Shown: positions 1 through 64,000 of the stretch, piece by piece
Numbering within the stretch: position 1 is the first letter of the stretch
Layout of the letters: each line of letters opens with the position of its first letter
Assembly: GCA_964567095.1 (NCBI GenBank)
Contig: CAZMKN010000001.1
Coordinates: 11,675-75,674, forward strand
Direction of reading: 5' to 3'
Source of the DNA: an uncultured Candidatus Saccharibacteria bacterium
GTDB lineage: Bacteria; Patescibacteriota; WWE3; UBA101185; UBA10185
DNA: 64,000 bases
Translations under genes and position numbers: made by a program
The notes under the pieces: generated by a model
What the model was told of the DNA's origin: nothing
What the model saw: the letters and a program-made list of their open reading frames with translations, nothing else
Databases searched by the model: none

Positions 1-1711
1 CTCCTCAGATATTCCATGGGCAGGCCCTACGGTTTCCGCAGTTGTAGGATACGTCGGAAAAGAGTATGTCTTAAATCCCTCTGAGGAAGAGTTAGGAAAA
101 TCGGAATTGAGCCTCGTGGTTTCTTTTGTGGGTAAAGACCTCAAGTATTTGGCGATGGAGGCTGAGGCCGAAAATCTGCCGGAAGAAGTGATTTTAGGTG
201 CCGTTGAATTTGCCAGAAACCAGTTAAAGCCCGTTGTGTCTTTTATCTCGGATTTTGCGGAGGAGGTAAATCCGGGTTTGGTAAAAGCTGAATATGAATC
301 TCAAGCATTACCGGAAGCGTTGGTAAATGACGTTAAGGGCGTTATTGAAAGTAGGGTAGAAGAGCTACTCTATGGTGGAACACTGGGAAAATCCGAGTTT
401 GGGAAAAGGCACGATGAGATGATGGCGGAAGTTTATGAGAAGTTTGAGGGTGTTTACAAAAGGAAGAATATGGCAGCCGCTTTCGAGGAGATTGAAAAGG
501 ATATATTGCAGGAGCAAGAAATTAAAAACGAGCGTCGCCCAGACGGAAGAGGCGTAGGAGAAGTTCGTCCAATAACCTCGAAGATAGGGGTTTTACCTCG
601 GACACATGGAAGCGCCTTGTTCACAAGGGGAATGACTCAGTCAATGACGGTAGCAACTTTGGGCTCTCCTGGCTTAGAGATGTTGGTTCACGATATGTAT
701 GGAGAAGGCTCCAAAAGGTATGTACATTTCTATAATTTCCCTCCTTATTCTGTCGGCGAAACCGGAAGAATAGGCTATCCCGGAGCGCGTGAAATAGGCC
801 ACGGGACTTTAGCGGAAAGAGCCCTTAAGCCGGTAATTCCCTCCCAAGAAAAATTCCCTTATATGATAGTTTTAATGTCCGAAACTTTGTCTTCGAGCGG
901 TTCTAGCTCCATGGCTTCTACTTGCGGATCTACACTTGCATTAATGGATGCCGGAGTTCCAATCAAAGATATGGTGGCGGGTATTGGTGTTGGTTTAATG
1001 GCAAACGATGATTTTAGCGAGTATAAGATAATCACAGATTTGGCCTACAGAGAAGATGCTTTTGGATTCCTGGATTTCAAGATGGCAGGTACCCGAACCG
1101 GAGTTACAGCTATACAAAGTGATATGAAGGCTCAAGGAATTCCTATGGCACTTTTGCCCAAAATCTTTGAGCAATCCCATGAAGGACGACTACACGTTTT
1201 GGATGAAATGTCCAAGACTATTAAAGAGCCGAAAAAAGGAGTTTCGCAATATGCTCCAAAGAGTAAGAGTATAAAAATAGATCCGGACAAAATAGGTATG
1301 GTAATTGGCGGCGGCGGAAAAACTATTAATGGGTTACAGGACGATATGAATGTGGCTATTAATATTAACGATGACGGAACCGTAACTGTTACAGGAGAAG
1401 ATTTGGGAAATGTAGAAGGTACTGTAGAGCGGATCGAAGGTATTGTTAAAGATGTCGAAATAGGGGAAGTTTATGAAGGAGCAGTTAAGGACATAGTTGA
1501 TTTCGGCGCTTTTGTTGAACTTCTGCCGGGTAAAGATGGGCTCTTGCACGTTAGTGAAATTTCTCAGGAATATGTGGAAAATGTTAGAGATTATCTAAAA
1601 GTTGGAGATGTGGTTAAAGTTAAGGTTATTGACGTTAAAAACGGTAAAATTAGCCTTTCCAAGAAAATTTTGGAGGAAAAGCCGGGTCAATTGGATCGCA
1701 GGGGGCGTTAA
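1..1711 (+). CDS. pnp: polynucleotide phosphorylase (PNPase), 5'-truncated by window edge
   Basis: The frame is open from nt 2 (...GPTVSAVVGYVGKEYVLNPSEEEL...) through the listed ORF, so the TTG at 107 is not the start. Shows a second RNase PH domain, a KH motif (GMVIGGGGKTI) and a C-terminal S1 domain (GEVYEGAVKDIVDFGAFVEL...LHVSEI). Confidence 0.85.
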   Translation, partial: SSDIPWAGPTVSAVVGYVGKEYVLNPSEEELGKSELSLVVSFVGKDLKYLAMEAEAENLPEEVILGAVEFARNQLKPVVSFISDFAEEVNPGLVKAEYESQALPEALVNDVKGVIESRVEELLYGGTLGKSEFGKRHDEMMAEVYEKFEGVYKRKNMAAAFEEIEKDILQEQEIKNERRPDGRGVGEVRPITSKIGVLPRTHGSALFTRGMTQSMTVATLGSPGLEMLVHDMYGEGSKRYVHFYNFPPYSVGETGRIGYPGAREIGHGTLAERALKPVIPSQEKFPYMIVLMSETLSSSGSSSMASTCGSTLALMDAGVPIKDMVAGIGVGLMANDDFSEYKIITDLAYREDAFGFLDFKMAGTRTGVTAIQSDMKAQGIPMALLPKIFEQSHEGRLHVLDEMSKTIKEPKKGVSQYAPKSKSIKIDPDKIGMVIGGGGKTINGLQDDMNVAININDDGTVTVTGEDLGNVEGTVERIEGIVKDVEIGEVYEGAVKDIVDFGAFVELLPGKDGLLHVSEISQEYVENVRDYLKVGDVVKVKVIDVKNGKISLSKKILEEKPGQLDRRGR

Positions 1712-1738
1712 TAGTTGATATTTGGTAGAATTTAGTAA

Positions 1739-2830
1739 ATGGCTAACGAAACTGCCCCGGCTACCCCGGACACAAAAAACTTCATCTTCGATGAGTTAGA
1801 CGCTCTTTCCAGTAAAATAGATTCCACAAAAGGGTTGCCCGAACCTTTGAAAGAGCGAATACATCAGATGCTACGCCGTTTGGATAGGATGGCTAAGCTT
1901 GGGCATTACGCCGCAGAATTTGATACTCTAGCGCGCTATATTGAGGTGATTGCATCAATCCCATGGGAGGCGGCAACAGAAGATAATCTGGATATCAACC
2001 GAGCCAAGGAAATACTTGATAGTAATCACTACGGCATGCCCATGGTAAAAGAGCGAATTTTGGAATATTTGGCGACCATGACGTTGATAAAAAGAAAAGG
2101 TGAGAATGCTATAGCCAAATCTCCGGTTTTGCTGTTGGTTGGTTTGCAGGGTGTCGGTAAAACTACACTCGCAAAGTCTGTGGCAGATACTTTAGGGAGA
2201 GATTTTGTGAGAATTTCTGTAGGAGCTATCGGATCGACCTTGGAGCTAAGGGGTACGAGTAAGACATTCCCCGGAGCCGAGCCAGGCCAGATTGTTAAGG
2301 CTTTAATAAAGACGGAGGTTCGGAATCCACTTATCTTGATGGATGAGATAGAAAAAGCTAGCGGTCAAAAAGGCCTTTTATCGGATATTATGGCGGTTTT
2401 GCTTGAGATACTGGACCCCAACCAAAATCCCGATTTCAGAGATCACTATGTTGACTATCCTGTGGATTTGTCACAAGTTCTGTTTATATGTTCGGCCAAC
2501 AATACAGGAACCTTATCAGCAGCGCTCTTAGATCGTATGGAAATTGTTAAAATGCCCTCGTATACAAACCAGGAGAAGGCAGTTATAGCGAGGGAATACT
2601 TACTTCCTAAGGTAAGGGAAAACTCTGGGTTGAAACCGGAAGAGTTGGACATTGACCCAAACCTGTGGCCTGAAATCGTTAATCCGTTTGGATATGATTC
2701 AGGTATACGAAGTCTTGGAAGAATAATGGAAAGTATGTGCAGAAAGGTGGCGAAACAGATAGTTACAGGAGAGGTATCAAGTGTATACATCACTAAGGAA
2801 AATCTTAAATTTTACATGCCCTCTTGGTAA
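1739..2830 (+). CDS. Lon-like AAA+ ATPase module lacking both the Lon N-domain and the protease domain
   Basis: Walker A LLLVGLQGVGKTTLAKSVADTLGRDFVRISVG resembles Lon (GPPGVGKTSLG...RKFVRISLGG). Lon-like linker DSNHYGMPMVKERILEYLA precedes it. The ORF stops where the Lon protease domain would begin (...ITKENLKFYMPSW*). Confidence 0.6.
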   Translation: MANETAPATPDTKNFIFDELDALSSKIDSTKGLPEPLKERIHQMLRRLDRMAKLGHYAAEFDTLARYIEVIASIPWEAATEDNLDINRAKEILDSNHYGMPMVKERILEYLATMTLIKRKGENAIAKSPVLLLVGLQGVGKTTLAKSVADTLGRDFVRISVGAIGSTLELRGTSKTFPGAEPGQIVKALIKTEVRNPLILMDEIEKASGQKGLLSDIMAVLLEILDPNQNPDFRDHYVDYPVDLSQVLFICSANNTGTLSAALLDRMEIVKMPSYTNQEKAVIAREYLLPKVRENSGLKPEELDIDPNLWPEIVNPFGYDSGIRSLGRIMESMCRKVAKQIVTGEVSSVYITKENLKFYMPSW

Positions 2831-2859
2831 TGCTCGGCCTATGTTAGTTATAACGAAGA

Positions 2860-3516
2860 GTGGGGGAAAAGATGAATAAAACCGAAGTAATGCAGAGACT
2901 TGCGTTGAAAATTAAAGAGTGTCGGGAATGCGATTTGTATAAAGAGGCTCAAAAGGCAGTTCCCGGTTCCGGGAATATAGATGCTGATATCGTTTTCATA
3001 GGCGAGGCCCCAGGCGCTAGGGAAGATGCTACTGGAATACCTTTCGTCGGGAGAGCGGGAAAGTTACTAGATTTCCTCCTATCTGAGATTGGCTTGAAAC
3101 GCCAGGATGTTTGGATAGGAAATGTAATAAAGCATCGCCCCCCAAACAATAGGGACCCAACTCCTGCGGAAATTGTAGCGTGCGAGCCCTATTTGACGGT
3201 TCAGCTAAGAACTATTAAGCCTAAATTGATTGTTACACTAGGTCGGTTCGCCATGTACTATTTCTATAAAGGCGGTAAAATCTCTAGGGATCATGGTAAT
3301 CTTATAAGGATATCCGATTCCAAATTTGGGTCGGGGACATTTATTTATCCGGTTTACCATCCGGCTGCCGGGTTACGTAACGGAGCTTTTAAAGAGGCTC
3401 TGGAGGAGGACTTCAGAAGAATTCCGCAGGTTCTGGAGCAGATAAAGCTAGATCGAGTAGAAAATATTGTATCTTCTTCAGTAGAAGAGAAAGGCCAAAT
3501 AAAATTGGATTTATAA
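2860..3516 (+). CDS. uracil-DNA glycosylase, family 4
   Basis: Family-4 UDG motifs FIGEAPGAREDATGIPFVGRAGKLLD and an N-terminal CRECDLY cysteine pair. Size ~218 aa. Confidence 0.8.
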   Translation: MGEKMNKTEVMQRLALKIKECRECDLYKEAQKAVPGSGNIDADIVFIGEAPGAREDATGIPFVGRAGKLLDFLLSEIGLKRQDVWIGNVIKHRPPNNRDPTPAEIVACEPYLTVQLRTIKPKLIVTLGRFAMYYFYKGGKISRDHGNLIRISDSKFGSGTFIYPVYHPAAGLRNGAFKEALEEDFRRIPQVLEQIKLDRVENIVSSSVEEKGQIKLDL

Positions 3517-3519
3517 ACT

Positions 3520-5193
3520 ATGTTAAAAATAATTAACTTAAGTGGCACAGAAAATGTCACAAAAAACTTAACTGTATTTGAAACGGAAAACGATATTATT
3601 ATCGTTGACTGTGGTGTGGGTTTCCCTGATAGCGATATGTTAGGAGTGGATATGGTAATTCCTGATATGACATATCTAAAGGAAAATATGCACAAAATTC
3701 GTGGTCTGTTCTTGACCCATGGGCATGAAGATCATATTGGAGCTGTACCCTATTTCTTGGCGGAATTTCCCAACGTTCCCGTTTACTCTGGTAAATTGGT
3801 TTTGGGGTTTTTGCGAAGAAAGTTTGATGAAAAGAGGAAATACAAAGGAGTGCCTAAAAACCCTTCATTGCACGAAATAGGTCCTGATTCTGAGCCCGTA
3901 ACTTTAGGTGATTTTACACTCGAAGCTTTTGGGGTAAATCACTCGGTACCGAATTCTTTGGGTTTCGCTATAAGAACTTCTGAAGGTTTAATTCTCCACA
4001 TATCAGACTTTAAGATAGATTTAACCCCTGTTATTGATGCCCCTATCGATTTAAATAGGATCGCTGGATATGGTGATGAGGGCGTTATGTGTTTATTGTC
4101 CGACTGTTTGGGTGTTACTTCAGAGGGCTACTCTCAGCCGGAAAAAGACCTGTCCGGAACATTTGACTTATTGTTTGATGAGGCGGCAGGCAAGCAGATT
4201 CTTGTAACCACGCTTTCGTCCAACATTTCCAGAATACACCAAATAGTAGAAAGTGCCAAAAAAGTAAATAGAAAAATAGTTCTTCTTGGCCGTTCCATAC
4301 AGCAAAATGTGGAAGTGGCACGTGGCTTGGGATATCTTCCCTTTAAAGATGATGTTTTTGTGGATCCAAGAAATTCTCCAAAGTATTCCCAAGCCGATTT
4401 AGTCTACATTGTCGCCGGAAGTTATGGTCAGCCCGGCTCAGCCTTAGGAAGAATAAGTAGAAGCGAGCACCAAGATGTAGCATTACAGGAAGGAGCCTAC
4501 GTGATTTTTTCAGCGGATCCAAGTCCACCCGGAGTAGCGGAGGACGTAGATAAAGTCCAAGACAAGCTGACGTTGCTGGGCGCTAATGTTTTGTTTAGCC
4601 AAATCCAGGATAATTTACATGTTTCAGGTCACGGAACACGCGGAGATTTGGAAATGGTGGCCTATTTATCAAAGGCTAAATATTACGTTCCTATTGGAGG
4701 AACTATAAAGCGCATGAGAATTTATTCCAATATGATAGGTGGTTTAGGTCGTCCCCAAGAGAACGTTTTCGAACAGTTGGGGGGAGATTCGGTTGTGTTT
4801 GAGAATGGTAAAGCGAGAAAAGGTGACCACGTTGAAGTTAAAGATGTTTTCTTAGACGGCTCTACCGTAGGTGATGTAGGACCTTTGGTTCTGCGGGATC
4901 GAGAGCAGTTAGCTGATGATGGCATTTTTGTTGTTATAGTTCCTATAAATCAGAAGTCTCGTAAATTAGCGGGAGATGTTGAGGTTGTAACACGAGGTTT
5001 TATTTATGTGAAGGAGTCAGCAGATCTTATTAACAAGACAAAGCAATCTATTATGGGTTTGCTAGAGAGTAGAAAAAATGATTTGAGGAATTGGAACGAG
5101 GTTAGGGAGGGTATCGAGAAGAGAATGAATAAGATGCTTTATAAGGAAACTGGGAGGAATCCTTTAATCTTTATACAAGCGATTTATCTATAA
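3520..5193 (+). CDS. rnj: ribonuclease J (metallo-beta-lactamase / beta-CASP)
   Basis: HGHEDHIGAVPYF motif with the beta-CASP architecture. 557 aa. Confidence 0.85.
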   Translation: MLKIINLSGTENVTKNLTVFETENDIIIVDCGVGFPDSDMLGVDMVIPDMTYLKENMHKIRGLFLTHGHEDHIGAVPYFLAEFPNVPVYSGKLVLGFLRRKFDEKRKYKGVPKNPSLHEIGPDSEPVTLGDFTLEAFGVNHSVPNSLGFAIRTSEGLILHISDFKIDLTPVIDAPIDLNRIAGYGDEGVMCLLSDCLGVTSEGYSQPEKDLSGTFDLLFDEAAGKQILVTTLSSNISRIHQIVESAKKVNRKIVLLGRSIQQNVEVARGLGYLPFKDDVFVDPRNSPKYSQADLVYIVAGSYGQPGSALGRISRSEHQDVALQEGAYVIFSADPSPPGVAEDVDKVQDKLTLLGANVLFSQIQDNLHVSGHGTRGDLEMVAYLSKAKYYVPIGGTIKRMRIYSNMIGGLGRPQENVFEQLGGDSVVFENGKARKGDHVEVKDVFLDGSTVGDVGPLVLRDREQLADDGIFVVIVPINQKSRKLAGDVEVVTRGFIYVKESADLINKTKQSIMGLLESRKNDLRNWNEVREGIEKRMNKMLYKETGRNPLIFIQAIYL

Positions 5194-5212
5194 TTCTGAT
5201 ATTATTGGCTCA

Positions 5213-7489
5213 ATGTCCAGGAAACGAGGTAGAAAGAAAAAATTCAGGCTTAATGTTAATTTTTACATTCGCCCGGAGGTTATAAAGTCTATTGCGGTAA
5301 TATTTTTCTTTTTATTGGGGGCTCTAAGTCTCATTTCTTTTTTTACCACTGGATATTCTTTAAACGCCAAAATTAAAACCCTACTCATGAAAAGTTTTGG
5401 TTTAACAGCGTTTATTGTTCCGATAATCTTTTTGTTGATCGCAAGTTTCTTCATAGACTCGATAAAAGCCAAATTTAAGGATTTTCGGGTGCTGTTCGGT
5501 CTTTTAGGGCTTTTCGTTCTTGGATCGGGGTTTCTATCTTTATTCTGTTGGAGATATGAGCCGTTTACCCGAGCTTCAGAAGGAAAGTGCGGAGGATTAA
5601 TGGGCTATAAGATTCTTTCTTTTCTTAATGGTGTTGTAAGTATCTACGGAGCCACATTGATCTTGATAGCTGGTGTGGTTATTTCCATAGTCCTACTTTT
5701 TAATATCTCATTGAATGGGCTTTTTGAAAAAGTATATGGCTATATTAGAACCTTTTTGCCTTGGAAGGAAAAAGAAGGTTCCTCCTCCGAATTGGAGAAG
5801 GCTCAAGAAGAAGATCCAATGGTAAACGGTACAATTAGTCAGCTTGCAGCTAGGGTTTTAAATACAGCTTCCGATGAGGAAGATAATGTTTCTGCCGGGG
5901 ATATATTTGTTGGAGAGACGGAACCACCAAAAATAAAAGTCCTTCCTTCTTATTCAGAACCTCAGGGCGAGGGTGTGGAGGTTACTAGACCTTCTTCTGA
6001 GGAAAACTCTGTAAGTTCTCTAGTACCCAGTCTCCCTTATACCAATAGAGTTTGGCGGTTACCGCCTCTCAATCTGCTAGAAGATCCGCCACTTATCCGT
6101 CCGGATGCAGGCAATGTTAAAAAACGAGCTGAAGTTATCGAGAGCACCTTAAAATCCTTTGGCATAAGGGTTAAGGTGGCCGAAACGGATGCGGGACCTT
6201 CTGTGACAAGATACGCTTTGGATGCAGCTACGGGGACTAAGATTTCTAAAATTGTCAGTTTGCAAAATGACTTGGCCTTAGCCTTAGCTTCACCAACTGG
6301 ATCTGTCCGCGTGGAGGCTCCGATTCCAGGAAGGTCTCTGGTTGGAATAGAAGTGCCTAATAATAATCGTGTCACAGTCCACTTTAAAGAGTTATTAACA
6401 TCGGATCCTATGAAATCGCTGAAATCCAAGTTGGGAATAGTTTTAGGTAAGGATGTTGGTGGCGGTACTCATGTTTATGATATCGGCCGAATGCCCCACC
6501 TGTTAGTTGCGGGGACTACAGGCTCAGGAAAATCCGTTTTTTTGCATTCCATTCTGTTCTCAATTTTATATAGAACTACCCCACAGGAATGTAAGTTTAT
6601 CTTAATCGATCCTAAAAGGGTTGAATTTACTCATTACTCCGATATTCCTCATTTATTAACCCCTGTTATAACGGATGTCGAAAAAGCACCCTCCGTTTTT
6701 AAATGGGCCGTAATGGAGATGGGTCGGCGATATAAGCTCTTTGAGAAGGCTCGCGCTAGAAATATTGATTCCTACAATGAAAAATCCGGTTTTCAAGCCC
6801 TTCCATACATTATGATAGTTGTTGATGAGTTGGGCGAAATAATGATATCTGATCCTGCAGATGTGGAAAAAAGTATTATCCGTATGGCTCAATTAGCTCG
6901 GGCAACTGGGATTCACTTGATTTTATCTGTACAAAGACCTTCCACAAACGTGATTACAGGTTTAATCAAGGCTAATATCTCTTGCCGAATCGCTTTCAAT
7001 GTCTCTAGCCAAATCGATTCTCGTGTAATTATAGACCAACCCGGAGCCGAAAAGCTGTTGGGTAGCGGTGATATGCTGTTTGTACCTCCCGATTCATCAA
7101 AGCCCCTTCGATTACAGGGCCCCATGATAACGGAAAAGGAAATCTTTGATTTGGTCGAGTACTTGAGGTCCCAAGGAGTGGAGCCTGATTACAAAGAGGA
7201 GGTTGTTAATGCTGCCGAAAAGTTGGTGAAAAAAAATACTAGTGTTTCTGCTGGTGGCGAGGCTGTTGATGTGCTTTTCGATAAGGCCGTTGATGTCTGC
7301 TTGAATGCTGGAAGAGCCTCTGCTTCTTTGTTGCAGCGCCGTCTTTCGATAGGATATGCTCGCGCCGCTAGAATATTAGATGAGCTAGAGGCAGAACATA
7401 TTGTTGGCCCTAAAAATGGTAGCCGTCCTAGGGAAATATTAATCGATAGTCGTCGAAACGAGGGCGACTACGACAGTTTTTCCTTTTAG
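5213..7489 (+). CDS. ftsK: DNA translocase FtsK/SpoIIIE
   Basis: N-terminal TM segments, a motor domain with Walker A (AGTTGSGKSVFLHS) and Walker B (IVVDELGEIM), and a C-terminal gamma winged-helix (LLQRRLSIGYARAARILDELE). Confidence 0.85.
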   Translation: MSRKRGRKKKFRLNVNFYIRPEVIKSIAVIFFFLLGALSLISFFTTGYSLNAKIKTLLMKSFGLTAFIVPIIFLLIASFFIDSIKAKFKDFRVLFGLLGLFVLGSGFLSLFCWRYEPFTRASEGKCGGLMGYKILSFLNGVVSIYGATLILIAGVVISIVLLFNISLNGLFEKVYGYIRTFLPWKEKEGSSSELEKAQEEDPMVNGTISQLAARVLNTASDEEDNVSAGDIFVGETEPPKIKVLPSYSEPQGEGVEVTRPSSEENSVSSLVPSLPYTNRVWRLPPLNLLEDPPLIRPDAGNVKKRAEVIESTLKSFGIRVKVAETDAGPSVTRYALDAATGTKISKIVSLQNDLALALASPTGSVRVEAPIPGRSLVGIEVPNNNRVTVHFKELLTSDPMKSLKSKLGIVLGKDVGGGTHVYDIGRMPHLLVAGTTGSGKSVFLHSILFSILYRTTPQECKFILIDPKRVEFTHYSDIPHLLTPVITDVEKAPSVFKWAVMEMGRRYKLFEKARARNIDSYNEKSGFQALPYIMIVVDELGEIMISDPADVEKSIIRMAQLARATGIHLILSVQRPSTNVITGLIKANISCRIAFNVSSQIDSRVIIDQPGAEKLLGSGDMLFVPPDSSKPLRLQGPMITEKEIFDLVEYLRSQGVEPDYKEEVVNAAEKLVKKNTSVSAGGEAVDVLFDKAVDVCLNAGRASASLLQRRLSIGYARAARILDELEAEHIVGPKNGSRPREILIDSRRNEGDYDSFSF

Positions 7490-7510
7490 CTAAAGATCAA
7501 CGAAATTATT

Positions 7511-8221
7511 ATGAAAAATCTAGGCGAGATTTTAAAGGCGCAAAGGAAAAAGCGTAAATTAACTTACAATCAGGTCTACTCAAGGACAAAAATACAGCAG
7601 TATTATATTAAGGCTTTGGAGCAGAATGATTACAGTGTTTTCGACGGGCGACTTCACGCAAAAGGTTTCCTGAAGATATACGCAGAACTCTTGGGTCTAA
7701 ATGTTAACCAGATTTTAGCCCTGTGGCGAAGAGAATACGGCTATACATTTGAAGACTCTTTTGATATTCAAGAGAGTTCCTCCACACGAAAGCTAATAAA
7801 AAGCCTAAAGAATAATATAACTATAACTCCCACGAGAATTTTTGTATTTCTAGGTACCTTTTTATTGCTGAGTTTTTTCGGTTATCTCTTTTATTCCTAC
7901 AAAAAATACTCCGGTCCTCCGGCGTTGGAAATTTATTCTCCGGAAAACAATGCGATAGCGGAAAATTCCCTAATTGATATTACCGGTAAGACGGATATTG
8001 ACTCAGTTTTGTTTGTAAATGGGGAAAGAATACTTTTGCAGCCAGACGGCGATTTCGCTACCTCGCTTAATCTAAGGGAGGGGGTCAATACATTAAGTAT
8101 TACTTCTATCAATAAGTTGGATAAAAAAACAGAAAAGGTTTTAACCGTGCTCTATCGTCCCCATACCTACAAAAATGTTGAAGTACTTGAATCTTCCGCA
8201 ACATCGAGTGACACTCCATAA
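7511..8221 (+). CDS. RodZ-like HTH (XRE) membrane protein
   Basis: N-terminal HTH (LGEILKAQRKKRKLTYNQVYSRTKIQQYYIKALE), a central TM helix and a C-terminal extracytoplasmic domain. Confidence 0.55.
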   Translation: MKNLGEILKAQRKKRKLTYNQVYSRTKIQQYYIKALEQNDYSVFDGRLHAKGFLKIYAELLGLNVNQILALWRREYGYTFEDSFDIQESSSTRKLIKSLKNNITITPTRIFVFLGTFLLLSFFGYLFYSYKKYSGPPALEIYSPENNAIAENSLIDITGKTDIDSVLFVNGERILLQPDGDFATSLNLREGVNTLSITSINKLDKKTEKVLTVLYRPHTYKNVEVLESSATSSDTP

Positions 8222-8259
8222 TAAAAACATTATGCTATACTATTGAGTAGTTACTGCCT

Positions 8260-8547
8260 ATGTCTACAGAAACACTAACCACAATTCTTATAGTTCTACT
8301 AAGCGTAAATTTTGTGCTTTGGATTATATTTTTAATCTTTCTTTTAGTGCAAATTCGGAAGGTCTTTAACGCTGTTCACGAAATCTTAGGTAATATCAAC
8401 GAATTTTCTTCGTCGTTTATGAGCAAAGCATTGTCGGTTCTTCCGTTGGTATTCGGAGTATTAAAAAGTTTTAAAGCTGTAAAGTCCATCACTACTTTGA
8501 GTGATGCATTTGATTCAGATTCTAAGAAGGAGAAGAAAGATGACTAA
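8260..8547 (+). CDS. small membrane protein, DUF948/YtxG-like
   Basis: N-terminal TM helix followed by an amphipathic helix. Sits immediately upstream of, and overlapping, the YtxH-like gene. Confidence 0.4.
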   Translation: MSTETLTTILIVLLSVNFVLWIIFLIFLLVQIRKVFNAVHEILGNINEFSSSFMSKALSVLPLVFGVLKSFKAVKSITTLSDAFDSDSKKEKKDD

Positions 8548-8797
8548 GGAAAGAAAGAACAGGTTTTTGTTTGGCGCGGCCTTGGGTACTTTATTTGGTT
8601 TTTTGTTTGCTCCAAAAAAGGGTAAAGAAACACGAGAGCAGCTTTCCGAGAATGTGGATAAGCTGAAAGACACGTTGGAAGGAGCTGTGGAGGAGGGTGC
8701 AAAAAAGATTTCCGAGGTGCAGGAGGAGGCTAAGCCTTACGTCGAATCCTTGAAAAAAGGACTAGAAGGAGACGGGCAAGAAGAAACAGAAGAGTAG
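8540..8797 (+). CDS. YtxH-like protein
   Basis: FGAALGTLFGFLFAPKKGKETREQL matches the YtxH-family signature. The start at ATG 8540 has an AAGGAG RBS, and its ATGA overlaps the upstream stop. Confidence 0.6.
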   Translation: MTKERKNRFLFGAALGTLFGFLFAPKKGKETREQLSENVDKLKDTLEGAVEEGAKKISEVQEEAKPYVESLKKGLEGDGQEETEE

Positions 8798-8800
8798 TTT

Positions 8801-9196
8801 ATGGTGGACACAGATATTAATAAACTTAATGATACTGATGATGTAGTGGATTCCGGAAGCATCGAAGCTGTTCGTATGCCTGCGCAAACACCTCCAGAAG
8901 CATTCCCTTTAAGGGAAAAGTTAAAGTCTGTTGAAAGTGAGAAGGCTTTGGAGGCTTTTCCGTCTCCACGACCCCCTATGCCAAAAACAAGATCGGAGTC
9001 TCTAGAGGAAGAACTTTCTGTAGGAATGGGAGAAGATGATCCTGTGAGTAAGTCGGAGGGGCGTTTGGTAGACACACGCGGGAAAGGCGACGTGTCTAAA
9101 ATCGAAACTTTAGATGAGCTAACCAAATACGGAGATCAGGAAGAAAATAAGTTCATTAAAGGTGTCAAGTCTGCCCATGGACCTAGCGAATCTTAA
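8801..9196 (+). CDS. hypothetical acidic, low-complexity protein
   Basis: The ORF shows no recognisable domain and is rich in D/E/S/P. It overlaps the start of the downstream ATPase. Confidence 0.35.
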   Translation: MVDTDINKLNDTDDVVDSGSIEAVRMPAQTPPEAFPLREKLKSVESEKALEAFPSPRPPMPKTRSESLEEELSVGMGEDDPVSKSEGRLVDTRGKGDVSKIETLDELTKYGDQEENKFIKGVKSAHGPSES

Positions 9197-11588
9197 CAAC
9201 ACTTTGTATGTAGCGTTTTGGTTATTCATTTATACTATTATCCTTATTGGGGTTGTTTTAATTCTTCTATTGCTTTTCTTTAGGCGAAAGCGCAAAAAAG
9301 TTGAAGATTTAAACAAGTTTGATTTGACTTTCCTTTTGGTTAAGCTTCCCCCTGGAAATGAAATAGAAATTGAGGTAGCCGAGCAGTTTTTTACAAGCCT
9401 TTGCGGGTTTAGGAGGTCCTGGTTTAAAGCTTTGTGGAAGGGCCAGTATAGGATTTCCTTCGAGATTGTGGCTAAATCCTCTGGGATAGGGTTTTACGTA
9501 GTGATCCCGGATGAGTTGGCTCTAGCTGTTGAGAAGAAAATAAACGGTGCTTACCCTGATGCGGAAATAGATATTGTAGATCCAAATGAAGTTTGGGATA
9601 GAGGTGACTTTACGGACGTGGCGGAAATAAAACTTTCGGGCGCTCCCTACTATCCCATTCGAACATTTGAAGACCTTGCCTCCGATGCGCTGAGTTCAAT
9701 AACGGCATCTATGGGTAAGCTATCTGACACTGATGTTATAGCGCTGCAGTACATTATTAAGCCTGCCGGAGGAGGTTGGCGCCGACAGGGGAATGCCTTT
9801 TCTGCAGGGGTTCGCAAGAGAAGTTCGGATCCGGAAAAAGGTGTCGCCATTGATACATCTTTCCTTGAAGGCGTCGAAAAAAAGATTTCTAAGCTTGGTT
9901 TTGACGTTTCCATAAGGGTTGTTTCAATTGCTGAAAACAAGAGTATAGCTAAAGATCATATCCAAAACGTTGTCACGGCATTTGATCAGTTTACAAATGT
10001 AAAATATAACAAATTTAAAAAAGTTAATCCTAAGGCGCGACGCACTGTTACAAATTTCATTTACCGCAGCCTACCCCTTTTTAATTTAAGCGTTCCTATT
10101 TTGGATATTTCGCTTTTTCGTAACGTTTCAACCCTAAATACACAGGAGATGGCGACAATTTTTCACTTTCCTACCGGAGAAGTAAAAACTCCGGGAATAA
10201 TTTGGCTCCGAGCTCACAAAGCCCCATGTCCGGAAAACATTCCAACGGAAGGACTCTACCTTGGTAAGAATGTGTATCGTGGTATGGAAAAAAATGTACA
10301 CATGCTCGAAAAAGATCGTACACGACATTTTTACATTATTGGACAAACGGGTACCGGAAAATCCGAGTTTATGAAAACCTTGGCTCTGCAGGACATAGAA
10401 AACGGCGAGGGTTTAGCTTTTATCGATCCTCACGGAAGTGATATAGACGATATTTTGGAAAAAATCCCGGAACATAGGGCAGATGATGTTATCTTGTTTG
10501 ATGCCTCTGATGTTGAGCGCCCTTTAGGTCTTAATATTCTAGAAGCCCATTCCGGAGAGGAAAAGCACATGATTATTAATTCTTTCATCGCATTGCTGTA
10601 TAAGCTTTACGATCCAAATAGGCAGGGAATTATGGGTCCTCAACTAGAGCGTGCGATCAGAAACGTTATGTTAACGGCTATGGTTGATCCGGATAGTACT
10701 ATGGTGGATGTTTTGCGTTTATTAATTGACGATAAATATGCCCAAAGTTTCTTGCCTAAATTAGACGATCCGTTGGTTAGGCGTTACTGGACCGATGAAA
10801 TGGCTAACACAAGCGACTATCACAAGAGTGAGAAAATGGGTTATTTTGTTTCTAAATTTGACCGTTTTGTAACGGATAAAACTATGCGCAATATTTTGGG
10901 TCAGCCTCGCTCAGCGATAGATTTCCCCAGGATAATGGCGGAGAAAAAGATTCTGTTGGTGGATTTGTCTAAAGGGAAGATAGGGGAGGAAAACTCCAGC
11001 TTTATAGGGCTAATTTTGGTTCCAAGGATTTTACAGGCTGCTATGGGGCGGGCCTCAAGGCTTGGTAAAGAGGATTTCCCGAATTTTTATCTGTATGTCG
11101 ATGAGTTCCAAAACTTCGCAACCCCCGATTTTGCTACCATTCTTTCCGAAGCCCGTAAGTACAAGCTTAACTTGGTGGTTGCACATCAGTTTATTTCTCA
11201 GCTAACCGATGAAATAAAAGAAGCTGTTTTTGGGAATGTCGGTACTACAGCTGTTTTCAGGGTAGGGGCCGAGGACGCCGAATTCATAGAGAAGCAATTT
11301 GATCCGGTTTTTACTCAAAGTGATTTGATTAATCTGCCTATTGGAAGTTACTACACTCGGATTTTGATAGAAGGTCACCCTAGCCCACCCTTTTCTATGA
11401 AGGTTGATTGGGATATGGTGAACGAAGATAACGCAAAAAAGAATCAAGAACTCGCTCAAAAAATTCGGGAACATTCGAGAAATACCTATGGCGTGGCTCG
11501 AGCTGAAGTTGAGAAATATATAAATGAGCGCTCCAACTTTAACCCGGTTGTGGAGGTTCCTGCTTCTGGAAAGAAAATACCTTTTTAA
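9162..11588 (+). CDS. membrane-anchored P-loop ATPase of the VirB4/VirD4 (FtsK-HerA, AAA-like DUF87/TraG-D_C) superfamily
   Basis: N-terminal TM helix, then a ~350 aa domain. Walker A IIGQTGTGKSEFMKT...FIDPHGSD, Walker B LYVDEFQNF, and a downstream RKYKLNLVVAHQFISQL typical of T4SS ATPases/coupling proteins. 808 aa. Confidence 0.6.
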   Translation: MSSLPMDLANLNNTLYVAFWLFIYTIILIGVVLILLLLFFRRKRKKVEDLNKFDLTFLLVKLPPGNEIEIEVAEQFFTSLCGFRRSWFKALWKGQYRISFEIVAKSSGIGFYVVIPDELALAVEKKINGAYPDAEIDIVDPNEVWDRGDFTDVAEIKLSGAPYYPIRTFEDLASDALSSITASMGKLSDTDVIALQYIIKPAGGGWRRQGNAFSAGVRKRSSDPEKGVAIDTSFLEGVEKKISKLGFDVSIRVVSIAENKSIAKDHIQNVVTAFDQFTNVKYNKFKKVNPKARRTVTNFIYRSLPLFNLSVPILDISLFRNVSTLNTQEMATIFHFPTGEVKTPGIIWLRAHKAPCPENIPTEGLYLGKNVYRGMEKNVHMLEKDRTRHFYIIGQTGTGKSEFMKTLALQDIENGEGLAFIDPHGSDIDDILEKIPEHRADDVILFDASDVERPLGLNILEAHSGEEKHMIINSFIALLYKLYDPNRQGIMGPQLERAIRNVMLTAMVDPDSTMVDVLRLLIDDKYAQSFLPKLDDPLVRRYWTDEMANTSDYHKSEKMGYFVSKFDRFVTDKTMRNILGQPRSAIDFPRIMAEKKILLVDLSKGKIGEENSSFIGLILVPRILQAAMGRASRLGKEDFPNFYLYVDEFQNFATPDFATILSEARKYKLNLVVAHQFISQLTDEIKEAVFGNVGTTAVFRVGAEDAEFIEKQFDPVFTQSDLINLPIGSYYTRILIEGHPSPPFSMKVDWDMVNEDNAKKNQELAQKIREHSRNTYGVARAEVEKYINERSNFNPVVEVPASGKKIPF

Positions 11589-11648
11589 ACAAGGTCCACC
11601 CTCTATGAGGACAGTCCCCTCAAAGGACAGCCCCCGTTTAATGTATAA

Positions 11649-12887
11649 TTGAAACAAATGTTAAGCCTGCCCTTTCTTAATCTTAAAAAGTCGAAAGATC
11701 TTGAAAACTCCTTTTTGGGCATCACCTTTGACTCTCTTCGAGTAAATGTAGTTTACTTTGAGATTTCTTCTGATGAATTAAATCCGATAGTTCAGGTCAA
11801 GTGCATTATTTCCCGTTTCATTGGGGAGAAAGTAGAAAACCTTTTCAAGGAATATTCAGATGACGCAGCTCTTATAGAAACGTTACGCGTGATTTTGACC
11901 GAACTTAGTGAAAAATTTCCTGATGTTTCAAATCAAGTAATATTTGGGCTTTCTGCTGACAAATGTATTGATTTAATGTCTATTGTTAGCCTGGAAAACT
12001 CTGTGAGACGGCGTTTTACAGAAGAACAGGTAGCAGAGCTTGATGAGCAAGCTTACAAAAACGCGTCTTTTAGGGCGCAAGATGCGCTCGCAACTCAAAC
12101 GGGCGATATGGAAAGTGATCTTGATCTCGTCACTTCGGTGGATGTTTTCAAAAAATTAGACGGGATAGTTACACGAGATCCTATTGGATTAGAGGGGGAA
12201 AAACTCGAACAAGCTTGGTTTGGAAGTTTTGTTCGACGAGCAGATCTCGAGAGGTTTAAGCAGATTGCCAAGAAACTTAATTTGAAAATACTAACTGTCT
12301 CATCGCTAAACTACGCTTTTTATACTTGTTTAACTCAACATGACCCAAAATATTCCAATTGTATTGTTGTGAATCTAGATAATGACTTAACGCAAGTTTC
12401 GGCGGCTTTCGGAGGTAGTATAGTAGGTTCTCGCTTCATAAATATAGGTTTGGTTTCCGTGCTTAACGAAATCAGCTCGCGGATGGGATTGTATCCTGAT
12501 GAAGCTTTAGAGGTCTTGGAAAAGTACAGGCAGGGAACTCTAGACTCATCATTGGCGCAGAGGGTCCAAAAGATTATCTATAGGTTTTTCGTGATTTGGT
12601 CGAAAGCGTTAGGTGAAGTGTTTTCCGACTTTAGTGGGATCAAGACTTTTTCGTCAAATGTAGTTTTGGTTGGTCCGGGATTTGACTTACCTGATCTGCA
12701 TATGTTCACTTCAAGCGAGCCTTGGTTTAAATCGATACCATTTAAGGCGCCTCCAAACTTTGAAAAGGGTCTCGCATCGGATAAAATAACTAAAGTTTCT
12801 GATTTAACAGGGAAAGCTTCCCTTTCAGCGTGGAGTCTGCCAATATCATTGTCAGGCGTCTACGTAAGAATGAAGGATACCTCGTAA
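11649..12887 (+). CDS. degenerate PilM/FtsA-like actin-fold protein
   Basis: Phosphate-1-like LGITFDSLRVNVVYFEI, phosphate-2-like IVVNLDNDLTQVSAAFGGSIVGSRFINIGL, and a C-terminal VVLVGPGFDLPDL resembling the PilM 'LtGGga' motif. Catalytic D/G positions are substituted. Confidence 0.4.
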   Translation: MKQMLSLPFLNLKKSKDLENSFLGITFDSLRVNVVYFEISSDELNPIVQVKCIISRFIGEKVENLFKEYSDDAALIETLRVILTELSEKFPDVSNQVIFGLSADKCIDLMSIVSLENSVRRRFTEEQVAELDEQAYKNASFRAQDALATQTGDMESDLDLVTSVDVFKKLDGIVTRDPIGLEGEKLEQAWFGSFVRRADLERFKQIAKKLNLKILTVSSLNYAFYTCLTQHDPKYSNCIVVNLDNDLTQVSAAFGGSIVGSRFINIGLVSVLNEISSRMGLYPDEALEVLEKYRQGTLDSSLAQRVQKIIYRFFVIWSKALGEVFSDFSGIKTFSSNVVLVGPGFDLPDLHMFTSSEPWFKSIPFKAPPNFEKGLASDKITKVSDLTGKASLSAWSLPISLSGVYVRMKDTS

Positions 12888-14437
12888 TGGTTTATACAGT
12901 GAATAAAACAAAGGATATCTATACAATACTAGCAGAACTTGCTGTTCGAGCGGAAAAAGATTTGGAAATTTTCATACCGTCTGGATCGTTGCTCTTGAAG
13001 GATAAATTGAACCTAGAATTTTTGGCTAAAAGTTTAGAGAAATTGGGCAAGACTGCTAGGTTTGGTACAGATGACCCGAATGGCAAAGAACTTTTGGATA
13101 GTCTTAACTTGGCTAGAGCAGAATTTGGTAGTACCTTAGACGCTGGTGCCTCCGGTGAAAGATCCCATCGTATGTTTCCGCGAAAACTTAAATTTTTCGT
13201 GTCAAATACCTTCTCGCGCCTGAAAGACCTATCTAAACTGAAAAAGCCGAACATTTCACTAAGGATAAACCTCGCATTATTAGGGGCCTTCATTCTGGTT
13301 CTCGCGGGATTGATTTACGGAGGTTACCGTTACATTTCCTCTCAAAAGGCTTACATAAAAATTTACACAAAATCAGAGCCCTTAGCTAGAAGTATTACTA
13401 TTAGGGTTGATTCCAACAGTAGCACTAATATAGATGAGAAAATATTGGAAGGTACGGATATTTCCACGAGTATTTTTGACACGAAGGAAATCGAAACGAC
13501 GGGAGAGAAAGAAAAGGGCGATTATGCTGAAGGAGAGATCATAATTTATAATTACACTAAGGAGGAGATTAAATTAGATGAGGGAGAAAAAGTTTATTTT
13601 AAGGATGATGATTTAGAATTCAAGCTCACGGATGATGTAACTGTAGATCCAGCAACTTACGAGGTACAGGAAGACCCTCCTGTAACACCTGGGGAAACGA
13701 AGGCCTCTGTCAAAGCCTTGGAATATGGGGATGATTACAATATTGGAGGAAGCAAGACTTTGAAATTTGATGATTACGATGATTTCGATTTAACAGCTAA
13801 ATCCAAAAATAAATTTGAGGGTGGAAAAACGGAAACCGTTATGGTGGTTTCCGAGGAAGACATTGAAAAGCTAAAAGAGGATATAGCAACCATTTTAACA
13901 GTACAGTCAACCCAAGCGATAAATGATGTTGTCCCATCGGATTACAAACTGATTAAAGGTTCTATAACCACTCTCTTAGGAGATCCTGAGTTAAGTGCGG
14001 AGGTTGGGGAAGAGGAGACTGAGGTGAATATAAAGCAGGTGCTGACCGTATTTGGTTTAGCCTATTCCGAAAAGAAACTGGATCAGCTCATTATGAAGGT
14101 TGTTGGCGACTATGTCCCGGAGGAATATGCTCTCGCAGGTACTAAGCACACGTTAAGCGTTGAAGTATTGGGGGCTACTGAGGATACAGTTCTTAGTGAC
14201 AGCGCCGCGGATCTTCAGGTTACAGTTAAAACATCCGTGATTCCGGAAATAAACATCAGTTCTTTAAAAGAATCCCTGAAAGGTATGTCCGTGGGAGAGT
14301 TGCAGAGGGAGTTAGGAGGTATGTCAAATATAACAACATATGAGTTTAATTTATCGCCGATTGTTCCATTGAAGAAAAAAGTACCCAATGACGTAGAAAA
14401 AATCTTAATTGAGGTTCTAGAGGGCTCTAATGACTAA
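12887..14437 (+). CDS. bitopic membrane protein with a large acidic extracytoplasmic domain
   Basis: ATG at 12887 overlaps the upstream stop (TAATG). One TM helix (LALLGAFILVLAGLIYGGY) sits ~145 aa in, followed by a D/E/T-rich domain. Confidence 0.5.
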   Translation: MVYTVNKTKDIYTILAELAVRAEKDLEIFIPSGSLLLKDKLNLEFLAKSLEKLGKTARFGTDDPNGKELLDSLNLARAEFGSTLDAGASGERSHRMFPRKLKFFVSNTFSRLKDLSKLKKPNISLRINLALLGAFILVLAGLIYGGYRYISSQKAYIKIYTKSEPLARSITIRVDSNSSTNIDEKILEGTDISTSIFDTKEIETTGEKEKGDYAEGEIIIYNYTKEEIKLDEGEKVYFKDDDLEFKLTDDVTVDPATYEVQEDPPVTPGETKASVKALEYGDDYNIGGSKTLKFDDYDDFDLTAKSKNKFEGGKTETVMVVSEEDIEKLKEDIATILTVQSTQAINDVVPSDYKLIKGSITTLLGDPELSAEVGEEETEVNIKQVLTVFGLAYSEKKLDQLIMKVVGDYVPEEYALAGTKHTLSVEVLGATEDTVLSDSAADLQVTVKTSVIPEINISSLKESLKGMSVGELQRELGGMSNITTYEFNLSPIVPLKKKVPNDVEKILIEVLEGSND

Positions 14438-14843
14438 AGAAAAGGGTATTCTGGGTATAGATTATGGCGAAACTAACATAGGATTGGCATTTGGTAGAGC
14501 AGGAGAGGTTTTACCGCTAAAGATTATTTCCGGAAAAAACCCACATACCGCAATTTCTGTGATTGGTCGTACTATTATTGAGTATGATGCTAAAACCATA
14601 ATTGTAGGACTTCCATTAACAATGGAAAACAAAGAAACACCGAAATCTCTTAAAGTACGTAGGTTCGTTAAATTATTGAAAGTCAAAATAAAAAAACCCG
14701 TTGTTTTTGTAAACGAGCACTCGACATCTAAAGACGCTACTAAAATAATGTTAAGCATGGGCGTTTCACAAAAACGTAGGCGCTTGAAAGATCATTACTC
14801 TGCCGCATTAATTTTGAAAAAATACTATAGAGAAAAAGAGTAA
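14430..14843 (+). CDS. ruvX: Holliday-junction resolvase-like RuvX/YqgF (pre-16S rRNA nuclease)
   Basis: ILGIDYGETNIGLAFG...IIVGLPLTMENKETPKSLKVRRFV matches RuvX/YqgF. Size 137 aa. Confidence 0.8.
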   Translation: MTKEKGILGIDYGETNIGLAFGRAGEVLPLKIISGKNPHTAISVIGRTIIEYDAKTIIVGLPLTMENKETPKSLKVRRFVKLLKVKIKKPVVFVNEHSTSKDATKIMLSMGVSQKRRRLKDHYSAALILKKYYREKE

Positions 14844-14846
14844 CCG

Positions 14847-15128
14847 TTACTCTTCTTTTTTGCTTTCATCAAACGTTAATTTCACATTTTTATTTCCACA
14901 CTTCATGCATTGAAAGTTTTCCCCGGGGGTTAGGCATTGCGGACACATATAAACCCCCTCTTTGTAGATAAGTTTATCGCTTTCGCACACATTGCAGGTA
15001 AAAATTACATCATCTTGAGTTATAACTTCACAATCTGGACACGTGAACATCGCGCTTGGACTTCCTAGAACTTCCTCCTCTTCGCTCGTTTCTTTTTCTA
15101 GTTCTTTTAGGACTTTGATTTTTACCAT
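14847..15128 (-). CDS. zinc-ribbon protein with four CxxC pairs
   Basis: CPDCE...CNVCE...CPQC...CMKCG spacing fits a zinc ribbon. Confidence 0.45.
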   Translation of the reverse strand: MVKIKVLKELEKETSEEEEVLGSPSAMFTCPDCEVITQDDVIFTCNVCESDKLIYKEGVYMCPQCLTPGENFQCMKCGNKNVKLTFDESKKEE

Positions 15129-15190
15129 AACTTTAGCTTACCTAAAAATTTTGACGTGTTCAATATGCTTTGTTAATCTTAGGATACACA

Positions 15191-15366
15191 AATGTTAATG
15201 GTTCTTTTATATATATATTTAAGTTTTGGGTTTATATACGCTTTTTATGTAACCTTCTGGGGAGGGGGTCGTTGGTATATGTTTCCAATTAATATTTTAG
15301 GAGGTCCCGTAGTTGCTTTGATCATTATTTTTAAGAGCTTAGCCCGCAAAGATTTTCATGTTTAAG
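15191..15366 (+). CDS. unlisted small ORF for a hydrophobic 58-aa peptide
   Basis: ATG...TAA reads MLMVLLYIYLSFGFIYAFYVTFWGGGRWYMFPINILGGPVVALIIIFKSLARKDFHV. It falls under the 60-aa ORF-track cutoff, and its stop overlaps the HAD start codon. Confidence 0.25.
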
Positions 15367-16122
15367 CAAATTTTCGAAGGAAAAGAAGCAGTAGTTTTTG
15401 ATCTAGATGGTACGCTTGTCGACTCAAAGCCCTTATGGAACACGGCTTGTACAGAAGTTGCTCAGAATCTTGGGTTTGAGTGGCGTGGTTCCGCATTTCT
15501 GGGAGGGCAAGGTTTACGCAGCACCTGGAGTGAGTATTTAAGGTACGCTGATATTAACCCGGGGGTCTCAATAAGTGAGCTTGTCAAACAAACTAAAGAT
15601 AAATTTCTGAAGAGATTAGCTTCCGCGGATTTGGAGTTATTGGATGGTTTTTGGCATTTTATGTTGATGCTCAAGGATGAGCGTAATTTTAAGCTTGGCT
15701 TGGTTACAAATACTGATAAGGACGTAGGCCAAAAAGTCCTTCAAGAGTTAGGTGTCAGCAACGTTTTCGATATCGCTTTGTTTGGGGACGATGTCAAAAA
15801 GAAAAAGCCTAACCCGGAAATTTACAAATTGGCGTGTAAAAAACTTGGTATAAAGCCCCACAAAATTTTGGTTTTCGAAGATTCTCCGGAAGGTGTTAAG
15901 GCTGCTGTAAAGGCTAAAATGCCCGTGGTTGCTATTTGGAACCCCTCAAGCCCGCCAAAAAAGGAATACTCGACTAATGTTTTGTTATTTGTTGAAGATT
16001 TCTCTGTATTTCCGGGAAACTTGGATAAAACCTACAAGGAGTCATTGTTGCAGGAAACTTCAGAGGAGATAAGTGAGTCTGTCGAAACGGAAGAAAAAAC
16101 TTCCGCAGAAGAGTTAAAATAG
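15358..16122 (+). CDS. HAD-superfamily hydrolase (beta-phosphoglucomutase-like)
   Basis: Motif I VVFDLDGTLVDS and other HAD signatures. Confidence 0.7.
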   Translation: MFKQIFEGKEAVVFDLDGTLVDSKPLWNTACTEVAQNLGFEWRGSAFLGGQGLRSTWSEYLRYADINPGVSISELVKQTKDKFLKRLASADLELLDGFWHFMLMLKDERNFKLGLVTNTDKDVGQKVLQELGVSNVFDIALFGDDVKKKKPNPEIYKLACKKLGIKPHKILVFEDSPEGVKAAVKAKMPVVAIWNPSSPPKKEYSTNVLLFVEDFSVFPGNLDKTYKESLLQETSEEISESVETEEKTSAEELK

Positions 16123-16154
16123 GCACTTCTACCCATACTTGGTATAATCTGCGC

Positions 16155-17312
16155 ATGCGTTCTGTTCGCCCCCCGAAAAAATATTATATTGAAACCTTTG
16201 GATGTCAGGCTAACGAGGCCGACTCAAATAAGTTAGAGGGGATTTTGGAAGCCGCGGGATTAGAAAAATCCGTTTGTTTAGAGAGAGCGGATATCTTCAT
16301 AATAAATTCTTGCTCAGTCCGACAAAAAAGTGAAGATAAAGTGTATGGTTTAGCCAGAAAACTGAAAACTCTTTCCAAGAAACCTTTTGTAGTTCTAGGT
16401 GGTTGTATGGTGGGGAGCGTTCAAGGTTCTAGAGTTTTGTATCCTTTCGAAGAGCTTAAAAAGCGAACATCTTGGATCGATCTTTACTTAAATTCTGATG
16501 ACTTGCCCACATTGCCAAAGTATCTTGTAAAGGAGGGTTTTGTTGATACATATTTTCCTTTGGATTTGGAGGATAAAGGTTATATTCCTGATGATAGGTC
16601 AAGGGGATATATAAACATTTCATACGGCTGTGACAATTTCTGTACTTATTGTGTTGTTCCGTATGCCAGAGGACCCGAAATTTCACGTAGCAAAGAAGAT
16701 ATCCTGAGAAATGTTAAGTACCTTTTAGACAAAGGTATTACTGAAATAACTTTGTGTGGGCAGAACGTAAATTCTTGGGGTCTTTCTCCTGAACAAAAGC
16801 GAAAGATTAGGATAGGGGACGACACTAAGCTTCCTTTTGCCGATTTGCTCCGAGAAATTCACGATCTTGCGGGAATTAAACTACTTTCGTTTATTTCCTC
16901 AAATCCCTTCGATTTTACTCAGGATTTAATTTCCGTTTTGGGATTACCAAAAATTGATAATTACCTGCATATCGCAGCCCAATCAGGAAATAACGACGTT
17001 CTTGCTCGGATGAATAGGCGCTACACGATCGAAGGATTTTATGACCTTATTGATAGAGTTAAAAAAGCTAAACCCAACGTAAGATTAGGCACAGACATTA
17101 TTGTAGGGTTTCCTGGTGAAACGCGCGGTCAATTTATGGATACCACCAATCTTTTTCAGAAAGTTCACTTTAAGGTGGCCTTTATTTCCATGTATTCGGA
17201 GCGTGTAGGAACTGCCGCTCAAAGGACGTATAAAGATGACGTTTCCTTGCAAGAGAAGAAATGGCGCCACGCTTATTTAACTAGTGTTTGGAAAGAAAGC
17301 CTTAAACAATGA
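16155..17312 (+). CDS. miaB: MiaB-like radical-SAM methylthiotransferase, apparently lacking the C-terminal TRAM domain
   Basis: UPF0004 N-domain (YIETFGCQANEADS) and radical-SAM CxxxCxxC (CDNFCTYCVVPYARG). At 385 aa it ends right after the radical-SAM core. Its stop overlaps the miaA start. Confidence 0.65.
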   Translation: MRSVRPPKKYYIETFGCQANEADSNKLEGILEAAGLEKSVCLERADIFIINSCSVRQKSEDKVYGLARKLKTLSKKPFVVLGGCMVGSVQGSRVLYPFEELKKRTSWIDLYLNSDDLPTLPKYLVKEGFVDTYFPLDLEDKGYIPDDRSRGYINISYGCDNFCTYCVVPYARGPEISRSKEDILRNVKYLLDKGITEITLCGQNVNSWGLSPEQKRKIRIGDDTKLPFADLLREIHDLAGIKLLSFISSNPFDFTQDLISVLGLPKIDNYLHIAAQSGNNDVLARMNRRYTIEGFYDLIDRVKKAKPNVRLGTDIIVGFPGETRGQFMDTTNLFQKVHFKVAFISMYSERVGTAAQRTYKDDVSLQEKKWRHAYLTSVWKESLKQ

Positions 17313-18226
17313 AAATCCCCGTAATTTTAGGGCCTACTTCCTCTGGTAAAACCGGGTTAGGCTTGAGACTTTGCAAGGAGTTTAACGGGGAAATTATTTC
17401 GGCCGATTCTCGGCAGATCTATAAGTTTATGGATATTGGTACAGGTAAAATTCCTGTCAATAAGGAGGTAGATGTTGAGAGAAATGATGCCTTTTGGATT
17501 TTAGAGGGCGTGAGAGTGTGGGGATACGATTTAATAACACCCGATAAAGATTTTTCCGCCTATGATTTCATACAATTTGGTCTTCCCGTGGCTAAAGCTT
17601 TAGCAGAGAAGTCTAAGATGCCTTTTTTAGTTGGAGGTACTGGTTTATATATTGATTTTTTTACGCACAGGATTAAAGATTCCGGAGGTCCTTCTGACTT
17701 GAAATTGCGCAAAGACTTGGAGAAAAAACCTCTCAAAAGTTTGCAAGATAATGTAACGTCGTTAAACATAGAACTTAATAATTCGGAGTTTAATAACAAA
17801 CAGCGCTTGGTTAGAGTTTTAGAGCGAAATTTGACAACAAAATCCCCTACCCCACTTCCCTACCTTGAAGATGCCGAGTTTGTGTTTATAGGTTTGACGG
17901 CTTCCAGAGATTTTCTTTACGAGCGTGTTGATAGCTGGGTAGATTCCATTTGGAAAGATGACGCAATTGTTGCAGAAGTTTTAGATTTGATTTCTCGTGG
18001 CTACGAAGACAGTTCCAGACTTTCCGGCTTAATTTACGGAAATGCCAAAGATTTCTTGGGGAGTGGAAAGTCCCTTACCGAAGCGATACAAAAAACAAAA
18101 TTTGAATTGCATGCATACATTCGACGACAACAAACCTATTTTAAGAGAAACGAGTCCGTTGAGTGGTTCGATGTAGGACAAGACAACCTAGCCGAAAACA
18201 TTTATAATTACATCACGAACTTTTAG
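17309..18226 (+). CDS. miaA: tRNA dimethylallyltransferase
   Basis: P-loop ILGPTSSGKTGLGLRL...ISADSRQIYKFMDIGTGK matches MiaA. Confidence 0.8.
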   Translation: MKIPVILGPTSSGKTGLGLRLCKEFNGEIISADSRQIYKFMDIGTGKIPVNKEVDVERNDAFWILEGVRVWGYDLITPDKDFSAYDFIQFGLPVAKALAEKSKMPFLVGGTGLYIDFFTHRIKDSGGPSDLKLRKDLEKKPLKSLQDNVTSLNIELNNSEFNNKQRLVRVLERNLTTKSPTPLPYLEDAEFVFIGLTASRDFLYERVDSWVDSIWKDDAIVAEVLDLISRGYEDSSRLSGLIYGNAKDFLGSGKSLTEAIQKTKFELHAYIRRQQTYFKRNESVEWFDVGQDNLAENIYNYITNF

Positions 18227-18228
18227 CT

Positions 18229-19233
18229 ATGAATAAAGATGTTGTAATTTCAGTAAAGACAGTAATTATTTCCTTGGGAATACTTCTCGGTTTATATGTA
18301 ACTTACGAGCTCAGAGCTGTTCTCTCTATTTTATTCATCGCCCTTTTACTTGTAATTTCTTTAGAGTTTGTGATAAAGCGTCTAACTACGGTTACATTTT
18401 TAAATAAACCCCTTTCCAGAGGTATTGCGGTTTTCGTTACATATGCATTACTGATTTTATTTGTTGCACTTGCCATAACAACAGCCATTCCTTTGCTAAT
18501 TTCCCAATCCCAAAAACTTATAAATAGTTTTTCTGACTTTTTAATTAATTTTGAGATTAGCGGCCAAATAGTCTTTGAAGATTTGTCTATTTTGGATGTT
18601 CTTTCTAAATTTACAAACGACGGTGACATTTCTTCAGTTTTTTTTGGCTCTCTATCTTTTATCTCAAGCCTTTTTACCTTTCTCGTTCTTTCCGTTTATA
18701 TTTCTCTTGATTGGGAAAACATAAAATTCCGCTTTCTGAATCTGTTTACAAAGAAAGTTGGGAAAGATGTAGGTGAGATTATAGTGTCAATTGAACGGAA
18801 TATAGGTGCTTGGGTACGCGGGGAGTTGGTATTAATGTCTACTGTAGGAGTTTTTAGCTTCTTTGCCTATTTTCTAGCGGGAATACATTATCCTCTTGCT
18901 TTAGGCTTTATTGCAGGGATGTTAGAGATTGTTCCCCAACTGGGTCCGATTTTTACCTCTGTAATAGTAACTGCAATCGGTTTTGCCCAGTCTCCTATGA
19001 AAGGCTTCTTGGCTTTGGGGATATCAATTTTAGTTCAACAGTTGGAGAATGACTTTTTGGTTCCTCGTGTCATGGGAAAGGTTTCAGGTTTTCGCCCCTT
19101 GATTATATTGATCGCGTTGCTTATTGGAAGCGATTTTTTTGGAATAGTAGGCGCGATTTTAGCGGTTCCAGTAACCATGATTTTAGGTATATTAGTCAGG
19201 CGATTTGTCCATTACCCTACTCTGAAGGAATAG
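18229..19233 (+). CDS. AI-2E family transporter (PerM/UPF0118)
   Basis: Multi-TM protein with LGFIAGMLEIVPQLGPIFTSV, typical of the AI-2E family. Confidence 0.7.
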   Translation: MNKDVVISVKTVIISLGILLGLYVTYELRAVLSILFIALLLVISLEFVIKRLTTVTFLNKPLSRGIAVFVTYALLILFVALAITTAIPLLISQSQKLINSFSDFLINFEISGQIVFEDLSILDVLSKFTNDGDISSVFFGSLSFISSLFTFLVLSVYISLDWENIKFRFLNLFTKKVGKDVGEIIVSIERNIGAWVRGELVLMSTVGVFSFFAYFLAGIHYPLALGFIAGMLEIVPQLGPIFTSVIVTAIGFAQSPMKGFLALGISILVQQLENDFLVPRVMGKVSGFRPLIILIALLIGSDFFGIVGAILAVPVTMILGILVRRFVHYPTLKE

Positions 19234-19293
19234 TTTTTTCCTTACAAAATTCTAACATCGGTACAAAATGCACGCTAAATGCTCACATTTGCG

Positions 19294-19415
19294 TTTAGTC
19301 GTTAAAGTGCCCACAGTACCTTACTATCTTTTTACAAGTTCTTTCGAACTTGTAAGCCCTAAATAAATGCTAAAGCATCATATTTAGCTCGTACAAGTTA
19401 GTAAACTTGTACGCC
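19294..19415. repeat. two copies of a composite palindromic unit, likely bidirectional terminators
   Basis: Each unit has a CTAAA...TTTAG palindrome followed by a perfect hairpin: TACAAGTT-ctttcg-AACTTGTA at 19333-19356 and GTACAAGTT-agta-AACTTGTAC at 19391-19412. They lie between the convergent AI-2E gene and rnpB. Confidence 0.45.
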
Positions 19416-19477
19416 ACAACGAAATCCTCACATTCGTTCGTATTTATGTTGAGTCGCCAAAATTCTTACAGAATCTT

Positions 19478-19898
19478 GACGCAGGAAGTCTATAAGCCGG
19501 ATTCTGTCGAGGGAAAGCATCTATCTACGCTCGACGAAATGTTCGCTTGCGCTTGCATTATCGCCGAGTCGTTTGAATCCAAATGATTCCAACGCTCCAT
19601 CTTCACATCGTGCTACAAAGTAGACTTGTCAGGTTAACTCAAACGATGCGGTCGTGGATTTCAGCGGGTGGGATTGCCCGTTTCACTCTTTCTCCGTGTC
19701 CGAAGATTTAGGAAAAAGCTCGTCTCTGCTGCTCTCAGAAGGTGTTGATTCACCCTCTGTCTCTTCGCTATTTCTAGTAAAGAGCACCAGCGGTTATGTA
19801 TTATCCGTCGGAGATTGCCCTCCGTCCCCTTACCTTGCGCAGTCCGGACTTTCCTCTCCGTGTTTTGAGGCACGGAGCGCTTTCCTGACTTCCTGCAA
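19478..19898 (-). ncRNA. rnpB: RNase P RNA (bacterial type)
   Basis: Minus strand reads 5'-GCAGGAAGUC... (P1) ...GAGGAAAGUCCGGACU (P4 5' strand)...AGGGUGAA...ACAGAAUCCGGCUUAUAGACUUCCUGC-3'. The P4 3' strand and P1 complement are both present. The locus is GC-richer than its surroundings and has no coding ORF. Confidence 0.8.
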
Positions 19899-19937
19899 TG
19901 TATATTTTACCATTTATTTTTATGCTATCATAGCAAT

Positions 19938-21014
19938 ATGCCGGATGACCTTGATCCAAAGAAATATCACGTTTTGGATGAAAAAAAGATGAAGATTGTT
20001 TATGTGGTTTTAGCTGTTTTGTTTTCTATTTTTACTCCAGTTTTAGCGACAGTTTATTATCGGTTTGCTATAAGTCGACCTTCCCAAACGTCCGATGAAC
20101 ATGAAGTTGAAATAGAGCCGGGAACGGGTATTGTGGAAATTGCTGGTAAGCTTTACGAAAAAGATGTTATTAATTCTAAAGTTCTATTTGTACTATATGT
20201 GGTTACAAATCATTCGGAAAACGATATTCAAGCAGGCGTCTATACTATTCCGGCGGGAATTTCACTAAAGGATTTGATCTCTATTTTAGAGCACGGAACA
20301 AATGATATTTTGGTCACATTTATAGAAGGATGGCGCGTAGAAGAATTCGCTTTAATAGCTTCCGAGAAGTTTGATGACGTTGATTACGAGGATTTTGTTG
20401 AAATGGCCATACCCTATGAAGGGTACCTTTTTCCGGATACTTATCTTTTTTCTTCCGATGTTACTGTCGAAGAAATGATCGATCGCCTTAAAGATACTTT
20501 TGAACTTAGAACCAAAGATATTTTAGAGAGCGAAGATCTCGAAGAGTTGGGTTTTACAAAAGACGAAGTGGTAATCATGGCCTCGTTGATAGAAAGAGAG
20601 GTCGCAGATATTTATGATCGCCCGTTGGTTGCCGGGATATTAGTGAAAAGACTAAGAGAGGATACCACGTTGGGCGTCGACGCTACTGTACAGTATTACG
20701 CTTCATCGCTACGCTCTGGCTGTACTTTTCCCTCTGATCGCGTGTGTCCAAAGGAGAAAGTAGCGAGGGAAATGGATTGGTGGCCTTATAGTTTGACTCA
20801 AGAGGAACTTGATTATGAAGCTGATTACAATACTAGAAAATATCCGGGACTTCCGCCGAAACCGATCTCTAGTACAGGTATTTCCGCTTTGGAGTCAGTT
20901 TTGAACTATAAAGAAACTTCTTACAATTTCTATCTGACAGATTCGGAAGGCGTTACTTACTTTTCTGAAACGCTTGCGGAGCACCAACAGAATATAGAAT
21001 TACACTTGCGCTAA
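19938..21014 (+). CDS. mltG: endolytic murein transglycosylase MltG (YceG-like)
   Basis: N-terminal TM helix and a YceG domain (...GVYTIPAGISLKDLISIL...ASLIEREV...PGLPPKPISS). Confidence 0.75.
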   Translation: MPDDLDPKKYHVLDEKKMKIVYVVLAVLFSIFTPVLATVYYRFAISRPSQTSDEHEVEIEPGTGIVEIAGKLYEKDVINSKVLFVLYVVTNHSENDIQAGVYTIPAGISLKDLISILEHGTNDILVTFIEGWRVEEFALIASEKFDDVDYEDFVEMAIPYEGYLFPDTYLFSSDVTVEEMIDRLKDTFELRTKDILESEDLEELGFTKDEVVIMASLIEREVADIYDRPLVAGILVKRLREDTTLGVDATVQYYASSLRSGCTFPSDRVCPKEKVAREMDWWPYSLTQEELDYEADYNTRKYPGLPPKPISSTGISALESVLNYKETSYNFYLTDSEGVTYFSETLAEHQQNIELHLR

Positions 21015-21431
21015 AGAGACCTCCAAGAGTTCTTTTGTAATATAAATCCCCTCTCTTTTTAGTATTTTTTTGTCGATTTTCATAGGGATATTTAGCAGTT
21101 GGGACGTGATAAATCCATGGTAAAAAGATGTTGTGATTTTTTTAGCCATAAATTTTGGTTTCGTTTTTATTATTGTGTTGTATTTTTGATCTTTTTCTTT
21201 TTGTAGAATTATCCCGGATATGTTTGAGATCTCCACACGCTTAACGAAGTTATAATTTATGGACCGGTCTTTTTGGCGTTCGTTATTTTTAATTACAAAA
21301 TCCACAATTTTATTATCTACCTTTAGGAAAAATATTTGTTTGGTGCTTTTGCAGAAGAAATAGGCATTAAAGACTATTACGTCCTCGTGTATCGACGGAA
21401 CAATAGCAAGAAACTTAATTCTTTTGAGCAT
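21000..21431 (-). CDS. hypothetical protein (K/I/N-rich)
   Basis: The ORF shows no recognisable domain and lies in an AT-rich region. Confidence 0.25.
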   Translation of the reverse strand: MLKRIKFLAIVPSIHEDVIVFNAYFFCKSTKQIFFLKVDNKIVDFVIKNNERQKDRSINYNFVKRVEISNISGIILQKEKDQKYNTIIKTKPKFMAKKITTSFYHGFITSQLLNIPMKIDKKILKREGIYITKELLEVSLAQV

Positions 21432-21485
21432 GAAACAATCTTACAAAATAACTATTAAGATTATATTAAATTTCGTTGTGAGATT

Positions 21486-23330
21486 TTAAATTCCGGCCCT
21501 TTTTTCCTTAATATAGTCTCTCCAACCCTCCAACAGTTCAATGAATGTAGAAAAAGGTGTGTCGACGAGTGTTGAAAAAAAGACACTAATGAAGTTGAAC
21601 TCTTTCCACTTGGATGAAAGCCAGCTTCCCATCTTCGCTAAAGGTATAGAGAAGAAATCAAGTATAAATTCAAATATACTGGTTCTTTCTTTTATGGTTA
21701 GTTCCTTAGACTTTTGTCGAATAACCATAGCGGCGAAAACTACAATCGCCACATTTACCGTGTCGATGTAAAGTGATGTTAAGGGCACTCGAGCGATTTT
21801 AAATATCCTGTAGATAAAAAACAAAGATGCTACTCCACCAAGAAGGTAAATTACTCCAAATATGAAGTTCTGGACCTTCTTGACTTTTTTGTTCAGCTTC
21901 ATTTTATATGTAATTTCTTCTTCGGTAATGTAAACTATTTTTTCTATCTCTTCTTTTACTTTAGGTAGATTATCCTCTGCTGGAGGTCTGATTATTCCCA
22001 CTAGAATGAACATAAGTGCTGTGGGAATCATAATATCGGCTACAATTGCCCAGGGAGAAAATCCCCCATAAAAAAGCTTTGCGATTGGAAATTCAAAAAC
22101 AAAAAGGCTTGCGGCTCCTGCTACAAATATCGAAAGAGTCGAGTATACGGCACTTCTAAATAAACGTTTCTTTAAAGTTGAGAACCTTTTTTTGTAAACT
22201 TTTTCTATTAGTTTGTGAAGATTTTCCTTTTTAGCTAGTTCTTCCTCCAAATTTTCGTTATCTTCTACGTCCTTTAATACATCTGATAGTATTAGAAACG
22301 CAGCATCGTATTTTTCACAAATATTTTGGAACCCGCCTCTTTTTGGATGTTTTAACTCTTCCTTTATGTTATTCCAAATGTTTTCTATATTGTCAGTGAA
22401 CTCTTCTGTAAAAATCTGCGTATTATCTACAAAAAGTGGGTACTTATTTTTTAATACATGATAGGTGATTACGGGTTCGTCTAAATTAAAGAGCATTTTG
22501 TGTACTGCTATGTAGGTTTGAATGTATTTTTCCTCTTCAGATAGGGCTCCTTCAGGAATAATCTTGATTCTTTGAGTCATTGTTTCTGTCATGAAATTTA
22601 ACAGGGCATCCTCTTTGTATGGGTAGTCTAGCGTTTCCTCTATCTCACAGGCGGCTATTTCTAGAATCCAGTTATAGAAATGAACTTTAACTTTTATGGC
22701 CAGGGCGTTTTCTTTTGCGTACGGGCTGTTTTTTAATATGTAGATGTATTTATCCAATATTTTGGCTACGGCAGTGATTTTATCCTCTGAGATTTTTCCG
22801 TTCTCAAAATATCCGGTGCGTATTATTTCAAGAGTTACTGGTCCCGCAATTTCCTTAGGTTTTAAATCCGGCAGCATCGTAATTTCCGATATCTCCGATA
22901 TTAATCTGCGTTTAAGTATTCTCTCAATGGATGTTCTTCTAACTAAGTTTTCTTCTTTCCAGTCGATAACTCTACGAACTTTTTCGTAGACCTTAGCTAT
23001 TTTTGTAGCGATTTCGTCAACATAGATTGCGTTGTCGGGGGTTTTCTTTTTGATTTTTACGCCTTGTTTGTATTGCTCAAGATATGGAAATATGGCGGGA
23101 TTAAATATTTCTCGATCGGCACTCTCTGCCCATTCATTTTCCTCTTGCTGCTCGTCCGATTTTTGATTTTCACTTGTGTCGGCTATTTGTGAGGGTATCC
23201 GAGATATAGTACTTTCATTGTGCACCCGCTCTTCTAGCGGAGACTCTTTTGGAAACTGCATTTTAGTCTTCTCCGTTTCATCTTTGCTTTTTTGGTTAAG
23301 GTAAATTACTCCTTTCATATCAGCAGACAT
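21486..23330 (-). CDS. hypothetical membrane protein (614 aa; soluble N-half, four or more C-terminal TM helices)
   Basis: Long ORF whose C-terminal hydrophobic helices flank charged loops. No recognisable motif. Confidence 0.5.
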   Translation of the reverse strand: MSADMKGVIYLNQKSKDETEKTKMQFPKESPLEERVHNESTISRIPSQIADTSENQKSDEQQEENEWAESADREIFNPAIFPYLEQYKQGVKIKKKTPDNAIYVDEIATKIAKVYEKVRRVIDWKEENLVRRTSIERILKRRLISEISEITMLPDLKPKEIAGPVTLEIIRTGYFENGKISEDKITAVAKILDKYIYILKNSPYAKENALAIKVKVHFYNWILEIAACEIEETLDYPYKEDALLNFMTETMTQRIKIIPEGALSEEEKYIQTYIAVHKMLFNLDEPVITYHVLKNKYPLFVDNTQIFTEEFTDNIENIWNNIKEELKHPKRGGFQNICEKYDAAFLILSDVLKDVEDNENLEEELAKKENLHKLIEKVYKKRFSTLKKRLFRSAVYSTLSIFVAGAASLFVFEFPIAKLFYGGFSPWAIVADIMIPTALMFILVGIIRPPAEDNLPKVKEEIEKIVYITEEEITYKMKLNKKVKKVQNFIFGVIYLLGGVASLFFIYRIFKIARVPLTSLYIDTVNVAIVVFAAMVIRQKSKELTIKERTSIFEFILDFFSIPLAKMGSWLSSKWKEFNFISVFFSTLVDTPFSTFIELLEGWRDYIKEKRAGI

Positions 23331-23446
23331 TATAACTTATTATAGGGTGTTTTTCGACTTCATGTTGGACAAACCCAGGACAGTCTTGGTTTAAATGGAC
23401 ACAGTTTAGACAGCATGTTTTGAGACTCGTTCACTCACACAATTTT

Positions 23447-24961
23447 TTAATATTTAAAGACCTTCTCAGAGATCCTGAATTTTTCAATGATCGCGCTATT
23501 CTCATCGTTATTTTTGACCAAAATAATTGTGTAATCATCTACATATATTGGTGACCAGCTCGTATCTTTTATCCTTTCGATTAGAAAGGGCTGCGCCCAG
23601 GGAGTTGCATCGTGTCTATAAAAGTAGATGGTCTGGAAGTTGTAGGTTTTGTCCCATTGTTTCCACGTTTCCTCATTCTCTTGTATTTTAATGTAGGTGT
23701 TCTTTAGAAAATCTACGCTATATGCCTCCGGTCGATTGTCTACAAAAACTTTTTGTTCTGGATATAAGTGGTATATTAAATATCCTCCAATGTCGTAATT
23801 GTTGAATATTGGGCCTTTTAAGCTGTTTTCCTTGAAAAATTCTGCGGAGTTATTGTTGTTTGGTAGCACGCCCATCCCAGTTTGTGTGTCAAAGGGGGAG
23901 TAGTAGAAGTTTTTTGTAAATATTCCTAACAAACCTAATCCTATGGAAAAAAGATACACCGTCTGCCCGTTTTTATCTGGAAGTCTTGGTATCCTTGCAA
24001 AAAAAGGTATAGCAAAAAACCCAAATAGCGGGATTATCCTGATCATCTTAAATCCGAGAATGGCAAAAGTTATTGTAGGAATAACAAAAATGACCCTTTC
24101 CTTAAATGATTTTTCTTTAACGAAAAATGCAATAAGAACCGGTACTAGAAGTAGCATGACTTCATAGTGGACATATAAGAACTTGGGAAATCTTCTCTGC
24201 ATGAATAAGACAGACTGGTTTTCCACTATCATATACCCGTATTCTCTAAAGATCATGAAAGGTTCTACTAAGCCTTTAAATCCGTATGGATTTATTAAAC
24301 ATATTAGTGTGGACAGGAAAATTATTATTGATATCTGTCTTACATACTCACTATCTTTTTGGTTTATTAATCCGTCTAACCAAAAAATACCGATCAGAAA
24401 TAATCCGAATATGAAAAATATATGTAAATTTACCCATAGGAGCTGTAATCCTAAAATTAATGGGAGTACAAATCTGAACTTGAGTTGTTTTTTGCGAAAT
24501 TTGTAGAGTGCGAAAAATAAAATTCCAAGGAAAAGGTAGCTAAAACCTTCCGGTCGGATCTCAGTTCTACTCACAATAAGTGGAATAGTCAGAATAGATA
24601 CGATGGTGGCTTTTTTTATTGATGTTTCTTCCTTTGCAATAAGAAAGAATAGGACTATTGGTATGGCGTTAATAAATGCATAAAAAATCGATAGGCCTGT
24701 GAAACCTACCCAACCATGTACTTTTGCAAATATTATTCCTGAAGCCCAATGATGGTTTATAGTTTTGTTTTCAGGTTCAGTATATGAGTAGAAGTTGGTA
24801 GAGATTATTTGCTTGGTTGCTAATGTGATTTGGCCGTTTTTTATATGTCGTCCAAGGTCGGCAGTTGTTAGGTTTATTTTCTTAGCAAAGAAAAAGAAGC
24901 TGTAGAGAAAAATAAATGTTGTTAAAACTAACGCGACGACTTTATCCTCCATTTTGATCAT
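23447..24961 (-). CDS. polytopic membrane protein, GT-C-like (ArnT/PMT-type) with a C-terminal soluble domain
   Basis: About 11 TM helices and then a ~140 aa soluble C-terminus. The start is probably at MIKMEDKVV... (24961), not the listed 25012, because an intergenic repeat occupies 24994-25062. Confidence 0.4.
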   Translation of the reverse strand: MIKMEDKVVALVLTTFIFLYSFFFFAKKINLTTADLGRHIKNGQITLATKQIISTNFYSYTEPENKTINHHWASGIIFAKVHGWVGFTGLSIFYAFINAIPIVLFFLIAKEETSIKKATIVSILTIPLIVSRTEIRPEGFSYLFLGILFFALYKFRKKQLKFRFVLPLILGLQLLWVNLHIFFIFGLFLIGIFWLDGLINQKDSEYVRQISIIIFLSTLICLINPYGFKGLVEPFMIFREYGYMIVENQSVLFMQRRFPKFLYVHYEVMLLLVPVLIAFFVKEKSFKERVIFVIPTITFAILGFKMIRIIPLFGFFAIPFFARIPRLPDKNGQTVYLFSIGLGLLGIFTKNFYYSPFDTQTGMGVLPNNNNSAEFFKENSLKGPIFNNYDIGGYLIYHLYPEQKVFVDNRPEAYSVDFLKNTYIKIQENEETWKQWDKTYNFQTIYFYRHDATPWAQPFLIERIKDTSWSPIYVDDYTIILVKNNDENSAIIEKFRISEKVFKY

Positions 24962-24993
24962 GGAGAAATTATAACAGGGCGAAAAGCAGCAAT

Positions 24994-25062
24994 GGTCGAG
25001 CACGTCGGTCATGAAATTTCAGAAAATGTTGTACGATACTCGGCTTCTCTAGGATACATGGT
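24994..25062. repeat. intergenic repeat copy A (GGTCGAG-N6-GGTCATGAAATTT...)
   Basis: GGTCGAGCACGTCGGTCATGAAATTTCAGAAAATGTTGTACGATAC... is ~70% identical over ~70 nt to the copy at 26011. Confidence 0.6.
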
Positions 25063-25065
25063 TGA

Positions 25066-25983
25066 TTATAGCGAACCATGTTTACATCTTTTTAGTGCCT
25101 TTAATATATCAAGTATAGAGTCAGAAATATTGCCCTCCTGAAGATTTTCAAAAAATGTGGTTATAAATAGCATGCCTCTATTTTTTTCCAACTCCAAACC
25201 CTTTTCTATTTCATAATTATCAAAGACACGCTCACTTATAAACCCAATATGTACAGCCCTAATTAAATGTTCCTCGAAGCAAATTCGCCAATTATTGTAT
25301 GCTTTCGGATATTTCGGATGTTGTTTTGCCTCTTCAAGTAAATTTTCGATTTCATCAATATCTTTTCTATAAGGTTTTAATACTTCCTTTGCAATTGGAT
25401 GAGAACCTTCATGAATAATAGCGTGAAGTAGTGCTCGTTTGTTAATTTCCCCCATAACACCTACTACTTGGTAATTAATGTTTCCAATCTGTGGTCCAAA
25501 GCTTCCGTGGGTAAATGGGTTTGGAATTACGACCATTTCATTTTTTACTTTCTTTCCCCATACTCTTTCTAACATTTCCTCAACATTTGCTTGTGAAATA
25601 ATTTGTTCCATTTCTTTTTTTATAGCTTCAAGGGAAATTTCTAGTTCCTTATAATAAGTTTTAAAATCAGTTTTATTGTAGAAATCAACTAAATAGGGTT
25701 TAATAATTTTACCTTTATCAATATGCCAGTGAAGTTCCGAGGATATCTCAACATTTCTCGGTTCAAATTCTGGAGGTTTACCAACGGTTAGTGACCAAAC
25801 CACCACCTTGTGCTCATGAATATATTCACCTACTTTTGGTGCATTTCCCATATAATCTTTGAAATGATTTTTTACCTGTTCTTGTAATGGGTGGGTGTTT
25901 GAATCTCCACCTGCCTGGTCAAATCTATTTAGAAATGAGTAGAGAAGTGTGAGATTTTCATTGGTTTCAACTCGTATACTCAT
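25066..25983 (-). CDS. putative zinc metallopeptidase-like protein (HExxH)
   Basis: AIIHEGSHPI contains HExxH. Otherwise no recognisable domain. Confidence 0.4.
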   Translation of the reverse strand: MSIRVETNENLTLLYSFLNRFDQAGGDSNTHPLQEQVKNHFKDYMGNAPKVGEYIHEHKVVVWSLTVGKPPEFEPRNVEISSELHWHIDKGKIIKPYLVDFYNKTDFKTYYKELEISLEAIKKEMEQIISQANVEEMLERVWGKKVKNEMVVIPNPFTHGSFGPQIGNINYQVVGVMGEINKRALLHAIIHEGSHPIAKEVLKPYRKDIDEIENLLEEAKQHPKYPKAYNNWRICFEEHLIRAVHIGFISERVFDNYEIEKGLELEKNRGMLFITTFFENLQEGNISDSILDILKALKRCKHGSL

Positions 25984-26010
25984 ATGGTAATAATAACAAA
26001 GTAGACTTGG

Positions 26011-26097
26011 TTGAGTACGTTGGTATTGAAATTTCTGGAAATGTTATTCCATACATGGTTTCTCCAGGCTATATGGTCGAGAAGGAGCGATGAATCT
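26011..26097. repeat. intergenic repeat copy B plus partial B'
   Basis: GGTTGAGTACGTTGGTATTGAAATTTCTGGAAATGTT...CATACATGGTTTCTCCAGGCTATATGGTCGAGAAGGAGCGATGAAT, with a second GGTCGAG start at 26077. Confidence 0.6.
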
Positions 26098-26371
26098 TGA
26101 ACAGCTTTTACCACTTGCAGAATCTATATTTGAGAATTGGAATACAGAAAAGTTTGATGAGAGTTTGTTAGTTCCAGTAGGTATGGGTATGAAATATGCG
26201 GCTTCCTACAAGTATTAGCTTTGAAAACAAAAACAACTCCATAGGGAGTTGTTCATAATGGAAGCGAGTCTCTTGATGATTCTTCATCATTGTAGGCGCC
26301 CAATCGTGCCTCGTTATTCGATGCTAAAAGCACCTATATTCGCTTGATAAGTAAATTGTATCATATGAAAA

Positions 26372-26387
26372 TGGTCGGGGTGACAGG
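26372..26387. repeat. att-like direct repeat matching the 3' end of tRNA-Pro (15/16 nt)
   Basis: TGGTCGGGGTGACAGG here versus TGGTCGGGGTGACTGG at 36254-36269, which is the acceptor/T-arm 3' end of the minus-strand tRNA. Confidence 0.5.
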
Positions 26388-26549
26388 CAATACCGTCGCT
26401 ACGCTCCTGTTGCATCCACAACTACTAAGTTCACTAAGTATTGTGTAGACTCTTTCTCGCATGTCACACAAACAAGAAAAATGCCCACATCCATCTTTGA
26501 CGGATCTGTACACTTTTCTGGTCGACCATAGTAACTAGTGTTCGCAGCT

Positions 26550-26750
26550 TTATTTAGTAAATATTCCTATACAGGCGTGTTGCTCTAACTTTCCTGGATT
26601 TGTGGGATTTTTGTAGACCTTTGTAACGATTCTTATCCCCATGCAATTTTCTATCACGCCTCCGGCATCATGTCTGTTGAATAGGAACAATCCAAGTGCC
26701 GTAATTACTACTAATATGCTGAATGCAATGAAAATCGACTTTGTGTTCAT
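26550..26750 (-). CDS. small hydrophobic protein (66 aa)
   Basis: Single predicted TM helix. The call is weak. Confidence 0.25.
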   Translation of the reverse strand: MNTKSIFIAFSILVVITALGLFLFNRHDAGGVIENCMGIRIVTKVYKNPTNPGKLEQHACIGIFTK

Positions 26751-26802
26751 AACTATATATTATCAAAAAAACATGGTTTGCCATAGCTGACCACATTTGT
26801 AA

Positions 26803-26985
26803 CTATTTCTTGGGAGTAAAGAAGTAACTTATTGCACAAAATCCAAACCCGAACAGTTCTATTATTAGTATAAATAACAAACTAGTATGACCTGAAACAA
26901 CAAAATAACCGGAAATCAGGGTTAAAAAACCAAAGAAGCTCATGAGATTTCTTGATAATAATTTACTCACGTTGTAATTGTACAA
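26803..26985 (-). CDS. small hydrophobic protein (60 aa)
   Basis: Two predicted TM helices. The call is weak. Confidence 0.25.
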   Translation of the reverse strand: MYNYNVSKLLSRNLMSFFGFLTLISGYFVVSGHTSLLFILIIELFGFGFCAISYFFTPKK

Positions 26986-26994
26986 AATTTTCCT

Positions 26995-27040
26995 GGTCGA
27001 GAAGTACGGTCATGAAATATTATTCTCTTCAGGATGTAAA
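26995..27040. repeat. intergenic repeat copy C
   Basis: GGTCGAGAAGTACGGTCATGAAATATTATTCTC. It lies immediately upstream (in minus-strand sense) of the small 60-aa ORF at 26803-26985. Confidence 0.55.
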
Positions 27041-27117
27041 TAAGACAAACGAGACACTACAGGAAACTTTTTCTAGGTATATCTTGCTATATTTTTTCAG
27101 CGAAAGCTTGGCTTATT

Positions 27118-27558
27118 CTAAACTTCAAGAATGGTCTTTAAGTTTTCAAGCATCTGACGTGTTGTGTTTTGGGCAATTTTATTAATTATTAGTTTGTTCG
27201 TTATTCTTTGTAATGCGGTTTCCGAAAGTTCATAGTCGATTTGAACTTTTACTTCTGTACTGCCATTATCTGTCGAAGTTAACTCGTAGGTCCATGTTGA
27301 GTCAGCGTCTCCTTTTGAGGAAATCACGACTTTAGTTGGAGCTGTATATTCTATAACCTCAGCTTTTCCTCTAAGGTCGCTTCCAGCCATGTTAAATCGC
27401 CAATCAAATTTTTGACCAACACCGTCTTGTTCAGGGAAGATATTGGTATTCTCGTTTAAATTAGGTACGAAAGCTGGGCCATTATACGGGGATGCCATAT
27501 AGGTAAAAACTTCGTTTAACGGTTTATTAATAGTAGTTTTTGATGAAACTGTAGTCAT
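27118..27558 (-). CDS. SRPBCC (Bet v1-like / polyketide cyclase-like) small-ligand-binding protein
   Basis: At 146 aa, its secondary-structure pattern and size fit the SRPBCC/Polyketide_cyc2 fold. Confidence 0.4.
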   Translation of the reverse strand: MTTVSSKTTINKPLNEVFTYMASPYNGPAFVPNLNENTNIFPEQDGVGQKFDWRFNMAGSDLRGKAEVIEYTAPTKVVISSKGDADSTWTYELTSTDNGSTEVKVQIDYELSETALQRITNKLIINKIAQNTTRQMLENLKTILEV

Positions 27559-27608
27559 TTTTGTGTTCCTTAAAATAATTACGCTTACTATTTGAGTTTA
27601 TCACAAAA

Positions 27609-28064
27609 TTAAAGTAGATAATTTTGGATGAACTTTCTGAATACTTCCTTGGTGATGAGCACTCTTTTCGAATATTTCTTTGTACTAAATATAACTAGGT
27701 TTAATTTTCTACATAATTTATATGATTTTATTTTTGTACTGCTATCGATTAAGTGGACATCAGCTAAATGTTCCACGGGGGATCTTGTTATATTGGAAGC
27801 CTTTTCAAGAGCTTCGAATATATGTATTGTTGTTATTCCATACACTAACCACATTTCAGTAGTAAAGAAAAGCATTGCTATTAGGATTGCTATGGCTAAA
27901 GACCAGACGCCAAAAGATGGAAAGCTGATTAAACTTAAGGATACACCAAGTGCAGTCAAACCTCGTTGTCTAACTAGTATTGGCCTGTTTTTGTGTAAGG
28001 GTAATACAAAATAATAAGCTGCTAATGTAATCACGCCTACACATGCAAAATAGAAAACTACCAT
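27609..28064 (-). CDS. small membrane protein (151 aa, ~4 TM)
   Basis: Hydrophobic ORF that is co-oriented with, and tightly spaced to, the lipid operon. Confidence 0.4.
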   Translation of the reverse strand: MVVFYFACVGVITLAAYYFVLPLHKNRPILVRQRGLTALGVSLSLISFPSFGVWSLAIAILIAMLFFTTEMWLVYGITTIHIFEALEKASNITRSPVEHLADVHLIDSSTKIKSYKLCRKLNLVIFSTKKYSKRVLITKEVFRKFIQNYLL

Positions 28065-28088
28065 AATATTATTCTATGTTACTTTGTT

Positions 28089-28982
28089 TCATACGCAAAA
28101 TATAGTGATCGTCGTGTAAGTTAGTATTATGTAGAGAAGTGTGGTGGATCTATAAAGTTTTGCGAAGAGAGTATCTTTTGAGATTGCGTATATAAGTCCC
28201 ACAAAACCCATTACCACAGTAAAAATAACGATTAAATTTATATTAAGTGCAACTGGTACCTTATCTAGAAACAGTATGTTAAGTGCAGCCATTAACATTA
28301 CTAATAGAACCGCGCCCAATTTCCCAAATACTTTAGAATATGAGTTTAAGTTTTTCTTTTCTTCACTTTGGGCATAAGTTTTTCTACCAAACTCAAAAAT
28401 ATTGAATATAAACCATCCTCCGAACGAAAAATATAGTAAATCAAGCGAAAAGTCCGCGGGATCGTTAGCAAACAGAGCGATAAATAGAGTTTGTGATATA
28501 AGTATCACTATAAAAGTGTGAGTTATAGCATATGTAGTAAGGTGTGCTCTCAGCCATTCTTTTAAGAAGAACTCTTTATACATTAGTAAAGAATAGCCAA
28601 TAGTAATTAAACAGAGTAATAAAGGTTGTTTACCGTAGAACGAGAATATAAGAATTTCTACTATAATGAGGAAAAGTATGACCTGTTTAATCTCCCTTTT
28701 ATGAAGAAACCCTCGGGGCACGGGTCTTTCAGGATGAAAATTTTTGTCAAACTCAATATCTTTAATTTCATCATATAAACGTAAGATGAAGAAAAAAAGC
28801 GCAACTGCTAAAAATAATGGTATTAAGTGAAGAAAATCAGAGTACGATTCATGGAGGTCAGTAGCTATAAGATGGGTATACAAAGTGTAATGACTACCAA
28901 TAAAAACTACGATCATTGGGAAATGGTATAGGGGATTAAAACGTTCCATAATGAATTGTATCCATCTACTTAAGCTTTTCAT
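28089..28982 (-). CDS. UbiA-family aromatic/isoprenoid prenyltransferase
   Basis: Polytopic protein with LYDEIKDIEFDKNFHPERPVPRG, an Asp-rich motif plus the RP(L/V)P(S/R)G signature of UbiA enzymes. Confidence 0.6.
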   Translation of the reverse strand: MKSLSRWIQFIMERFNPLYHFPMIVVFIGSHYTLYTHLIATDLHESYSDFLHLIPLFLAVALFFFILRLYDEIKDIEFDKNFHPERPVPRGFLHKREIKQVILFLIIVEILIFSFYGKQPLLLCLITIGYSLLMYKEFFLKEWLRAHLTTYAITHTFIVILISQTLFIALFANDPADFSLDLLYFSFGGWFIFNIFEFGRKTYAQSEEKKNLNSYSKVFGKLGAVLLVMLMAALNILFLDKVPVALNINLIVIFTVVMGFVGLIYAISKDTLFAKLYRSTTLLYIILTYTTITIFCV

Positions 28983-30621
28983 TTAGCTCCTGTCGCAAAT
29001 CATTGTAGTTAACTTTGCTGTGATGTCTAACATCCATGGGTATCTTTTCTAAGTACACTACTTTATCAAGTGGAATTTTGGCGTCTCTGAAAGTTTTAAA
29101 AATCGTGTCTTTGCACTTATTTTTATCCTTGTTGTTCTCATTAAGTGTCACAACAGCCGTAATAGTTTGTTTGTTTTTACAATTTAGGTCTATATAAGCA
29201 GCATTAGAAACAAAGGATAGGTTTTTTAGTAAAATTTCTGGTTGAACAGGAAACAGATAATCATTTTTATATTTAATTACATTGTGTTTTCTTCCCACTA
29301 TCCATAAGGAATCGTTGTCGTCTATTCTGGCTAAATCTCCTGTGCGATGCCAAATAGCCCCATTTTTATCTATAATTTTCGAACGAGTAAATGCTTCGGC
29401 GTTTTTATAGTATTCTTTGCAGACATTTTCACCTGTAACCACAAGTTCACCCACTTCTCCTTTTTTCACTTTTAGTGTAGATAAATCTGTAGGTTCATTA
29501 AAACATTTTGTGCCTATGTTTATAAATTCATATTTTAAGTGCTCATCGATTTTGCCAACATTCACACCTTTTTTTGTTACGTTTTTTATTTTGGAAGACT
29601 CAGTACTAAGCATTTCTTTTGCTTCGATATAAGAAATTGGTTCTACTTCAGTGGATCCGTATAGTATCCAATTTTTTGAGTTTGGTGTTATTTCTGTAAA
29701 ATTTGAAATATCTGTTTCACTTATAGGTGCGCCCCCAGTTAATACTCTGGAGATATTTTGTAAAGATTTATTATTTTTGTTGCAATATTTAGTTAAACTT
29801 TTGAGAGATGATGGTGCAAGTGTCATACAAGTGACTTTACATTCTTCAATTTGAGATAGGAGTATTTCAGGATCTTTTGGAGTGGGACGACTGACATCTA
29901 TTGCTGGGATAACCGTTGATATACCAGATGCTAGGTTGTTTAAAGTGAAAACTGGAAATACAGGTAAATCAATATCACTGTTTTTGTAAGGAAATAATCT
30001 TTTCAGAGCACAATGCTGTGCGCAAAGAAATCTGTGTGTTCTGTTCACTCCCTTTGGCGTTCCTGAACTACCTGTCGTGTATGTTAAAAGGCCTGTTTGT
30101 TCTTGGTTAACGGGCTGTATTTTATGAGGAGCATTGTCTAGCAATCCTTTAGTGTTTTGTGAATCCAAAGCCCAAAAGTTGTTGTTTGATATTTGAATCT
30201 TAGTTTTAAGATTATTGAAATACTCTTTAAATACGGGTAGCCACGTATCTAACGATATGATGCCAACAGGATTGGCATTTTTCATTATGGAAATCAACCG
30301 GTCCTTACGAGTTATGGAATCTATGAGAACTGGAACTGCTCCAAGAACCTGTAATCCCACTAGAGCTATATACAATTCAACCGAAATTGGCGCCACAACA
30401 ATCATATTTTCGTTCTGTTTTATTCCAAGGTTGTGTAAGCTTTTAGCAAATCTAATTGTTTTATCGTATAGCTGGGCATATGTAATTTGTTCATAACTGG
30501 TAGGAGATTTATTAGATTTGAAATAGAATGCAACCTTATCACCATTATCTTGTGCATGTTTTTTTAGAAAATAAGCCACATTGTTTTTAATACTTAATGT
30601 TGGATGGTGACCTGTTTTCAT
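28966..30621 (-). CDS. acyl-AMP ligase (ANL/AMP-binding superfamily; fatty acyl-AMP ligase-like)
   Basis: AMP-binding motif LTYTTGSSGTPKGV. The start at ATG 30621 overlaps the upstream stop (ATGA). The N-terminus resembles FAAL. Confidence 0.7.
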   Translation of the reverse strand: MKTGHHPTLSIKNNVAYFLKKHAQDNGDKVAFYFKSNKSPTSYEQITYAQLYDKTIRFAKSLHNLGIKQNENMIVVAPISVELYIALVGLQVLGAVPVLIDSITRKDRLISIMKNANPVGIISLDTWLPVFKEYFNNLKTKIQISNNNFWALDSQNTKGLLDNAPHKIQPVNQEQTGLLTYTTGSSGTPKGVNRTHRFLCAQHCALKRLFPYKNSDIDLPVFPVFTLNNLASGISTVIPAIDVSRPTPKDPEILLSQIEECKVTCMTLAPSSLKSLTKYCNKNNKSLQNISRVLTGGAPISETDISNFTEITPNSKNWILYGSTEVEPISYIEAKEMLSTESSKIKNVTKKGVNVGKIDEHLKYEFINIGTKCFNEPTDLSTLKVKKGEVGELVVTGENVCKEYYKNAEAFTRSKIIDKNGAIWHRTGDLARIDDNDSLWIVGRKHNVIKYKNDYLFPVQPEILLKNLSFVSNAAYIDLNCKNKQTITAVVTLNENNKDKNKCKDTIFKTFRDAKIPLDKVVYLEKIPMDVRHHSKVNYNDLRQELNEKLK

Positions 30622-31358
30622 AAAATCATACCTTTTTTTTGAAATATTTTTATCTGTTCTAAACTTGGTGTTGAAGTTATTTTTGGAGTGATGCAATTGT
30701 TTGGAGTTCCTGTTGGTAATTTTCCTGTTTGATCTATTTTATTGATAAAGCTAACTACAGCCTCTTTTTCTTTTTGAGCACAAGTTTTTAGATATTTGAT
30801 ATAGTTTCTTTCGGGTTTAATTTTTTCCGTATAGTAAATACTACCCCTGTCAATTTTTTTAACCATTTTATGAATAGAAAAACCGGTATCTTTATTTTCT
30901 GCCAGGGCATTGAGATCACAAAATAATCCTTTTTGTTTTGGTAATAATCCGTGATGTACATTTACACAACCTAATCTTGGAATGTTTAAAATTTTGTTTT
31001 TAAATATACATCTAGTACGCATGTTGATAACTATGTCCGGTTTTAAAGAGTTAACCCAAGATACTGCGGTACGACTATTAACATCAGAAATGTTTACAAA
31101 TGGTATTGCGTATTTCTCAAGCATTCTTTCTTTAGTTTTAGAGATTGAACTTATAATATTTCTAAAAAGGGTTTTTGCTATATTTTTGCATCCAGCAAGA
31201 TAAAGATATGGTATTTTAGTAAATATTCTGCCTTTATTAATATCCACTAAAACCACTCCTGCCAAGTGATTTTTTGATCTGGAGAGTATAAAATCTAGTA
31301 CATCCCTATAATTGTTTGGCGCATAAGTGATGCTGGATGTTACTAAAACTATTCTCAT
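30618..31358 (-). CDS. formyltransferase-domain protein (Fmt/ArnA N-domain-like)
   Basis: MRIVLVTSS... Rossmann start and CVNVHHGLLPKQKGL, which corresponds to the formyl-transferase N(I/V)H.SLLP..RG motif. Confidence 0.6.
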   Translation of the reverse strand: MRIVLVTSSITYAPNNYRDVLDFILSRSKNHLAGVVLVDINKGRIFTKIPYLYLAGCKNIAKTLFRNIISSISKTKERMLEKYAIPFVNISDVNSRTAVSWVNSLKPDIVINMRTRCIFKNKILNIPRLGCVNVHHGLLPKQKGLFCDLNALAENKDTGFSIHKMVKKIDRGSIYYTEKIKPERNYIKYLKTCAQKEKEAVVSFINKIDQTGKLPTGTPNNCITPKITSTPSLEQIKIFQKKGMIL

Positions 31359-31360
31359 GT

Positions 31361-32446
31361 TTATAATTTTCTATATATACCAAAGGAATACATTTGGATT
31401 TTTTCTTGTCTAATCAAATTTTTATAATCATTAGTAATATCAACGTAACCATTTTCATTTAATTTCTCTGGTATTCTCATATAATAGCGGTTGACTATAA
31501 TCCCGCCTGGAGAAATACTGTCGCGAATTTCTTGAAGAAAGTTTTGTTCTTGAGGTGGTTTTAGATAGGATGGAATATCAGACATCGACAAAAAAGTGGT
31601 TGGTTCGGGCGTGTTTTTGGTTACTTCTATAATATTTTGATGTTTATAGTTAATATTTGTTTTTTCTAAAGCATTTTTAGCACTCAAAAAAATATCTATA
31701 TCTGCCTCCAGTGGAGCTCCCTCAAGAAATTTAATTTCTCCAAAAAAAAGTAACTGCAAAAAATAATTATGGCTAACTAACCCTTGCTTAAACAAGTTGT
31801 CGAATCTTTCCAAATAGAATTTTTGATAGGTCCCACCAATATTCTTTTTGGGGAAATCACCTCTATATAATAATGTATTAAAGACAGCGGCATTTCCTAG
31901 TAAGTAAACTGCTAAGGACCAATTTCTCTTGGGAAATTTAGAAGAAAAATATATTTTCTGTTCTTCTAACGTTTTACACGAAAATACATCCAGTCCTTTT
32001 TTTCCAACTAAACCCCTTACAATCTTACTTAATTTCTTAAAAGTTTTTTCCCATTTTCCTACGTATAGGATAGGATTCCAATTATTTGTGTTAAATATAT
32101 TAGAGGTAATATTTTTAGCATCAGGTGATAAGGCAAGATTTTCGAATATATCGCGTCTTTCTTTATTGCACATGGTGCCTTTTGTGTACCCCCAAAATGC
32201 TAGAAACTTTTGGTGAGTTAAATATTTGACTGTGGCTAAACGTAACTCTACTAGAGCCAGCTGTTCTATTGAAAGATCAACGCAGGTAAGTTGTTGTGGG
32301 GATTTTGCGAGTAAAGGGATTATTCTTGAACCGCTACCGGCGGCAGCAATTACATGCCGTGTTTTTTTCGGAAGTAACTCCCACTCAAGCGTAGTATCTT
32401 CATTTCCCAGAGTGTAATTTAGTGCGTTGAAAAATCCATCTTTCAT
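31361..32446 (-). CDS. DUF3419 / BtaA-like SAM-dependent (3-amino-3-carboxypropyl)transferase-like protein
   Basis: HVIAAAGSGSRIIPLL...LTCVDLSIEQLALVELRLA...FLAFWGY parallels the BtaA signature (itSaGcN...VDlNpaQ.aLLELK...F..FfG). The assignment is from memory of that family. Confidence 0.45.
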   Translation of the reverse strand: MKDGFFNALNYTLGNEDTTLEWELLPKKTRHVIAAAGSGSRIIPLLAKSPQQLTCVDLSIEQLALVELRLATVKYLTHQKFLAFWGYTKGTMCNKERRDIFENLALSPDAKNITSNIFNTNNWNPILYVGKWEKTFKKLSKIVRGLVGKKGLDVFSCKTLEEQKIYFSSKFPKRNWSLAVYLLGNAAVFNTLLYRGDFPKKNIGGTYQKFYLERFDNLFKQGLVSHNYFLQLLFFGEIKFLEGAPLEADIDIFLSAKNALEKTNINYKHQNIIEVTKNTPEPTTFLSMSDIPSYLKPPQEQNFLQEIRDSISPGGIIVNRYYMRIPEKLNENGYVDITNDYKNLIRQEKIQMYSFGIYRKL

Positions 32447-32469
32447 AAATAGATAATATCATTCGTGTT

Positions 32470-33639
32470 TTAAACTTTAATATGTTCTAGGATATTTTCT
32501 TTTGCATATGTGTTTATAGAATGCAGGAATTTACGCGTTATCTTTGGGGGATTTCCTAAGTATTTTTGGGCATTAATTCTGTCAAAAAAATATCTTTTAC
32601 TGACATAGGGTATATACCAACTGACATGTTTTGTATATTTACGAATAGGAAATACCAAAACATATAATAAATGAATGAGTGACTTGAATACCCAGGACGT
32701 AACTGGTATTAGCTTAGTTTTATTAATCCCCATATCATACAAAATGTTCTTTAATACAAAATTAAATTCTGGAGGTTCCGGATGCGTAAGATTAAGTGTA
32801 ATACCTTTTAGATTATTTTTGCAAGATACAACCATAGAATTAATAACATAATCAATTGGTATCATATTAACTCTACCTGTTTTAGGATATGGAATAACTA
32901 ACCATGGGAGATCCAGAACATTCTCAGATTTATGGTAATTGGTTCCTAATAAATCTAATATTTTCGCTGGTAATTTATCCTTTTGCAAAGAACCAATAAC
33001 GCTCTTTTTTAGAAAGTGGAACATAAAAGTAAAACGATAATACCCAAAAGTGCAACCCTCGGCTTTTCCAATATAAGCATCCCCGATAATAATAGAAGGT
33101 CTGAAAATCACATACGGTAAATCACAGTTTTCGCGAACATATTGTTCCCCCCTTAATTTTGATTTTTCATATTGGTTTCTATGTTTCTGTCCCACATCCA
33201 ATTCCTCTTCTGTAAATGAGTAGTGATTTCCACAAACATATGCAGTACTCATATGCATAAACTTAACACCTGTTTTATTTGCAAAATCAACCACATTTAC
33301 AGTTCCCTCGTAGTTTGTTTTATTCACTGTAGATTTATCTGATTTAGAAAATGATAAGTTTGCAGCAAGGTGCCAGAATACTGTGTCATTGTGTTTCAGT
33401 TCATTACAAATTTCTTTTGAAATGCCCAGGTTTTGATCTAATATATCTCCCTTCAGAACTTTAAAGTTATTAGGATACTTTGTTAACTGTTTACTAAATA
33501 TTTTTTTTGCTCTCATTTCAACGGTGCTACCATCTAGATTTCTTATTATTATCCAAACTGTTTCTCCTTCGTTTAGGAGAGCACTAACCAGGTTTCTTCC
33601 AACAAAGCCTGTGGCACCTGTTACAAAGTGTATTTTCAT
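32470..33639 (-). CDS. NAD(P)-dependent thioester/fatty-acyl reductase (NAD_binding_4, 'male sterility' family)
   Basis: MKIHFVTGATGFVGRNLVSALL Rossmann motif, a catalytic YxxxK region and a C-terminal extension as found in fatty-acyl reductases. Confidence 0.6.
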   Translation of the reverse strand: MKIHFVTGATGFVGRNLVSALLNEGETVWIIIRNLDGSTVEMRAKKIFSKQLTKYPNNFKVLKGDILDQNLGISKEICNELKHNDTVFWHLAANLSFSKSDKSTVNKTNYEGTVNVVDFANKTGVKFMHMSTAYVCGNHYSFTEEELDVGQKHRNQYEKSKLRGEQYVRENCDLPYVIFRPSIIIGDAYIGKAEGCTFGYYRFTFMFHFLKKSVIGSLQKDKLPAKILDLLGTNYHKSENVLDLPWLVIPYPKTGRVNMIPIDYVINSMVVSCKNNLKGITLNLTHPEPPEFNFVLKNILYDMGINKTKLIPVTSWVFKSLIHLLYVLVFPIRKYTKHVSWYIPYVSKRYFFDRINAQKYLGNPPKITRKFLHSINTYAKENILEHIKV

Positions 33640-34283
33640 AAAATAAAGTATAGAACAATGCCGGAGGAAATTGGAATGAAAACATTATCCCACCCTTTGC
33701 TAAAAAGACTTTCCACTAAGGTTACTGCAAGAGTGCCCATAAGAACTGCTTGAATTTTGTTTAATGAGAAATTACTCTCGTGGATTAGTAAACTACTGAA
33801 AATAAAAAGGGTCACCAGAAAAAAGGTTAAACTACCTTCTACAGTCTTTAAACCGGTAAGATTATATTTGTGTTTTCCATACCTATTACCTATTATTCCT
33901 GCCATTCCGTCCGAGAAGCCAAGGATAAGGATCGCACCCTGAAATATTACTGGGTTATATGACCAAAATAATAGAGCCACAAAAATAATAGTAATTGGAA
34001 ATAAAAAAGCCCCATGACTACCAGTGTCGTTTTCGTGTACACTTTTCAAAACTTTATAACGTTTTGAAAATAAAAGAAGTAAAAAGAAAAAGATGCCAAG
34101 TACTACAACACCTTGCAGGTTAATAAACAGTGGCATAAGTGCAGCAACGATACTCCCACCAATGTGTACGACTTTTCGAGTTATGTAGGGAGCAACATTC
34201 CTCTTATAAAGAACCTCTCCAATTCCAAAAACAATAAGATATAAAATTACTATTAATAAAAAGTTAATATTGAGTATATTCAT
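33636..34283 (-). CDS. CTP-dependent polyprenol/phytol/dolichol kinase-like membrane protein (CdsA/CTP_transf_1 superfamily)
   Basis: RKVVHIGGS and GNRYGKHKYNLTGLKTVEGSLTFF, the latter matching the G..K...KT.EG signature shared by phytol/dolichol kinases and CdsA. Confidence 0.45.
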   Translation of the reverse strand: MNILNINFLLIVILYLIVFGIGEVLYKRNVAPYITRKVVHIGGSIVAALMPLFINLQGVVVLGIFFFLLLLFSKRYKVLKSVHENDTGSHGAFLFPITIIFVALLFWSYNPVIFQGAILILGFSDGMAGIIGNRYGKHKYNLTGLKTVEGSLTFFLVTLFIFSSLLIHESNFSLNKIQAVLMGTLAVTLVESLFSKGWDNVFIPISSGIVLYFIL

Positions 34284-34284
34284 A

Positions 34285-35877
34285 TCAGATTTTTACCTTT
34301 CCTTCATGCAAATCTAGAGTTATTTCTACACCACTCTTAATAAAACTAGTTATTTTTTCAACTCCTACAATACAGGGTATATTTAATTCACGTGCGACAA
34401 TAGCTGCATGTGATAGCATTCCCCCTCTCTCTACAACTATGCCTCTTAGCAAAGGAAATACTATAGTCCACCCGGGATCTGTTTGTCGGGTGACCAGGAT
34501 TTTACCCTCAAAATCAGCTGTTGGGTCGAAATCCATAAGGGATAAAGAAACTCCTGTTACCACCTTTGTATTTACAGGTCGCGAGGCAACTCTTCCAATA
34601 AATGTGCGTTTTTCGGGAGCTTTCGTTACCAATTTTGCTTTAAGCAGTTCTTTTTCAAGCTGCATCACAGTCTTTATAGTCTCAAACCTATGAGCAAGAT
34701 CAATTTTGCCCCATTTATTAAATTCCTTTTTTCTACGTGTTACGCATCTTAAAGTATCTATTTTTTTATTACCGTTAATGATGTCGAAAATCTCATCAAT
34801 CCTTAAGAAATAGATATCACGTTTATTATTGATGATTTGTTCTTTTTCAAATCTGATACCTATATTTATAAAAATTTCTCTTATCAACCCAAAGATCAGT
34901 GTTCTTTTAAATCGAGATTCTTCTCTTCTTTTAATTGAGTTATCAGCCCATTTTAACAACCATTTTAGAAAAATCCTTCTAAAAAGGTTCAAACTTTTTA
35001 GCTTATTGTGATTTACTGAGTTTTTACTGATTTTCTTATTTATTGATTTAACTTGTAATAGTGACTGAAGCAATAATATTAGATTTTCGGGTTTTTCATT
35101 TAGTGTCTCAGACTCTAATTTTAGCTCGTTTGGTATTCTGGTACCAAAATTTTCAATATAACTTCTGATATCAACACTGACCTGTTGTTCTGAATAAATG
35201 TTTTCTAGAGAATTAACTATCTTGTGTGGTTCGTTTTCGGAAAACAACTTTTTTAATTTCGGATTTTCCTTTATTAACGAAATGATATTTGCTAATTTTT
35301 TACCCGGATCGAGAGTTACCAATGGGGTATTTGTATCTGATCTCATATACATATAAGCATCTGATGAATTTAGCCAGGATTTGAACAGTTTATCTGCTGC
35401 CCCCGTGCTTACCATTACAGCAAAATCATTTGCAATTGGAGCCCGCCAACGTGATAGGAGTTTTTTTGCTGCTTCATTGTATATACTCATCAATTCTTTT
35501 GTGTTTAGTTTAGTCAAATCTATAGAATTTAATTTTGAGTAAACTTTATTAAAATAAGAGTTAAACCTGGGTACAGTAAATTTTAGTGAACCGAAAGTAA
35601 TTGAAATACGAAAAAATTGATACACAGTCTTGGGCAGGTAAATAAGATTCTTTCTGAAAAAAGTGAGTGGAGTATTCTCATCATTGTTGTCGAAAGTTTT
35701 CCTAATTGTTACACCCATCATTTTTTCCATAAATTCACTACTTAATTTATGAGCAGGAAAAAAAGAAAGCATTTTGTACCAACTACTCAGGTTGTAGTAG
35801 ATTCTGTATCCGATAAATTCCACCATACATTCAAACATGGGTTTATTGTCTTTGATGACCCTTTCACTAGCCCCCAT
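34285..35877 (-). CDS. PEP-utilising-enzyme mobile (swivel His) domain protein, PEP synthase/rifampin-phosphotransferase-like
   Basis: The C-terminal GGMLSHAAIVARELNIPCIVGVE is the phospho-His swivel-domain signature. The ~420 aa N-terminal region is unassigned. Confidence 0.55.
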   Translation of the reverse strand: MGASERVIKDNKPMFECMVEFIGYRIYYNLSSWYKMLSFFPAHKLSSEFMEKMMGVTIRKTFDNNDENTPLTFFRKNLIYLPKTVYQFFRISITFGSLKFTVPRFNSYFNKVYSKLNSIDLTKLNTKELMSIYNEAAKKLLSRWRAPIANDFAVMVSTGAADKLFKSWLNSSDAYMYMRSDTNTPLVTLDPGKKLANIISLIKENPKLKKLFSENEPHKIVNSLENIYSEQQVSVDIRSYIENFGTRIPNELKLESETLNEKPENLILLLQSLLQVKSINKKISKNSVNHNKLKSLNLFRRIFLKWLLKWADNSIKRREESRFKRTLIFGLIREIFINIGIRFEKEQIINNKRDIYFLRIDEIFDIINGNKKIDTLRCVTRRKKEFNKWGKIDLAHRFETIKTVMQLEKELLKAKLVTKAPEKRTFIGRVASRPVNTKVVTGVSLSLMDFDPTADFEGKILVTRQTDPGWTIVFPLLRGIVVERGGMLSHAAIVARELNIPCIVGVEKITSFIKSGVEITLDLHEGKVKI

Positions 35878-36136
35878 TAAACGAGAGAAATGTTGGTATA
35901 CCTCTTGATAAACGTATCGTACAAAAGAAAATGTAAGGGGCGTAGTAACACCCGAGTAACTTTCGGCAATATTAGAATTATCGTAAATTATTTTATTATT
36001 TTTATCGCTTATTAAAACATTATAACTTAGTATCCTAGTGGCATTTACTGTTTTTTAGAACTTTCCATATTTTTCAAGATTCCTCCAGATAATCCGTTAT
36101 TGATAGCATATACGTGTTTTAACATCGCTAGAATAT

Positions 36137-36170
36137 CAAGCAAAACCAAGCAAAACCAAGCAAAACAGAG
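36137..36170. repeat. short tandem repeat (CAAAACCAAG x3, last copy degenerate)
   Basis: caag-caaaaccaag-caaaaccaag-caaaacagag. Confidence 0.5.
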
Positions 36171-36253
36171 GCTCGGGAGTTGGATTATTGGAATGGGTTT
36201 TATCAAACCACTAAAAGGTGTTTTAGGCATCATGGTCGTTCTGATGCCCATTC

Positions 36254-36332
36254 TGGTCGGGGTGACTGGACTTGAACCAGCGAAACCTCCCGGCCCCCAG
36301 CCGGGCGCTCTAGCCAACTGAGCTACACCCCG
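36254..36332 (-). tRNA. tRNA-Pro (anticodon GGG), CCA encoded
   Basis: Minus strand reads CGGGGUG-UA-GCUC-AGUUGGCUA-GAGC-G-CCCGG-CUGGGGG-CCGGG-AGGUUUC-GCUGG-UUCAAGU-CCAGU-CACCCCG-A-CCA. It has a 7-bp acceptor with C1:G72 and A73 (both typical of Pro), G37, and a T-loop UUCAAGU. Confidence 0.8.
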
Positions 36333-36400
36333 TCAACAGAAGGGATTATATCATAGTAAGATCCTTGACTCTTTCGGTATTTCTTCGTATAATCATTCCA

Positions 36401-37297
36401 ATGCCCACACTTATTTCCGTAACTTGTATAAACTGTAAAAAGCACTATTCCATTACACTAAAAAGGTATAACGAATCTCTTAAGAAAGGTTGGAATTTCT
36501 ATTGTAGTCCTGAGTGTAGGAAAGAATTTCGTAAGACGGGTAAGCTACTCACCTGTGACAATCCTGATTGTTCCAGTAAATTTTATAGAGCTAAATGTTT
36601 CATTAATGAGACTGGTAATTTCTGTTCCCAAAGTTGTGCTGCCTCCATTAACAACAATCTTAGGAAAAAAGAGCTGTCAAAGATCTGTGCCAACCCTTCC
36701 TGTGATAATAAAATTCCCCCTAGAAATACCTATTGCTCCAATAAATGCAGGGGGGAAGTTTTGAGGAAATCCGAAAGCTATTATAAGGAAAAAACCCTGA
36801 AAGGAATTAACGATTTTGTGCGATCTCACGGAAGAATTCCCCTGAAGGTTGAGTTACCCTCCACTTATACCTTTTCTAGGAAGGGTTTTGGTACCTGGAA
36901 TAAAGCTATAAAAGCCGCAGGACATATGCCTAACCCCATTCTCTTTGCTCGCAAACACATTGCTTTGGATGGCCATGTTTGTGATTCATTCTCCGAAATG
37001 ATTATAGATAATTGGTTATACAGTTATTCTATTCCCCATAAAATAAACGTACATTATCCCAAGAATTCCAAACTCACCACCGATTTTGTAGTAGGTGACT
37101 ATTGGATAGAATTTTTTGGTTTGGCAGGAGATTTAATCGCTTATGACAAAAATGTGCAGAGAAAACTTCGAATAGCTAAGGACCAAAATTTGGAATTGAT
37201 TAAACTTTATCCAAAGGACTTATATCCTAAAAATATATTGGAGAAAACACTACAACCTGTTTTATATCACTATGCTAAAGCCTTCGTGTTTGTATAG
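36401..37297 (+). CDS. zinc-ribbon-repeat protein with an uncharacterised C-terminal domain
   Basis: Five or more consecutive CxxC...CxxC modules (CINCKK...CSPEC, CDNPDC...C, CSQSC, CANPSCDNK...CSNKC), then a ~170 aa domain (ALDGHVCDSFSEMIID...DFVVGDYWIEFFG). The listed 36365 start is TTG; ATG at 36401 is more likely. Confidence 0.45.
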   Translation: MPTLISVTCINCKKHYSITLKRYNESLKKGWNFYCSPECRKEFRKTGKLLTCDNPDCSSKFYRAKCFINETGNFCSQSCAASINNNLRKKELSKICANPSCDNKIPPRNTYCSNKCRGEVLRKSESYYKEKTLKGINDFVRSHGRIPLKVELPSTYTFSRKGFGTWNKAIKAAGHMPNPILFARKHIALDGHVCDSFSEMIIDNWLYSYSIPHKINVHYPKNSKLTTDFVVGDYWIEFFGLAGDLIAYDKNVQRKLRIAKDQNLELIKLYPKDLYPKNILEKTLQPVLYHYAKAFVFV

Positions 37298-37302
37298 CGT
37301 AT

Positions 37303-38667
37303 CTACCCGTTTCCTTCTATTTCGTTCGCTGGTTTTTCTGCTTGTGCTTGACTTTCTTCCGGAGTAGCGAAGTTGTTCACGGGAGGTTTTTCCTCAGATA
37401 TTGGCGCAGCACTCACTTTTTCCCTTTCCCCTTCCTCTGCAATTTCAGGCTTTTCAGGTTCCTTAGTTTCATTACTCCCCATAGTCATGGCGTCGGGAAT
37501 GTAGATCACAGGTTCCTCCGCAATCACCATATTTTCCTGAATATTTTCATCAGGAGTTTCTGTACCCTCATTTGAAGTTGGTTGAGGCTGTTTTGGCTCA
37601 TTAATTTCCATTGAGTTAGCAATTACCGTTGGAATTTCCGCCTTCCCTACGTCTTCGAGCTTTATCTCTGTTGGTTGGACATCCGAATAAGTTTCCGGTT
37701 CCATATCTTTTGGCTCACTAACGTGTTCTTCCTTTCCCCCCGAAATTTCAGGAGTTTCTTCTGTAGGGATTTCCTCAGAAACATTTTCATCACCTTCATT
37801 ATTTTCTGGTTCCTCAGGAGTTTTCTCACTTCCCATTTCCTGTTTCTTGCTTTTTAGATCATCGAAAACCTTCAGAATAACCAGTGGTGTAAATGCCATG
37901 AATAAGTAAACTATTAAACCTTGCGTTGAATACATCAAAAACATCAAGGGAATGAGGCCAACAAATATAAGTAATGTGTACCCAATACCTTTCTTATACA
38001 GATTCCATCTATGGCCCTTTGTTAATTCCTTGCTCTTTTTCAACGCTTCAATAACTCCTACATCTTCAGTTAATAGAATGTAAGGCGCAAACAGGAACAT
38101 TAAGGTAAAAATAACTCCCGGTATTATAAGCAGAATGTATCCAAATCCTATCAACAGGCCCATTGGAATTGAAAGAAACAGGAATTTTGGCGTCTTTCTG
38201 ATCGCTTCAAGCAGAAGTTCTTTTACCGGAACCAGGTTCTTTTGGTGCATTTTTATGGGTACTAGCGCCGCATAAGTTATACTGATGGCTGTTACCACAA
38301 AACCGATAGTTACCGCTAGAATTCCATAAATCGTAATAGCCGTTTTGGATTGGTTACTTACTTCATCTATACCAATAACTTTCTGAGCTCCAGATATTGG
38401 AATAAGGTTTTCGGGGGAGCTTTCTGGAACAATATATTCTCCCAAACTCACGCTTGGTAGTACGCTAAATGTGGGTACGTCGGGTTTTTTACCAGAAATT
38501 CCGAAAATGATAACTCCCGGAATCATTATTGCAAGCGTAACTCCCGCCCCCACCAAGGCTAATGCCATGTAAGACTTGAAAAGGAATCCTAAAGAAGCAT
38601 TATCAAACAAATTTTTAAAAGCACTTTTAATAGCGTCTTTGAGTGACATCAGTTTAGGTTTATCCAT
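37303..38667 (-). CDS. polytopic membrane protein with a long acidic E/P/T-rich C-terminal tail
   Basis: About 6 TM helices in the first ~290 aa, then a ~160 aa tail rich in E, P, T and N (EEPENNEGDENVSEEIPTEETPE...). Confidence 0.5.
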   Translation of the reverse strand: MDKPKLMSLKDAIKSAFKNLFDNASLGFLFKSYMALALVGAGVTLAIMIPGVIIFGISGKKPDVPTFSVLPSVSLGEYIVPESSPENLIPISGAQKVIGIDEVSNQSKTAITIYGILAVTIGFVVTAISITYAALVPIKMHQKNLVPVKELLLEAIRKTPKFLFLSIPMGLLIGFGYILLIIPGVIFTLMFLFAPYILLTEDVGVIEALKKSKELTKGHRWNLYKKGIGYTLLIFVGLIPLMFLMYSTQGLIVYLFMAFTPLVILKVFDDLKSKKQEMGSEKTPEEPENNEGDENVSEEIPTEETPEISGGKEEHVSEPKDMEPETYSDVQPTEIKLEDVGKAEIPTVIANSMEINEPKQPQPTSNEGTETPDENIQENMVIAEEPVIYIPDAMTMGSNETKEPEKPEIAEEGEREKVSAAPISEEKPPVNNFATPEESQAQAEKPANEIEGNG

Positions 38668-38683
38668 ACTTTAAGTGTATTAG

Positions 38684-40081
38684 TTAGTTTAGTAGTTTGT
38701 CAATTATTGTATAAATGCTAAAGCCTCCATAAAAAAGGAAGGCCAAGCACATTATTGCTATTCTGGGGAAGTTAGGTCGAATTTTCTTATGTAGCAAACT
38801 CAAGTTCGTTGTGAGTGTTAATCCCACATGCACAAACATCGCGAAAGCATTTAGGACGGCTGAAATAGTTATTAATTGGAAAGGTTCCCTAAATCCGCAC
38901 GAATAAATCAGAATTCCTGATAGAATTTGTATCCAAAGGACAGAGTAGTAGGTTTTGGAAATACTTTTTCCTTGGATTTTAGAATTGGCTAAAGCTAGGT
39001 TTTCTGAAATGATTCTGCTCGTTGAATCAAACACGGTAAGTTGTGTGGCAAAAAGCATAACCCCGATTACTAGGGAGAACAGGATTCCTGCCCAAGGAGC
39101 TACCAGCTTTCCAATTTGTTTAGCCTCCTCGATTACAAAACCAACTCCGACGGTTTCCGTTCCTTTTCCGTAAGTTGTGATATAGGAAAGTAGTGCCAGT
39201 AAGCAAATCGTTATTGTGCCTGTTAACCAAAAGACCAAAAAGTGCTCTATGTTTACGTTTTTCCACCATTTTCTGAAAGTTGAAAAGTTTTCTTCTGTTG
39301 GCTCGAATTTTGCTCCAGTTAAATCTATATTTTCATTTTTACTCGTTAGTAGGCTTCTAATTTTACCGGCATATTTACCCATACCATATCCTTTGGCTTT
39401 AACGTAAAAAGATTGTGCCAAATTTAAATTTCCTCCCGCCCCCGCATAGGCCAACGCTGCCAAAAACGATGCCATCGGTATTCCTGCGGGCAAAAATCGA
39501 TATCCTTCACCTATTCCAATAATCCCGTTTCCAAGAGCCACAAAATCCGCTCCTTTGGCAAGGATTATCGACAAAACGAAGATGGTGGGGACTCCGGAGA
39601 TTATTAATATCTTCTGAAGGCTTTCCACGGTTTTGTAAAGAACAGGACCCAACGAGAGTATTAGCCCAATAGCTATAAGCATTCCTATTGTTAAAAAGGA
39701 AATATCAGTAATTCCGAAAAGATTCCCTAGTATTTTTGCCGAAGCGGCAATTATTCCTGGCCACATCCATGGAATATAGGTTGAAAATAGAAACCAAATA
39801 GGCGCCCCCTTAAATTTTCTCGCAATTCCTACGAAAATACTTTCTCCATGAGCAAGAGCGTATCTTTCGATTTCCATATTCATGAAAAACTGAAAAGTTA
39901 TCCCGAGAATCGCTCCCCAGATGATTCCCATGCCATAATGGGATGTCAGGTAAGGCCACAAAATAATTTCTCCACTTCCAAGACCGAGTCCTAGTAAGAT
40001 AAAACTTGGGCCCATTAATTTTTTCAGTGGAAGCGCCTTAGGTAATGTTTTAATCTTTAAGCCCTTAATTTCTGTAGCCAT
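38684..40081 (-). CDS. Nramp/MntH-like (APC-superfamily) transporter
   Basis: GPSFILLGLGLGSGEIILWP...MNMEIERYALAHGE resembles the Nramp N-terminal GPGFLMSIA.DPGN...A region. About 11 TM helices. Confidence 0.4.
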   Translation of the reverse strand: MATEIKGLKIKTLPKALPLKKLMGPSFILLGLGLGSGEIILWPYLTSHYGMGIIWGAILGITFQFFMNMEIERYALAHGESIFVGIARKFKGAPIWFLFSTYIPWMWPGIIAASAKILGNLFGITDISFLTIGMLIAIGLILSLGPVLYKTVESLQKILIISGVPTIFVLSIILAKGADFVALGNGIIGIGEGYRFLPAGIPMASFLAALAYAGAGGNLNLAQSFYVKAKGYGMGKYAGKIRSLLTSKNENIDLTGAKFEPTEENFSTFRKWWKNVNIEHFLVFWLTGTITICLLALLSYITTYGKGTETVGVGFVIEEAKQIGKLVAPWAGILFSLVIGVMLFATQLTVFDSTSRIISENLALANSKIQGKSISKTYYSVLWIQILSGILIYSCGFREPFQLITISAVLNAFAMFVHVGLTLTTNLSLLHKKIRPNFPRIAIMCLAFLFYGGFSIYTIIDKLLN

Positions 40082-40100
40082 TGAATTAATGGTACCAAAA

Positions 40101-40742
40101 TTAAATTTTAAATTTTAGGTAAAATATTGGACGGGGTTTTCCAAGACTTAGCTTTTTGCTCCAGCTAGTGTCAATTTCCCTAAGCATTTTTCTCGTTACC
40201 TTTTGGAAGTTGTCTATCTTGAATCCGATATCCTCATATTTTGGAATGAGTTCTATTTTTATATAGTTCTCGTCAAGATCCTTTAAGTTTAATCTTTTCG
40301 TTTCAACTGGTTCTGAGAGTAAATCGTATCCAAACACTAGTAACAAGCTTCCTCCTGGCTTGATCAAATTCTTGATTGCTTTGATGACCGGTTTATTATA
40401 TCCGGCAATATTTTCCAGCAAACTTCCCCAAGGTAAAATAATAGTGATTACATTGGCAGTATTTCTCAGTTCTTCTGGCAACATTTCAGCACTTCCCAAG
40501 ACGAAGAGAACGTTTGAAAGCTTCTTTCTCAATGCTTTTTTTGAATATTTTCTAAGTTGCTTTTCTACCAGATCGATACCGATGCAAAGTATTTCAGGAT
40601 TTTTAAGCGCTTTTTTGTAAACATATCGCCCATTGCCTGTTCCCAGATCTATTTCTACATTTTCAAATTTTCGCAAAATTTCCTTGAAATCTTCCGAAGA
40701 CATCTCTTTAAGTTTGTTTCCTAGGACTATTTTCATTTTCAC
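40101..40742 (-). CDS. class I SAM-dependent methyltransferase (TrmB-like)
   Basis: EIDLGTGNGRYV...ILCIGIDL glycine-rich SAM-binding motif. Size 213 aa. Confidence 0.45.
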   Translation of the reverse strand: MKMKIVLGNKLKEMSSEDFKEILRKFENVEIDLGTGNGRYVYKKALKNPEILCIGIDLVEKQLRKYSKKALRKKLSNVLFVLGSAEMLPEELRNTANVITIILPWGSLLENIAGYNKPVIKAIKNLIKPGGSLLLVFGYDLLSEPVETKRLNLKDLDENYIKIELIPKYEDIGFKIDNFQKVTRKMLREIDTSWSKKLSLGKPRPIFYLKFKI

Positions 40743-41080
40743 GCATCCCCTTTCGATATTAAAATGGTTTTATTTCTAGATTTAAATCCAGACTTAATTT
40801 TTACGTATGTTTTTGGAATGTTGAAATAATCTCCAAGTAGCTCTAACATTTCCTCATTAGCCCTGCCCTTCTTGGGAAGGGATTTCACAGATATTTCCAG
40901 AGTTTGATTTCCATACATGTCTTCCTTCTCTACTACTCTAGCCTCTTTTGTCCCTGGCTTTATTTTAACTTTTATGCTTTTCATTTTTTCAAGGATTATC
41001 CTTAGATCATCTTCAGACTTTAATTTTATTAGTGCTCTATAACTTTGTTTGTTCGAAGGATTGTCCTTAGTATAATACAT
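40739..41080 (-). CDS. DUF167 (YggU/UPF0235) family protein
   Basis: ...ISVKSLPKKGRANEEMLELLGDYFNIPKTYVKIKSGFKSRNKTILI matches the DUF167 core (..P.dGkAN.ali.fLa..l.v.ks.v.i.sG..sR.K.v.i). Confidence 0.55.
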   Translation of the reverse strand: MYYTKDNPSNKQSYRALIKLKSEDDLRIILEKMKSIKVKIKPGTKEARVVEKEDMYGNQTLEISVKSLPKKGRANEEMLELLGDYFNIPKTYVKIKSGFKSRNKTILISKGDA

Positions 41081-41203
41081 ATCTTTCCTTATCCCGGAAA
41101 CCTGAAACCCCTTCTCTTAGAAGGATCGTACTTGAACTTGAAAAACTGCATATGTTTCCTATAGAATCCGTAGGTCGTTACAAATTTTTGAAAGGGTTTA
41201 CAA

Positions 41204-41569
41204 ATGTCCAAAAGAGATATGGTACAGAAAAGATTACAAATGCTTAACAGTTTGCGAGAAGATCTTAGAGAATTAAATTCTCATCGTAAGGATATATTAG
41301 ACGAAAGCGAGGGATACAATGAGCTAGAAGAAAAAAGTAAGTTGGTTAAGGAGCAGGCCGCTGAAAAAAAGAAGCAAATTTTAGCAATTCCTGAATATGA
41401 TGCTGTAATTCGCCAGATAAAGGATATTAGGATAGATATCGAAGATCAAAAAGATGCCCTGTCTCAGGAGTTGATAGAACTTTATAGGGAGGAAGGCATA
41501 ACAGAGATCGAGGATTCTAAAGGGAATATTAAGAAACTAAAGTTTAGCGTTCGCTTAGTAAATCCATAA
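41204..41569 (+). CDS. hypothetical coiled-coil protein
   Basis: Charged heptad-like sequence with no recognisable motif. Confidence 0.35.
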   Translation: MSKRDMVQKRLQMLNSLREDLRELNSHRKDILDESEGYNELEEKSKLVKEQAAEKKKQILAIPEYDAVIRQIKDIRIDIEDQKDALSQELIELYREEGITEIEDSKGNIKKLKFSVRLVNP

Positions 41570-41622
41570 CTTTATTATCCGAAAAGTATTTTATTTAGAA
41601 AACTATTTGATATAATGCTCGC

Positions 41623-42291
41623 ATGACAAATCAAGAAACTAATCCAAGTAATAAAAAAGTTGCTTCTAAGAAGCAACAGAGTGCTCACAACGGCAAGAGC
41701 AAAAAATTATTGAAAATTTTGTCTGTAGTAGCCGCGGTAATTCTAGTCTTGGGCGTTCTTTCCGTGGTTGTTTACAACTTCAAACATTTTTTTGTTGTAG
41801 GCAGTGTGGATGGAAGACTTATAACCCGAATGGAGTTGAATAAAGTTCTGTTAGACGCTTATGGAACGGTTGGTTTCGATGAGTTGGTTACTGAAAAAAT
41901 AGTTGAAAAAGAAATAGCGGAAAAGGGTATAACGGTAAGCCGAGCACAGCTAAATGAGAGGAAAAAAAAGATTTCCGCTCAAATTGAGGAAGGCCAGCGC
42001 ATGACATTGGAGCAGTATCTGAAGATGCAGGGTATTCCGGAGGCTAAGTTTGATACCAACATAACTCAGCAACTTAGCGTAGAGATGCTTTTTGCAGATA
42101 AAGTTGATGTTTCGGAGGAAGAGATTGATACGTTCTTAGAGACTTATGGTGAGCAATTAGCGGAGGGGACGGACGAAGAAAAGAGAGCGCAAGTTGTAGA
42201 CATTTTAATCAGTCAGCAAATGGGTACTTTGTTTCAACAATGGCTCGAGGATGCGAAGAGTCGCGCAGAAATATCTAATTATTTGGAATAA
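41623..42291 (+). CDS. membrane-anchored SurA-N/PpiD-like chaperone-domain protein
   Basis: Basic N-terminus and a TM helix, then VDGRLITRMELNKVL...GITVSRAQL...VDVSEEEIDTFLE, a pattern like the SurA N-terminal domain. Confidence 0.4.
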   Translation: MTNQETNPSNKKVASKKQQSAHNGKSKKLLKILSVVAAVILVLGVLSVVVYNFKHFFVVGSVDGRLITRMELNKVLLDAYGTVGFDELVTEKIVEKEIAEKGITVSRAQLNERKKKISAQIEEGQRMTLEQYLKMQGIPEAKFDTNITQQLSVEMLFADKVDVSEEEIDTFLETYGEQLAEGTDEEKRAQVVDILISQQMGTLFQQWLEDAKSRAEISNYLE

Positions 42292-42471
42292 ATCCGATAA
42301 GTCCAATGTGCTCAGTAATTTTTTCCGTGTGTATTAGCAGTTAGAAAAGCTGTAGCGAGTAGTATCCGTTGGTGAAAAATTTCCTTTAGTAACTAAAGAA
42401 CTTGTAGAATTAGCTGTAAACTTGGAAGCGGAAACTTTGAAAAGAGAGCCGAAAGGATTTAAGCTTACTTC

Positions 42472-43248
42472 ATGTACTTTATTGATTCTCATTGTCATTT
42501 GCCCCCTGTTGAACAAAAGGAGAGATTGGAGGAGGTAATAAACAACGCAATAGCTGCAGGTGTTCATAAATTTGTGAATATAGGTACATCCGTTTCCGAG
42601 AATGCTAAAGTTTTGAAAGTTTCAGGTGAGTATCCGCAGACATACCCTACGGCAGCGATTTATCCCCACGAAAACATGGACCGTTCTTTGGATGAGTTAG
42701 AGCAGTATCTGAGGGATTTTGTTTCCGAAAATAGGGAAGCTCTCGTAGGCGTGGGTGAGGCGGGAATAGACATTTCGAATTGGAAGAAAGGTAGGAACTT
42801 AAAAGATCAAGTAGACCTCTTCGAATTTCAGGTGCGTTTGGCCAAAGAATACAATTTACCTCTCATTGTTCATAATAGAAATGGGGATGATCAGGTTCTT
42901 TCGGTTTTAAATAAGATAAGGCCGCCGAAAGGGGTTATTCATTGTTTTGCTTCGGATTGGAAGTTCGCAGAAAAGGTTTTAGAGATGGGATTTTACATAT
43001 CATTTTCGGGTTTAATAACCTATGAATCCCGAAAATCGCTCCTGGAAGTTGTGAAAAAAGTACCTAACGACAAATTTTTGATCGAGACAGATTCTCCATA
43101 TTTGCCCCCAGCAAGTCATAGAGGTGAGAAAAATCAGCCAAAGTATGTTAAAATCATCGCGCAGAAAATCTCAGAAGTAAAAGGTATTTCTTTGGAGAAT
43201 GTCGCTAAGCTTTCCAGCTCAAATACAGAGAGGTTACTTGGCATATAG
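42472..43248 (+). CDS. tatD: TatD-family metal-dependent hydrolase/DNase
   Basis: MYFIDSHCHL start, GEAGID, and ...ETDSPYL. Confidence 0.8.
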   Translation: MYFIDSHCHLPPVEQKERLEEVINNAIAAGVHKFVNIGTSVSENAKVLKVSGEYPQTYPTAAIYPHENMDRSLDELEQYLRDFVSENREALVGVGEAGIDISNWKKGRNLKDQVDLFEFQVRLAKEYNLPLIVHNRNGDDQVLSVLNKIRPPKGVIHCFASDWKFAEKVLEMGFYISFSGLITYESRKSLLEVVKKVPNDKFLIETDSPYLPPASHRGEKNQPKYVKIIAQKISEVKGISLENVAKLSSSNTERLLGI

Positions 43249-43257
43249 TTTTTTCAC

Positions 43258-44796
43258 ATGAAAGAATTTGTAGAAAAGCACGATAAAAAAATACATAGGA
43301 TTCTAGAAACAGTTCCTGGACTTTTAACTTGGAGTGTTTTGCTTTCGCCTATTTGGCTAGGGATCGTCTTTCCAGAGATGTTAGTCTATATGATTATTGC
43401 ATTAACAGTGTTTTGGGCCTACATGGCTACACGCTATTCGTTCGGCATGCTTAGGGGCTATAACTTTTATAAGGAGGAGATGGCTATCGATTGGTTAGCA
43501 AGATGTCAAGGGTTGGATTTTTCACTACTCCTTGAGCCCCAAACCATCCCTTCAAAACTAGCCGATGTAAAGCACTTTATTCTAATTCCGGCAGTAAACG
43601 AGCCCTATGAGGTTTTAAAGCCCGCTTTTGACAGTTTTTGCTCGCAGACTTTTCCACGGGATCAAGTTGTTTTGGTGTATACAATAGAGGAAAAATATTC
43701 TAAGCAGACAATAGAAACTTTGCACGAGCTATTCAATGGTAGGGATAGGGAGTTTGCTGACGTTCTTATATACGTTCATCCCGCGGGAATACCGGGGGAG
43801 GCTATTGGTGCAGGTGCTGCAAACCGTACTTGGGGCGCAAAGCACGCTGTGGCAGATTTACGGAACCGTGACGAAAACTTTCGTAACTATATTTTCAGTA
43901 CTTTTGATGCCGACCACGTTTTAAACGATAAGTTTTTATCCAGACTAACACATCTTTATTTGACTTCAGATGAAAGGGACAACAAGTTTTATCAGTCGGC
44001 TGTAGCCCTTTTTGATAACAACTATTGGCAGGTTCCAATTTTTATGCGTATCGAGGCTACTTCTGTTGCGTTAGGTGGATTGGCCGAGTGGGCCATTAGG
44101 GGAAAATTAAAGGATACGTTTGCGGCCTATTCTTCTTCTTTGAAAACATTAGTAGATGTGGACTATTGGGACGTTACCCTCGGAGTGGATGACCAGATTT
44201 TCTATTGGCGCGCTTTTTTTAAGAGAAATGGAAATTTTGTGGGAGTTCCGCATTATATTCCTTATTCAGCAGATGCGGTTATGGGAAGAAATTTCGGAGA
44301 TTCCTGTAGAAGTCTTTATAAGCAGCTACTTAGGTGGGGGTGGGGTGTCATAGATTTCCCTTTATCTGTGAAGGGATTCATGAAAAACGGGGAAGTTCCT
44401 TTGCACCTGAAAATTGCTTGGATGTTTCGCCATTTGGAAAAAAGAATCCTATTGATAGACAGCGTGTTTTTAATAACCTTCGGTTTTGGCATTCTGAGCC
44501 TTACAAACCCCTCCATAAAGCAGGCTACGTTTGCCTACAGTTTGCCCAATATTATGAGCCTTATCTTAACGTCTACATTAGTTTTCTTTCTACCAATAAC
44601 TATAATCCGTTTTAAAATAGTCAAGCCCATGCCTGCTAACTGGTCCTTTTGGCGCAGAACACTGGCTGTTTTAGAAGCTCCTCTTGTTACAATAAATATG
44701 CTTTCATTTTCATTCTTTCCTCAAGTTGAGGCACAAACGAGAATGCTTCTTGGTAAGAAAATGAAAGATTTGTATCACACGCCCAAAATAAGATGA
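43258..44796 (+). CDS. processive family-2 glycosyltransferase (CesA/chitin-synthase-like) with N- and C-terminal TM segments
   Basis: DxD (FDADHVL) and Q..RW (YKQLLRWGWG) motifs, with TM helices flanking the catalytic domain. Confidence 0.55.
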   Translation: MKEFVEKHDKKIHRILETVPGLLTWSVLLSPIWLGIVFPEMLVYMIIALTVFWAYMATRYSFGMLRGYNFYKEEMAIDWLARCQGLDFSLLLEPQTIPSKLADVKHFILIPAVNEPYEVLKPAFDSFCSQTFPRDQVVLVYTIEEKYSKQTIETLHELFNGRDREFADVLIYVHPAGIPGEAIGAGAANRTWGAKHAVADLRNRDENFRNYIFSTFDADHVLNDKFLSRLTHLYLTSDERDNKFYQSAVALFDNNYWQVPIFMRIEATSVALGGLAEWAIRGKLKDTFAAYSSSLKTLVDVDYWDVTLGVDDQIFYWRAFFKRNGNFVGVPHYIPYSADAVMGRNFGDSCRSLYKQLLRWGWGVIDFPLSVKGFMKNGEVPLHLKIAWMFRHLEKRILLIDSVFLITFGFGILSLTNPSIKQATFAYSLPNIMSLILTSTLVFFLPITIIRFKIVKPMPANWSFWRRTLAVLEAPLVTINMLSFSFFPQVEAQTRMLLGKKMKDLYHTPKIR

Positions 44797-46304
44797 AAAA
44801 TTTTACCAATTTATTTAAGGCTCCTAAAGGAATTAAGAATAAAGATTCAAGGTTATTGGGTATATTATTTGGGATTAGCTTACTAACAATTTTGGTGCAA
44901 TTGGTTTATTTGAATTTGAGGTTTGCTTTTTTGCTAGATGAAATTCCGCTTTTTTACTCAAAGGTTTGGGGAGATGCGCAATTGGCTCCAAAGTCGGACA
45001 TTTTTTTAATTCCAGCCACCTCCATATTTATTACCCTTGCAGGATCCTTGTTTTTCTATTATGTTGGTACCCACTTTTATAAGTTCGGAACCAAACTAAT
45101 TTTTTTTCTAGTCTCATTCTGCAACCTTCTCTTAACAGCATCTCTTTTTCGAATTGTTCATCTAAGCCTGGGTACTTCTGTTCCTTTGATTGCCGAAAAC
45201 TATGTATACTTATTTGTTCCGTTTTTCGTGGCCTTACTGGCTAGTTTATTCCTGTCTCCCAGTTATGTTAAATTGATGACTTCTTGGGGAGTTGTGACAG
45301 ACCCTAATCGCCATTCGCATCCGGCCATGATTTTGAAAAATCCCTCTGTGAGAGGCGGCGGCCTGCTATTTGCCCTGGTATTTATAGTTGTTTCCATTTT
45401 CTTTTTACCGTTAACAACTAAAATAATTGGTATTCTACTTTTTAGTTTGTTCCTAGCTATTTTCGGTTTTTTGGATGACTTCCAGAATACCCACTCAAGA
45501 AGTAAACTGTCCTTTTTAGAAAATCCTCTAATACGCTTGGGTTGTTTGGTCTTTTTCGTAAGTTTGGTGTATTTTTTTGATATTAAAATTTCCTTTTTAA
45601 GCAATCCACTAAATGGGGTGTTGCATTTAGATACACTAGGTTTTTCTTTGGGGGATGTGGTTATTAAACCCTTATCCTGGATTTTCACTACAGTCTGGAT
45701 TGTGTGGATACTTAATTTGCTTTCGTGGTCAAATGGAGTAGATGGTCAGTATAGCGGTATTGTTGGTATTTCTCTTATTTTCTTAGGTCTTTTAGCATTA
45801 CGCCAAGATTTTCCAACTCCAGCGGACTTTAGCTACGCCCGCTTGGCTGTTATAGGTGCTGGCGTTGTGTTTGGTTTGGTGGGAGTTACTTGGCATCCAT
45901 CGAAGCTTATGTGGGGATTTGGAGCCATGTCTGCGGGGGTTGTCGTGGCTGCTTTATCGGTGCTAGTTCAGGCGAAGGTTATTACCTCTATCCTGATTTT
46001 ATTAATTCCGTTTTTGGACGGTCTTATAACTGTAATTCGCCGTGTTGCTCGGGGGAAAAATCCATTAAAAGGAGACAGGGGTCATTTGCATCACTTACTT
46101 ATGCAAAAAGGATTGTCGGTTCCACAAGTGGCGTTGTTTTACTGGTTGGCTACCCTTTTATTTGGTGGTTTAAGTCTCTATTCGGCCGGAAAACCTTTAG
46201 TGCAGACTTTTCTAATGCTATTAGGTATACTATTCTTTATAATAGTCCTAGCGAACGTAAAATTACCCACGAAGAAGCTCCCACTACAAGAATTTGAGAA
46301 ATAA
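44793..46304 (+). CDS. polyprenyl-phosphate sugar-1-phosphate transferase (GT4, MraY/WecA family) with an N-terminal TM extension
   Basis: GFLDDF (the MraY DD motif) and SNGVDGQYSG (the N..DG.DGL motif). Its start overlaps the stop of the GT2 gene. Confidence 0.6.
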   Translation: MKNFTNLFKAPKGIKNKDSRLLGILFGISLLTILVQLVYLNLRFAFLLDEIPLFYSKVWGDAQLAPKSDIFLIPATSIFITLAGSLFFYYVGTHFYKFGTKLIFFLVSFCNLLLTASLFRIVHLSLGTSVPLIAENYVYLFVPFFVALLASLFLSPSYVKLMTSWGVVTDPNRHSHPAMILKNPSVRGGGLLFALVFIVVSIFFLPLTTKIIGILLFSLFLAIFGFLDDFQNTHSRSKLSFLENPLIRLGCLVFFVSLVYFFDIKISFLSNPLNGVLHLDTLGFSLGDVVIKPLSWIFTTVWIVWILNLLSWSNGVDGQYSGIVGISLIFLGLLALRQDFPTPADFSYARLAVIGAGVVFGLVGVTWHPSKLMWGFGAMSAGVVVAALSVLVQAKVITSILILLIPFLDGLITVIRRVARGKNPLKGDRGHLHHLLMQKGLSVPQVALFYWLATLLFGGLSLYSAGKPLVQTFLMLLGILFFIIVLANVKLPTKKLPLQEFEK

Positions 46305-46716
46305 TACCCCACGGCAACGGTGCCTGGAATTGTAGCTTGCTTTGAATACTTGCGATTGACTTCACAATTTTCGGTTCATTTTCCATATAAATGTGCGGCC
46401 CCTCAACTACATCGGGTAATACTGACCCTATACCAGATAAAAACATATTTAAGGCAAGTGGTGGGTTTTTTATTACCCACAACGTATATAAAGTTGCAGT
46501 AAGTCCTACTGCTACACCTAGAACCAGATCGCCCATAACAGCAAGAGGCCGCCAGCCTCTAATCCGTTCTTCTTTTTTAGTTCCTGAATAGAAATCCCAG
46601 TGAGGTACCAAGTCTCCCACGAAATGAGATACTATTGAGAGAGGCACCGCTATAAATGGATTTTGTATTGTAACCCCTATTGCAAGACCTACAAAAGTGT
46701 GTGGTGTTAAAAGCAT
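46237..46716 (-). CDS. small polytopic membrane protein
   Basis: Hydrophobic 159-aa ORF. It overlaps the convergent GT4 gene 3' end by ~68 nt, so its exact extent is uncertain. Confidence 0.3.
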   Translation of the reverse strand: MLLTPHTFVGLAIGVTIQNPFIAVPLSIVSHFVGDLVPHWDFYSGTKKEERIRGWRPLAVMGDLVLGVAVGLTATLYTLWVIKNPPLALNMFLSGIGSVLPDVVEGPHIYMENEPKIVKSIASIQSKLQFQAPLPWGIISQILVVGASSWVILRSLGLL

Positions 46717-46723
46717 GCAGACC

Positions 46724-48190
46724 TCATTCTAACATACTGGGTTTTAGTTTTAAGGCTTTTTGCATTAATTTTTCCCCCTTTTCTACTTCTCCGGCTTGCT
46801 TATATGTATTTCCTAAGTTGTACATTGCTTCGGGATAATTAGGTTCTAACTGCAACGCTCTCTGAAAATTATGGATTGATTTTTCCAGATCTCCTTCCAA
46901 ACCGTAAACGTCACCTAAATTGTTATAAACCCTTGGACTATTGGGATTTGTTCTTGCTGTGGCCTCCCACAAGGTTTTTCTATTTTGCCAGTCTGCGTTC
47001 CTGAGAATGTCTTTGTAGAAGTAAAGACTCATGATAATAATGGTAATATAAAGCTCCGCATTTTTAATTCTCGTGTTCTTCGCAAGATTTTCTATTGTTA
47101 TTGCTAAAAGGATTGTGAAGAATAGTGTTGGGAGGTAAAGATATCTATCGGCAATGTACCAGGATACTTGAATAGGGCTAAAGGTGGGAAGCAGGGTAAG
47201 GTATATTCCGATAAGGAGCCCCGCTTTTTTATAGTGACGTTTTTTAATCCAGTAAATTATTAATATGGTAGAAACTATAGGTACTGCTATCCCAAAAGTG
47301 ATAAAACTGGGCCTTACGACCTCGCCTTCGTGATAAATGGATAGGTCTTTGGGATAAAACAGTAATTTTGTAGCGCTTCCCGCTGTGTATGCAATTCTAT
47401 TTATATATGAGGGTTTTTCTGCTAAAAAAGCTTCTGTTGGGCCTGAGACTTCTGTTCTCATGAAGTGAACTCTTGTCAGAATTTCCTTGTGGTAAGCGAC
47501 ACCTACAAATAGGATGGCCAGTAAAAAGTAATATATTGGAGCCACTCTTTTTGTCAATTTTTTAATTCTTTCCCACGGTTTTAGAAAAAACAGTTCCGTA
47601 GTTACTATTAGGAATGGAAGTACTAGTGCCCACGCACTCCTTTGAGTAACTAACCCCAGACTAAAGAGTAAAAGCGAAGCGTACAGAAAGATTTTATCTT
47701 TTTTCCGTCGGAACTCTAGGTATAGAAGCATGTTAATCAGAATTACTGTTGTATTAAATAAGTAGTGCCTTCCGGAAATCCAACTAACGGGTTCTGTAAC
47801 TACCGGATGTACGCAAAAAAGACTAGAAGCTATGTAAGCTATTCTCTTGTTTTTGAATATTTTCAATGTGAGGAAAAAAGCTAGGAGGCAGTTTATGTTG
47901 TGTATTATCACAGCTAAAACGTGTAGAGGCGTTGGATTTAGCCCAAAAAGTTGATACGAGATTGCGTACGTTAACCTATTTACCGAGAATTCTTTAAGAT
48001 TTAACAGTCTTCCGATATAATGGTACCTATCGTTTCTTACAAAACCGGCTATGTCATCGGAGACAAATCCGTTGTCTAAAACAGTTGCGAACGTTAGCCA
48101 GCAAATTATTGTTAAGATAATCAAGAAAGGTAGGTTTTCCTTTATGACTTTAGGTGTTTTGCGGAATATTCCATAAATTTTTTGTTTCAT
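46724..48190 (-). CDS. GT-C-fold glycosyltransferase-like membrane protein with C-terminal TPR repeats (TMTC/PMT-like)
   Basis: About 10 TM helices, then the TPR block NLGDVYGLEGDLEKSIHNFQRALQLEPNYPEAMYNLGNTYKQAGEVEKGEKLMQKALKLKP. Confidence 0.5.
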   Translation of the reverse strand: MKQKIYGIFRKTPKVIKENLPFLIILTIICWLTFATVLDNGFVSDDIAGFVRNDRYHYIGRLLNLKEFSVNRLTYAISYQLFGLNPTPLHVLAVIIHNINCLLAFFLTLKIFKNKRIAYIASSLFCVHPVVTEPVSWISGRHYLFNTTVILINMLLYLEFRRKKDKIFLYASLLLFSLGLVTQRSAWALVLPFLIVTTELFFLKPWERIKKLTKRVAPIYYFLLAILFVGVAYHKEILTRVHFMRTEVSGPTEAFLAEKPSYINRIAYTAGSATKLLFYPKDLSIYHEGEVVRPSFITFGIAVPIVSTILIIYWIKKRHYKKAGLLIGIYLTLLPTFSPIQVSWYIADRYLYLPTLFFTILLAITIENLAKNTRIKNAELYITIIIMSLYFYKDILRNADWQNRKTLWEATARTNPNSPRVYNNLGDVYGLEGDLEKSIHNFQRALQLEPNYPEAMYNLGNTYKQAGEVEKGEKLMQKALKLKPSMLE

Positions 48191-48254
48191 CTCCTATATA
48201 TTATCTTAAAAATAGCACTTCATATAAATTCTTTTTTGAGATAGAATATGCCTG

Positions 48255-48863
48255 ATGGAGAACGTAGTCAATCCAGGGAAAAATAGTGCTCACACTTTAG
48301 GATCTGAGGATAGTGAGAAGCCTTCGGTAAAGTCTTTTGTACTCGAGTTGCTTGAAAGTTTCCTTAGTTCAATGCTTGTCCTTTTCCTTTTATATAAATT
48401 TGTCGCAATGCCCGAAGTTGTTCACGGTGCTAGTATGTCCCCGAACTTTGAAGATAGCGAAAGAGTATTAATGGAACGTATAACTAGATACATAAAGCCG
48501 TTTGAAAGAGGCGAGGTTGTTATACTACATCCGCCGGATAATCCACGCATCGACTACATAAAGAGAATAATAGGTCTTCCTGGAGATATAATAAAAGTTA
48601 AAGACTGCCAGGTTTACATAAATAGAGACGGCAAGAAATTCGTTCTCGAGGAATCATATTTGCCGAACGATGTTTGTACCGTAGAGGGCCCACAATTAAG
48701 AGAAGGCCGTTCCCTGCGCTTAAAAGACGGGGAATTTGCAGTAATGGGGGATAACAGGATCAACTCGTTGGATTCTAGGGTTTTCGGCGTAGTAAAAGAG
48801 AAAAACGTTCTTGGAAGAGTTGTTTTTCGCTTTTGGCCTTTTGATCGTCTTGGCTTTCTGTAG
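48255..48863 (+). CDS. lepB: signal peptidase I
   Basis: S26 motifs GASMSPNF (Ser box), IKRIIGLPGD and GDNRINSLDSR. Confidence 0.8.
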   Translation: MENVVNPGKNSAHTLGSEDSEKPSVKSFVLELLESFLSSMLVLFLLYKFVAMPEVVHGASMSPNFEDSERVLMERITRYIKPFERGEVVILHPPDNPRIDYIKRIIGLPGDIIKVKDCQVYINRDGKKFVLEESYLPNDVCTVEGPQLREGRSLRLKDGEFAVMGDNRINSLDSRVFGVVKEKNVLGRVVFRFWPFDRLGFL

Positions 48864-48883
48864 TTGTTGTGATAACATTCTTG

Positions 48884-48912
48884 TTGACACTCTGGAGGTA
48901 GTATGTTAAATT
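48884..48912 (+). promoter_or_regulatory. candidate sigma70-type promoter for rpoB (TTGACA-17-TAAATT)
   Basis: TTGACA at 48884-48889, a 17-nt spacer and TAAATT at 48907-48912, ~90 nt upstream of rpoB. Confidence 0.3.
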
Positions 48913-48999
48913 CCTCTTTGTCCAAGAAGGTGTTACGTCAAGAGTCATTTTGAATTTGATCTAGCAAAGGTAGCTTTAGTTTCTGAAAATTAAAATTTA

Positions 49000-51900
49000 A
49001 TGCAAGAGTATAATTTTTCCAAAAGAAAAGATGTCTTACCATTACCTGACCTTTCCGCTGTACAACTTGAGTCGTATGAGTGGTTTTTAAGCGAAGGTAT
49101 ACAAGGTGTATTAGATGAATTAGGTACTATTGAGGATATTTCAGGTAGAGGTTGGGTTCTTAGTCTGTCCGATTCGCAGTTTCAGTCCCCAAATATTCCA
49201 TTAGAAGAAGCTTTAAGAGTAGGTCGCACTTTCGACGCTCCTTGGTACCTGAAAGCGACTTTGAAGGATCCGATAAATAAAACCGAAAAATCCCAAGATG
49301 TATATATGGGCGATATTCCATTGATGACTGGTAGGGGGACTTTCATTATTAATGGCGTAGAAAGAGTTATAGTAAATCAACTTATTCGTTCCGAGGGCGT
49401 TTTGTTTACGGGGGAGGTTTCTTCAGTAACAGGCCAATTATTGGGCGGTGCGAAAATTCTTCCGCAGCACGGAGTTTGGCTAGAGTTCACAACTTCTAGG
49501 GGCGGTCAATTGAGCGTTCGAATAGATCGCAGGAGAAAGCTTTCCGTAACGACCTTATTGCGTGTTTTCGGGTTGGAGTCAGATGAGGATATTTTAGATG
49601 CATTTGCTGAAGTGGAAACGGACCCGGAGGTAAATTATATCGAGAGATCCTTAGTTAAAGATCCTTCCTCTACTTATGACGAAGCTTGCCTAGAGATTTA
49701 CAGGAAAATTAGACCGGGCGAGCCTTTAGTATTGGAGAACGCCAAACTTTTGGTGAAGGAGACGTTTTTTAATCCTAAACGTTATAGTCTTGGAGAGGTT
49801 GGTAGGTTCAAGCTTAACCAAACGTTAGGTTTAAACTTCCCAAACACTCCCGAAGGACGCGTGCTGCAGCTGGAGGATTTAATCAAAATCATTTCCCGCG
49901 CAATTCAAATGAACAATGGGATTGGCACGATTACTGATATAGATAATCTTGGTAATCGAAGAGTGAGGCGTGTGGGAGAGCTTCTACAAAACAGAGTTAG
50001 AGTTGGCTTTTTGAGGCTAGCTAGGAACGTCCGTGGAAGAATGTCCTTGCAACCTAGGGATACTTTACCTAACCCCGCAGGACTCATTTCCCCCAAAGCC
50101 GTAACCGCAAATGTTCAAAGCTTTTTCGCTACAGGCAGGCTTTCCCAGTTTCAAGATCAGCAAAACCCTCTTACATCCTTGGCCCATATAAGAAGACTCT
50201 CGGTTTTAGGTCCTGGAGGTTTAACAAAAGAGAGGGCAAGCATGGCTGTTAGAGATGTTCATTATTCCTCATTTGGAAGGATTTGTCCCGTTAGAACTCC
50301 GGAAGGTCCAAGTATCGGCCTTATTAACTACTTGTCCATGTATGCCAGGATTAACAAATATGGGTTTATTGAAACTCCTTATATAAAGCTGGAGAAGACC
50401 GAAAAGGGGGTTCTCGTCACTAATAAAATCGAGTATTTGGCTGCTTACGATGAAGAAGACGCAAACATTACAGACGCTTCTGTGGCTATCGGTAAAGATG
50501 GTTTTATCTCCGTAAAGCAGGTTCCGCTAAGGCATCATGGTGACTTTTTCTTGGGAAATACTACCGACGCAGAGTATATGGAGGTTATTCCTAAGCAGAT
50601 AGTTGGTATTTCTGCTGGGCTAATACCATTCTTGTCCAATGATGATATAACGCGCGCGTTAGTGGCAGCCCAACAATTATCTCAAGCTGTTCCTTTGATT
50701 AGTCCCCATGCGGCTACAGTTGTTACAGGTATCGAAAAACCTGTGGGGGATAATTCCGGAGCTGTAATAAGGGCAAAAAACGGTGGTACCGTAGCGTATG
50801 CTGATGCTAGAGAGGTTGTTGTTAAATATAAAGGCGATAAGAAAAAAACTACTTATCATCCAAGTAAGTTTGTAAAATCCAATGTTTCAACAAATTATAA
50901 TCAGGAAATTCGTGTTGAAACGGGTCAGAAAATAAAGAAAGGGGACATTTTATATGAAGGTCCGGCTTCAGAAGATGGTTATATTTCTCTCGGAGCTAAT
51001 GTAAGAGTTGCGTATATGATTTGGGAGGGCTACGAATTTGAAGACGGTATTGTGCTTTCGGATCGTTTAGTAAATGATGATGTTTTGACTTCAATTCATA
51101 TCAACGATTACGACGTATCGGTAGTAGAAACAAAACTTGGGTTGGAAGAATTAACATCGGACATTCCTAATGTAGCGGAATATGCGCTGAGGAATTTGGA
51201 CGAAGACGGGATAGTTATAATGGGGTCCGAGGTTAAATCGGGAGATATATTGGTGGGAAAGGTTGCTCCAAAGGGTGAGGTTGATCTATCAGCAGAGGAA
51301 AGGCTTCTGAGGGCGATTTTTGGTGAGCAGGCAAAGGAAGTACGCGATACTTCGTTGAGAATGCCGCATGGGGCTCATGGAGTTGTTATTGGTGTGAAGA
51401 GGGTGAGTCGAAAGGACAACGACAAACTTCCGGTTGGAGTTTTAGAAGAGATTACGGTTTATGTTGCAGAAAGGCGAAAAATAAGCGTAGGAGATAAGCT
51501 TGCCGGGCGCCACGGTAATAAAGGTGTTATTTCTGCAATAGTTCCTCAAGTTGATATGCCTCATCTAGAAGACGGCACTTCTGTGGATGTGATTTTTTCC
51601 TCAGAAGCTGTTTTGAAAAGAATGAACATAGGTCAAATATTGGAAGCTCCTTTAGGTTTGGCCGGTCGTAAGCTGAATAGGCGTTATATAGTTCCCCCCT
51701 TGGAAATAGTTCCAGAAGCAGAAATTACGCATCAACTTAAAGAAGCTGGTCTCCCTGCTACCGGAAAGTTTAAGTTAATAGATGGAAGAACGGGAGAATA
51801 TTTTGCTAATGAGGTTGTCGTTGGTGAAACTTATCTTTTGAAATTAGTTCACATGAGTGAGGAGAAAATGCACGCACGTTCCACCGGGCCTTATTCCTTA

Positions 51901-52305
51901 ATCACGCAACAACCCTTAGGAGGCAAGTCTCAATTTGGTGGGCAACGCTTAGGAGAGATGGAAGTCTGGGCTTTGGAAGCATACGGCGCTTCACACATTT
52001 TAAAGGAAATGCTAACTATTAAGTCAGATGATTTGATAGGTCGAACAAAGGCTTATGGCTCAATTATAAAAGGTACGCCGATCGCGGACTCCACCGTACC
52101 AGAAACTTTTAAGCTAATGATTCGCCAGTTGAACGGCCTGTGCCTTGGTTTGGAGCCAATAAAATATGATGTTGCTGACGAAGATACGGGAGAGGATCTA
52201 TCCCAGCAGGAAGCATCGGTAGTAACGGATCAGGAGGCCGCTAAGGAGTTTTTCAAATCGGGGGAAAGCACGGGTCTATCGAAAAGTTTGGAGGAGGAAG
52301 CTTAA
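49000..52305 (+). CDS. rpoB: DNA-directed RNA polymerase subunit beta (compact, 1101 aa)
   Basis: LSALGPGGL, GRHGNKGV and ...QRLGEMEVWALEAYGA. Confidence 0.95.
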   Translation: MQEYNFSKRKDVLPLPDLSAVQLESYEWFLSEGIQGVLDELGTIEDISGRGWVLSLSDSQFQSPNIPLEEALRVGRTFDAPWYLKATLKDPINKTEKSQDVYMGDIPLMTGRGTFIINGVERVIVNQLIRSEGVLFTGEVSSVTGQLLGGAKILPQHGVWLEFTTSRGGQLSVRIDRRRKLSVTTLLRVFGLESDEDILDAFAEVETDPEVNYIERSLVKDPSSTYDEACLEIYRKIRPGEPLVLENAKLLVKETFFNPKRYSLGEVGRFKLNQTLGLNFPNTPEGRVLQLEDLIKIISRAIQMNNGIGTITDIDNLGNRRVRRVGELLQNRVRVGFLRLARNVRGRMSLQPRDTLPNPAGLISPKAVTANVQSFFATGRLSQFQDQQNPLTSLAHIRRLSVLGPGGLTKERASMAVRDVHYSSFGRICPVRTPEGPSIGLINYLSMYARINKYGFIETPYIKLEKTEKGVLVTNKIEYLAAYDEEDANITDASVAIGKDGFISVKQVPLRHHGDFFLGNTTDAEYMEVIPKQIVGISAGLIPFLSNDDITRALVAAQQLSQAVPLISPHAATVVTGIEKPVGDNSGAVIRAKNGGTVAYADAREVVVKYKGDKKKTTYHPSKFVKSNVSTNYNQEIRVETGQKIKKGDILYEGPASEDGYISLGANVRVAYMIWEGYEFEDGIVLSDRLVNDDVLTSIHINDYDVSVVETKLGLEELTSDIPNVAEYALRNLDEDGIVIMGSEVKSGDILVGKVAPKGEVDLSAEERLLRAIFGEQAKEVRDTSLRMPHGAHGVVIGVKRVSRKDNDKLPVGVLEEITVYVAERRKISVGDKLAGRHGNKGVISAIVPQVDMPHLEDGTSVDVIFSSEAVLKRMNIGQILEAPLGLAGRKLNRRYIVPPLEIVPEAEITHQLKEAGLPATGKFKLIDGRTGEYFANEVVVGETYLLKLVHMSEEKMHARSTGPYSLITQQPLGGKSQFGGQRLGEMEVWALEAYGASHILKEMLTIKSDDLIGRTKAYGSIIKGTPIADSTVPETFKLMIRQLNGLCLGLEPIKYDVADEDTGEDLSQQEASVVTDQEAAKEFFKSGESTGLSKSLEEEA

Positions 52306-52306
52306 A

Positions 52307-55300
52307 ATGAAACATTTGAATGGTTTGAGGGATTTTGATGCCCTAAGAATATATCTTGCCTCAAGCGAGGAAATTTTATCTTGGTCTTATGGCGAGGTAA
52401 CGAAACCCGAAACCATTAACTATAGAACTTTTAAGACAGTTCGTGGCGGGTTGTTCGATGAAAAAATATTTGGGCCGACCGCCAATTTTGAGTGTTATTG
52501 CGGAAAATATAAAGGTATCCGTTATAAGGGCGTGGTCTGTGATAAATGTGGTGTTGAGGTGGCTCATTCGCGTGTTAGACGAGAACGCATGGGACATATA
52601 AATCTTGCTTGTCCCATAGCTCACGTTTGGTTTTTTAGGGGAATTCCCTCTAAGTTAGCTTACCTTTTGGATGTTTCCCCCAGAAAAATTTCGTCCGTGA
52701 TTTACTTTTCTTCATATATTGCGACCTCTATTGATGGTGAGATGCGAGCAAAAGCCATTTCCATGGTGGAAACAGACGCGCAAAGTGCTCAGAAGAATTA
52801 TGAGGAGGTTTTGGAAAAGAAGGTAGGAGAAGTTCAAAAAGATTTTGGCGAAAAAGCAAAGGAATTCAAGGGAGATGATTTAAAGGAACGCGAACACTCT
52901 CTTAAGTTGCAACAGAAAGTTCAATCTCTTCGTATGAAGGGTTTAAGAGATTGGGAAGAGCAAGAGCAGTTCTTTAAGATTATTCGTAAGAAAATTGAAG
53001 GAATAGAGAAGTTCTCAATAGTGGACGATGAGGAATATTTGCAAATGAAGCGTTATGTAGATGTTTTCGCGGGTATGAGAATCGGTGCGGAGGCCGTAAA
53101 GTATATATTGGAACACATGGATTTGGACGAAATTGCTTTGGAGTTGACCGAAAAATTGGAAGGCAGTCGCAGTAAAACTAAAACAAAGAGGATGGCTCGA
53201 AGATTACATGTTATAGAGCAGTTTAGAAGCTCGGGGATAGATCCGGCAAATATGGTATTGGATGTTTTGCCCGTTATTCCAGCTGATTTAAGGCCTTTAG
53301 TTCAGCTTGAGGGCGGCAGATTTGCTTCCTCTGACCTAAATGATTTGTACAGGGCGATAATTAACAGAAATAATCGTTTAAAGAAACTTATGGAAATCGG
53401 TGCTCCAGAGGTCATTTTACGAAATGAAAAACGAATGCTTCAAGAATCTGTGGACGCTTTTATTGACTCCTCTAAACAGAGAAATGAAGGTCGCTCTCGA
53501 AGAGGCGCAAAGAAACTCCGTTCCTTGGCCGACATGGTTAAGGGTAAACAAGGAACCTTTAGGTTGAACCTTTTGGGTAAGCGCGTAGATTACTCTGGTC
53601 GCGGAGTAATCGTAAACGGTCCGAAATTGAAGTTGGACGAGTGTGGTATTCCCAAAGAGATGGCGCTAGAACTTTTCAAGCCGTTTGTTTTGAGGAGTTT
53701 AATGGAAAAGGAGTACGCCCCGAACATAAAAAGCGCTCGTAGGGTTCTTAATGATAGAGGTCCGGAAGTTTGGGAAGCTTTGGAAAAGGTAGTTAAAGGC
53801 CATCCGGTTTTATTAAATCGTGCTCCAACACTTTGGAGGCTTGGAATTCAGGCTTTTTACCCAAAATTAGTTGAGGGGGATGCTATTCGTTTACATCTCT
53901 GTGTTTGTTTGGGATTTAATGCAGACTTTGATGGGGACCAGATGGCTGTCCATCTGCCTTTATCTGAAAAGGCTATAGAAGAGGCACGTACCATTATGTT
54001 GTCTACGCAGAATTTGCTAAATCCTTCTAATGGATCTCCTATTTCTGTTCCCAACAAGACTCTGTTATTTGGAATTTACTATATGACCTCCGTGGACGCC
54101 AAACTTAAAATACCAGAAAAGATTTTTGGGAGTAAAGAGGAATTATTTTACAACATGAATATTTCAAATACGGTAAGTCTTCGTCAACCCATTAAAGTTT
54201 TATTTGATGGTTCTATCGTAGAGACAACCCCAGGTAGGCTTTTATTCAACGAGGTAGTTCCGGAATCCTTTGGGTTCATAAACGAGGCCATGCCTATGAC
54301 AAAGGCGCATGCCCTACTTTCCAGAGCATTTAAGGAGGAGCCTTTAGAAGTAGTCATTAAGCTAATAGACGATATTAAGGATTTAGGTCTAAGGTATGGA
54401 ACCAAGTCGGGCCATTCAGTGGCTTTGAGCGATATTGAAGTTCCAGAGGAACGTGAGGCATTGCTTCAGAAAGGTAGAGATTCTGTGGTTAAGATTGATA
54501 AGAACTTTAAACGTGGTTTGATAACAAGTATTGAGGCTCAAAGGTTGACAGAGGATATTTGGAACGAGATAACCGCAGATGTTGATGAAGCCGTTTGGGC
54601 AAATCTAAAAGAAGATAATCCCGCAAAAGTTTTAGTAAACTCAGGGTCAACCCGCGCATCTCGAGCTCAAGTAAAACAGATAGCGGGTATGCGAGGACTA
54701 ATGACTGATCCTACAGGTAAGATTGTACCGATGCCTATTTTGGGTAACTACAAGAATGGTCTATCCGGTTTGGAGTACTTTGTTGGTGCTCGGGGAGCTC
54801 GTAAAGGTCTAGTAGATAAAGGTTTAAAAACAGCTGACGCGGGTTATTTAACCAGAAGACTTGTTGATGTTTCACAGGATTTAATTATTCGTGAGGACGA
54901 TTGCGGCACTACGGAGGGGCGCCTGGTAGAGGTTGGGGAAAGTACCGTTCTTCAGTCCTTTAAGGAACGTTTTGCAGGACGATATTTAGCTAAAGACATA
55001 AAGGAAGGTAATAGGATTTTATATAAATCCGAAGTATTGTTGACAGAGAAAATTCTGGAGGAGATTGAAAAATCGAAGGTTAAACAAATAATCATTCGTT
55101 CACCAATGTCTTGTTCTGCTAAACGAGGTATTTGTATAAAGTGTTATGGGTTGGATTTGATGACTGGGGAGCCAATCAAAATTGGATCTACTGTAGGTGT
55201 CCAATCAGCTCAGTCGATTGGTGAGCCGGGAACTCAACTTACAATGCGCACATTTCATACAGGAGGTATTGCGGGAAAGGATATTACACAAGGACTCCCG

Positions 55301-55987
55301 CGCGTAGAGGAGATCTTGGAAGCGCGAACACCGAAAACCCTATCCATAATGAGTGAACTCACGGGTTCCGTTAAAATCATAGAAACTGGAGACGAAAGAA
55401 AGATTTATATTACACCAACTGAGGGGAACAAAAAGGATAGTATTGAGTATATGGTAGATCCTGTATCTGAACTTACTGTGGAAGATGGCCAGTTGGTTGC
55501 AAAGGGCGACAAATTAACCGAGGGGCATTTGGATCTTGGAAAACTCATAAATGCGGTGGGGCCGCGCGATACACAAAAATATGTTGTAAACCAAGTTCAG
55601 AAAGTCTACGCCTCTCAAGGGGTGGCGCTTAACGATAAACACATAGAAGTTATTGTGAGTAAGATGTTTAACAATTTTGAGGTATTAGATGCAGGTGATA
55701 CTGAGTTGATGCGAGGGAATATTGTTACGGTAGATACATTCAGGGATCAAAATGCTTCGGTGATTGCCCAGGGAGGCGATCCGGCAAAGGGTAGACAAGT
55801 CCTCTTAGGTATAACCAAAGCGGCCTTAAATACCGACAGCTTTCTATCGGCAGCCTCATTCATTTATACTAGCCGAGTCTTGACGGATGCTGCCTGTTCT
55901 GGTAAGGTCGACAAGCTCTTTGGTCTAAAAGAAAATGTAATTATCGGTAATTTAATACCGACCGATGGGAGAGCACGATTAGAGTAA
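52307..55987 (+). CDS. rpoC: DNA-directed RNA polymerase subunit beta' (1226 aa)
   Basis: Zn-finger CYCGKYKG...CDKCGVEV and the catalytic NADFDGDQM. Confidence 0.95.
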
Positions 55988-55989
55988 AT

Positions 55990-56409
55990 ATGCCAACTAT
56001 AAATCAGTTAGTAAAAAAGGGGAAAAGGGATCGTAAAAATAGAAAGGTTAAAACACCCGCTTTAAAGAGTGTTTACAATTCTTTGTCTCGCGTGAGTAAA
56101 CCGGCTATTGCCCCGTTTAAAAAGGCTGTCTGTTTGCAGGTCAAGACAATGACTCCAACTAAACCTAATTCGGCCTTGAGAAAGGTTTGTAGAGTAAGGC
56201 TTTCCAATGGAGATGAAGTTACCGCCTATATTCCCGGAGAGGGGCATGAGCTACAAGAGCACTCTGTGGTTATGGTTCGTGGCGGCCGTGTAAAGGACCT
56301 TCCCGGAATAAAATACACTTTAGTCAGAGGCGTTTACGATTTGGGAGGGGTTAAAGACAGGGCTTCCTCACGTTCATTATATGGTACTAAGAGGTCAAAG
56401 GAGAAGTAA
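55990..56409 (+). CDS. rpsL: 30S ribosomal protein S12
   Basis: [10 protein letters not shown]...PNSALRKV...[12 protein letters not shown]. Confidence 0.95.
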
Positions 56410-56414
56410 GGATT

Positions 56415-56879
56415 ATGAGAGGAAAAACCGCTAAGAGACGTGAAGTAAGTCTTGATCCTGTTTACCACTCTGCCGTAGTTACTAGGCTGGTAAATAAGGT
56501 TATGCTTAATGGCAATAAAACACTCGCTCAAAAAATGGTCTACGAAGCTATTTCTAAATTAGAAAAAGACAAGGACAGCTCTCTTAAAGTTTTTGAAAAA
56601 GCAATAAACAACGTAATGCCGGTTAAGGAAATTCGATCTAGAAGAGTCGGAGGAGCGACATATCAAGTTCCGTTACCTGTAAAGCATTGGAGATCAGAGG
56701 CCTTAGCTATACGTTGGATAGTAGAAGCGGCTCGCGCCAAAACAGGTAAGACCTTTTCGGAGTTTCTATATCAAGAATTGAAAGCCGCGAGTGTGGAAGA
56801 GGGAGATGCTGTAAAAAAGAGATCCGACATACATAAAATGGCCGAAGCCAATCGTGCTTTTGCACATTTTGCAAGATAA
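56415..56879 (+). CDS. rpsG: 30S ribosomal protein S7
   Basis: ...LVNKVMLNGNKTLAQK...RRVGGATYQVP... Confidence 0.95.
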   Translation: MRGKTAKRREVSLDPVYHSAVVTRLVNKVMLNGNKTLAQKMVYEAISKLEKDKDSSLKVFEKAINNVMPVKEIRSRRVGGATYQVPLPVKHWRSEALAIRWIVEAARAKTGKTFSEFLYQELKAASVEEGDAVKKRSDIHKMAEANRAFAHFAR

Positions 56880-56894
56880 GGTAAAATATCCCCT

Positions 56895-58979
56895 ATGGCA
56901 AAAACAGAAAATACGAAATATCCTTTAGAGAGGATTAGAAATATAGGAATAATAGCTCATATTGACGCCGGTAAAACGACTACGACAGAGCGCATCCTGT
57001 ACTATACAGGGAAGTCCCATAAAATAGGGGAAGTTCATGAGGGCGCCGCTCAAATGGATTGGATGGAGCAGGAAAAGGAACGTGGAATTACAATACAGTC
57101 AGCTGCTACTACTTGCTTTTGGAAAGACCACAGAATTAATTTAATAGATACTCCCGGACATGTGGATTTTACCGCTGAGGTAGAGAGATCCCTTCGCGTT
57201 TTAGATGGTGGCGTAGTTTTATTTGATGGGGCTGCCGGGGTTGAGCCTCAGAGTGAAACAGTGTGGCATCAGGCGGAAAAATATCATGTACCTCTGCTTT
57301 GTTTTGTAAATAAACTTGACAAGATGGGCGGGGACTTTTTAATGTCTTTGGATTCTATAAGAGATAGACTTTCTCCAAATGCATATCCTGTGCAGTTACC
57401 AATCGGCATAGAGGGGGACTTTAAATCTGTAATAGATTTAATTGAACGCAAGGTTTATACGTTTACTGGAAAGTTGGGTTCTGAGGTAAACGAAGCCGAT
57501 ATTCCGGAGGATATGAAGGATTTAGTAGAGAAATATCGCGCGGAATTGGTGGAGAAAGTGGCGGAATCAAATGATTCCTTGATAGAAAAATTTCTGAACG
57601 GCACAGAGTTAACTATCGAAGAAATAAAATCCGGTGTGAGAAAAATGACGATAAGCGCACAACTGTATCCTGTTTTTGCCGGTGCCTCCCTACCCAATAT
57701 TGGTGTCCAAAAGCTTTTGGATGGAGTTGTGGATTATTTGCCTTCACCTAAGGATGTTGGGGAGATAACGGCTTACAGGCAAGATACTGGAGAGAAAACT
57801 ATGTTAAGTCCGGAAGAAGATGGGCCTTTTGTTGCGTTGGCTTTTAAATTGCAGACCGATCCCTATGTTGGACGCCTCACTTACTTTAGGGTTTACTCAG
57901 GTTCCGCGAATGCCGGTTCATATATTCTCAACTCTACTCAAGACAAGAAGGAAAGACTGGGTCGCGTTATTTTGATGCATTCCAATAAGCGAGAAGAGAT
58001 TCAACAGATACATGCTGGGGAAATTGGTGCAGCTATCGGATTGGAAGTGAAAACAGGGGACACACTCTGTTCAGAGGAAAAACCTCTTATTTTAGAGTCC
58101 ATCACTTTTGCAGAGCCGGTCATCGGGCTTGTTGTAGAACCCAAAACGAAAGATGATAGTGGTAGGTTGGGTAAGGCGCTAAAAAAGCTTTTGGAAGAAG
58201 ATCCGACACTGAAGATAAAATCAAACCAAGAGACGGGACAGACTGTTTTGTATGGTATGGGAGAGCTTCATTTGGAAATTATTGTTGATCGTTTGAAGAG
58301 GGAATTTAATGTTGAGGTTACAACCGGCACCCCCCAAGTAGCCTATAGGGAAAGTATCAAGAAGAAGGTAGAACAGGAAAGTAAATATATCCATCAATCA
58401 GGAGGGCGCGGGCAGTACGGACATGTTGTTATAGAGGCGGAGCCTTTGAGTCCCGGTGAGGGCTTTATCTTTGAGGACAAAATACGGGGCGGGGCAATTC
58501 CTAAGGAGTATGTCCCGGGTGTAGAGAAGGGGGTTAGAGAAGCTCTTGAGAGCGGTGTGGTGGCAGGATATCCGGTTGTGGATGTAAAGGTGAGTTTAGT
58601 TGATGGATCCTACCATGAGGTTGATTCCTCGGAGCTTGCCTTTAAAATAGCTGCGTCCGATGCTTTTAGACAGGCGCAAAAGAAAGCAGCGCCTTATTTG
58701 AAGGAGCCTATTATGAAAGTGGAAGTTATCACCACCGATGATTTTATGGGAGACGTTATCGGTAATCTTTCCGGTAAACGGGGAAAAATTTCTGGTACAA
58801 AAAAGAGGGGGCAAGCCACTGTGATATCTGCAGAAGTTCCGTTGGCGGAAATGTTTGGGTATGCTACAGTACTAAGAGGTATGACACAGGGGAGAGCAAG
58901 CTTCATGATGGAGCCCATCCATTATGCAGAGGTACCGGCTAATTTAGTTCAGGAAATGTCCCCAGGAGATACCAAATAA
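56895..58979 (+). CDS. fusA: elongation factor G
   Basis: [28 protein letters not shown] and other EF-G domains. Confidence 0.95.
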
Positions 58980-59000
58980 TATAAAGTTTCGCTCTTTTTG

Positions 59001-59009
59001 TGGTATTAT
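59001..59009 (+). promoter_or_regulatory. candidate extended -10 element (TGgTATTAT) upstream of tuf
   Basis: tgg-TATTAT lies ~45 nt upstream of the tuf ATG in the AT-rich fusA-tuf spacer. Confidence 0.25.
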
Positions 59010-59054
59010 CAAAAACATTAAAGATTAATTAGTAATTTATTTAGAAAGGTAATT

Positions 59055-60245
59055 ATGCCAGAACAATTTGAAAGAACTAAACCGCACGTGAATGTGGGGA
59101 CAATCGGTCATGTAGACCATGGTAAAACGACTTTGACAGCTGCTATAACTCATGTTTTAGCTAAGAAGTATCCTTCTGATCTTAACAAAGCTCTAAACTA
59201 TGAAGATATTGAGAGCTCAGAGGAGGAAAGAAAGCGCGGTATTACAGTAAATATTTCTCACGTTGAGTATGAGACAGAGAAGCGCCATTACGCTCATATT
59301 GATGCTCCTGGACATGCTGACTATATTAAGAACATGATCACAGGTGCAGCCCAGATGGATGGTGCAATTTTAGTGGTTGCGGCTTCAGACGGACCAATGC
59401 CACAAACCAGAGAACATATATTACTTGCCAAGCAAGTAAACGTTCCCGCTATGATCGTTTTCCTGAATAAGTGCGATATGGTAGACGATCCGGAGATTTT
59501 GGATTTGGTTGAGATGGAAGTACGTGAGCTCTTGAATAAGTATAAATTTGACGGCGATAATATCCCTATCATTAGAGGTTCTGCCACCAAGGCTTTGGCG
59601 GGTGACGCCGAAGCTATTACTGCAATTGAAGAGCTGATAGATGCTGTTGATGAGCACATTCCTACACCTGAAAGAGATCTCGACAAGCCTTTCTTAATGC
59701 CTGTTGAAGATGTCTTCTCTATTTCAGGCAGGGGTACGGTTGCGACAGGAAGAGTAGAACGTGGGAAGATTGCTATAAACGAAGAGGTTGAAATAGTAGG
59801 TATTAAGGATACTTCTAAGACCGTTGTTACAGGAATAGAGATGTTCAAGAAGCAAATGAAAGAAGCTCAGGCCGGAGATAATGTAGGAATATTACTCAGG
59901 GGGGTGGATAGAGACGGTGTAGAAAGAGGCCAGGTTTTAGTAAAGACTGGAACCGTAACTCCTCATACAGAGTTTGAAGCTGAAGTCTATATTCTATCGA
60001 AAGAAGAGGGTGGAAGGCACAAGCCTTTTTTCACAGGTTATAAGCCACAGTTCTATTTGAGGACAACTGACGTTACAGGAGAGATTTCTCTTTCTGAGGG
60101 TGTAGAAATGGTTATGCCGGGTGATAACGTTGCCATTAATGTTAAATTGATAACACCAGTTGCACTAGAGGATGGTTTGCGTTTCGCTATTCGCGAGGGT
60201 GGCCACACTGTTGGTGCCGGAGTTGTTACTAAAGTGAATAAGTAA
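59055..60245 (+). CDS. tuf: elongation factor Tu
   Basis: [32 protein letters not shown] and NKCD. Confidence 0.95.
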
Positions 60246-60291
60246 CTTTTGTTATGGAGGGGCCAAAGTGCCCCTCTAAAAACTTTGTATT

Positions 60292-60612
60292 ATGGCCGAA
60301 AAAAAGAAGGAAGTTAGGATAAGAATAAAGCTCAAAGCCTATGATAGTAGGGTAATGGATGTGAGCTGCGACAAGATTGTTGAAACCGTTGTAAGGACAG
60401 GCGCTAAAGTAGTGGGCCCAGTGCCTTTACCAACCAGAAGGGAGCTATTTACTGTGATTAGAGGCCCTCATATAGATAAAAGATCTCGAGAGCAGTTTGA
60501 GCTGAGGACACACAAGCGACTTGTGGATGTATTAAATCCTACGAGTGCAACAATTGACGGGCTTTCCCATTTAAATTTACCCGCTGGTGTTGGAATTTCA
60601 TTGCAACTTTAA
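60292..60612 (+). CDS. rpsJ: 30S ribosomal protein S10
   Basis: IRIKLKAYD...[11 protein letters not shown]...GPVPLPT. Confidence 0.95.
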
Positions 60613-60726
60613 GTTTCAAATACAAAAGTCTTGGAATTCGCTTCAAATATTGGTACAATAACCCCCGATGCAGTTTCTACTAACATAAGGTTTTAGCAAT
60701 CATGAAGGATAGGCGTTTTGCTTTTT

Positions 60727-60750
60727 GAGCCATCCGGCTCAATTTTTTTT
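60727..60750 (+). terminator. hairpin + T8 tract (intrinsic terminator/attenuator-like) inside the rpsJ-rplC spacer
   Basis: GAGCC-atcc-GGCTC followed by AATTTTTTTT, in an unusually long ~150 nt rpsJ-rplC intergenic region. Confidence 0.4.
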
Positions 60751-60764
60751 GCTAAAGATTAAAT

Positions 60765-61199
60765 ATGAAGACACTAAAAATAAAAGGAAAAAAAATAAAT
60801 ATGACCCAGGTTTTTGATGTTGAAGGTAACGTTGTGCCCGTAACCTTGGTTAATGCCTCCGATTTTGATTTCGGAACGGATATAAAAGATAAAAAACTCA
60901 GTGTTACCGGTATTTCTAAAGGTAAGGGTTTTACCGGTGTTATTAAAAGATGGCATTTTGCGAAGCAACATGTGACGCGCGGCTCTTCCAACAAAATTCG
61001 TACGGGCGGCGCTATTGGGGCCCAAACTCCTGGTAGAGTATTCAAGGGGAAGAAAATGGCAGGTAGAAAAGGCGGAAAAAGAATTACTGTTAAAGGTTTA
61101 AGAATAGTTGATTTAAAGCAAGCTGATAAGTTAATTTTGGTCTCCGGGGCTATCCCAGGTGCCAGAAATTCTCCAGTTATTTTAAACGTTGAGTTGTAA
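60765..61199 (+). CDS. rplC: 50S ribosomal protein L3 (short form, 144 aa)
   Basis: ...GKKINMTQVFD...GKGFTGVIKRWHF... Confidence 0.85.
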   Translation: MKTLKIKGKKINMTQVFDVEGNVVPVTLVNASDFDFGTDIKDKKLSVTGISKGKGFTGVIKRWHFAKQHVTRGSSNKIRTGGAIGAQTPGRVFKGKKMAGRKGGKRITVKGLRIVDLKQADKLILVSGAIPGARNSPVILNVEL

Positions 61200-61202
61200 A
61201 CT

Positions 61203-61829
61203 ATGAAAGTCGATTTTTATACAAAAACAGGCACAAAAAAGGATCCAATAGAAGTTTCAAAAGATTTATTTGGTGTAGAGCCAAACGAGCCTTTGTTACT
61301 TCAATACATACATATATTTAAAACAAATCAAAGACAAGGTACTTCGAAAGTAAAGACTCGTAGCGAAGTTTCTGGGGGCGGGAAGAAGCCTTGGCAACAA
61401 AAAGGTACAGGAAGGGCTCGTCATGGCTCAATAAGAAGTCCTATTTGGAGACACGGAGGAGTTGCCCACGGCCCATTACCTAAAAAATGGCATTTAGATT
61501 TTCCAAAAAAGATGAGAATCTTAGCATTAAAATCTGCTTTGTCCAGTAAGCTTAAAGAGGAATCTTTGGCTGTAATGGAAGCTCCAAATCTTAAGACCCC
61601 GTCTTCCAAAGAAATGGCTAAGATTTTGGCAAAGTTAGATTTGCATGGTAAAGTTCTTCTTGTTCAAAAAGAGAACAATTTAGTCGTTAGAAAGAGTGTT
61701 TCCAATTTGGAGAATGTAAAATGTTCTATGGCAGAAAACTTAAACGCTTATGAGGTGCTTTTAGCGGATCGAATTATTTTAATAAAGGATGCTCTCGAGT
61801 TTCTAGAGGAGAAGTATGAGAATAAATAA
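61203..61829 (+). CDS. rplD: 50S ribosomal protein L4
   Basis: ...GGGKKPWQQKGTGRARHGSIRSPIWRHGGVAHGP... Confidence 0.9.
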   Translation: MKVDFYTKTGTKKDPIEVSKDLFGVEPNEPLLLQYIHIFKTNQRQGTSKVKTRSEVSGGGKKPWQQKGTGRARHGSIRSPIWRHGGVAHGPLPKKWHLDFPKKMRILALKSALSSKLKEESLAVMEAPNLKTPSSKEMAKILAKLDLHGKVLLVQKENNLVVRKSVSNLENVKCSMAENLNAYEVLLADRIILIKDALEFLEEKYENK

Positions 61830-62106
61830 GATTTTGATAAAACCGATAGTGACAGAAAAAACCACAGGCCTTTATAATAGTGAAGGCGTATATACTATGG
61901 GTGTGGCTATAAGCGCCTCGAAAAACCAAATAAAGCAAGCACTAAAGGATGCTTTTGATGTGGACGCATATAATATAAGGACCGCTACAATGCCGGGAAA
62001 GCGCAAAAGAGTGGGTAAAACATGGAGATTTAATACTACCAAAATGACAAAGAAAGCATTTTTTAAACTGAAGAAAGGTAAGTTAGATTTTTACGCAGGA
62101 GACTAA
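61816..62106 (+). CDS. rplW: 50S ribosomal protein L23
   Basis: ILIKPIVTEKT... at the conserved position between L4 and L2. Confidence 0.85.
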   Translation: MRINKILIKPIVTEKTTGLYNSEGVYTMGVAISASKNQIKQALKDAFDVDAYNIRTATMPGKRKRVGKTWRFNTTKMTKKAFFKLKKGKLDFYAGD

Positions 62107-62107
62107 T

Positions 62108-62956
62108 ATGATTAAAGAATACAATCCTACTACGCCGGGTCAAAGAGGCCGTAGATCACTAAAAAAAGAGGTGGACGCTGTTCGAGCCCACAAAAGTCTG
62201 ACAAAACCTTTAAAAGGCCATGTCGGTCGTAGTAATGGAACTATCACGAGTCGCCACAGACAACGAGGCGCGAAGAAGCAATATCGGGAGATCGATTTTA
62301 AGAGAGATAAGTTTGATATACCTGCTAAAGTTGCCACGATAGAACATGACCCGAACAGGGGTGCTAATATAGCCCTTCTAAACTATGCTGATGGTGCAAA
62401 AAGGTATATTCTTGCTCCCGTGGGTCTTATGAAGGGCGCAGAGGTTATTTCGTCCGAAAGTTCCGATGCTACTGTGGGCAATAACTTAACTCTTGAAAAA
62501 ATTCCTTTAGGTGTGGAAATTCACAACGTAGAATTACATCCCGGAAAAGGTGGCCAAATTGTCCGTGGAGCAGGTACATCTGCTATACTGACCGCTAAGG
62601 AAGGGAAGTACGCCCACGTTAAATTGCCAAGTGGTGAGGTTAAGAAAATCCTGTTGAAATGTAGGGCGACAATTGGCAGTTTAAGCAATCCTGAAAAGCG
62701 GCTTGTGAATTTGGGCAAGGCGGGTAGGAAAAGGCACTTGGGGAGAAGGCCCAAAGTTAGGGGCGTGGCTCACGCAAGTCCTAGAGATCATCCCCATGGA
62801 GGCTCTTACAAGGATAACGGTATCGGTATGTCTTCTCCAAAGACGCCTTGGGGTAAAAAAACACGTGGAAAGAAAACTAGAAGTCGGCATCACACAGATA
62901 AGTATATAATTAGAGAGCGTCGTAGAGGCGGGAAGAAAAGAGGCAGAGCAAATTAA
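62108..62956 (+). CDS. rplB: 50S ribosomal protein L2 (with an Arg/Lys-rich C-terminal extension)
   Basis: ...[15 protein letters not shown]...[15 protein letters not shown]...[10 protein letters not shown]... Confidence 0.95.
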
Positions 62957-62958
62957 AT

Positions 62959-63243
62959 ATGCCAAGATCATTGAAGAAAGGTCCCTTTGTGGATGTGAAA
63001 TTATTGAAAAAAATTGCTAGGGCAAAGAGTGAAAAAAAGCCCGCGCCCATTAAGACATGGTCGAGAAGATCTACTGTTATCCCTGATATGATAGGCTTAA
63101 CCATAGCCGTTCATAATGGTAGGAAACACATAGAAGTTTATATTACCGAGTCTATGGTGGGACATAAGTTAGGTGAATTTGCTCCTACTAGGACTTTTAG
63201 AGGCCATTCTTCTAAGAAATTTGTTGATAAAGGGTGGAAGTAA
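62959..63243 (+). CDS. rpsS: 30S ribosomal protein S19
   Basis: [12 protein letters not shown]...[11 protein letters not shown]...[16 protein letters not shown]. Confidence 0.95.
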
Positions 63244-63259
63244 GAAAGATTTTTATAAC

Positions 63260-63613
63260 ATGACTAACAAAGCAGAAGTATATGCAAAAAGTAAATATAT
63301 TAGAACGTCCACGAAAAAGGCTAAAGTCGCGGCTGATTTAATAAGGGGATTGGGTATAGAAGAAGCCAAAGTGTTGTTGGTATTCCATCAATCCAAGGCC
63401 GCGAGACTTTTGTTGGATGTTTTAAAATCCGCTGAAGCTAACGCAGTTAATAATTTAAAAATGAACGCCGCTAATTTGTACATAAAAGATGCCCAAGTAT
63501 CTCCCGGCCCTACATTGAAAAGAGCCCGAATCGTGGCAAGATCCCGAACGAACCCGATTCTAAAAAGAACTAGCCATTTGTTAATTGGTTTATCTGAGAG
63601 GAATTCAAAATAA
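63260..63613 (+). CDS. rplV: 50S ribosomal protein L22
   Basis: MTNKAEVYAKSKYIRTSTKKAKVAADLIRG... The start is at ATG 63260; the listed 63173 start is an upstream in-frame extension with no L22-like sequence. Confidence 0.85.
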   Translation: MTNKAEVYAKSKYIRTSTKKAKVAADLIRGLGIEEAKVLLVFHQSKAARLLLDVLKSAEANAVNNLKMNAANLYIKDAQVSPGPTLKRARIVARSRTNPILKRTSHLLIGLSERNSK

Positions 63614-64000
63614 TGGGTCAGAAAATACACCCGTACGGTTTCAGAGTAGGTATATCAAAACCTTGGAGGTCGAATTGGTTTGCAGATAAAGAAAGTTATG
63701 GCGATCTTGTTTTGGAGGATCATAAGATTCGTGAATTACTTGAAGACCGTCTCTTTGCGGCAGGTCTTAAAGAAATAGAAATAAAGAGATCTGTCAACGA
63801 ACTGGACTTAGTGCTTAAGGTCTCTCGTCCTGGATTGGTGATTGGAAGAAAGGGTTCCGGAGTGCAGCAATTGGAGAAGGATCTGAAGGAAATAACGGAT
63901 TCTAAAGTGAAACTCACGGTGGAGGAAATAAAGACTCCCGAGATCGAGGCTCGTTTAGTTGCTCAATATATCGATCGTCAAATGAGACGCAGAATGTCGT
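63613..64000 (+). CDS. rpsC: 30S ribosomal protein S3 (3'-truncated by window edge)
   Basis: MGQKIHPYGFRVGISKPWRSNWFA...KH domain LVIGRKGSGVQQLEKDL. The start overlaps the L22 stop (TAATG), and the frame stays open to the window end. Confidence 0.85.
   Translation, partial: MGQKIHPYGFRVGISKPWRSNWFADKESYGDLVLEDHKIRELLEDRLFAAGLKEIEIKRSVNELDLVLKVSRPGLVIGRKGSGVQQLEKDLKEITDSKVKLTVEEIKTPEIEARLVAQYIDRQMRRRMS

Follow-up and report, generated by a model that had tools for sequence, protein, structure and literature searches.

The nine co-oriented genes on the minus strand of the window (the whole 64-kb stretch of DNA that was analysed), named here g1 to g9, raise the question of whether they belong to a single pathway and, if so, what that pathway would produce.

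Organization of the gene cluster

An EF-Tu comparison places the host in the ultra-small Patescibacteria. All nine ORFs and the junctions between them were recovered where the initial annotation had placed them on the minus strand; with the probable 5' extension of g1 they span 27118-35991, neighbouring genes overlapping or lying 1-50 nt apart (Table 1). Gaps of 1 nt (g1/g2, 34285/34283), 23 nt (g3/g4), 2 nt (g4/g5), 24 nt (g7/g8) and 50 nt (g8/g9) alternate with overlaps of 4 nt (g2/g3, 33636/33639), 4 nt (g5/g6, given a g6 start at ATG 30621) and 17 nt (g6/g7). This spacing, taken by itself, points to co-transcription of the nine genes. Promoter and terminator consensus scans around the cluster were uninformative, with site counts not above the shuffled expectation. 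Profile searches, in which Pfam matches were counted when above the gathering threshold, confirmed eight of the nine family calls, including those for DUF3419, UbiA, formyltransferase, AMP-binding, NAD_binding_4, PEP-utiliser and SRPBCC proteins, the polyprenol-kinase call being weak. Downstream of g9, the two small hydrophobic ORFs gave no matches in a Pfam search, and the 66-aa one is also called as a gene in the loci L001 and L002; their membership of the cluster is uncertain.

Table 1. Positions of the genes and sequence elements of the cluster and its surroundings (window coordinates, except for the genes in relatives)
Feature	Position	Strand	Evidence or remark
tRNA-Pro(GGG)	36254..36332	-	ARAGORN; Rfam RF00005 58 bits; 3' end faces cluster
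g1, substrate-binding (Rph_4th) and phospho-His swivel (PEP-utilizers), RPH/PigC/HpeH-type dikinase component	34285..35991	-	PF00391 86.8 bits, PF27448
g2, 215-aa polytopic membrane protein	33636..34283	-	probable CTP_transf_1-superfamily lipid-alcohol kinase
g3, NAD_binding_4 ('male sterility'/thioester-reductase-type) extended SDR	32470..33639	-	PF07993 141 bits
23-nt spacer g3/g4, site of relatives' ATP-grasp gene	32447..32469	.	locus comparison
g4, DUF3419 (BtaA-family) SAM-dependent transferase	31361..32446	-	PF11899 113 bits
g5, stand-alone formyltransferase catalytic domain	30618..31358	-	PF00551 42.6 bits
g6, ANL-superfamily adenylate-forming acyl ligase, PRK09274/OleC-like clade	28966..30621	-	PF00501 154 bits
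g7, divergent UbiA-superfamily membrane alkyl/prenyl transferase	28089..28982	-	PF01040 39.1 bits (cut-off 34.2)
g8, 151-aa membrane protein	27609..28064	-	same position in Patescibacteria-type clusters
g9, SRPBCC/START-like hydrophobic-ligand-binding protein	27118..27558	-	PF10604 39.9 bits
Two small hydrophobic ORFs, 60 and 66 aa	26550..26985	-	ORF list; between g9 and att-like repeat
Direct 16-nt copy of tRNA-Pro 3' end, 15/16 identical	26372..26387	.	repeat search; candidate distal att remnant
Terminator-like hairpin, 10-bp stem and T-run	26231..26254	-	strongest 3' of cluster; consensus scan only
ATP-grasp (PF01326) genes in relatives	L013 5371-6183; L014 4486-5328; L016/L095 9167-9997; L094 9166-9996

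Conservation of the cluster in other genomes

Other Patescibacteria MAGs carry the same nine or ten genes in unchanged order (loci L013, L014, L015, L016/L095 and L094), except that L015 has lost the SDR as well as the ATP-grasp gene. In two further loci (L096 and L024) the order is similar, with the dikinase fused and a PlsC-type acyltransferase (PF01553) added. When non-redundant loci anchored on a DUF3419 gene were compared, 44 out of 83 carried, within the fetched flanks, at least three of the four partners formyltransferase, AMP-ligase, UbiA and dikinase. Dozens of Bdellovibrionota loci share a core of DUF3419, formyltransferase, AMP-ligase, UbiA and RPH/PigC-type dikinase, to which they add a YegS-type lipid kinase, an SDR, a MacB-type ABC transporter, a LolA-like protein and a 711-aa protein with an acyl-ACP-reductase/PigE-N-like domain. 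Both versions of the cluster contain a lipid kinase, encoded by non-homologous genes (CTP_transf_1-like g2 versus DAGK_cat). The set is best read as the Patescibacteria variant of a cluster widespread in the predatory Bdellovibrionota.

That nine unrelated genes lie side by side by chance is thus next to inconceivable: each family is individually common, which is all that speaks for it, but order and composition recur, at 33-77% identity, in no fewer than six independent loci of the Patescibacteria type, the core stays together in 44 of the 83 DUF3419-anchored loci, and start and stop codons overlap. The neighbourhood comparison, in which the genes proved strongly co-conserved and not scattered, had already refuted chance juxtaposition. 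No description of the gene cluster was found in the literature, and the best interpretation is still the earlier one of an undescribed lipid or lipid-like pathway.

A dikinase component without its ATP-grasp partner

The description of g1 as a PEP-utilising protein agrees with its PF00391 match, but the protein is actually half of a rifampin-phosphotransferase/PigC/HpeH-type dikinase. The ORF beginning at ATG 35877 encodes 530 aa, matches PF27448 and covers model positions 364-889 of the 898 of NF004881, the ATP-grasp domain being absent, and its best solved structures (5fbs and 5hv1) are of rifampin phosphotransferase (PMC4844700). As in RPH, PigC/RedH and HpeHI, an RPH-type substrate-binding part is followed by a C-terminal phospho-His swivel, with the catalytic His (His490, aligned in all 14 sequences printed) and an Arg-Glu pair (R318/E319, present in at least 95% of 34 sequences). 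From these features, g1 is taken to be the substrate-binding and phospho-His half of a two-component small-molecule dikinase.

In relatives the ATP-grasp part is either fused (~900 aa) or a separate gene, as with HpeI/HpeH, and in the closest ones this subunit (PPDK_N, PF01326) is a gene of its own, ~275 aa, within the cluster. In contrast to RPH and HpeHI, the component is missing here, both from the cluster and, since no PPDK_N-like sequence was found anywhere in it, from the 64-kb window. The locus comparison indicates a clean loss of the cluster-encoded partner from this lineage; g1 must therefore use a partner encoded elsewhere or transfer phosphate between phosphorylated intermediates. 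In RPH-type dikinases phosphate passes from ATP to the His and then to the substrate (PMC4844700), and the HpeH subunit of HpeHI can by itself transfer phosphate between substrates (PMC12167813). Linkage to a UbiA-type gene, a further difference, is mentioned neither in the text consulted in these two papers nor in the abstracts listed by the literature searches. Rifampin, a prodiginine precursor or phenol are unlikely as substrates of g1.

The 5' end of g1 also required attention. In tblastn, the alignment of this region with a full-length 903-aa dikinase (L011) began at residue 325 of the latter, and homology to full-length dikinases extends to 35988 ('IYDNSNIAESY...'), 37 codons 5' of ATG 35877, in a stretch where no in-frame ATG, GTG or TTG was found. 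As relatives have their ATG 3-5 codons ahead of the 'IYDNSNI' motif, g1 probably starts at ATA 35991 or ATT 35988. Neither the absent partner nor the unclear start codon had been noticed in the initial annotation.

Both features, together with the losses in L015, would fit a decaying remnant of an acquired island, in which the pathway is no longer complete in this genome and a 23-nt spacer marks the place of the ATP-grasp gene that L013, L014, L016 and L094 carry. The comparison with a 98.7%-identical strain argues against it: the two strains differ by 115 substitutions and no indels, with all nine ORFs intact in both. Purifying selection was detected over the cluster (omega ~0.22, p = 4e-15), with pN/pS of 0.14 for g1 (p = 2e-5) and 0.16 for g6, and the single change in the 37-codon extension of g1 is synonymous. 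As the phosphotransfer residues of g1 are also conserved, the partner could be encoded beyond the window and HpeH can shuttle phosphate alone, we regard decay as improbable.

Predicted acyl activation, reduction and phosphorylation

For g6, called a FAAL-type acyl-AMP ligase, the AMP-binding assignment was confirmed but the FAAL label found no support: its best models are PRK09274/OleC-like (NF006754, 383 bits versus a cut-off of 478; OleC models, ~230 bits), the solved structures that match it best are those of 4-coumarate-CoA ligases, and the cluster lacks an acyl carrier protein. Resemblance to OleBCD is seen in these scores of g6 and its homologues on the models of OleC, a beta-lactone synthetase, in weak matches of g3 to OleD models and in an alpha/beta-hydrolase beside the ligase of the Bdellovibrionota clusters; however, the scores fall well short of the equivalog cut-offs (850-900 bits), the OleA thiolase is absent and the rest of the cluster is unrelated.

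The thioester reductase call for g3 was upheld; PRK07201 matches its N-terminal part (153 bits), TIGR01746 stays under its cut-off (86.7 bits), and the GATGFVG and YEKSK motifs can be seen directly in the sequence. It is a putative acyl-thioester or acyl-adenylate reductase yielding an aldehyde or alcohol. The polyprenol-kinase-like label of g2 is weakly supported, the match to PF01148 reaching E = 0.026 at best, and g2 is a probable, though weakly assigned, lipid-alcohol kinase of the dolichol/phytol/DAG-kinase-like type.

The cluster also recalls ElbD/ElbE of myxobacterial ether-lipid synthesis (PMC9131029) in combining an acyl-activating AMP-ligase with a FAR/NAD_binding_4-type reductase and an NAD-epimerase-family protein, to which the L096 and L024 clusters add an AGPAT/PlsC-type acyltransferase. 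The activities are here separate proteins and not one multidomain enzyme, the ACP domain is absent, and the description of the elb operon in that paper includes no DUF3419, formyltransferase, UbiA or dikinase gene.

Predicted head-group and membrane functions

The BtaA-like call for g4 was supported at the level of the family: g4 is a full-length member of DUF3419, the Pfam family containing BtaA, and its class-I methyltransferase core, split by a helical insert of ~190 residues, supports a SAM-dependent transferase fold. As in the BtaA/BtaB (DGTS) system, a SAM-binding core of this class is followed by a gene whose enzyme is expected to modify an amino group, but in place of a BtaB-type N-methyltransferase there is a formyltransferase. 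Close DUF3419 relatives occur in unrelated contexts (with haem-oxygenase-like proteins in Legionella, adjoining speD on a Deefgea plasmid, and adjoining KAS III and CoF synthetase on a Rhizobium plasmid), so aminocarboxypropyl transfer to a lipid is not assured. The formyltransferase call for g5 was likewise borne out, the best solved structures being Fmt, ArnA and sugar N-formyltransferases; N133, H135, D170 and the HHGLLP motif recur in at least 95% of 28 homologues.

The UbiA assignment of g7 passed the profile cut-off. The 297-aa start is backed by homologue alignments and the motif D71-x3-D75-x3-D79...RP.PRG is conserved, while a conserved N-x-x-E-x-x-R-K stands in place of the second Asp-rich motif. 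Plant phytol salvage employs a phytol kinase, a second kinase and a UbiA-family transferase (VTE5/VTE6/VTE2), and we take this system and archaeal DGGGP synthase as the comparison for g7, which is likewise encoded with a phytol/dolichol-kinase-like membrane protein and a second phosphotransferase. It differs from both in the replaced motif, and from the plant system in that the second kinase is a His-swivel dikinase and not a DUF92 kinase. No Pfam or NCBIfam match was obtained for g8, whose homologues hold the same position in L013-L016, L024, L094 and L096. The SRPBCC call for g9 was supported; this is the most conserved gene of the cluster (58-77% identity).

Proposed pathway

On balance, we lean towards a functional operon encoding a multi-step pathway that makes or re-tailors an amphiphilic, unusual membrane lipid. 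The best model, each chemical step of which we infer from family membership, is an acyl/alkyl or prenyl lipid with a SAM-derived, N-formylated aminocarboxypropyl head group. In it, g6 would adenylate a fatty or hydroxy-fatty acid and g3 would reduce the resulting acyl intermediate to an aldehyde or alcohol. The membrane kinase g2 and the His-swivel dikinase g1 would phosphorylate a lipid alcohol, which might be an alkanol, a polyprenol or diacylglycerol-like, and g7 would use the phosphorylated lipid for alkyl or prenyl transfer, creating an ether or C-C bond. From SAM, g4 would move the 3-amino-3-carboxypropyl group to a lipid hydroxyl, and g5 would N-formylate the new alpha-amine with 10-formyl-tetrahydrofolate, giving an anionic, phosphorus-free head group. 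The product may be bound or inserted by g9 and g8, in place of which diderm relatives would use the LolCDE/MacB-like ABC exporter and the LolA-like protein. The earlier proposal of an unusual membrane lipid or lipid-like metabolite thus keeps its footing in the families and their co-conservation, the product itself being only deduced. Against the model count the weak kinase assignment of g2, the lack of a canonical second Asp-rich motif in g7 and of an ACP, and the missing partner and canonical start codon of g1; moreover, RPH-type dikinases are, to our knowledge, known to phosphorylate hydroxyls but not to form diphosphates.

A small-molecule natural product would agree equally well with the similarity to PigC/RedH and PigE-N. 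With a prodiginine-like assembly logic, an acyl group would be activated and reduced to an aldehyde; the PigC/RedH-like dikinase would O-phosphorylate it, and condensation with a nucleophile, prenylation and formylation would follow. The full-length dikinase of related clusters reaches 404 bits with RedH models and 350 bits with PigC models, its 711-aa partner resembles acyl-ACP reductase and the N-terminal part of PigE, g6 is related to OleC-type enzymes, and a patchy, island-like occurrence is what secondary-metabolite clusters typically show. We nevertheless consider such a product unlikely, as pyrrole, PKS, NRPS and carrier-protein genes are all absent, the L011 dikinase clears the cut-off of NF004881, its own NCBIfam equivalog, and not those of PigC or RedH, and the gene neighbours point to lipids (YegS-type kinase, PlsC-type acyltransferase, LolA-like protein with MacB-type exporter, SRPBCC protein, two integral-membrane enzymes).

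The membrane-lipid model overlaps with a salvage route, indistinguishable from it by the sequence data, in which host- or prey-derived fatty acids, polyprenols or diacylglycerol would be re-activated and remodelled into the cell's own head-group-modified lipids and not made de novo. The cluster occurs almost only in lineages living off other bacteria (Patescibacteria, Bdellovibrionota/Oligoflexia), a lifestyle assigned to the MAGs from taxonomy only, although a few matches, mostly without the full cluster, come from Legionella, Pseudomonas, Nitrosovibrio and a cyanobacterial MAG. It combines an acyl-activating enzyme with a lipid-alcohol kinase, contains no fatty-acid, glycerol-phosphate or isoprenoid synthesis genes, and may be likened to plant phytol salvage. 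Salvage is a possible, if doubtful, alternative.

Island-like setting

The cluster lies in a low-GC segment adjoining tRNA-Pro. A search with the 16-nt pattern of the tRNA 3' end gave two matches, versus 0.02 expected by chance; the tRNA gene and the 16-nt copy delimit a 9.9-kb segment holding the whole cluster. In the near-identical strains L097 and L098 synteny breaks inside the tRNA-Pro gene, the 5' third being shared and the sequence differing from the anticodon stem to the 3' end, with a different left flank. This island-like nature had been overlooked previously. The cluster was probably acquired horizontally, and the repeat is a candidate remnant of the distal att site.

Layout of the cluster and family assignments

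The initial annotation had described nine co-oriented, tightly packed genes, and this was borne out, with nine head-to-tail ORFs (g1 to g9) whose junctions are those given there. The junctions include gaps of 1 nt and 2 nt, two ATGA-type 4-nt overlaps (33636/33639 and 30618/30621, the latter provided that the AMP-ligase gene g6 starts at ATG 30621), an overlap of 17 nt between g6 and g7, and gaps of 23, 24 and 50 nt at the others. A scan for terminators and promoters revealed no greater number of sites than in shuffled sequence, and the tRNA was the sole match in an Rfam scan. The positions of these and other features are collected in the following table.

Features of the window and of the comparison loci
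Feature	Location	Strand	Remarks
Nine-gene cluster (g1-g9)	window 27118-35877	-	annotated ORFs
tRNA-Pro(GGG)	window 36254-36332	-	3' end 262 nt from the cluster start
Direct repeat of the tRNA-Pro 3' end	window 26372-26387		15/16 identical; 0.02 matches expected by chance
10-nt tandem repeat	window 36137-36166		perfect, (CAAGCAAAAC)x3; within the 262 nt that separate tRNA-Pro from the g1 start region
25-nt motif, three copies	window 24993-25017, 26008-26032, 26994-27018		TGGTCGAGCACGTCGGTCATGAAAT; 80-100% identical
310-aa Cys-rich protein	window 36365-37297	+	homing-endonuclease-associated repeat PF18780
Two polytopic membrane proteins and DUF4932 protein	window 21486-25983	-	membrane proteins of 614 and 521 aa, Pfam-negative
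808-aa protein	window 9162-11588	+	HerA/DUF87 and TraG-D_C (coupling-protein-like) domains
Two large ORFs	window 11649-12887, 12830-14437		Pfam-negative
Alternative tRNA-Pro junction	L097 1-2400, L098 1-930		compared with window 36254-36332
711-aa protein	L011 7912-10047		residues 320-687: PigE N-terminal part, 150 bits; cyanobacterial acyl-ACP reductase, 49 bits
Different DUF3419 cluster, Deefgea piscis	L111, plasmid NZ_CP054144.1, 11249-15100
Different DUF3419 cluster, Legionella anisa	L007/L008, 7402-11095

Pfam matches were obtained for g1 (PEP-utilizers), g3 (NAD_binding_4), g4 (DUF3419), g5 (Formyl_trans_N), g6 (AMP-binding) and g9 (SRPBCC/Polyketide_cyc2), but no significant Pfam match for g2 or for the membrane protein g8. 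Of the families proposed at the outset, those of g1, g3, g4, g5, g6, g7 (see below) and g9 were supported by the HMMs, whereas the kinase-like assignment of the membrane protein g2 had no significant match. Comparison of the predicted g2 model with the PDB by Foldseek gave zero matches with E < 0.1, and PDB profile searches with the g2 and DUF3419 alignments gave none either. The reductase g3 scored 141.3 bits against PF07993 and contains the sequences GATGFVG and YEKSK (TGxxGxxG and YxxxK motifs); its NCBIfam match was the N-terminal reductase part of PRK07201, and its score against TIGR01746 (86.7) lay under the cut-off of 213.

Host and conservation in other genomes

The EF-Tu encoded 23 kb from the cluster matched at 79-85% proteins named candidate division WWE3, Patescibacteria group, Pacebacteria and Curtissbacteria, and PNPase, RNase J, FtsK and a MiaB-like enzyme are encoded in the left part of the window; judged by these genes, the window derives from the chromosome of a Patescibacterium. 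At least 11 metagenome contigs carry the cluster in identical or nearly identical form.

A search with DUF3419 yielded about 140 relatives and a scan of genome collections 80 loci, and co-conservation was assayed by tblastn of all window proteins against the loci together with inspection of the called genes. The same gene order was found in Ca. Nomurabacteria GW2011_GWF2_43_8 (L013), in the Patescibacteria MAGs L014 and L094, and in L015 and L016/L095, with identities of 33-77% and the SRPBCC gene (g9) at the top. The split-dikinase type of Patescibacteria formed one clade in a neighbour-joining tree of DUF3419 proteins. In the genome collection, the contig of L016/L095 (CAZDHE010000010.1) is titled 'uncultured Bdellovibrionales bacterium', whereas NCBI lists its DUF3419 protein as '[Patescibacteria group bacterium]'; the cluster on this contig adjoins genes for ribosomal proteins, rpoA and a restriction-modification system.

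A second architecture (L096 and L024) contains a g2-like gene, DUF3419, the formyltransferase, the AMP-ligase, UbiA and a fused 898-aa dikinase, in addition to a PlsC-type acyltransferase (PF01553), an SDR, g8 and g9. Dozens of loci from Bdellovibrionota/Oligoflexia encode DUF3419, the formyltransferase, an alpha/beta-hydrolase, the AMP-ligase, UbiA and a fused dikinase of ~900 aa. Added to these are a lipid kinase of the YegS type, an SDR and a 711-aa protein (Pfam-negative in L011), the C-terminal half of which matches acyl-ACP reductase and the PigE N-terminal part; genes for a MacB/LolCDE-like ABC transporter and for a LolA-like protein lie downstream. The complete genome of Halobacteriovorax marinus SJ has only the DAGK/SDR/711-aa/DUF3419 part, and the more complete sets that include UbiA and the dikinase were found only in MAGs, such as that of Bacteriovorax stolpii (L031). 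Overall, at least three of the formyltransferase, AMP-ligase, UbiA and dikinase genes accompanied DUF3419 in 44 of the 83 non-redundant loci, as counted within the fetched flanks. Chance juxtaposition of the cluster genes, the alternative raised in the initial annotation, is excluded by this co-occurrence and by the conserved order in the relatives.

When the cluster was compared with that of a close strain (L093), 98.7% identity was found, with 115 substitutions, zero indels and every ORF intact. The pN/pS ratio was ~0.22 for the cluster overall (p = 4e-15), 0.14 for g1 (p = 2e-5) and 0.16 for g6, the counts for g3 and g4 being too small for significance.

The dikinase half g1

The product of g1 scored 86.8 bits against PF00391, and the motif GGMLSH(490)AAIVARE is kept in the homologues shown. 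It covers only positions 364-889 of the 898-aa 'PEP synthase' equivalog of NCBIfam and carries PF27448 (Rph_4th), and its best solved relatives are 5fbs and 5hv1 (E = 1.6e-25), which are structures of rifampin phosphotransferase, RPH (PMC4844700). Assignment as a PEP synthase or PPDK was rejected on account of these relatives and of the absence of the PEP/pyruvate-binding domain. In RPH, an ATP-grasp domain and a substrate-binding domain are joined by a His swivel domain at the C-terminus, which shuttles phosphate from one of the two sites to the other, and a role has been described for R666/E667 at its phosphotransfer site (PMC4844700). In contrast to this three-domain enzyme, g1 has the substrate-binding and His swivel parts without ATP-grasp. 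Its R318/E319, which correspond to R666/E667 of RPH, are kept in at least 95% of 34 sequences, and the swivel His490 is likewise kept in the homologues shown.

Homology of g1 to the full-length, fused enzyme of L011 begins exactly at residue 325 of the latter. This corresponds to window position 35988, upstream of the annotated ATG by 37 codons, and the stretch is devoid of ATG, GTG and TTG; in L013, L014, L016 and L024, an ATG lies 3-5 codons before the motif 'IYDNSNI'. Because of this, g1 probably starts at ATA 35991 or ATT 35988; otherwise, its start would have been lost. The sole change relative to L093 within this 37-codon extension was synonymous.

A gene of ~275 aa for the ATP-grasp domain (PPDK_N) stands directly before DUF3419 in L013, L014, L016/L095 and L094, and in L011, L096 and others this domain is fused into the dikinase. 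In the window, merely 23 nt are present at that position, and searches of all 64 kb for PPDK_N-like sequence with the N-terminus of the L011 enzyme and the separate subunits of L013, L014 and L016 found none, no match being better than E = 0.13. The low pN/pS of g1 and its intact ORF in L093 nevertheless indicate, at the level of substitution patterns, that the dikinase half is maintained by selection despite the missing partner. The split arrangement of the four relatives matches that of HpeHI, a two-component dikinase in which HpeH alone can transfer phosphate between phosphorylated substrates (PMC12167813). It is possible that the partner of g1 is encoded elsewhere, or that g1 transfers phosphate between phosphorylated substrates as HpeH does. 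Dikinases of the RPH/PigC type thereby gain a new context, in which they occur fused, split, or split with the ATP-grasp half lost.

The DUF3419 protein and the formyltransferase

The BtaA-like assignment of g4 held, with a full-length PF11899 match (113.2 bits, cut-off 28.2) in which residues 5-358 align with model positions 6-383 of 385. A class-I SAM-binding fold with its Gly-rich motif I and the acidic residue after strand 2 is present, and the predicted model shows a SAM-transferase core of class I into which a large helical segment is inserted. The model supports the use of SAM by g4, without separating methyl from aminocarboxypropyl transfer. BtaA is a SAM:diacylglycerol 3-amino-3-carboxypropyl transferase, whose reaction releases methylthioadenosine. 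In the BtaA/BtaB system an N-methyltransferase of the BtaB type is linked and completes DGTS, whereas here a methyltransferase is absent from the cluster and a formyltransferase adjoins g4. A genuine btaA-btaB pair was sought by tblastn of g4 against plasmids, revealing only DUF3419 genes in other contexts.

This formyltransferase, g5, scored 42.6 bits against PF00551 (cut-off 26.1). Its triad N133/H135/D170 is kept in at least 95% of 28 sequences. The folate motif H-x-(S/G)-L-L-P is present as HHGLLP, and the spacing is the same as in PurN and Fmt.

DUF3419 relatives with 40-41% identity were detected in a different small cluster, on a plasmid of Deefgea piscis and in Legionella anisa, which includes a haem-oxygenase-like 'iron-containing redox enzyme'; the plasmid cluster adds the SAM decarboxylase SpeD, an ABM monooxygenase and a serine hydrolase. 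It looks like another uncharacterised SAM-linked pathway.

The AMP-ligase and the UbiA protein

The FAAL-type label first given to g6 could not be demonstrated, as its nearest NCBIfam models were PRK09274 and OleC-type ligases, the closest solved structures were 4-coumarate-CoA ligases and NRPS A-domains rather than FAALs, and no ACP was found by Pfam among the nine proteins. The UbiA assignment of g7 was upheld by a PF01040 score (39.1 bits) just over the gathering cut-off of 34.2, and its score against PRK13592 was only 57.6 against 443. The first Asp-rich motif (D71-E-I-K-D75-I-E-F-D79...RPVPRG) is kept in an alignment of 31 sequences, but the second, DxxxD, is absent and a conserved F-N-I-F-E-F-G-R-K (N-x-x-E-x-x-R-K) is in its place. 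The cluster brings to light a UbiA subfamily whose second metal-binding motif is altered.

A putative pathway and its product

From the gene content, motifs, conservation and selection observed, we infer a pathway in which an acyl group would be activated by g6 and reduced by g3, and a lipid alcohol would be phosphorylated by g2 and g1. Then, g7 may perform an alkyl or prenyl transfer, followed by a putative SAM-dependent aminocarboxypropylation by g4 and N-formylation by g5, and the hydrophobic product would be handled by g8 and g9.

It is possible that the product is a small molecule built by PigC-like logic. By comparison with related clusters, a lipid product is favoured because these encode lipid kinases, a PlsC-type acyltransferase, and LolA-like proteins together with MacB-type exporters; the SRPBCC protein and the parallel with myxobacterial ElbD/ElbE also count toward a lipid. 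A far more specific proposal, which we consider improbable, is that of a mobile lipid head-group module exchanged between bacteria that depend on other bacteria, the Patescibacteria epibionts and the Bdellovibrionota predators; the module would turn acyl, alkyl or prenyl lipids obtained by scavenging into a new phosphorus-free class with an N-formyl-homoserine-type (aminocarboxypropyl) head group and a UbiA-made ether or prenyl linkage fed by the His-swivel dikinase. If this were true, some ultra-small bacteria would build their own membrane lipids autonomously.

It is an open question in the field by what means Patescibacteria (CPR) acquire their membranes and shape them, and reviews portray these bacteria as being without many typically essential pathways. 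As the cluster is conserved, selected and apparently transferable, and mixes acyl, kinase, UbiA, SAM and formyl enzymes, the operon is a concrete, clonable candidate for lipid tailoring in this group, and its wide presence in Bdellovibrionota makes the chemistry testable in a better-characterised one. Searching the literature for DUF3419/BtaA-like clusters and for lipids of Patescibacteria or Bdellovibrio yielded no description of the cluster, in agreement with its earlier designation as a candidate for an undescribed system. None of the enzyme families is new. What appears to be undescribed is their combination, along with the linkage of the dikinase to UbiA, the pairing of DUF3419 with the formyltransferase, and an occurrence that spans Patescibacteria and Bdellovibrionota.

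Island features and flanking regions

The GC content of the cluster is 33.0%, compared to 40.5% in the rest of the window, and in four of five related loci it is also below that of the flanks. The end of tRNA-Pro and its imperfect copy enclose 9.9 kb, comprising the nine genes and two small ORFs, and no integrase or recombinase gene was found between 26372 and 36253. The cluster also lies directly after tRNA genes in L013 (tRNA-Ala, tRNA-Val and a second tRNA-Ala) and L014 (tRNA-Trp), where no att-like repeats of the adjacent tRNAs were found.

In the search for an empty site, metagenomes were scanned with the gene that flanks tRNA-Pro on the side away from the cluster, which gave the contigs L097 and L098. 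From 36254 rightwards, these match the window at 99.6% identity, whereas their left flank carries a gene for a 243-aa membrane protein and cysS. Their tRNA-Pro(GGG) equals that of the window only up to the anticodon stem, and the anticodon stem, T-arm and 3' part differ. The junctions show a recombination breakpoint inside the tRNA-Pro gene among near-identical populations. Because the cysS flank is absent from the window, the contigs represent no clean empty site, and a simple 9.9-kb insertion is therefore not demonstrated. Horizontal acquisition of the cluster is likely, and a tRNA-targeted island no more than plausible.

Several other elements were observed around the cluster. The copies of the 25-nt motif lie ~1 kb apart just downstream of it and read ATTTCATGACCG...CTCGACCA on the minus strand; one overlaps the start annotated for the 521-aa membrane protein, and a 16-codon ORF begins with another. 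Beyond the att-like repeat, on the downstream side of the cluster, the same low-GC stretch (0.33-0.38) encodes the 521-aa protein, its 614-aa companion and the DUF4932 protein. On the other side, the gene for the Cys-rich protein is divergent and adjoins tRNA-Pro at the synteny breakpoint. Further to the left in the window, the HerA/DUF87 gene is followed by the two large ORFs, a group that may belong to an apparatus for DNA transfer or secretion.
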